A DNA stretch of 21,753 bases from Candidatus Caldarchaeales archaeon (GTDB lineage Archaea; Thermoproteota; Nitrososphaeria_A; Caldarchaeales; Wolframiiraptoraceae): the NCBI GenBank assembly GCA_039630055.1, contig JBCNVN010000025.1, forward strand, positions 1 to 21,753, read 5' to 3'. The translations under genes were made by a program, and so were the position numbers. Of the stretch, positions 1-21,753 are shown in pieces (within the stretch, counting starts at the first letter, position 1; each line of letters begins with the position of its first letter). The notes below the pieces were generated by a model. The model searched no databases, was not told the DNA's origin, and was given only the letters and a program-made list of their open reading frames with translations.

Positions 1-105
1 GTCTACCTCGTGTATGATATAGAGATAATCACCATCTACTCCCTTATTACTACATTTATTCCACCAAATTTTTATGGATAGTGTGATCTTATCCTCCAGC
101 CTCAT
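1..105 (-). CDS. possible 5' end of a hypothetical gene running off the window edge
   Basis: ATG at 105 opens 35 stop-free codons to the edge (MRLEDKITLSIKIWWNKCSNKGVDGDYLYIIHEVD); no recognisable motif. Confidence 0.2.
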   Translation of the reverse strand, partial: MRLEDKITLSIKIWWNKCSNKGVDGDYLYIIHEVD

Positions 106-231
106 CTCCAAGTTTAATCTCTACGCTACATTCAAAATAGAAGTACATTATCCGGCATGCTTCTAAAATCTTGTAAGAATCTTAAGATATACACAATGAG
201 CAATTATCTCGTAGTGATAAATATCTTTATT

Positions 232-888
232 TCATGAAACTTCCAGTCCAGGTATCTTGAGTCTTGCTTCTAGCCTTCTAAAAGCGATTGTGGCCACAGT
301 GGCCATGAAGGCATATATTAAAGCCGTCGTTGAGAATATCTCTATCGGTCTAAACTGTAATGAGTTGAAGTGTTTCGAGACTGAGAATAATTCTTGGACG
401 CCTACTAGATAGGCTAGAGAAGAGTAGAGAATCAAGTAGATTATCTCATTCGATATGCCTGGTAGTGCTCTTCTAAATGCTTGTGGAAGAATTATATGTA
501 CTACTTCTTGTAGTTTGGTCATACCTAGAGAACTCGCAGCTAGCGATTGACCTATATCTATAGACCGTATCGCTCCCCGAACATACTCTGACTGATATGC
601 TCCACTACACATTATAAATGCTGTTATAGCAGCCCAGAAAGGAGGAAGATAAATTCCAATCTTTGGTAGTGCGAAGAAGACTATTAACAGAGTAACTACT
701 AGGGGCAGGCCTCTTAGAAGCATCACAAATCCCGTAGCTATCTGAGAGATAATCCAACTCCCGTAAACTCTTGCAACCGCTAGGCCTATACCTAATAGTA
801 TGCTGAACGGGATCGATAATCCAAGTATTTTAAGGGTTTCAATCCATCCTTGGACTAGGTATGAGATAAAGCTCTCCCAGAAGCTCAA
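232..888 (-). CDS. polar amino acid ABC transporter permease (HisM/GlnP family)
   Basis: 218 aa hydrophobic; LRGLPLVV, AYQSEYVRGAIRSIDIGQ and ILPQAFRRALP motifs; TTG start overlaps the ATPase stop. Confidence 0.93.
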   Translation of the reverse strand: MSFWESFISYLVQGWIETLKILGLSIPFSILLGIGLAVARVYGSWIISQIATGFVMLLRGLPLVVTLLIVFFALPKIGIYLPPFWAAITAFIMCSGAYQSEYVRGAIRSIDIGQSLAASSLGMTKLQEVVHIILPQAFRRALPGISNEIIYLILYSSLAYLVGVQELFSVSKHFNSLQFRPIEIFSTTALIYAFMATVATIAFRRLEARLKIPGLEVS

Positions 889-1649
889 CCTCTCTCACCC
901 GCATAGAGCTCATTTATCTTCTGGAAGAATTTTCTAGTAATATCGCATTTGGGAGTCTTGATAATCTCTGATGGAGGACCGCTCTCCACAATTTTTCCAT
1001 CGTACATAAATAGCATTTCATCACCTACTGATTGTGCAAAACCCATCTCATGAGTCACAACGATACTCGTAATCTTCTCCCTTGCAAGAGTCTTCATCAC
1101 TTCTAGGACTTCTCCTATCAACTGGGGGTCTAGAGCAGATGTCGGCTCATCATAGAAGATTATTGAAGGATTCATCGCTAAAGCTCTTGCTATGGCTACT
1201 CTCTGCTTCTGACCACCTGAAAGCTCTGCAGGATACTTGTGAGCATGTTCTTCTAACCCTACTTTTCTAAGCATCTCAAGAGCTATCTTACGGGCTTCAT
1301 CTTTTTTCATCTTCTTCACTACTTCAAGCCCTATACTTACATTTCTTAGAGCGGTTAGATGATTGAAGAGGTTGAATTCTTGGAAGACGAATCCTATCTT
1401 CTGCCTAACCTTATTTATATTTACAGAACGATCTGTAATCTCTACTCCTTCAAGCCATATTCTACCTTTATCTGGTCTTGTAATTAAGTTGAGACATCTG
1501 AGAAGGGTGCTCTTACCTGAGCCGGATGGACCACAAATTATCTTAGTTTCACCTCTTCTAACATTGAATGAGATACCTTTCAGAATGCTTACATTACCAT
1601 AGCTTTTATGTAGATCTTCAACTTTGAGGACGAGATCTTCATCCACCAT
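885..1649 (-). CDS. polar amino acid ABC transporter ATP-binding protein (GlnQ family)
   Basis: Walker A GPSGSGKST, LSGGQKQR signature, DEPTSALDP, VVTHEMGFA; GGAGG SD upstream. Confidence 0.95.
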   Translation of the reverse strand: MVDEDLVLKVEDLHKSYGNVSILKGISFNVRRGETKIICGPSGSGKSTLLRCLNLITRPDKGRIWLEGVEITDRSVNINKVRQKIGFVFQEFNLFNHLTALRNVSIGLEVVKKMKKDEARKIALEMLRKVGLEEHAHKYPAELSGGQKQRVAIARALAMNPSIIFYDEPTSALDPQLIGEVLEVMKTLAREKITSIVVTHEMGFAQSVGDEMLFMYDGKIVESGPPSEIIKTPKCDITRKFFQKINELYAGERG

Positions 1650-1653
1650 ATCT

Positions 1654-2190
1654 TCACATCCTCCATATCAATCCAGGTATCCTAGTCTTCTCATATATTA
1701 TGTTCACTATCTTAGTTCCTCCATAAGTTAATACTATGAACAATAGGCCTGCGAAGAAGTATGGTATAAGAGGCTCGAGAGTGGCCATGATAACATATCT
1801 AGTTCTCGTAAGTATCTCCATTACTCCTAACACGAAACATATAGCCGAATCTTTCAACATTATAGCATATTCATTGGCCCAGCCTGGAAGAGCGATTCTT
1901 AATGCTTGAGGTAGTAGAATATGAGATGTTACTTGGATTTTGCTCATCCCTAGAGATCTAGCTGCGATGAACTGTCCTTCGCTTATAGACTCTATGGATC
2001 CTCTGAAAATCTGGGATTGGTATGCTCCACTTCTAAAACCTAGCACCATTATGCTACATGTTAGTGGATCAAGCTTGTATCCAAGACCTGGAAAAACTCC
2101 CCAATAAAATAGGAAGAGGAGGACTAGAAGGGGAACGCTTCTGAAGAACCATACATAAACCTCTACTATGATCTTTAGTAGACGAAGCCT
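1654..2190 (-). pseudogene. 5'-truncated amino acid ABC permease
   Basis: Frame stays open 47 codons upstream of the ATG at 2049 (RLRLLKIIVEVYVWFFRSVPLLVLLFLFYWG..., conserved permease sequence) up to an in-frame TGA at 2191-2193, with no ATG/GTG/TTG; first TM helix missing relative to paralogue 232-888. Confidence 0.8.
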
Positions 2191-2431
2191 TCAGGCATGA
2201 CACATACCACTGCCAGAGCTGAGAAAGCATTGTACTCTATCTCATATTTTTGTTGGATTCAAATAGATTGGGCGTTCAATCCATCTTAGCATGCAAGCAT
2301 TAGCTATATTTTAAGACTCAGCTAAACAGATTGTTTTATCATCTAGTATAATTCAGGAAATCCTTCAACTCATAATACACCAATATCAAAAAATCATAAA
2401 AACTTATCTTCTCGAAATATTAGGTATCAAT

Positions 2432-2836
2432 ATGTTTAAAAGAGCTATCTTGATTTTGAGAAGAATTGAGGATGCTCCACCTATGTCATCTTACCTTAAA
2501 CTATTAGATGTTGAAGAGGGGATTTTAGTGGCTCTAGACGTATCTGGAATACCTGTGGACGTAGATGTTGTAAATCTTACCGAGTCTAGATGGCTTGAAG
2601 AAGCATCAATATTCTTTAAAGAATCAAGATTTGAGATAAAGACCTTGAAATACTCTGGTGATAGACTTCCTGCTGAGATAATATTAGAATTTGCAAGAGA
2701 GAAAGAATGTGACGTAATAATAGTTCCATCGACAAAATCCGGTAAGCCTTTGACGCCAAACCTAGCTTCAACGCTAGTATCGTTAAGTGATCTACCTGTG
2801 ATGGTGGTCCCCCTTGAAGGTTCTAGACCTGTTTAG
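2432..2836 (+). CDS. universal stress protein (USP) domain protein, divergent
   Basis: 134 aa; C-terminal USP pattern PAEIILEFAREKECDVIIV...LVSLSDLPVMVVP; lacks the G-2X-G-9X-G(S/T) ATP motif. Confidence 0.75.
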   Translation: MFKRAILILRRIEDAPPMSSYLKLLDVEEGILVALDVSGIPVDVDVVNLTESRWLEEASIFFKESRFEIKTLKYSGDRLPAEIILEFAREKECDVIIVPSTKSGKPLTPNLASTLVSLSDLPVMVVPLEGSRPV

Positions 2837-3587
2837 GCTAGATGGAAAGGTCGCAGTTATAACAGGTGCATCTAGCGGTCTCGGAGTGGTAGCTGCAGAA
2901 GCATTAGCGGAGGCAGGTGCAAGGGTAGTTCTTCTGGCTAGGAGAGAAGAAAAACTTAGAAGGGTTGTGGAAAAGCTTAGGAGAGAGAACTATGTAGCAG
3001 ATTTTCTCGTATGCGATATAACTCTAGAAGAAGAAGTTAAGCATGCAGTTAGGTCAACAATAGATAAGATGGGTTCGATAGATATCCTAGTCAATAATGC
3101 AGGCATCACTTATGCTTCTCCATCTACTGAAATGAAGATCGCAGATTGGAGAAGAGTTTTGGAAGTTAATCTGACAGGAATGTTTTTATTCAGTAGAGAG
3201 TTTGCGAAAGCGGTGATTAAAACTGGACGAGGTGGAAAGATAATTAATATCTCATCTGTCTATGGTATTATAGCCGATGCTACACCGGAGGCCCCATATT
3301 TTACCAGTAAGGCAGGGGTTATCGGTCTGACTCGACAGCTAGCTTTAGAATGGGCTCCCCATAAGATAAATGTTAATGCTATTGCGCCTGGATTCTTTCC
3401 AAGTGAGATGACAGCCCCCTTCATCAAAGACCTCGATGCTCTTTCCTACACATTGAGTAGGATACCAGTGCATAGGATTGGGCTTCCAAAAGACTTAAAG
3501 GGTGTAATAGTATTCCTCGCCTCAAATGCTTCAGATTACATAACAGGTCAAGTCATCGTTGTCGATGGAGGATGGAGTCTCTGGTAA
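2814..3587 (+). CDS. short-chain dehydrogenase/reductase (gluconate 5-dehydrogenase/FabG-like)
   Basis: TGASSGLG, NNAG, catalytic S..YFTSK, NAIAPG, VDGG; TTG start with GGTGGT SD, overlapping the USP end by 23 nt. Confidence 0.93.
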   Translation: MKVLDLFRLDGKVAVITGASSGLGVVAAEALAEAGARVVLLARREEKLRRVVEKLRRENYVADFLVCDITLEEEVKHAVRSTIDKMGSIDILVNNAGITYASPSTEMKIADWRRVLEVNLTGMFLFSREFAKAVIKTGRGGKIINISSVYGIIADATPEAPYFTSKAGVIGLTRQLALEWAPHKINVNAIAPGFFPSEMTAPFIKDLDALSYTLSRIPVHRIGLPKDLKGVIVFLASNASDYITGQVIVVDGGWSLW

Positions 3588-3610
3588 GTATTGGCTCCAT
3601 GCTAAGATAT

Positions 3611-4672
3611 CTATGGAATCCATTTAACATCTTCTGGATCGCAGCCTAAATATACTTCTTGACCAACTTTGAAAACTTTCTTAGCCTCCATATCTTTTAC
3701 TTTTATATTCATCTTCTTGAAGCATAGCTCGTAAAGTATGTGATCTCCTTCAAAGAATTTTTTAACTATCTTTACTGGATTTACAGGTGCTCCTCCAGCT
3801 TCATCTGGACTTTCATAGATCTTAAAATCTTCAGATTTTATAGAAACATATCCTTCACCATCAACATTCTCGGCCAATTTTAGAATGAATCCATCTTCTG
3901 ACTGGAATATAGCATGGTCACCTCTACTCTTAGCTCGTCCTTTAAAGATCGTTGATGTTCCAACAAACTCGGCGACGAAAAGCGTCTTCGGATTCCTGTA
4001 GATCTCCATTGGTGTTCCTATCTGCTCTATCCTTCCATCCCTCATCACAATTATTCTATCAGCCATGGTCATGGCCTCCTGCTGGTCATGAGTGACAAGA
4101 AGCGTGGTCGCCTCCACCTTCTCATGTATCCTTCTTATCTCTATCTGCATCTCTTCCCTGAGCTTTCTATCGAGGGCTCCTAGAGGTTCATCTAGTAGTA
4201 GGATGGATGGTTCGAATATTAGGGTTCTAGCAATTGCGACACGCTGCCTCTGCCCTCCACTCAGTTGGTCTATCCTTCTCTTCTCTAACCCTGAAAGCTT
4301 TACTACATCCAGCATCCATTCCACCTTCTTCCTGATCTCTTCTTTCGGAAGCTTTCTTATTCTTAGTGGAAAAGCAATATTTTCGAAGACATTCATGTGG
4401 GGAAAGAGGGCGAGGCTCTGGAAAACCACTCCTACATTCCTCTTATATGGTGGTACATCATTAATCCTCTCACCGTTTAGGAAGATATCTCCCCTATCTG
4501 GTTTTACGAACCCAGCAATAGTCAACAATAACGTGCTTTTCCCAGAACCGGATGGACCCAAGACCACGACCAGCTCTCCCTTCTTCATCGAGAAGCTAAC
4601 ATCCTCCAAAGCTACTACTTTATCATATCTTTTATCCAGATGAAGAGCTTTAAGAACTTCCTGCTCGTCCAT
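3611..4672 (-). CDS. ABC transporter ATP-binding protein, PotA-like
   Basis: GPSGSGKST, LALFPHMNV, LSGGQRQR, LLLDEPLGALD, C-terminal TOBE-type region. Confidence 0.93.
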   Translation of the reverse strand: MDEQEVLKALHLDKRYDKVVALEDVSFSMKKGELVVVLGPSGSGKSTLLLTIAGFVKPDRGDIFLNGERINDVPPYKRNVGVVFQSLALFPHMNVFENIAFPLRIRKLPKEEIRKKVEWMLDVVKLSGLEKRRIDQLSGGQRQRVAIARTLIFEPSILLLDEPLGALDRKLREEMQIEIRRIHEKVEATTLLVTHDQQEAMTMADRIIVMRDGRIEQIGTPMEIYRNPKTLFVAEFVGTSTIFKGRAKSRGDHAIFQSEDGFILKLAENVDGEGYVSIKSEDFKIYESPDEAGGAPVNPVKIVKKFFEGDHILYELCFKKMNIKVKDMEAKKVFKVGQEVYLGCDPEDVKWIP

Positions 4673-4674
4673 TA

Positions 4675-5355
4675 CTAATCAACCGTTCCTTTTACGCCGG
4701 CGATTCCACCTCTCCGCCAATCATTTCTAGCTAGCGCTTGTCTAATAGCATCACCAAACGCTCTGAATGCTGACTCCCATAGATGATGTGGATCTGATGC
4801 CCGTTTCAAGTCGAGGTGGATTGTCGCTCTCATACCTTGAGCAAAACCTTCGAAGAAAGATGTCATAAACTCTTCTTGAATGTCTTCTACCTGGCCAAAC
4901 CATCTAGCATCACTGCTTCTCGTTATCCAGCATCCGGCTCTACCCTCGAAGAATAGCCTAACCTCAGAGAATGCTTCATCTAAGGCTCCTTGACTATGAC
5001 CAAATCCATTAATTCCATATTCTTTAGCTCTCTCGGTCGCCATAAAGTATAAGGCTCTACCCAAGGTTATTCCTGAATCTTCTATCAGTGTATGAGTTAG
5101 ATTATACTTTAGAGGTTCAACCTGTAAATCAATATTCAACTCAGAGTAGTATGCGAGCATCTCGATCATATGATTGAGGAAATGGAGATTAGTATCTATC
5201 TTCCAGCTTCTTCTAGCACCAGAATCTATCTTAACCTTGATCAACGTCTCCTTAGTTCTTCTCTCCAACTCCACCAAGTCTTTGTCAACCTTAATTATCT
5301 TGAATCCAAGTTCTTCCTTTTCAGAGGATTCGAAATCCTTAGGATGATTAGACAT
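4675..5355 (-). CDS. divergent imidazoleglycerol-phosphate dehydratase (HisB/IGPD-fold) paralogue
   Basis: RxTKET, FLNHM, HTLIEDSGITLG, LDEA, GR, DPHHLWESAFRAFG and C-terminal KG match the IGPD motif order, with several substitutions. Confidence 0.85.
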   Translation of the reverse strand: MSNHPKDFESSEKEELGFKIIKVDKDLVELERRTKETLIKVKIDSGARRSWKIDTNLHFLNHMIEMLAYYSELNIDLQVEPLKYNLTHTLIEDSGITLGRALYFMATERAKEYGINGFGHSQGALDEAFSEVRLFFEGRAGCWITRSSDARWFGQVEDIQEEFMTSFFEGFAQGMRATIHLDLKRASDPHHLWESAFRAFGDAIRQALARNDWRRGGIAGVKGTVD

Positions 5356-5359
5356 CTTC

Positions 5360-6136
5360 TCACCTCAAATAATTCTTTAATCCTATTATTCGGTCTAATA
5401 CATAAACCGTTACAACTGCTACTAGAATGTAAGCTGTCGAGGCTGCAGCTGCTGCTGGAGATATTGTCGTCTTTATCTGAGTATACAATAACACTGGGAG
5501 AGTACTTGTGTCCAATGTTACTAGTATTAAGCTTGTGATAAATTCATTGAGCCCTAGAATAAACATGAGTAGAGAGCCTGACAGTATTCCTGGCAATAGT
5601 GCTGGGATGGTAATGTAGAAGAAGGTCTGAATCTCTTCTGCTCCTAGACTCATAGCTGCATTTTCTAGGTTTGGATCCATTGAGTTTACAGAAGAGGTTA
5701 CGCTCCATATCATGAAAGGTAGATTAATCTCCATGAGAGCGAACCCTATTCCTAGAAGGTCTCCGACTAGCCCGGCTCTAGAGTATAGAAAAAGCAATGA
5801 GATACCTTGTACCACCAGGGGGACCGTGAATGGTAGGAGCAAGTATACTTGGATCACATCTCCTCCTTTTATCCTGTATCTTAAAAGACCGTAAGATGCT
5901 AGAACACCAATAGGTATGGAGAGGAGTGTGCAGAAACCTGCTGCGATTAGACTATTTCTTAATCCTTTAAGAAACCATTCTGATGTAAGGGCATCGGGAT
6001 ACCAGCGGAGAGTAAAGCTACTTGGAGGGAACTCGATTATGGGACCGCTCGAGAACGATCCTATAAAGATTATTACTGTTGGCAGTATGAAGAATGTAAC
6101 AATGCCTCCTAGAAATATTCTGTAAAGCCACCCCAT
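5360..6136 (-). CDS. ABC transporter permease, PotC-like
   Basis: FTLRWY, NSLI, EAA loop LENAAMSLGA, TLPV; multiple TM helices. Confidence 0.92.
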   Translation of the reverse strand: MGWLYRIFLGGIVTFFILPTVIIFIGSFSSGPIIEFPPSSFTLRWYPDALTSEWFLKGLRNSLIAAGFCTLLSIPIGVLASYGLLRYRIKGGDVIQVYLLLPFTVPLVVQGISLLFLYSRAGLVGDLLGIGFALMEINLPFMIWSVTSSVNSMDPNLENAAMSLGAEEIQTFFYITIPALLPGILSGSLLMFILGLNEFITSLILVTLDTSTLPVLLYTQIKTTISPAAAAASTAYILVAVVTVYVLDRIIGLKNYLR

Positions 6137-6139
6137 ATC

Positions 6140-7060
6140 TTATCTTCCTCCTCTAATGAAAATATTTCCAACACGTCCAATCTTAAGTATCGTGTAAACA
6201 ATGATGGAAGCTATCAACATTAGCAGGATGCTAATTGCAGCTGAGTAAGGATAGTTAACTGCGTTAAACATGATCATATAAACAAAGTTTGCGACGAAGT
6301 CGTTTATTCCTCCTCCCAGTAAGTCTGGTGCAGCATACTCTGTTACAGAGATTGTAAAAGAGACGATGAATGCTCCGATTATCCCTGGTTTAAGGAGGGG
6401 AAGCACTATCTTGAAGAAGGTTTGTATCGGTGTAGCTCCTAGATTTTGAGCCGCCATCTCTAATTCTCTGTTTACAGCTGCTACTGAGGGAGCGATTATC
6501 AGTATAGAGAGTGGAAGGATGATCTGGATTAATCCGATGAAGACGGCTAAAGCTGTATTTATAATCTCTAGAGGATAGTTGAATAGGGTCTTAGTCAGCC
6601 AGGCTATCAGCCCATTCTTTCCGAGAACTATCAACCATCCATAAGCCTTTATCACATCACCAGTGAAGAATGGTACCAGGGTGAAGAAGATCAGCATCTT
6701 CTGAATAAAGCTAGAACTGGTTCTAACCATATAGTATGCGTAGGGTATCCCTAAGGCTATGCAGGATATAGATACTAGAATGCTGAGATAGAACGTTCTT
6801 GCGAAGACCATTGAAGAACCCTGGCTTACGAAGACTTTAATATAGTTCTCTAGAGTAAACTCTGGAATGAAAAGCTTGAAGATGTCATATTTATTGAAGC
6901 TAACGTAGAAGAGATAGAGAAGACCTGTGAACATTACTCCAACCGATGCTAGTGCTGGAAGTATCAAAAAGTATCCAATCCTCTCCTTGAAGCTTGAGGG
7001 AAGACGATTCTTTAAAAAAATTAGAAAGCTGATTATGAACTTAAACATTTTCTTTAGCAC
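6140..7060 (-). CDS. ABC transporter permease, PotB-like
   Basis: FTLENY, KAYGW...LGKNG, EAA loop LEMAAQNLGA, PDLLGG. Confidence 0.92.
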   Translation of the reverse strand: MLKKMFKFIISFLIFLKNRLPSSFKERIGYFLILPALASVGVMFTGLLYLFYVSFNKYDIFKLFIPEFTLENYIKVFVSQGSSMVFARTFYLSILVSISCIALGIPYAYYMVRTSSSFIQKMLIFFTLVPFFTGDVIKAYGWLIVLGKNGLIAWLTKTLFNYPLEIINTALAVFIGLIQIILPLSILIIAPSVAAVNRELEMAAQNLGATPIQTFFKIVLPLLKPGIIGAFIVSFTISVTEYAAPDLLGGGINDFVANFVYMIMFNAVNYPYSAAISILLMLIASIIVYTILKIGRVGNIFIRGGR

Positions 7061-7061
7061 T

Positions 7062-8264
7062 TCATTGAATCCCAGCAGTTATCTCCTCGAATTTTGCAAA
7101 CCATTCCTTCTCATATTTTGCAAGAATGTCCAGCGGGATTACTATCATCTTCTGTATGTATTCGGGCTTGGTCGGAAAGGCGGGATCACCTTCCATATAT
7201 TCGGGAAGAGGTGCGTTTGGATGTAGAGGTGGACATCCTAGAAGTTCAGCCCATCTACCTTGCACTTCAGGATCTAACGCCATGTTCACATACTGTTTAG
7301 CCCAGTAATCTCTTTCTGGAGGAAGATTTCTAGGGACATACATCGCATCTGTATGCATCTCTACTCCTTCTTTTGGAACGGTCCAAGCAGCTTTAGCACC
7401 CGACCTAACAGCCTCTAAAATGTTCGTTATTATCGTTACTTCAAGCTTCATCTCTTCTCTTATCAACCACATGCTGAGATCTGGGTCTTCACCCAATCCA
7501 CCTATATTAGGTAGAAGTCTTCGTAGTAGATCCCATGCAGGCCCCATCCTCTCAGGCGCCAAGTCTTCGGGAATCTTCAAGTTTGCAAGCTTTGCGAGAA
7601 CTGCGTGAAAACCGATCCCATCATCATACATCGCTACAGATTTCTTATATTCAGGCTCCCAGAGAATCCACCAAGAATCAGGTGGCTCCCGGAAATACTT
7701 AGTGAGATACCCTAATACATATGTGTAGCTATAGGTATTGACGAATGGATAACCAGAGTAGCCTGAGATTGATGGAGGCTTTGCCTCGGGTAGCATATCC
7801 TCTATATTGGGGATCTGCTCCGGTAACATATCCGATGCGAGACCCCAGATCGATTCTAGATAGGCATTGGTCGAGATGGTCCAGTTAACATCTACTGGAG
7901 GGGTTTTCCCAGCTGGGATGAGCTCGCGGAGCTTTACTTGAAGCTCACTATCCTCGGTGTTATCGTACTCTACTTTTATTCCCGTCTTCCTTGTAAATGG
8001 TTTAGAGACGGCTTCATCGAGAGCATACTGCCATCCTCCACCCCAAGCTCTAACGATTATTCTATCTGGTTTAGGAGGAACAGTAGGCTTAACAGTTCTT
8101 TCTACAGTCTGAGTAACCGTCTTAACAGATGGTGGTGTAAGAGCGAGATATCCCGCAAAACCCCATCCGACGATCGCAGCAGCACCTAATCCTATAGCAA
8201 CTTTAGCTGTAGAGCTTAAAGCACTTCTTCTACTTATTCTTTTACTATACACAGTCGGCTTCAC
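7062..8264 (-). CDS. PotD/PotF-family solute-binding protein with twin-arginine signal/anchor
   Basis: N-terminal SRRSAL + hydrophobic helix + TVTQTV linker; WGGGWQ, PFTRKTGIKV, PDSW..LW, PKEG motifs. Confidence 0.9.
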   Translation of the reverse strand: MKPTVYSKRISRRSALSSTAKVAIGLGAAAIVGWGFAGYLALTPPSVKTVTQTVERTVKPTVPPKPDRIIVRAWGGGWQYALDEAVSKPFTRKTGIKVEYDNTEDSELQVKLRELIPAGKTPPVDVNWTISTNAYLESIWGLASDMLPEQIPNIEDMLPEAKPPSISGYSGYPFVNTYSYTYVLGYLTKYFREPPDSWWILWEPEYKKSVAMYDDGIGFHAVLAKLANLKIPEDLAPERMGPAWDLLRRLLPNIGGLGEDPDLSMWLIREEMKLEVTIITNILEAVRSGAKAAWTVPKEGVEMHTDAMYVPRNLPPERDYWAKQYVNMALDPEVQGRWAELLGCPPLHPNAPLPEYMEGDPAFPTKPEYIQKMIVIPLDILAKYEKEWFAKFEEITAGIQ

Positions 8265-8297
8265 CTACATCATCGCAGATTTAAGTAATATGGTAAG

Positions 8298-8308
8298 ATA
8301 TAAATTTT
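8298..8308 (-). promoter_or_regulatory. putative TATA box of the ABC/hisB-like operon
   Basis: AAAA-TTTATAT on the minus strand about 33 nt before the GTG at 8264. Confidence 0.45.
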
Positions 8309-8416
8309 AGGTTCGAAATCTCCGAGGAACTCATAATAACGTAAGAAACTTAGATATACGCGGTATGTTAGAATTCTCCACATTTTGTTGAAAGACCTTC
8401 TCATTAATTTTTTACG

Positions 8417-9727
8417 CTATCTTCTTATACTCATCGCTCGTGCGTGGGCTGGAAAACCTTCATATTCAGCTAAAGCTTGAACTGTTTCATACATCTTCTT
8501 GAAGCCTCTAGGTCCTCTTAACTCCTCGACAGTAGGTTTCTTCAAGAATGTATCGACATTTAAACCGGAATAGAGTCTTGCATATCCTCCAGTGGGGAGG
8601 GTTGAGTTGGGGCCTATCCCGAAGTTCCCAGCCGAGATAGGAGTATTAAGACATACTGTTCCAAAATTCTTCAACTTCTTAGAGTATTTCTGAAAGATCT
8701 TCCTAGCATTCTTACTATCGATAGCCAAGTGCTCTGGTGCATACGAATTTATGAAGTCTATCGCTTCGTCAAGATCATCACAGACGATTATTCCGCTATA
8801 CTTTTGAGCATTCTCTTTTACATAGCTCCTTCTAGGCTCGGGTAAAACTTCAATAGCTTTATCGATCTCCTCTCTGACTTTCTCAGCATAATCGAATGAT
8901 GTTGTAACCAAGACAACTGCTGAATCAGGACCGTGCTCAGCCTCATTGAGTACATTCCATGCTACCCATTCAGCTGGGAGTGTACCATCAGCTAGTACTA
9001 ATGCCTCGCTTGGACCTGCTGGAAGATCTGTTCTAACAATGTCTCGTACCAAAAGCTTTGATACGTATGTGTAAGGTCCCCCCGGCCCAGCAATTACATC
9101 GACAGGTTTTATCAATCTTGTTCCATAGGCAAATGCAGCAATAGCATGGGCTCCACCCATGATATAGAACTCATGAGCTCCGGAAAGATGCGCAGTTACT
9201 AGAGTTGCTGGATCCATCATCATCTCGTTCCTGAATGGTGGGGAGGCGACAGCTATCCTAGAAACTCCTGCAATGCTTGCAGGAATAGTTACCATCGCTG
9301 CTACCGATGGGTAAGATGCTTTTCCGGAGGGAACGTATAGCCCAGCAGATTCAAGTGGGATTACTCTCTGACCAGCGTAGACGCCGTTCTCGATCTTGAT
9401 CATCCAACTTCGAGGAGCCTGTCTTCTATGGAATTTTCTAACATTCCTGATGAGGTGTTTGATGGCTTTCAGCAATCTTGGTTCTATATTCTTATATGCT
9501 CTAGCAACTTCTTCTTTTTTAATCACTATCTCCTCCGGCTTAACCTTTCTTCCAACCTGCTGGGAGAGAAACTCTGCTATAGCCTCATCACCTTTCTCTC
9601 TAACATCTTCTAAGATCCTCTTGACATCTTCTTCAATCTTCTTTATGTCCAGAATAGAACGCTTCATAATCCTCTTCAACACATCTTCAGGGATTTGCTT
9701 TAAAGTATAGATCTGGAAGATGGGCAC
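8417..9727 (-). CDS. divergent histidinol dehydrogenase (HisD) paralogue
   Basis: GLYVPSG, GGAHAIAAFAYGT, PAGPSE, EAEH, APEHL, LPTGG, EGFPAHA; full-length HisD fold with non-canonical active-site residues. Confidence 0.9.
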   Translation of the reverse strand: MPIFQIYTLKQIPEDVLKRIMKRSILDIKKIEEDVKRILEDVREKGDEAIAEFLSQQVGRKVKPEEIVIKKEEVARAYKNIEPRLLKAIKHLIRNVRKFHRRQAPRSWMIKIENGVYAGQRVIPLESAGLYVPSGKASYPSVAAMVTIPASIAGVSRIAVASPPFRNEMMMDPATLVTAHLSGAHEFYIMGGAHAIAAFAYGTRLIKPVDVIAGPGGPYTYVSKLLVRDIVRTDLPAGPSEALVLADGTLPAEWVAWNVLNEAEHGPDSAVVLVTTSFDYAEKVREEIDKAIEVLPEPRRSYVKENAQKYSGIIVCDDLDEAIDFINSYAPEHLAIDSKNARKIFQKYSKKLKNFGTVCLNTPISAGNFGIGPNSTLPTGGYARLYSGLNVDTFLKKPTVEELRGPRGFKKMYETVQALAEYEGFPAHARAMSIRR

Positions 9728-9750
9728 AAAGGGTCATTCATGCTGGCAAG

Positions 9751-9757
9751 ATTTAAA
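9751..9757 (-). promoter_or_regulatory. putative TATA box for hisD-like gene (near-leaderless)
   Basis: TTTAAAT ending 23 nt before the GTG start at 9727. Confidence 0.5.
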
Positions 9758-9845
9758 TATTGTCCATGGTTTCCCAAGAAGAGCGTGTAGGCTTCTCGAC
9801 AACCAATTCATTAAATGTAGAGAGTCATAGTTAATTCTTTAATAT

Positions 9846-10697
9846 ATGGTTTTTAACATAATTTGTAGACCTGTTTTGAGTAATCTAGATGTACTTGAAG
9901 CCGCCATCAAAGAAATTAAGAATGGGAGAAAGGCTGTTATAGCTACGATAGTTAAGAAGACTGGGTCTGCTCCGAGAGATGCTGGTACCAAGATGCTGAT
10001 AAGAGAAGACGGCACAACGGTTGGAACTATTGGAGGGGGATCATTCGAGATGATGGTGTGGAGAGATTCTATGGAGGCTCTTAGAGAAGGTAAACCTATA
10101 GTTAAAAAGTATTTTTTTAGGAAAGAGGCTACCAGTGGGGGTGCAGAGACAGGATTAATATGTGGAGGAGAAGTAGAAGTGTATATGGATGTCTTGAAAC
10201 CTACGCCTAGAATTATCCTTATAGGAGCGGGCCACATCTCAGAAGCAATATCAAAGATTGTATCTATGCTTGGATATAGGATCGTCATAGTAGATTCTAA
10301 TCCAGAGTTTGCAAATAAGGATAGATTTCCTATGGCTGAGCAAATTTTTGTATCAAATGATTTTAGAGACTGGGTTGATGGTGTAAAGCCTGCTGAGAGT
10401 GATCTCATACTGATAGTCTACGGTGAGATTGAAGAAGATTACAAGGCTCTCACATCAGCATTGAAGACACATGCTCGTTATATTGGGCTTCTCGGTAGTA
10501 GAAGAAAGTGTGCAGAGTTTCTGAGAAGGCTTAGAGGGGAAGGTTATAAGGATGAAGAACTCTTAGGGAGATTATACATGCCTGTTGGGATAGATATTGG
10601 AGCAGATACACCTGAAGAGATATCGGTGGCGATAGTCGCTGAAATTATAAAGATACAGAGAGGTGGGGAACTAAAACATCTAACATTACTAAAGTGA
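9846..10697 (+). CDS. xdhC: XdhC/CoxI family molybdoenzyme maturation factor (true start may be TTG 9876)
   Basis: GSAPRDAGTKM, GTIGGG, ICGG, GAGHIS, YIGLLGSRRK, PVGIDIGADTPEEISVAIVAEII; TATA-like TTTAATATA at 9838-9846 overlaps the first ATG. Confidence 0.93.
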   Translation: MVFNIICRPVLSNLDVLEAAIKEIKNGRKAVIATIVKKTGSAPRDAGTKMLIREDGTTVGTIGGGSFEMMVWRDSMEALREGKPIVKKYFFRKEATSGGAETGLICGGEVEVYMDVLKPTPRIILIGAGHISEAISKIVSMLGYRIVIVDSNPEFANKDRFPMAEQIFVSNDFRDWVDGVKPAESDLILIVYGEIEEDYKALTSALKTHARYIGLLGSRRKCAEFLRRLRGEGYKDEELLGRLYMPVGIDIGADTPEEISVAIVAEIIKIQRGGELKHLTLLK

Positions 10698-10751
10698 AAA
10701 GATAGAACAAATCTAGAGTAAGACATTAATCTCTTTCAGGATTATTGAAGA

Positions 10752-10759
10752 TTTAAATA
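10752..10759 (+). promoter_or_regulatory. TATA box for small ORF
   Basis: TTTAAATA ending 22 nt before the ATG at 10782, leaderless spacing. Confidence 0.55.
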
Positions 10760-10781
10760 AGGGTCTGAAAAAGATTCCGAT

Positions 10782-10922
10782 ATGGATGTTGAATCCGAGA
10801 TCTCTTCTCTTAGAGAGAGAGTTGTCAAGCTGGAGACAAAGGTTGAAGAATTAAACAAAGACCTTGAATCTATTAGAGCCTATATTAGAACTCTGTATGA
10901 ATATCTAATAAAGAGAACGTGA
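10782..10922 (+). CDS. 46-aa coiled-coil microprotein (not in ORF track)
   Basis: MDVESEISSLRERVVKLETKVEELNKDLESIRAYIRTLYEYLIKRT; unbroken heptad pattern, own TATA box, fills the intergenic gap. Confidence 0.75.
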   Translation: MDVESEISSLRERVVKLETKVEELNKDLESIRAYIRTLYEYLIKRT

Positions 10923-10936
10923 AGGTATTCTGGACT

Positions 10937-11344
10937 CTATGGTGGGGGTGGCGGCGCCATTGAATAATACGATGATTTTGTAGAAGGTTTCCATACTAAA
11001 CCGAGTATACTTCCAATCAATGCAAGTATAAATCCTATTATGAAACCTCCACCAGTAGAAAGGCTTAGAATAGAGAAGACTAGTACGATTATTGAACCCG
11101 CCCTTACTCTAGATGGTTCATCTGAATTTATCAATATAGCTCCAATCAAGACCATTATTCCAAATATTAATCCAAGAATGCCTGCTATAATGATTAGTGC
11201 TCCGAGACCTCCTAGGAATGGTATAAGCATCATAACTCCACCGAATATTCCAGCAAATAGAGCGATTACTATGCTTCCAAGTATAATTAGGATGCCTCCT
11301 ATGAGAGATAGGATGAATGCTGCGGTAGGACGCTCTCCAGACAT
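10937..11344 (-). CDS. Gly-rich multi-pass membrane protein of unknown function
   Basis: About 4-5 hydrophobic helices, STGGGFIIGFILALIGSILG, C-terminal PPPPP; TTTAAAA TATA at 11367-11373 on the minus strand. Confidence 0.8.
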   Translation of the reverse strand: MSGERPTAAFILSLIGGILIILGSIVIALFAGIFGGVMMLIPFLGGLGALIIIAGILGLIFGIMVLIGAILINSDEPSRVRAGSIIVLVFSILSLSTGGGFIIGFILALIGSILGLVWKPSTKSSYYSMAPPPPP

Positions 11345-11433
11345 GGAGATTCTCTGTATATTTCCCTTTTAAATCTTTCTCATAAAACTATCCATAATAC
11401 TACTTAACAGAGTGAATCGAACATAGTATTTTC

Positions 11434-11904
11434 TCATTCTCTTGATGAGATCTTTTCAGCAGCCTTCTCTATGGCTTTTATAATATTTATGTATCCTGTA
11501 CATCTACAAAGATTTCCCTTAATGTATTCTATGATCTCTTCTCTTGAAGGTTTCTTCTTCTCTTCTAGCAAAGCTTTAGTAATCATTATGAATCCTGGTG
11601 TACAGTATCCACATTGGATCGCTCCTTCCTCCACGAATGCTTCTTGAACTGGATCGAGTTCTCCATCTGCATCAAGACCTTCAATAGTGGTTATCCTTCT
11701 CCCATCTACTTCAACTGCCAACGTCAGACATGAGAGAACAGGTTCTCCATCAACGAGTACTGTGCATGCTCCACATTCACCTATCCCGCAACCATACTTA
11801 GCTCCAGTCAATCCCAGCTTTTCTCTAAGAACGTTAAGTAAGAGTTCGTTAGACTCCACATCCAGCATCTTCCTTATACCATTCACGATCAATTCTATCT
11901 TCAT
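11434..11904 (-). CDS. Mo-hydroxylase 2Fe-2S small subunit (CoxS/CutS family)
   Basis: GCGIGECGAC, SC, QCGYCTPG, GNLCRCTGY; ATGA overlap with the FAD subunit. Confidence 0.95.
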   Translation of the reverse strand: MKIELIVNGIRKMLDVESNELLLNVLREKLGLTGAKYGCGIGECGACTVLVDGEPVLSCLTLAVEVDGRRITTIEGLDADGELDPVQEAFVEEGAIQCGYCTPGFIMITKALLEEKKKPSREEIIEYIKGNLCRCTGYINIIKAIEKAAEKISSRE

Positions 11905-12803
11905 TTCTTCACCCTCTCCACCGCGATTTTTATAGCATCTCTAACAAGAATCTTGGAGACCTCTCTTCTATACCATTCAGTAGACCTGACATCTGTTATT
12001 GGTTTGACTTCTTCAGCGACGATCTCTTGAACAACTCTAAGATTCTCTTCAGTGATAGACCTAGATTTAAGATATTCTTCAGCTTTAGTTATTCTAATTG
12101 GGGTTGGTGCTACCGCTCCTAAGGCTATTCTACATTCTTCAACCAATTCTCCATTAAGCTTGATGAAGACGGCCACGTTTACTTTAGCAAGATCTACACC
12201 AACTCTACCAATCTTCAAGAAGGAGCTTCCGGAGTTTATAGGTGGATAGGGGATTGACACTTCTCTAACTATTTCATTATCTTCTAGACACGTTGCTCCA
12301 GGACCTTTAAAGAATTCATTAATCGGTATTGTTCTCTTTCCATTCAAGCTCTCAGCTACGACAGATGCATTGAATACGAGTAGTGGTGGTGCGGTATCAG
12401 CTGCCGGGCTTGCATTACATATATTTCCAACTAATGTACCCATATTCCTGATCTGTACCGATCCAATCGACTTCACAGCTTCATGTAATGCTTGAAATCT
12501 TTCCTGAACAATTCTACTCTTTTCTATCATCTTCAGCTTTACTGCTGCTCCTATCCTCATCGCTATACCATCTTCTAGAACATACTCTAGATCCTTGATC
12601 TTTTTTAGACTGATTATATGTTCAGGTGTTTTTCTCCGAAGCTTCATATCTACTATAAGGTCTGTGCCACCGGCCAGTATTCTCGCCCTCTCTCTATACC
12701 GGTCTATCAACTTCAATAATTCTTCCAAGTTTTCCGGAGAATGGTAAGATGGCTTAATAGGAACGATATGCGTATTGACTAAATTTATGTAATCCGCTCT
12801 CAC
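11901..12803 (-). CDS. Mo-hydroxylase FAD-binding medium subunit (CoxM/CutM family)
   Basis: AGGTDL, SVQIRNMGTLVGN..NASPAAD, GAVAPTP, PITDVRS. Confidence 0.95.
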   Translation of the reverse strand: MRADYINLVNTHIVPIKPSYHSPENLEELLKLIDRYRERARILAGGTDLIVDMKLRRKTPEHIISLKKIKDLEYVLEDGIAMRIGAAVKLKMIEKSRIVQERFQALHEAVKSIGSVQIRNMGTLVGNICNASPAADTAPPLLVFNASVVAESLNGKRTIPINEFFKGPGATCLEDNEIVREVSIPYPPINSGSSFLKIGRVGVDLAKVNVAVFIKLNGELVEECRIALGAVAPTPIRITKAEEYLKSRSITEENLRVVQEIVAEEVKPITDVRSTEWYRREVSKILVRDAIKIAVERVKK

Positions 12804-12804
12804 A

Positions 12805-15162
12805 TTATCTTACCTCCACAATTTTCTCGATTTCTCTCTCCTTCTCCTTCAATTTTTCTAAGACCTTCTCTGGAGTAATCGGTAGCTCGTAGAATCTTAT
12901 ACCTATAGCATTGTAAATAGCATTGGCTATCGCTGCTATTGCTGGGTTCTGAGCTCCTTCACCCAGTCCTTTTGCACCAAATGGCCCAGTAGGCTCATAC
13001 GTCTCCACGAAGAACGTTTCGATCTCATCTGGTATATCTATGGCCGTAGGCATCTTGTAATCTATTATGAGGCCTTTACATTCTATGTCTCCAGTCTCTC
13101 TACTATATTTCAGATCTTCTAGTATGGCTCTACTCCAACCCATCAAGAACCCTCCATGGAGCTGACCTTCTGCAAGGTCTGGGTTTATCACCGTTCCAAC
13201 ATCCGCTCCAATCACAACTTTCACAGGCTTAACCATCCCGGTCTCCGTATCTACCAATACCTCTACAAAATATCCAGTGAAGTGGGGTGGGCATGCTGGA
13301 GGCCTATAACTTTCTATCACCGCTATTGTTCCCCAGTTCTTTATCCTTGCAAGTGTAGCCAACTCACCTATAGTGATCTCCTTACCCTTTATTCCTTCAA
13401 CGTATACTACTCCTTGACCTCTTTCTTCATCTGGCCTTATCTTTAGCGAGTGTGGATATGCGTCTAAGATTCTCGATGCTATTTCAAGTATCTTCTTCTT
13501 GACCTGTCTAGCAGCGTTCAACGCTGCGCCTCCTCCAGCATAGACTCCTCTAGAAGCATGTGTACAGACATCGTAGATCGTTGTCTGAGTATCAGCTAAA
13601 ACTATATTTACATTCTTAAGCGGTACTCCGACCTCTTCTGCTATTATCTTGGCATGTGCTTCTAGAGTTCCTCCACCTTGGTCTACCATTGCGGTTATGT
13701 AGTCTAAGGTTCCATCCTCGTTTACCTTCAATATTGCTCCAGTATAGTCTATTACTTGGCTTGACACAGGTGCACCTGCACTAGATGTATGATATCCTCT
13801 AGCCATTCCTATTCCTCTTCTAATCCTACCTTTCTGAGAGCCTGGTCTAGGCCTAAATCTCCATCCGATAAGCTCTGCACCTTTCCTCAATATTTCTTCT
13901 ACACCACAGCTTCTTATAACTGATTTGACTGTTGGTCCTTGACCCCAGAATACATCTCCTTCACCAACATAGTTCTTGAGCCTGATCTCTATAGGATCTA
14001 TTCCTAGAATCTCTGCAAGCTCATCCATTATAGTTTCTACCGCCCATGTAACTTGAGGGTTTCCATACCCTCTATATGCACATGAAGGCACCTTATTCGT
14101 GTACACTGCTATTCCAGTATATCTTAAAGCTTGGAGTTTGTATAGCGAAACCCACCATCCAACACATGTTCCTAGTAATGGATATGCTTGGATCTGATGT
14201 GCACCTATGTCCATTATGTTGATCATTTGTCCACCGGTCAGTCTTCCATCCTTCTTTGCACCTATCTTGAACTTGAAGATCATCTGGTAGCTACTATGCT
14301 CATGCATATCTTCTTCTTTTGTATAGGCCAGTCTAACAGGTCTCCTAGTCTTTAGAGCTAATGCTACAGCGATCGGTAGGACAATATTCGTCTGTATGCT
14401 GGAGCCGAAGCCACCTCCTAGAGCAACCTTCTTTACATTTATCTTACTGACTGGGATTCCGAAGATCTCACTTATGAGCAATCTAGTATTATGTATGCTT
14501 TGAGTCGTACACCATATAGTTAAACCTCCATCAGGTTCGGGGTTCACGACCGCGGTCTTAGGCTCAAGCTGGTTATGATAACCCTTGTTAGTCTTAAACT
14601 CCCTCTCGATAATTATATCCGAGTTCTTGAATGCTTCTTCCAGGTCTCCGTCTTGAATCTCAAGCCTACAAGCAACATTATTCTCAACCCTTATCTCTCT
14701 ATCGTTAAGGATTATCTTTTCATGGATCTTAGGCTTACCATCCATCATAGAATCCAATGGGTTGAAGATAGGCTCATAAACTTCAAATTCTACCTTTATC
14801 AGTTCTAGAGCTCTCTGAGCTTTTTCTTCCGTCTCCGCTGCTACGGCGGCTATGGGCTCACCGACAAAAGATGGCTTATCTGTTAAAACCCTCCAGTCTT
14901 TGTATGTTGCTTCAGGCGTGCTTATAAGTCTAGGACAGAATAAGGTATCTGGAACATCTTTAAACGTTATTACTATCGCACCCATCTTTTCAGCTTCACT
15001 AGTATCTATACTCTTCACCCTTGCATGGGGGAAAGGGCTCTTTAGAACTCTTGCATGAAGCATGTTTGGAAGATATATGTCTGAAGCATATTTTTCACGT
15101 CCAGTAACTTTTGCGATCGCATCCTTTCTAATAGTCTTCTTTCCAATAACATAAAGACCCAT
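12805..15162 (-). CDS. xanthine oxidase-family molybdopterin-binding large subunit, substrate unknown
   Basis: KVTG...Y..D, GGGFG, AYRGYGNPQ, ASRG, EGQLHGG, GPFGAKGLGE; lacks the form I CODH AYRCSFR motif. Confidence 0.93.
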   Translation of the reverse strand: MGLYVIGKKTIRKDAIAKVTGREKYASDIYLPNMLHARVLKSPFPHARVKSIDTSEAEKMGAIVITFKDVPDTLFCPRLISTPEATYKDWRVLTDKPSFVGEPIAAVAAETEEKAQRALELIKVEFEVYEPIFNPLDSMMDGKPKIHEKIILNDREIRVENNVACRLEIQDGDLEEAFKNSDIIIEREFKTNKGYHNQLEPKTAVVNPEPDGGLTIWCTTQSIHNTRLLISEIFGIPVSKINVKKVALGGGFGSSIQTNIVLPIAVALALKTRRPVRLAYTKEEDMHEHSSYQMIFKFKIGAKKDGRLTGGQMINIMDIGAHQIQAYPLLGTCVGWWVSLYKLQALRYTGIAVYTNKVPSCAYRGYGNPQVTWAVETIMDELAEILGIDPIEIRLKNYVGEGDVFWGQGPTVKSVIRSCGVEEILRKGAELIGWRFRPRPGSQKGRIRRGIGMARGYHTSSAGAPVSSQVIDYTGAILKVNEDGTLDYITAMVDQGGGTLEAHAKIIAEEVGVPLKNVNIVLADTQTTIYDVCTHASRGVYAGGGAALNAARQVKKKILEIASRILDAYPHSLKIRPDEERGQGVVYVEGIKGKEITIGELATLARIKNWGTIAVIESYRPPACPPHFTGYFVEVLVDTETGMVKPVKVVIGADVGTVINPDLAEGQLHGGFLMGWSRAILEDLKYSRETGDIECKGLIIDYKMPTAIDIPDEIETFFVETYEPTGPFGAKGLGEGAQNPAIAAIANAIYNAIGIRFYELPITPEKVLEKLKEKEREIEKIVEVR

Positions 15163-15296
15163 GAAGCTCTACGGTCTATCACTCTCGAAGAAGTTTATTA
15201 ATATTCTCAATACAATAATTGTAGTATAATATTTTGAAGATTCTTTATCTTTCAAAAGTAAACTCTTGATGGAAAAATCTCTAGATTTTAGATCTT

Positions 15297-15899
15297 CTAA
15301 AGATTGCTCATTATCTTTTTAAGATCTTCAGGGGTATCTATATCTATCACCGAGTATGGGCTTGACTCTACCTCTACAGTATCTTCCCAGTACTTTTCTA
15401 CTATCTCTTTTAAACCATGTTTCTCTTCCGATATATTCATTATCTCATTGATTATCTTGTTGGAGAAGAGTATTGGGTGGCCACGTCTTCCACGGTAAGA
15501 GGCCACCACTATCAATGCATTAGTGATCTGAAAGACCTCTATTAGCCTATTGATATCTTCTGGGGTTATGAATGCTACATCAGCTGGATGGATCATGACC
15601 CCATCCACCTCTCTTAAAACCTGTCTTACTCCAACCTTTACAGACATACTCTGTCCAAGCTCATAGTCTGGGTTATAGATTAGCATAATCCTATCATCTC
15701 TCATCTTCTCTAAAACTTCTCTTATCTTATCTGCTTCATGTCCTAATACGACTACTATCTTATCCACATTAGATTTTGAGCATGTTCTGATTATCTTCTC
15801 GATCATGTATTCTCCATCTATTCTCGTTAGAAGCTTGTTGCCTGGAAACCTAGAAGACTTTCCTGCTGCAAGTATAACTATTGAAACTTTTAGAGGCAT
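15297..15899 (-). CDS. mocA: molybdenum cofactor cytidylyltransferase (MocA-like)
   Basis: ILAAGKSSRF..NKLL, GQSMSVKVG, GRRGHPILF, DIDTPEDL; ATG 15899 follows a GAGGT SD (ORF track start 15923 probably too long); next to Mo hydroxylase. Confidence 0.85.
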   Translation of the reverse strand: MPLKVSIVILAAGKSSRFPGNKLLTRIDGEYMIEKIIRTCSKSNVDKIVVVLGHEADKIREVLEKMRDDRIMLIYNPDYELGQSMSVKVGVRQVLREVDGVMIHPADVAFITPEDINRLIEVFQITNALIVVASYRGRRGHPILFSNKIINEIMNISEEKHGLKEIVEKYWEDTVEVESSPYSVIDIDTPEDLKKIMSNL

Positions 15900-16014
15900 A
15901 AGGACCTCTATCCTCCTATTCAAAATAAGGTTAATAGTCTATTTTTAGTTTTTAACCTTAACTATAATTCGTCAGGCAAGAGGCTTTGAGAAATATTGAA
16001 GTGAATGTATCTGT

Positions 16015-17115
16015 CTAGAGCTTGAAGGATCCGTATTCGTATATCAGGCTTCCATCACCGTAAACCTTTCCATTCTTCATATCTAGGATAAAGTCCCAGT
16101 GGATTGCCGACTTATTCTCTCCTCCTGTATCAGGATATGCAGCTCCCAGAGCGATATGGATGCTTCCACCAATCTTCTCATCGAAGAGAATCTGCCTCGT
16201 ATACTTTTTAATACTATAGTTTAATCCAAACGCTATCTCACCGATCTTTCTAGCTCCATCATCTGTTCTAATTATCTCTCTAAGCTTGTCCTCTCCCTTT
16301 ACTGCATAAGCCTCGACTATCTCTCCCCTCTTAAAGACGAGCTTAACATCTTCAACCTCTATACCGCTCCAGATAGCTGGATAGGTAAATCTAATCTCTC
16401 CTTCAGCACTATCCTCAACCGGTGCCGAGAATACTTCACCGGCAGGCATATTATAGTGTCCATCATCATTTATCCACTTTCTTCCACCAATCTTCAAGGT
16501 TAGATCGGTGTCTTCTGAGATTATCCTTAGCTCATCGAGCTTTGCTAATAGCTCAACTATCTTTTCCTGTTCTTCAGCTTGAGCTCTCCATTTTTCAGTA
16601 GGGTTATCTGAGTCTACCATACATGCATCATAGACGAAGTCCTCATATTCTATGGGGCTCATTCCGGCTTCTTGAGCTAGAGCATTAGTGGGATAGACAG
16701 ATACAACCCATCTTAGCTCTTTTGCAGCATGTCTTCTCATAAATATCTCCATAATCTCCCTCGTCGCCGCTTTCCGCAATCTCAGCTTCTCTGGACTAAT
16801 TCCTATTAGAGGCTTTACATGGCTCCTCGAAATAATAGTAATCGAAGCATCGATCTTCTCGATCATGAACTTCTCTATAGGAGATAAATATTCTAGTCTC
16901 TTCTTATCAGCATACCTGTAGAATATCTCTTCTAGTATATCGTCTTGGAGAATGAGGTGAGGATATCCCCCAAATTGTAAGACTTGTCTGTAGACCTCTC
17001 TAACGAGTGGAAGAGCTTCAACTCCAGCTCTTATCAGAACTTCATCACCATCTCTAACTCCAATACTATATTCCGTTAAGAGTCTAGCCAATCTAGATAT
17101 TCTAATATCAACCAT
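16015..17115 (-). CDS. M29 family metallo-aminopeptidase (AmpT/AmpS-like)
   Basis: ALAQEAGMS, NMPAGEVFSAP, IGEIAFG, LFDEKIGGSIHIALGAAY, NKSAIHWD. Confidence 0.93.
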   Translation of the reverse strand: MVDIRISRLARLLTEYSIGVRDGDEVLIRAGVEALPLVREVYRQVLQFGGYPHLILQDDILEEIFYRYADKKRLEYLSPIEKFMIEKIDASITIISRSHVKPLIGISPEKLRLRKAATREIMEIFMRRHAAKELRWVVSVYPTNALAQEAGMSPIEYEDFVYDACMVDSDNPTEKWRAQAEEQEKIVELLAKLDELRIISEDTDLTLKIGGRKWINDDGHYNMPAGEVFSAPVEDSAEGEIRFTYPAIWSGIEVEDVKLVFKRGEIVEAYAVKGEDKLREIIRTDDGARKIGEIAFGLNYSIKKYTRQILFDEKIGGSIHIALGAAYPDTGGENKSAIHWDFILDMKNGKVYGDGSLIYEYGSFKL

Positions 17116-17169
17116 CTCAACAAGTAAACATTTATAATGATATTTTAATCTTCAACCCTCAATGTCTAA

Positions 17170-17676
17170 TTATAGTGAATTTTCATTGTGATGGTTAGGA
17201 TTGCCAGCCATCTTCTCATAGAACCTCTGAGATACCTTCAATATCGCGGTAATTATCTGATGATATGCTCCACATCTACATATGTTTCCTAGAAGAGCTT
17301 CCTTTATATCATCTACAGTTGGTCTAGGATTTATATCTAAGAGAGCTTTTGCAGATAATAATATTCCAGGAGTGCAGAATCCACACTGGAGAGCAAATTC
17401 TTCTATGAATGCTTCTTGAAGTGGATGTAGTTTACCATCTTTCGCCAATCCCTCAACTGTCAATACTGTTTTACCATCTATCTTTGGAGCAAGTATAAGA
17501 CAGCTGTTCACAGGTTTGCCATCTATGAGAACGGTGCACGTACCACATTCTCCAACCTCACATCCACGTTTAACGCTCGTTATTCTAAGTTCATCTCTGA
17601 GTAAGTCCAATAGAAGAGTATTCGGTGCAACATCAACCTCGACCATCCTACCATTTAAGTTAAACTTAATCTTCAA
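17170..17676 (-). CDS. second 2Fe-2S small subunit (CoxS/CutS family), stand-alone
   Basis: GCEVGECGTC, NSC, QCGFCTPG, GNICRCGAY. Confidence 0.93.
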   Translation of the reverse strand: MKIKFNLNGRMVEVDVAPNTLLLDLLRDELRITSVKRGCEVGECGTCTVLIDGKPVNSCLILAPKIDGKTVLTVEGLAKDGKLHPLQEAFIEEFALQCGFCTPGILLSAKALLDINPRPTVDDIKEALLGNICRCGAYHQIITAILKVSQRFYEKMAGNPNHHNENSL

Positions 17677-17772
17677 GAAGATACACCATAACTCTAAAAA
17701 ATTTTATCATACTCAATATAAATATATTCATCTCGAATCTAGATGTAGAGGATTAGATATTAAGTAGATCTC

Positions 17773-17786
17773 GGAAAGCTTATAAA
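17773..17786 (+). promoter_or_regulatory. BRE + TATA for C/D box sRNA
   Basis: GGAAAG-C-TTATAAA ending about 23 nt before the predicted sRNA 5' end. Confidence 0.65.
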
Positions 17787-17808
17787 CAGAGTTTCATATC
17801 TGTATTAT

Positions 17809-17867
17809 TGGGGATGAGGCTGCTGCCCCAGACTGAATTGTGATGGAGGAAGAGCCGAGCCGACCCA
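17809..17867 (+). ncRNA. C/D box sRNA (2'-O-methylation guide), probable 23S rRNA target
   Basis: C GGGATGA 17811-17817, 15-nt guide, D' CTGA 17833-17836, C' GTGATGG 17840-17846, 13-nt guide, D CCGA 17860-17863; TGGG/CCCA ends; GC-rich island; D guide GGAAGAGCCGA is antisense to conserved LSU rRNA UCGGCUCUUCC. Confidence 0.85.
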
Positions 17868-18239
17868 TTATTCACCATATTTCAGAAAGACTTTCATAGG
17901 GAGGACTCTTCTTTCCATATACCATAAACGAGAATAGCATTTGATATGTGCTGATCTCTAATGAATATTTTTAGAGGTTCGATTTTAAAACGATAGAACT
18001 ATCATCTATCTGTAGTTCGAGGATGCCCTATTTTCTAAATATAAAGCATCGTTGATCTTCGCATAACTGTTATGAAGTTGATTTTTAGAAGTTTGAAAAT
18101 GTTTTGAACGTACCTACTATTTCCAACCGTAGAATTTCTTTGAAAGATGTAATGCTGTTAGTCTCTGAATTCTAGATTTATGTATATTTTAATAATCGTT
18201 AAGAGATTTATAGTGGCATTTTAGACATAATTGTGAAAA

Positions 18240-18653
18240 TTGAAGGTGCTAAAAATTAGGTGGCAAAGACTTGTAGAAAATCAACAGACATGCCAGAGAT
18301 GTGAATCTACAGGCGTGGAAGTTGATAAAGCAGCATCTATTCTTCAAGACATTCTTAGACCGTTTGGATTAAAGGTGGTTCTAGAGAAAGTTGAACTTTC
18401 AATTGAGGATTTTCACAAGAATCCTTTAGATTCTAACAAGATTTGGATTAATGAGCAGTTAGTAGAAGATTGGCTTAGAGGGAATGTTGGGAGAAGTCCT
18501 TGCTGCACTGTATGTAGCCCATACGAGTGTAGAACAATTGAATTAAACGGTAAGGTATACGAAACGGTAACCTCAGACTTGATAGTAAAAGCTGGAATGT
18601 TGGCAGCCTTAAACTTGCTCAGTAGGTCATGTTGTGGAGATTGTGGAGAGTGA
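18240..18653 (+). CDS. DUF2703-like Cys-rich thioredoxin-fold protein
   Basis: IRWQRLV...TCQRCESTG, SNKIWIN...EDWL, SPCCTVC...ECRT...YE, C-terminal CCGDC. Confidence 0.8.
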   Translation: MKVLKIRWQRLVENQQTCQRCESTGVEVDKAASILQDILRPFGLKVVLEKVELSIEDFHKNPLDSNKIWINEQLVEDWLRGNVGRSPCCTVCSPYECRTIELNGKVYETVTSDLIVKAGMLAALNLLSRSCCGDCGE

Positions 18654-18950
18654 TTAACTATTATCATCTACCTACTACCAATCGTGAAAATTACTTTTTA
18701 CTTAGTATAACTCCTAGAATCTTCCATTCTATGAATATATGAAATCAACCTTAGTATCAATTTTTATATTGGATTGATAACAGTAAATACTGTCGTTAGC
18801 TATTTCTTATTTAACTCATTAAGAGTGTGAGTTTAAATAGAGAGAGATATTTTGTGTTATTGGCCAATACATGAAGATTCTATACCAATCATCGAAAAAT
18901 TATTGAAACATTTTTACAAAAACTTTTAAGTTTCTTCCATATTATAATAA

Positions 18951-19310
18951 TTGAGTTTTATGGAAGGTTTCGATGATCATCTATTCAAACATGTTAAAAA
19001 TACCTTAATCTATGGTATCGCTTCATTACTTGGACCTTCAGGATTAACCGCTCTCGAATATCACCTAAATAAGAAACTTGGAAGAGATATGTATGAGGTA
19101 TTCTATAATTCTCCATTTATCTTCTATAATGCTTTGAAGAATTTTCTCGGAACAGGTGCAGATGCGATATTGAGAATAGTGGCCACGAAGCTTATTAGTG
19201 AAGGTAGAATAGTAGGGATAACCCCTAAAGAATTCATAGAACTTATGAGTAAAGATGGTGAACCTTTCCGAATAAAGCTTTTGAAAAGCTTCAGAGGTGG
19301 GATGACTTGA
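18951..19310 (+). CDS. small hypothetical protein coupled to the KaiC-like ATPase
   Basis: 119 aa helical; P..FYNALKNFLGTGA pattern; TTGA stop/start overlap with the next gene. Confidence 0.75.
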   Translation: MSFMEGFDDHLFKHVKNTLIYGIASLLGPSGLTALEYHLNKKLGRDMYEVFYNSPFIFYNALKNFLGTGADAILRIVATKLISEGRIVGITPKEFIELMSKDGEPFRIKLLKSFRGGMT

Positions 19311-20719
19311 GAAAACAGATCCTTATCCCAACAGGTATAGAGGACTTGGATGATGTAATAAAAGGTTTTCCAAGAGGAGGATTAATAACCTTGGCAGGTA
19401 ATCCAGGAACTGGCAAATCTGCTCTAGCAGCAACATTTATCTACAATGGTGCATTAAAGTATGGTGAACCTGGTGTATATGCATCGTTCCTAGAAGATGA
19501 AGAAAGATTCTATAATTATATGATGAGTTTCGGGTTAGATCTTAAAACACTAGAAGACAATAATATGTTTAGGTATCTCCCTATACCTACACTTCTAGAG
19601 CCTGGGATGAGTATATCGGCTGCAGAAATAATAGAGACGGTTGAGTCGATTGGTGCAAAGAGGCTTGTCATAGACTCATTCACAGCGATGAAACAGATGT
19701 TCAAGTCTTCTTCAGAGGCCAGAGTCTTCCTCCAATCACTACTATCTAGAGTGGCTAGACAGCTGGAATGTACAACCATACTGATTAAAGAGGTTTCAGG
19801 AGAGGGGGATGAGTTTGGTTATGAAGATTTTATCTCGGATGGAGTAATAGTATTGAAGAGGAAGAACTATGAGGGAAGACTACTTAGAGAGATGAGCATA
19901 GTTAAGATGAGGGGCACTGAGATAAGAAACCCAGAGATGATATTCAGTCTTCATAAAGGCTTCAAACTTTTCAAGCCGAAAAGTTTTGGATCAGAAAACA
20001 TCTTAAGAAGATATGAGCCTCCTCCAGATCCTGAAGGAAGATATACCTCTGGATTCGAAGACTTAGATAGAGAGATAGGTGGATATCCTAGAGGATCTGT
20101 CGTACTACATGAGGTAGACCCTAACTTAAGCATGTATGATCGTCTTCCAATTACTTCACGAGTCTATCTAAGCTATCTTAGCAAAAATAGACCAACGATA
20201 TGGCTTCCAAGCGTTCGCATCAGTCTTGCCCTACTCCATGAAATTCATAAATGGACTAATATTCCAGATGAGATAATTGATCGATATCTCATCATATTAA
20301 GTGATATAGGAAAGGAGGGTGAGAGTCCATCTTATCTTCAGAGAATCGAACTACTGGATCCTGGTCAATTTAATGAGAGCCTCTGGGTCTTAGTTGACAA
20401 GTTCATACGAGAGACCAAGACTCCACCAATGATAGTTCTAGGAATTGATAAGTTAGCCTATAGATTTGGAGAGAATATCTTGGATTCTCTATACTTTGTG
20501 GCCAACATGACTAAGAGTTTAGGCGGGCTAACCGTCTGGATCTATGAACCTATCTATCCATGGATTATTGAACGGGTAGTTCCACTAACCGATTTCCACT
20601 TTAAGATTACCAGATTACATGGAAGGGTAGTTTTTTATGGAGTGAAACCTCTAACCCCGCTTTACGTCGTGGAGCCAGTAGAAACTCATTCAGTTTTAAA
20701 GTTTATACCAATACACTAA
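19307..20719 (+). CDS. KaiC/RAD55/GvpD-family RecA-like ATPase, two domains, second degenerate
   Basis: IPTGIEDLD..GFPRG, Walker A GNPGTGKS, RLVIDS, SDGVI, KMRGT; second domain YTSGFEDLDREIGGYPRGS lacks Walker A. Confidence 0.88.
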   Translation: MRKQILIPTGIEDLDDVIKGFPRGGLITLAGNPGTGKSALAATFIYNGALKYGEPGVYASFLEDEERFYNYMMSFGLDLKTLEDNNMFRYLPIPTLLEPGMSISAAEIIETVESIGAKRLVIDSFTAMKQMFKSSSEARVFLQSLLSRVARQLECTTILIKEVSGEGDEFGYEDFISDGVIVLKRKNYEGRLLREMSIVKMRGTEIRNPEMIFSLHKGFKLFKPKSFGSENILRRYEPPPDPEGRYTSGFEDLDREIGGYPRGSVVLHEVDPNLSMYDRLPITSRVYLSYLSKNRPTIWLPSVRISLALLHEIHKWTNIPDEIIDRYLIILSDIGKEGESPSYLQRIELLDPGQFNESLWVLVDKFIRETKTPPMIVLGIDKLAYRFGENILDSLYFVANMTKSLGGLTVWIYEPIYPWIIERVVPLTDFHFKITRLHGRVVFYGVKPLTPLYVVEPVETHSVLKFIPIH

Positions 20720-21273
20720 CCTCAACGATCATGAAACTAATCAAAAACTAATATGAAGATATTGATAGGGGTTTCGACATAACCTTATTTTCATTCCTCT
20801 GATTTCCATTGTTATGAATGTTCTCGAAATCCTTCCTAACCTCTTCGTCTTTCTGTATGCTCAAAGAGCATGTTAAAATTCTCGAAAAAACACCTGCCCA
20901 TAATCATGTGGCCTCCTATACAAGATTAAGGCTAAGAACATTATCCATATTCCTTGTTTCTTTAATCTCTTCGGATAACCTCTAAGATCTAGAATCTAAA
21001 CCGATCATTGTATTTCTAGAGAACCACGATTTCTTAATATCTATCCTCCAGTATAATTTTAAGATCGCGTCTTTGGATTTTAATATCTTTAATCTTTCCT
21101 TATATTAACATATTTAAACCAGACAATCTAGATAGTCCATAAAGAATATATCAAAACTATCTATTCTTTACTTAATACTTCTTTTCTTTTAATTATAATT
21201 TGTGAATCAGGCAATAAAGTTAAATATATCAAAAATTCTAGTAATCATACAGGAAATCTGAGGGGTTAGAGAT

Positions 21274-21753
21274 ATGGAGACCGAGCAAGTTGGTAGATTA
21301 CCGTTGATAGGAGACAAGATACCTAGTTTTAAGGCGAGAACAAGTAAAGGGGTTATAAACTTTCCAGACGACTTTAAAGGTAAGTGGGTTGTACTCTTCT
21401 CGCATCCAGCAGATTTTACACCCGTCTGCACCACCGAGTTCTATTCATTCCAAAAGAGATATGAAGAATTTAAGAAACTGAATTGCGAGCTTGTAGGGTT
21501 GAGCATCGATCAAGTATTCAGCCACATACAGTGGATAAGATGGATAAGAGAGAAATTGAATACCAAGATAGATTTTCCGATAATTGCTGATGACATGGGT
21601 AGGATCGCCTCTATGTTTGGGATGGTTCACCCGAAGAGGGGGACGAATACTGTTAGAGCAGTCTTCATAATAGATCCCGAGGGAGTGCTTAGAGCAGTAT
21701 ACTACTATCCACCAGAGCTTGGTAGAAACATCGATGAGATAATTAGAGCTGTT
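21274..21753 (+). CDS. peroxiredoxin, Prx6/archaeal type (partial, runs off window; not in ORF track)
   Basis: [14 protein letters not shown]...[20 protein letters not shown]...[37 protein letters not shown]; GAGGGG SD at 21260-21265. Confidence 0.96.

Follow-up and report, generated by a model that had tools for sequence, protein, structure and literature searches.

RESULTS

An IGPD gene within an importer operon

The window, by which we mean the whole 21,753-nucleotide stretch of DNA analyzed here, carries on its minus strand, in this order, genes for a HisD-like protein, a binding protein, two permeases (PermB and PermC), an IGPD (HisB)-like protein, and an ATPase, with a USP-like/SDR gene pair convergent on them (Table 1). 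PermC and IGPD are separated by 4 nt and IGPD and the ATPase by 2 nt, the stop codons of the ATPase and SDR genes lie 23 nt apart, and the last 23 nt of the USP-like ORF overlap the beginning of the SDR gene. These ORFs and coordinates bear out the gene order and gaps given in an earlier note on this DNA, and, as it also claimed, no member of the hisG, hisA, hisF, hisH, hisI, hisE, or hisC families was found among the scanned window ORFs.

TABLE 1 Features of the importer locus and their coordinates in the window
Feature	Coordinates	Strand	Match or remark
USP-like small protein, 134 aa	2432..2836	+	Pfam Usp, 23 bits, just below the cutoff of 24
SDR oxidoreductase, 257 aa	2814..3587	+	PRK08213 'gluconate 5-dehydrogenase' subfamily; convergent on the operon
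ABC ATPase, PotA-like, 353 aa	3611..4672	-	TIGR01187, 346.4 bits (cutoff, 355.6)
Type-2 IGPD (HisB family), 226 aa	4675..5355	-	Pfam IGPD (PF00475), 94.1 bits; between permease and ATPase genes
ABC permease, PotC-like, 258 aa	5360..6136	-	
ABC permease, PotB-like, 306 aa	6140..7060	-	
Extracytoplasmic solute-binding protein, 400 aa	7062..8264	-	SBP_bac_8
Spacer, 152 nt	8265..8416	-	TATA-like element TTTATATC ~40 nt before the binding-protein start, read from the sequence
HisD-like, type-2 histidinol-dehydrogenase family, 436 aa	8417..9727	-	Pfam Histidinol_dh (PF00815), 434.7 bits; TIGR00069, 411 bits (cutoff, 243.8)

A second TATA-like element, similar to TTTATATC, lies ahead of hisD at 9728-9845, and both elements are putative promoters. 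Because the spacer with its TATA-like element stands between hisD and the binding-protein gene, hisD may form a transcript separate from that of the importer genes. Contigs from a second-sample run (X2) span, without any joint or indel, 4557-6592 (ATPase-IGPD-PermC-PermB) and 2400-4466 (USP-SDR-ATPase), and these bridging contigs rule out an assembly artifact as the source of the arrangement. The arrangement exceeds chance, as the interleaving recurs in two metagenome contigs, L126 and L127.

A distinct pair of HisD and IGPD enzymes

The window HisD and IGPD are a distinct, coinherited type-2 pair, whose genes adjoin each other or are fused in 28 of 30 archaeal and bacterial loci (the related genomes in this and the following counts are not independent samples). 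Both proteins belong to the same Pfam families as canonical HisD and HisB but form a separate clade, with ∼30 to 40% identity to the canonical archaeal enzymes of the same order. The window HisD is 72 to 79% identical to orthologs in L126 and in Wolframiiraptor-titled and related loci, and the window IGPD misses every NCBIfam HisB cutoff (best model, 117 bits against 189). In some loci (L055, L056, L058, and L061) the two enzymes form HisD-IGPD fusions of 655 to 669 aa. Among known his fusions (hisNB, hisIE, HIS4, and hisHF), fusion or tight coupling of enzymes of nonconsecutive steps is common (PMC1963479), but a HisD-IGPD fusion is absent from those listed in the available text of that source, where the terms hisDB and hisBD have no occurrence.

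Of 27 other carrier genomes, 24 encode no IGPD besides the type-2 one and 22 have hisG; of the 14 that are bacterial, 12 also encode HisC (275 to 354 bits). Moreover, the pair abuts hisI-hisH-hisF-hisA-hisG in L020, L021, L041, L042, L044, L046-L048, and L051, sister-genus loci among them. Given this company, the simplest view of the type-2 pair is that its members are true histidine enzymes in a variant form. No HisC ortholog was found in the hisG-bearing archaeal carriers that were searched: a canonical HisC query gave best matches of 26 to 31% identity and 60 to 79 bits in G008, G020, and G022, and TIGR01141 gave at most 173 bits or no match at E <= 1e-40 in G081-G083 and G085-G088 and 125 bits in G079, where the canonical HisC of the window's order scores 270 to 344 bits. 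In G022 (L034) and G079 (L122), the his cluster runs hisG-hisH-hisA-hisF-hisI and lacks precisely the D-C-B block.

Carriers without HisG (G080, G089, G091, G084, and G100) are also without HisA/F. In three of the four with an intact pair (G080, G089, and G084), the pair adjoins ABC-transporter genes, and in the fourth, G091, a short ATPase-like ORF at the beginning of the contig precedes it; the pair is broken in G100, and it is fragmented in locus L068. Genes for 2-oxoacid-decarboxylating enzymes adjoin the pair in L063 (OFOR) and L053 (E1 alpha/beta). ORFs resembling such enzymes in size only follow it in L060, L065, L067, and L072.

Active sites

The window proteins were aligned to solved enzymes (Arabidopsis IGPD2 numbering for IGPD, E. 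coli numbering for HisD), with residue roles taken from the available parts of PMC4509728 and PMC5585171. The window IGPD keeps E21, E173, and seven of eight Mn ligands, the eighth, H74, being T89. Its altered phosphate contacts are Q51 (M66), H55 (Y70), R99 (G117), and S199 (G220); R121 and K201 are kept, and K177R is counted as kept. Across the archaeal subclade, nonbasic residues replace four of the seven phosphate contacts. In the window HisD, the changes are Q259E, D360N, and H367S, and H262, E326, H327, the imidazole-binding E414, and H419 are kept; in the protein's own numbering, the Zn-site swap is E262/N368 (E. coli Q259/D360) and the kept residues are H265, E332, H333, E423, and H428.

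All aligned type-2 members differ from the canonical enzymes in altered metal ligands (Gln259→Glu and Asp360→Asn in HisD, His74→Thr/Val in IGPD) and in the loss of phosphate contacts such as IGPD Arg99→Gly/Ser/Ala; type-2 IGPDs further show Lys177→Arg and two 3-residue insertions. Across 17 members, E264/H265, E332/H333, E423, and H428 are invariant in HisD, which like canonical HisD keeps the catalytic Glu/His pair, the imidazole-binding Glu, and both His ligands, and E36, H62, H88, E92, H190, H191, and E194 are invariant in IGPD. The direction of divergence that the earlier note described for both active sites agrees with this alignment. Its analogy to HpsN fares differently. HpsN is the DHPS-3-dehydrogenase of sulfopropanediol catabolism, alongside the SDRs HpsO and HpsP and the transporter HpsU, and the 2-substituent and a second group of its substrate bind Zn (PMC11382572, available parts). 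Like HpsN, the window protein belongs to the four-electron dehydrogenases of the HisD family, and its gene is clustered with those of an SDR and an uptake system, but the motif G-R-Y-A/S-H, with the Zn- and sulfonate-binding His described in those parts, is absent and the window protein reads G-K-A-S-Y, like canonical archaeal HisD; we reject the analogy on this motif. The window protein also scores 235 to 240 bits to solved HisD against 174 to 179 bits to HpsN, and the DHPS pathway has no step for its partner, IGPD.

Histidine genes in the genome and genus

HisG, HisA, HisF, HisH, and HisI were not found in the window's genome, whose assembly comprises 80 contigs and is 91.9% complete: the His_biosynth family gave only one 41-bit partial match, and tblastn with canonical and sister-genus queries gave no ortholog of any of the five. 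HisG was found in none of eight genomes of the genus (the window's and seven congeners), six of which, the window's own included, are 92 to 97% complete, and HisD in none of the seven congeners. The window HisD is the only HisD of its genome, and the only other IGPD-like gene, on contig C1, is degenerate, most of its metal ligands being lost. Contig C1 also encodes a HisC-family aminotransferase (TIGR01141, 328 bits against a cutoff of 276.55), which is 61 to 80% identical in five of five congeners without HisD and so is not genome specific. The earlier note's description of the two enzymes as repurposed paralogs does not fit these observations, nor the 24 carriers, 22 of the 27 having hisG, in which the type-2 IGPD stands alone.

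The importer and its linkage to the pair

The importer resembles PotABCD in its four components: the binding protein is of the cluster-D type, there are two permeases, and the C-terminal region of the ATPase is PotA-like. All four, however, score below the equivalog or subfamily cutoffs with which they were compared (PotD, 39.5 bits against 582; PotB, 136.8 against 348; PotC, 110.6 against 326; PotA, Table 1), and the window operon differs in having an enzyme gene between permease and ATPase. The binding protein, with a twin-arginine-like motif (SRRSAL) and a hydrophobic stretch at its N terminus, is only distantly PotD-like, its likeness being to PotD rather than to phosphonate or phosphate-ester binders. 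Its orthologs are 79% identical in L125-L127, 66% in L053, and 56% in L029/L030, and the ATPase is 64 to 75% identical to those of L053/L054. Importer orthologs (56 to 73% identical) also occur in genus g3 (G009 and G013) without any his gene, so the specificity of the importer need not be for a histidine intermediate. A molybdenum hydroxylase cluster adjoins the importer in G009 and G013, as it adjoins the operon in the window; it is no part of the conserved cluster in L126/L127.

L126 and L127, which come from another organism, keep the interleaved layout at 59 to 79% identity, with only the USP-like ORF at 33%: SBP (79%), PermB (66%), PermC (78%), IGPD (59%) in the same operon position, and ATPase (66%), with the convergent SDR (67%) and USP (33%) and then HisD (72%). 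Their flanks are unrelated to those of the window, and hisD is relocated. No kinase or phosphatase belongs to the conserved cluster in the window or in L126/L127. In Hadesarchaea, the pair stands beside an orthologous importer (L053, HisD-IGPD-ATPase [64%], then SBP [66%]-PermB-PermC; the beginning of L054 matches this order), with an SDR of a different subfamily from the window SDR, and HisG and HisA/F are likewise absent. The link between uptake and conversion that the earlier note proposed is thereby upheld. Orthologs of the window SDR adjoin the type-2 pair in L126/L127 and in L050, L052, and L068 (60 to 62%), with weak homologs of the USP-like protein (30 to 40%) at the same position in all of these; among five relatives without the cluster, no close SDR ortholog was found (best, 37 to 44%).

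DISCUSSION

We propose, with confidence evenly poised, that the cluster is a salvage operon that imports an imidazole-C3 precursor of histidine and converts it to histidine. This reading draws support from the early pathway not being found, from the pair being genuine histidine enzymes elsewhere, and from the conservation of the uptake link, as well as from the absence of HisA/F in HisG-less carriers, the retained catalytic and metal cores, and the presence of a HisC-family aminotransferase. A membrane-anchored or secreted binding protein and the PotABCD-type importer would take up a late-pathway imidazole-C3 intermediate; the type-2 IGPD would dehydrate imidazoleglycerol, free or phosphorylated, to the corresponding form of imidazole acetol; the aminotransferase of contig C1 would aminate this product; and the type-2 HisD would oxidize the resulting histidinol to histidine. 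We favor the nonphosphorylated route (imidazoleglycerol to imidazole acetol to histidinol to histidine) because four of seven phosphate contacts are lost, the binding protein is PotD-like, and the cluster is without a kinase or phosphatase; the phosphorylated route, for which no histidinol-phosphatase or kinase can be named, is the less favored alternative. We infer which way flux runs, which compound is imported, and what the aminotransferase, SDR, and USP-like protein may do. The scheme gives no task to the SDR and USP-like protein, conserved partners though they are.

Auxotrophs are known to salvage precursors, as in the use of indole through TrpB or the uptake of thiamine precursors, and there, too, the last pathway steps are retained and an intermediate is taken up. 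In the literature searched, we found neither documentation of imidazoleglycerol or related intermediates in nature nor a description of a natural histidine system joining an importer to late-pathway enzymes.

An alternative that we consider unlikely but still live, and that follows the chemistry of the earlier note, is that the pair makes imidazolepyruvate from nonphosphorylated, nonaminated imidazoleglycerol, by dehydration and four-electron oxidation in either order, with an aminotransferase then yielding histidine, the SDR participating (e.g., in a stereo-inversion or a hydroxy/keto step), and, in hisG-bearing archaea, a phosphate-free late pathway in place of hisD-hisC-hisB. The missing HisC orthologs of those archaea, the missing D-C-B block in G022 and G079, the conserved SDR neighbor, the adjoining OFOR and E1 genes, the loss of IGPD phosphate contacts, and the changed Zn ligand beside the amino-group site (D360N, with Q259E) would all fit. 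However, the Q→E/D→N swap is family wide, bacteria included, and leaves the Zn-site charge unchanged, and hence is not necessarily a sign of a new substrate; in solved HisD, as described in the available parts of PMC5585171, the amino nitrogen binds Zn directly and H367 touches the substrate via its backbone only. Furthermore, 12 of 14 bacterial carriers keep high-scoring HisC and hisG with the type-2 IGPD as sole IGPD, which fits the ordinary route, the window's genome has a HisC-family enzyme, and the Hadesarchaea SDR is of another subfamily. Imidazoleglycerol as substrate and imidazolepyruvate as product are hypothetical, and the earlier note's interpretation as a whole is partly supported.

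It is distinctly improbable that these are ordinary biosynthesis genes that lie in a transporter operon with no functional significance, and that the early his genes fall in the unassembled part of the genome. Many genomes do have this pair as their normal HisB/HisD, the assembly is incomplete and fragmented, and G009 and G013 have the importer without his genes, but HisG was found in none of the eight genomes of the genus, IGPD sits tightly between permease and ATPase genes, the eight-gene set and IGPD position persist in L126/L127 despite 21 to 41% amino acid divergence in seven of the eight genes, and Hadesarchaea show an independent linkage to an orthologous importer, also without HisG and HisA/F. 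We give a low probability to a pathway of catabolism or conversion that does not serve histidine supply, in which an imported azole- or polyol-type compound would be dehydrated and oxidized to a 2-oxo acid for energy, carbon, or nitrogen. The SDR partner, the OFOR or E1 genes of some lineages, and the molybdenum hydroxylase clusters beside the window operon and the G009/G013 importer would suit it, but that cluster is outside the conserved set, both enzymes keep imidazole-specific features (the E414 equivalent and the Mn/imidazolate machinery), and the pair provides the only HisB/HisD of many hisG-bearing genomes. Decaying relics without current function are very improbable, since, despite the pathway loss in the genus, the degenerate IGPD-like gene on C1, and the fragmented pair of L068, neither ORF is disrupted, their catalytic residues are invariant, the genes are tightly packed, and the cluster is kept in L126/L127.

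If the salvage reading is true, our results suggest that an archaeon without the early histidine steps would make its histidine from an imported intermediate of the pathway.

Gene layout and assembly

The gene order that an earlier note described for this stretch stands, in the open reading frames, in their spacing and in contigs from a second sample's run that cross the junctions. Those contigs span ATPase-IGPD-PermC-PermB and USP-SDR-ATPase without joints (IGPD, imidazoleglycerol-phosphate dehydratase; PermB and PermC, PotB- and PotC-like permeases; SDR, oxidoreductase; USP, universal-stress-like), which rules out an assembly chimera. The stretch is the entire contig C18 of a 1.54-Mb assembly (80 contigs, 91.9% complete), whose host is archaeal as judged from NurA/HerA, TrmB and an ADP-forming acetyl-CoA synthetase encoded on contig C1.

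Genes of the HisD/IGPD/importer cluster and their convergent neighbors (window coordinates)
Feature	Position	Strand	Remarks
Histidinol-dehydrogenase-family gene (hisD)	9727..8417	-	PF00815, TIGR00069
Solute-binding protein	8264..7062	-	SRRSAL motif and hydrophobic stretch at N-terminus
Permease (PermB)	7060..6140	-	
Permease (PermC)	6136..5360	-	
IGPD-family gene	5355..4675	-	PF00475
ABC ATPase	4672..3611	-	
USP-like ORF	2432-2836	+	converges on ATPase
SDR	2814-3587	+	converges on ATPase

From the binding-protein gene through the ATPase gene, the intergenic gaps are 1, 3, 4, and 2 nt, and the ATPase and SDR stop codons lie 23 nt apart. Between hisD and the binding-protein gene lies a 152-nt spacer (8265-8416) that holds a TATA-like element; the word found there, TTTATATCTTACC, and the one ahead of hisD (9728-9845), TTTAAATCTTGCC, are similar to each other, both lie ~20-45 nt 5' of the start codon, and they may mark separate promoters of a shared type. 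The N-terminal features of the binding protein fit export or anchoring. A complex prediction for the HisD-like and IGPD-like proteins returned a score of 0.00, no verdict, and weighs neither way.

Directly upstream of hisD lies a molybdenum-hydroxylase cluster (9846-17676), with genes for an XdhC-like maturation factor, a xanthine-dehydrogenase-family enzyme of three subunits, a MobA-like nucleotidyltransferase and one additional 2Fe-2S subunit; a related molybdenum hydroxylase adjoins the importer in two genomes of the same order (G009 and G013) and is absent beside it in two metagenome contigs (L126 and L127). At 1654-2236 (-), a frame matching an amino-acid ABC permease runs open for 178 aa and lacks a start codon, its upstream piece being in a different frame; this is probably a disrupted permease gene, beside intact ATPase and permease genes (232-1649).

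Variant metal sites in both enzymes and phosphate contacts in IGPD

By sequence, the two proteins belong to the HisD and IGPD Pfam families yet, residue by residue, depart from the canonical forms at several defining positions. The HisD-like protein passes curated cut-offs over its full length (PF00815, 434.7 bits, cut-off 27; TIGR00069, 411.2 bits, cut-off 243.8). The IGPD-like protein scores 94.1 bits against PF00475 (cut-off 27) and lies under the cut-offs of all 13 NCBIfam HisB models (best, 117.3 versus 189), as does every type-2 IGPD scanned—type 2 denoting the clade of window-type HisD and IGPD. In a large protein collection, some type-2 relatives are named "hypothetical protein" in one source and IGPD in another.

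Canonical HisD has four Zn ligands, Gln259, His262, Asp360, and His419' (E. coli numbering), and the window protein departs from this set: both histidines are kept (H265 and H428), as in the other type-2 members aligned, and Gln259 and Asp360 have become Glu262 and Asn368, a double replacement that is invariant among the 17 type-2 members aligned. Also invariant in the type-2 members aligned are the catalytic Glu326/His327 (E332 and H333) and the imidazole-binding Glu414 (E423), with the His367 position variable. According to two structural reports, four protein residues hold Zn in solved HisD and HpsN (Gln in the axial position, Asp in the equatorial one, and two His), the remaining sites are taken by the substrate's amino/hydroxyl and imidazole/sulfonate groups, and the His367 equivalent contacts the substrate via its backbone carbonyl only (PMC5585171, PMC11382572). 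The Gln/Asp-to-Glu/Asn swap would leave the net charge unchanged. The analogy with HpsN that had been proposed breaks down here: the motif defining HpsN, G-R-Y-A/S-H, whose last His binds Zn and sulfonate (PMC11382572), is missing from the window HisD, which reads G-K-A-S-Y at 135-139, and an HpsN-like sulfonate dehydrogenase is thereby ruled out.

On the IGPD side, seven of the eight Mn ligands (H47, H73, H74, E77, H145, H169, H170, and E173 in Arabidopsis IGPD2 numbering; PMC4509728, table 2) are retained, the exception being the Mn1 ligand H74, which is T89; position 74 is T or V throughout the type-2 members aligned, and position 145 is H or Q across the family. Among the phosphate-binding residues given in that source (Q51, H55, R99, R121, K177, S199, and K201; PMC4509728), R121 (R139) and K201 (K222) are retained, K177 is R198, and Q51, H55, R99, and S199 are replaced by M66, Y70, G117, and G220. 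The type-2 IGPDs aligned likewise have Gln51, His55, Arg99, and Ser199 replaced, Lys177 changed to Arg, Arg121 kept and Lys or Ala at Lys201, together with two extra 3-residue insertions; position 55 is Arg in the bacterial members and Tyr or Phe in the archaeal subclade. The catalytic E21 (E36) and E173 (E194) are invariant in the 17 members aligned. Compared with canonical IGPD, the window protein thus differs in both its Mn-ligand and its phosphate-contact set and shares the catalytic Glu pair.

The type-2 pair across archaea and bacteria

A one-genome-per-species scan with the window-type IGPD alignment gave 80 loci, the best 30 of which were examined (L041-L069 and L072; ORFs in fetched loci come from a longest-ORF script, with approximate start codons). 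In these best 30 of 80, IGPD is adjacent to HisD in 24 and fused to it as a single HisD-IGPD ORF in 4 (L055:4523-6490, L056:6663-8630, L058:6651-8630, and L061:6651-8630); one contig stops after IGPD (L052), and one layout is unresolvable at high GC (L066). Three fusions measure 655-659 aa by longest-ORF calling, and that of L055 is 655 aa so called and a 669-aa open frame in the family search. By their titles, the fusion-bearing bacteria are of the Moduliflexus, UASB14, UASB270, and Vecturithrix group, and two of them also have a stand-alone HisD. Taxa named in the titles of the loci include Candidatus Wolframiiraptor, Nitrososphaeria, Bathyarchaeota, Hadesarchaea, Thermoprotei, Omnitrophota, and Clostridia.

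In the tree, the canonical IGPDs of the window's order sit together on a 2.1-unit branch, and the window-type enzymes form clades separate from them. Recent transfer from the sister genus is unsupported, the window IGPD being basal in the archaeal type-2 clade, outside the Wolframiiraptor-titled group (moderate support, midpoint root). Four sister-genus genomes carry orthologues (HisD, 74-77%; IGPD, 55-59%), always adjacent and convergent. In two of them (G008 and G020), the pair abuts hisI-hisH-hisF-hisA-hisG; in G022, it lies elsewhere and the his cluster is hisG-hisH-hisA-hisF-hisI. Set against the canonical order in these archaea, hisG-hisD-hisC-hisB-hisH-hisA-hisF-hisI (L031, L033, and L038), the G022 cluster without D-C-B indicates that the type-2 pair takes the place of that block.

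The earlier note had taken the two proteins for repurposed paralogues, a description at odds with the other genomes having a type-2 IGPD ("carriers"). It is the sole IGPD-family match in 24 of these 27 genomes, including 13 bacterial ones of 2.8-8.4 Mb, and HisG is present in 22 of the 27, counts that are not independent (G087 and G020 are one genome, and many of the genomes are closely related). Further IGPD copies occur in G098 (a canonical one) and in G080 and G089 (a second copy or piece), and 12 of 14 bacterial carriers have a HisC at 275-354 bits against TIGR01141. Most simply read, the pair serves histidine synthesis in the majority of carriers.

Three side observations concern relatives. 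In Wolframiiraptor-titled loci (L020:7141-9613, also L044, L047, and L048), type-2 HisD lies 52 nt downstream, on the same strand, of a different ABC importer, whose binding protein is of the Peripla_BP_4 family and whose permease is of the BPD_transp_2 family. In genus g4, the cluster hisG-hisC-HAD hydrolase (393 aa)-hisB-hisH-hisA-hisF-hisI (L032, G010:C6:23000-33000) has the HAD protein at the place expected for hisD; HisD was not found in 4 of 5 g4 genomes with the window HisD as query, the HAD protein may be a histidinol-phosphatase, and one 31% identical to it is encoded on contig C78 of the window's genome. In genus g3 (L037, G009:C1:24497-25663), a canonical-type HisD contains one in-frame TGA, and the genome gave no HisG or IGPD match.

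Importer linkage and the early histidine genes

All four importer proteins score under the cut-offs of the PotD, PotB, PotC, and PotA equivalog models, and among solved structures the binding protein comes closest to a PotD (57.6 bits); the importer has the PotABCD architecture without being orthologous to the polyamine system. Three contigs came out of a metagenome scan that used the binding protein as query; one of them (L125) stops after PermB. The other two, L126 and L127, carry binding protein (79%), PermB (66%), PermC (78%), IGPD (59%), ATPase (66%), convergent SDR (67%) and USP-like ORF (33%), and HisD (72%), between flanks unrelated to those of the window (e.g., helicase and RadA/KaiC-like genes). 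The Hadesarchaea locus L053 reads SDR, HisD, IGPD, ATPase (64%), E1 beta, E1 alpha, binding protein (66%), PermB, and PermC, and L054 opens in the same way. These four clusters bear out the proposed link between uptake and the two enzymes.

Five carriers are without HisG (G080, G089, G091, G084, and G100), and a real HisA/F was not found in any of them. The pair adjoins an orthologous importer in G080 and G089 and an SBP_bac_5 binding protein in G084, and in G091 it comes after an ATPase-like ORF that opens the contig. G100 (L068:7983-9970, titled Bathyarchaeota; no HisG or HisA/F found) has IGPD and HisD both broken, each across two ORFs, which suggests a decaying pair. Importer orthologues (56-73%) without his genes in G009 and G013 indicate that the importer predates its link to the pair. 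The amidohydrolase beside the importer in those two genomes was dropped as a pathway partner, being of the allantoinase/dihydroorotase family with a carbamoyltransferase gene adjacent; the window's genome has an orthologue of it (62%), on C1 in the same pyr-like context, and it is probably PyrC.

A family search of the window's genome (91.9% complete) found one HisD, that of the window, two IGPD-like genes, no HisG and, for HisA/HisF, nothing beyond a partial match of 41 bits; HisG, HisA, HisF, HisH, and HisI queries of canonical type and from the sister genus gave no orthologue by tblastn. The genome thus differs from those with a histidine operon in that hisG, hisA, hisF, hisH, and hisI(E) were not found. 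Across 41 relatives surveyed, the window's genome included—like every genome analyzed here, draft assemblies or metagenome-assembled genomes, so that absence means not found there—HisG was found in none of the eight genomes of the genus and HisD in none of the seven congeners. The second IGPD-like gene, of 223 aa, lies outside the window (G000 C1:33041-33712, L006:9041-9712; also L012-L016, L022, and L023) and is kept in six of the eight genus genomes, five of the seven congeners carrying only this type. Substitutions have removed most of its metal ligands (H47K, H73Y, H74K, HH to HN/YN, and E173 to I/H), and it nests on a long branch within the archaeal type-2 clade; it looks like a pseudoenzyme kept after pathway loss.

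Proposed precursor salvage and its alternatives

With roughly even confidence, we read the cluster as a candidate system for salvage of an imported histidine-pathway precursor. The importer would take up a late histidine-pathway intermediate of imidazole-C3 type, IGPD would dehydrate it, the HisC-family aminotransferase encoded on C1 (328 bits against TIGR01141) would aminate the product, and HisD would give histidine as the last step. We lean toward non-phosphorylated substrates on three grounds: (i) phosphate contacts are lost in the archaeal subclade; (ii) the binding protein is PotD-like, not phosphonate-like; and (iii) no kinase or phosphatase lies within the conserved cluster. Salvage assigns no role to the SDR and the USP-like protein, and the HisC-family gene is a weaker candidate for a dedicated partner, given its retention in 5 of 5 congeners without HisD.

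A broader proposal, which we consider tentative and rather doubtful, makes the type-2 pair a phosphate-free late route, from imidazoleglycerol through imidazole acetol to histidinol or imidazolepyruvate and on to histidine; it would have replaced the D-C-B block in several archaeal lineages, with auxotrophs living on imidazoleglycerol-type compounds released by neighbors. Somewhat less probable still is conversion of imidazoleglycerol to imidazolepyruvate, the route first suggested for this cluster. In its favor, no HisC orthologue was seen in the archaeal carriers with hisG: a canonical HisC query reached only 26-31% identity, the level of paralogues, in G008, G020, and G022, and TIGR01141 gave ≤173 bits or nothing at E ≤ 1e-40 in G081-G083 and G085-G088 and 125 bits in the Bathyarchaeota genome G079, which has a hisG-H-A-F-I cluster without D-C-B (the canonical HisC of the order scores 270-344 bits for comparison). 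An SDR of the window's subfamily (60-67% identical) stands beside the pair in L050, L052, L068, L126, and L127, and a close orthologue was not found in five relatives without the cluster. Genes for 2-oxoacid chemistry also occur nearby: E1 alpha and beta inside the L053 cluster and, behind the pair in Omnitrophota-like bacteria (L063:6679-12509), one gene for a CBS-domain protein and two for a 2-oxoacid:ferredoxin oxidoreductase (by Pfam), with ORFs matched to these by size only trailing it in L060, L065, L067, and L072. The HisC-family gene of the window's own genome stands on the other side.

Chance adjacency, with early his genes merely missing from the assembly, is improbable; incompleteness speaks for it, and the recurring layout of L126/L127 and the lack of HisG across the genus speak for linkage. 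An unrelated catabolic pathway is a shade less probable, and decaying relics, as the split G100 genes might suggest, are very improbable beside the invariant catalytic residues.

Neither the pair, nor a fused HisD-IGPD, nor a late histidine module tied to an importer was found described in full-text literature searches or in the available parts of PMC1963479 and PMC13759103; what would be new here is the combination of variant isoenzymes with the proposed precursor salvage.

Histidine biosynthesis is commonly seen as uniform, a view that a coinherited, sometimes fused HisB/HisD pair with altered metal and phosphate sites would revise. Recognizing the pair would improve genome annotation and the prediction of auxotrophy, since NCBIfam HisB models miss type-2 IGPDs. 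Should the phosphate-free route be true, no phosphorylated intermediate would be needed, so that auxotrophs could use imidazoleglycerol-type compounds from neighbors, and these would be an unrecognized cross-feeding currency in hot-spring communities. The importer-embedded version, in lineages without the early pathway, points to salvage of histidine intermediates from the environment, which, if true, would be a concrete and testable case of amino-acid precursor cross-feeding.
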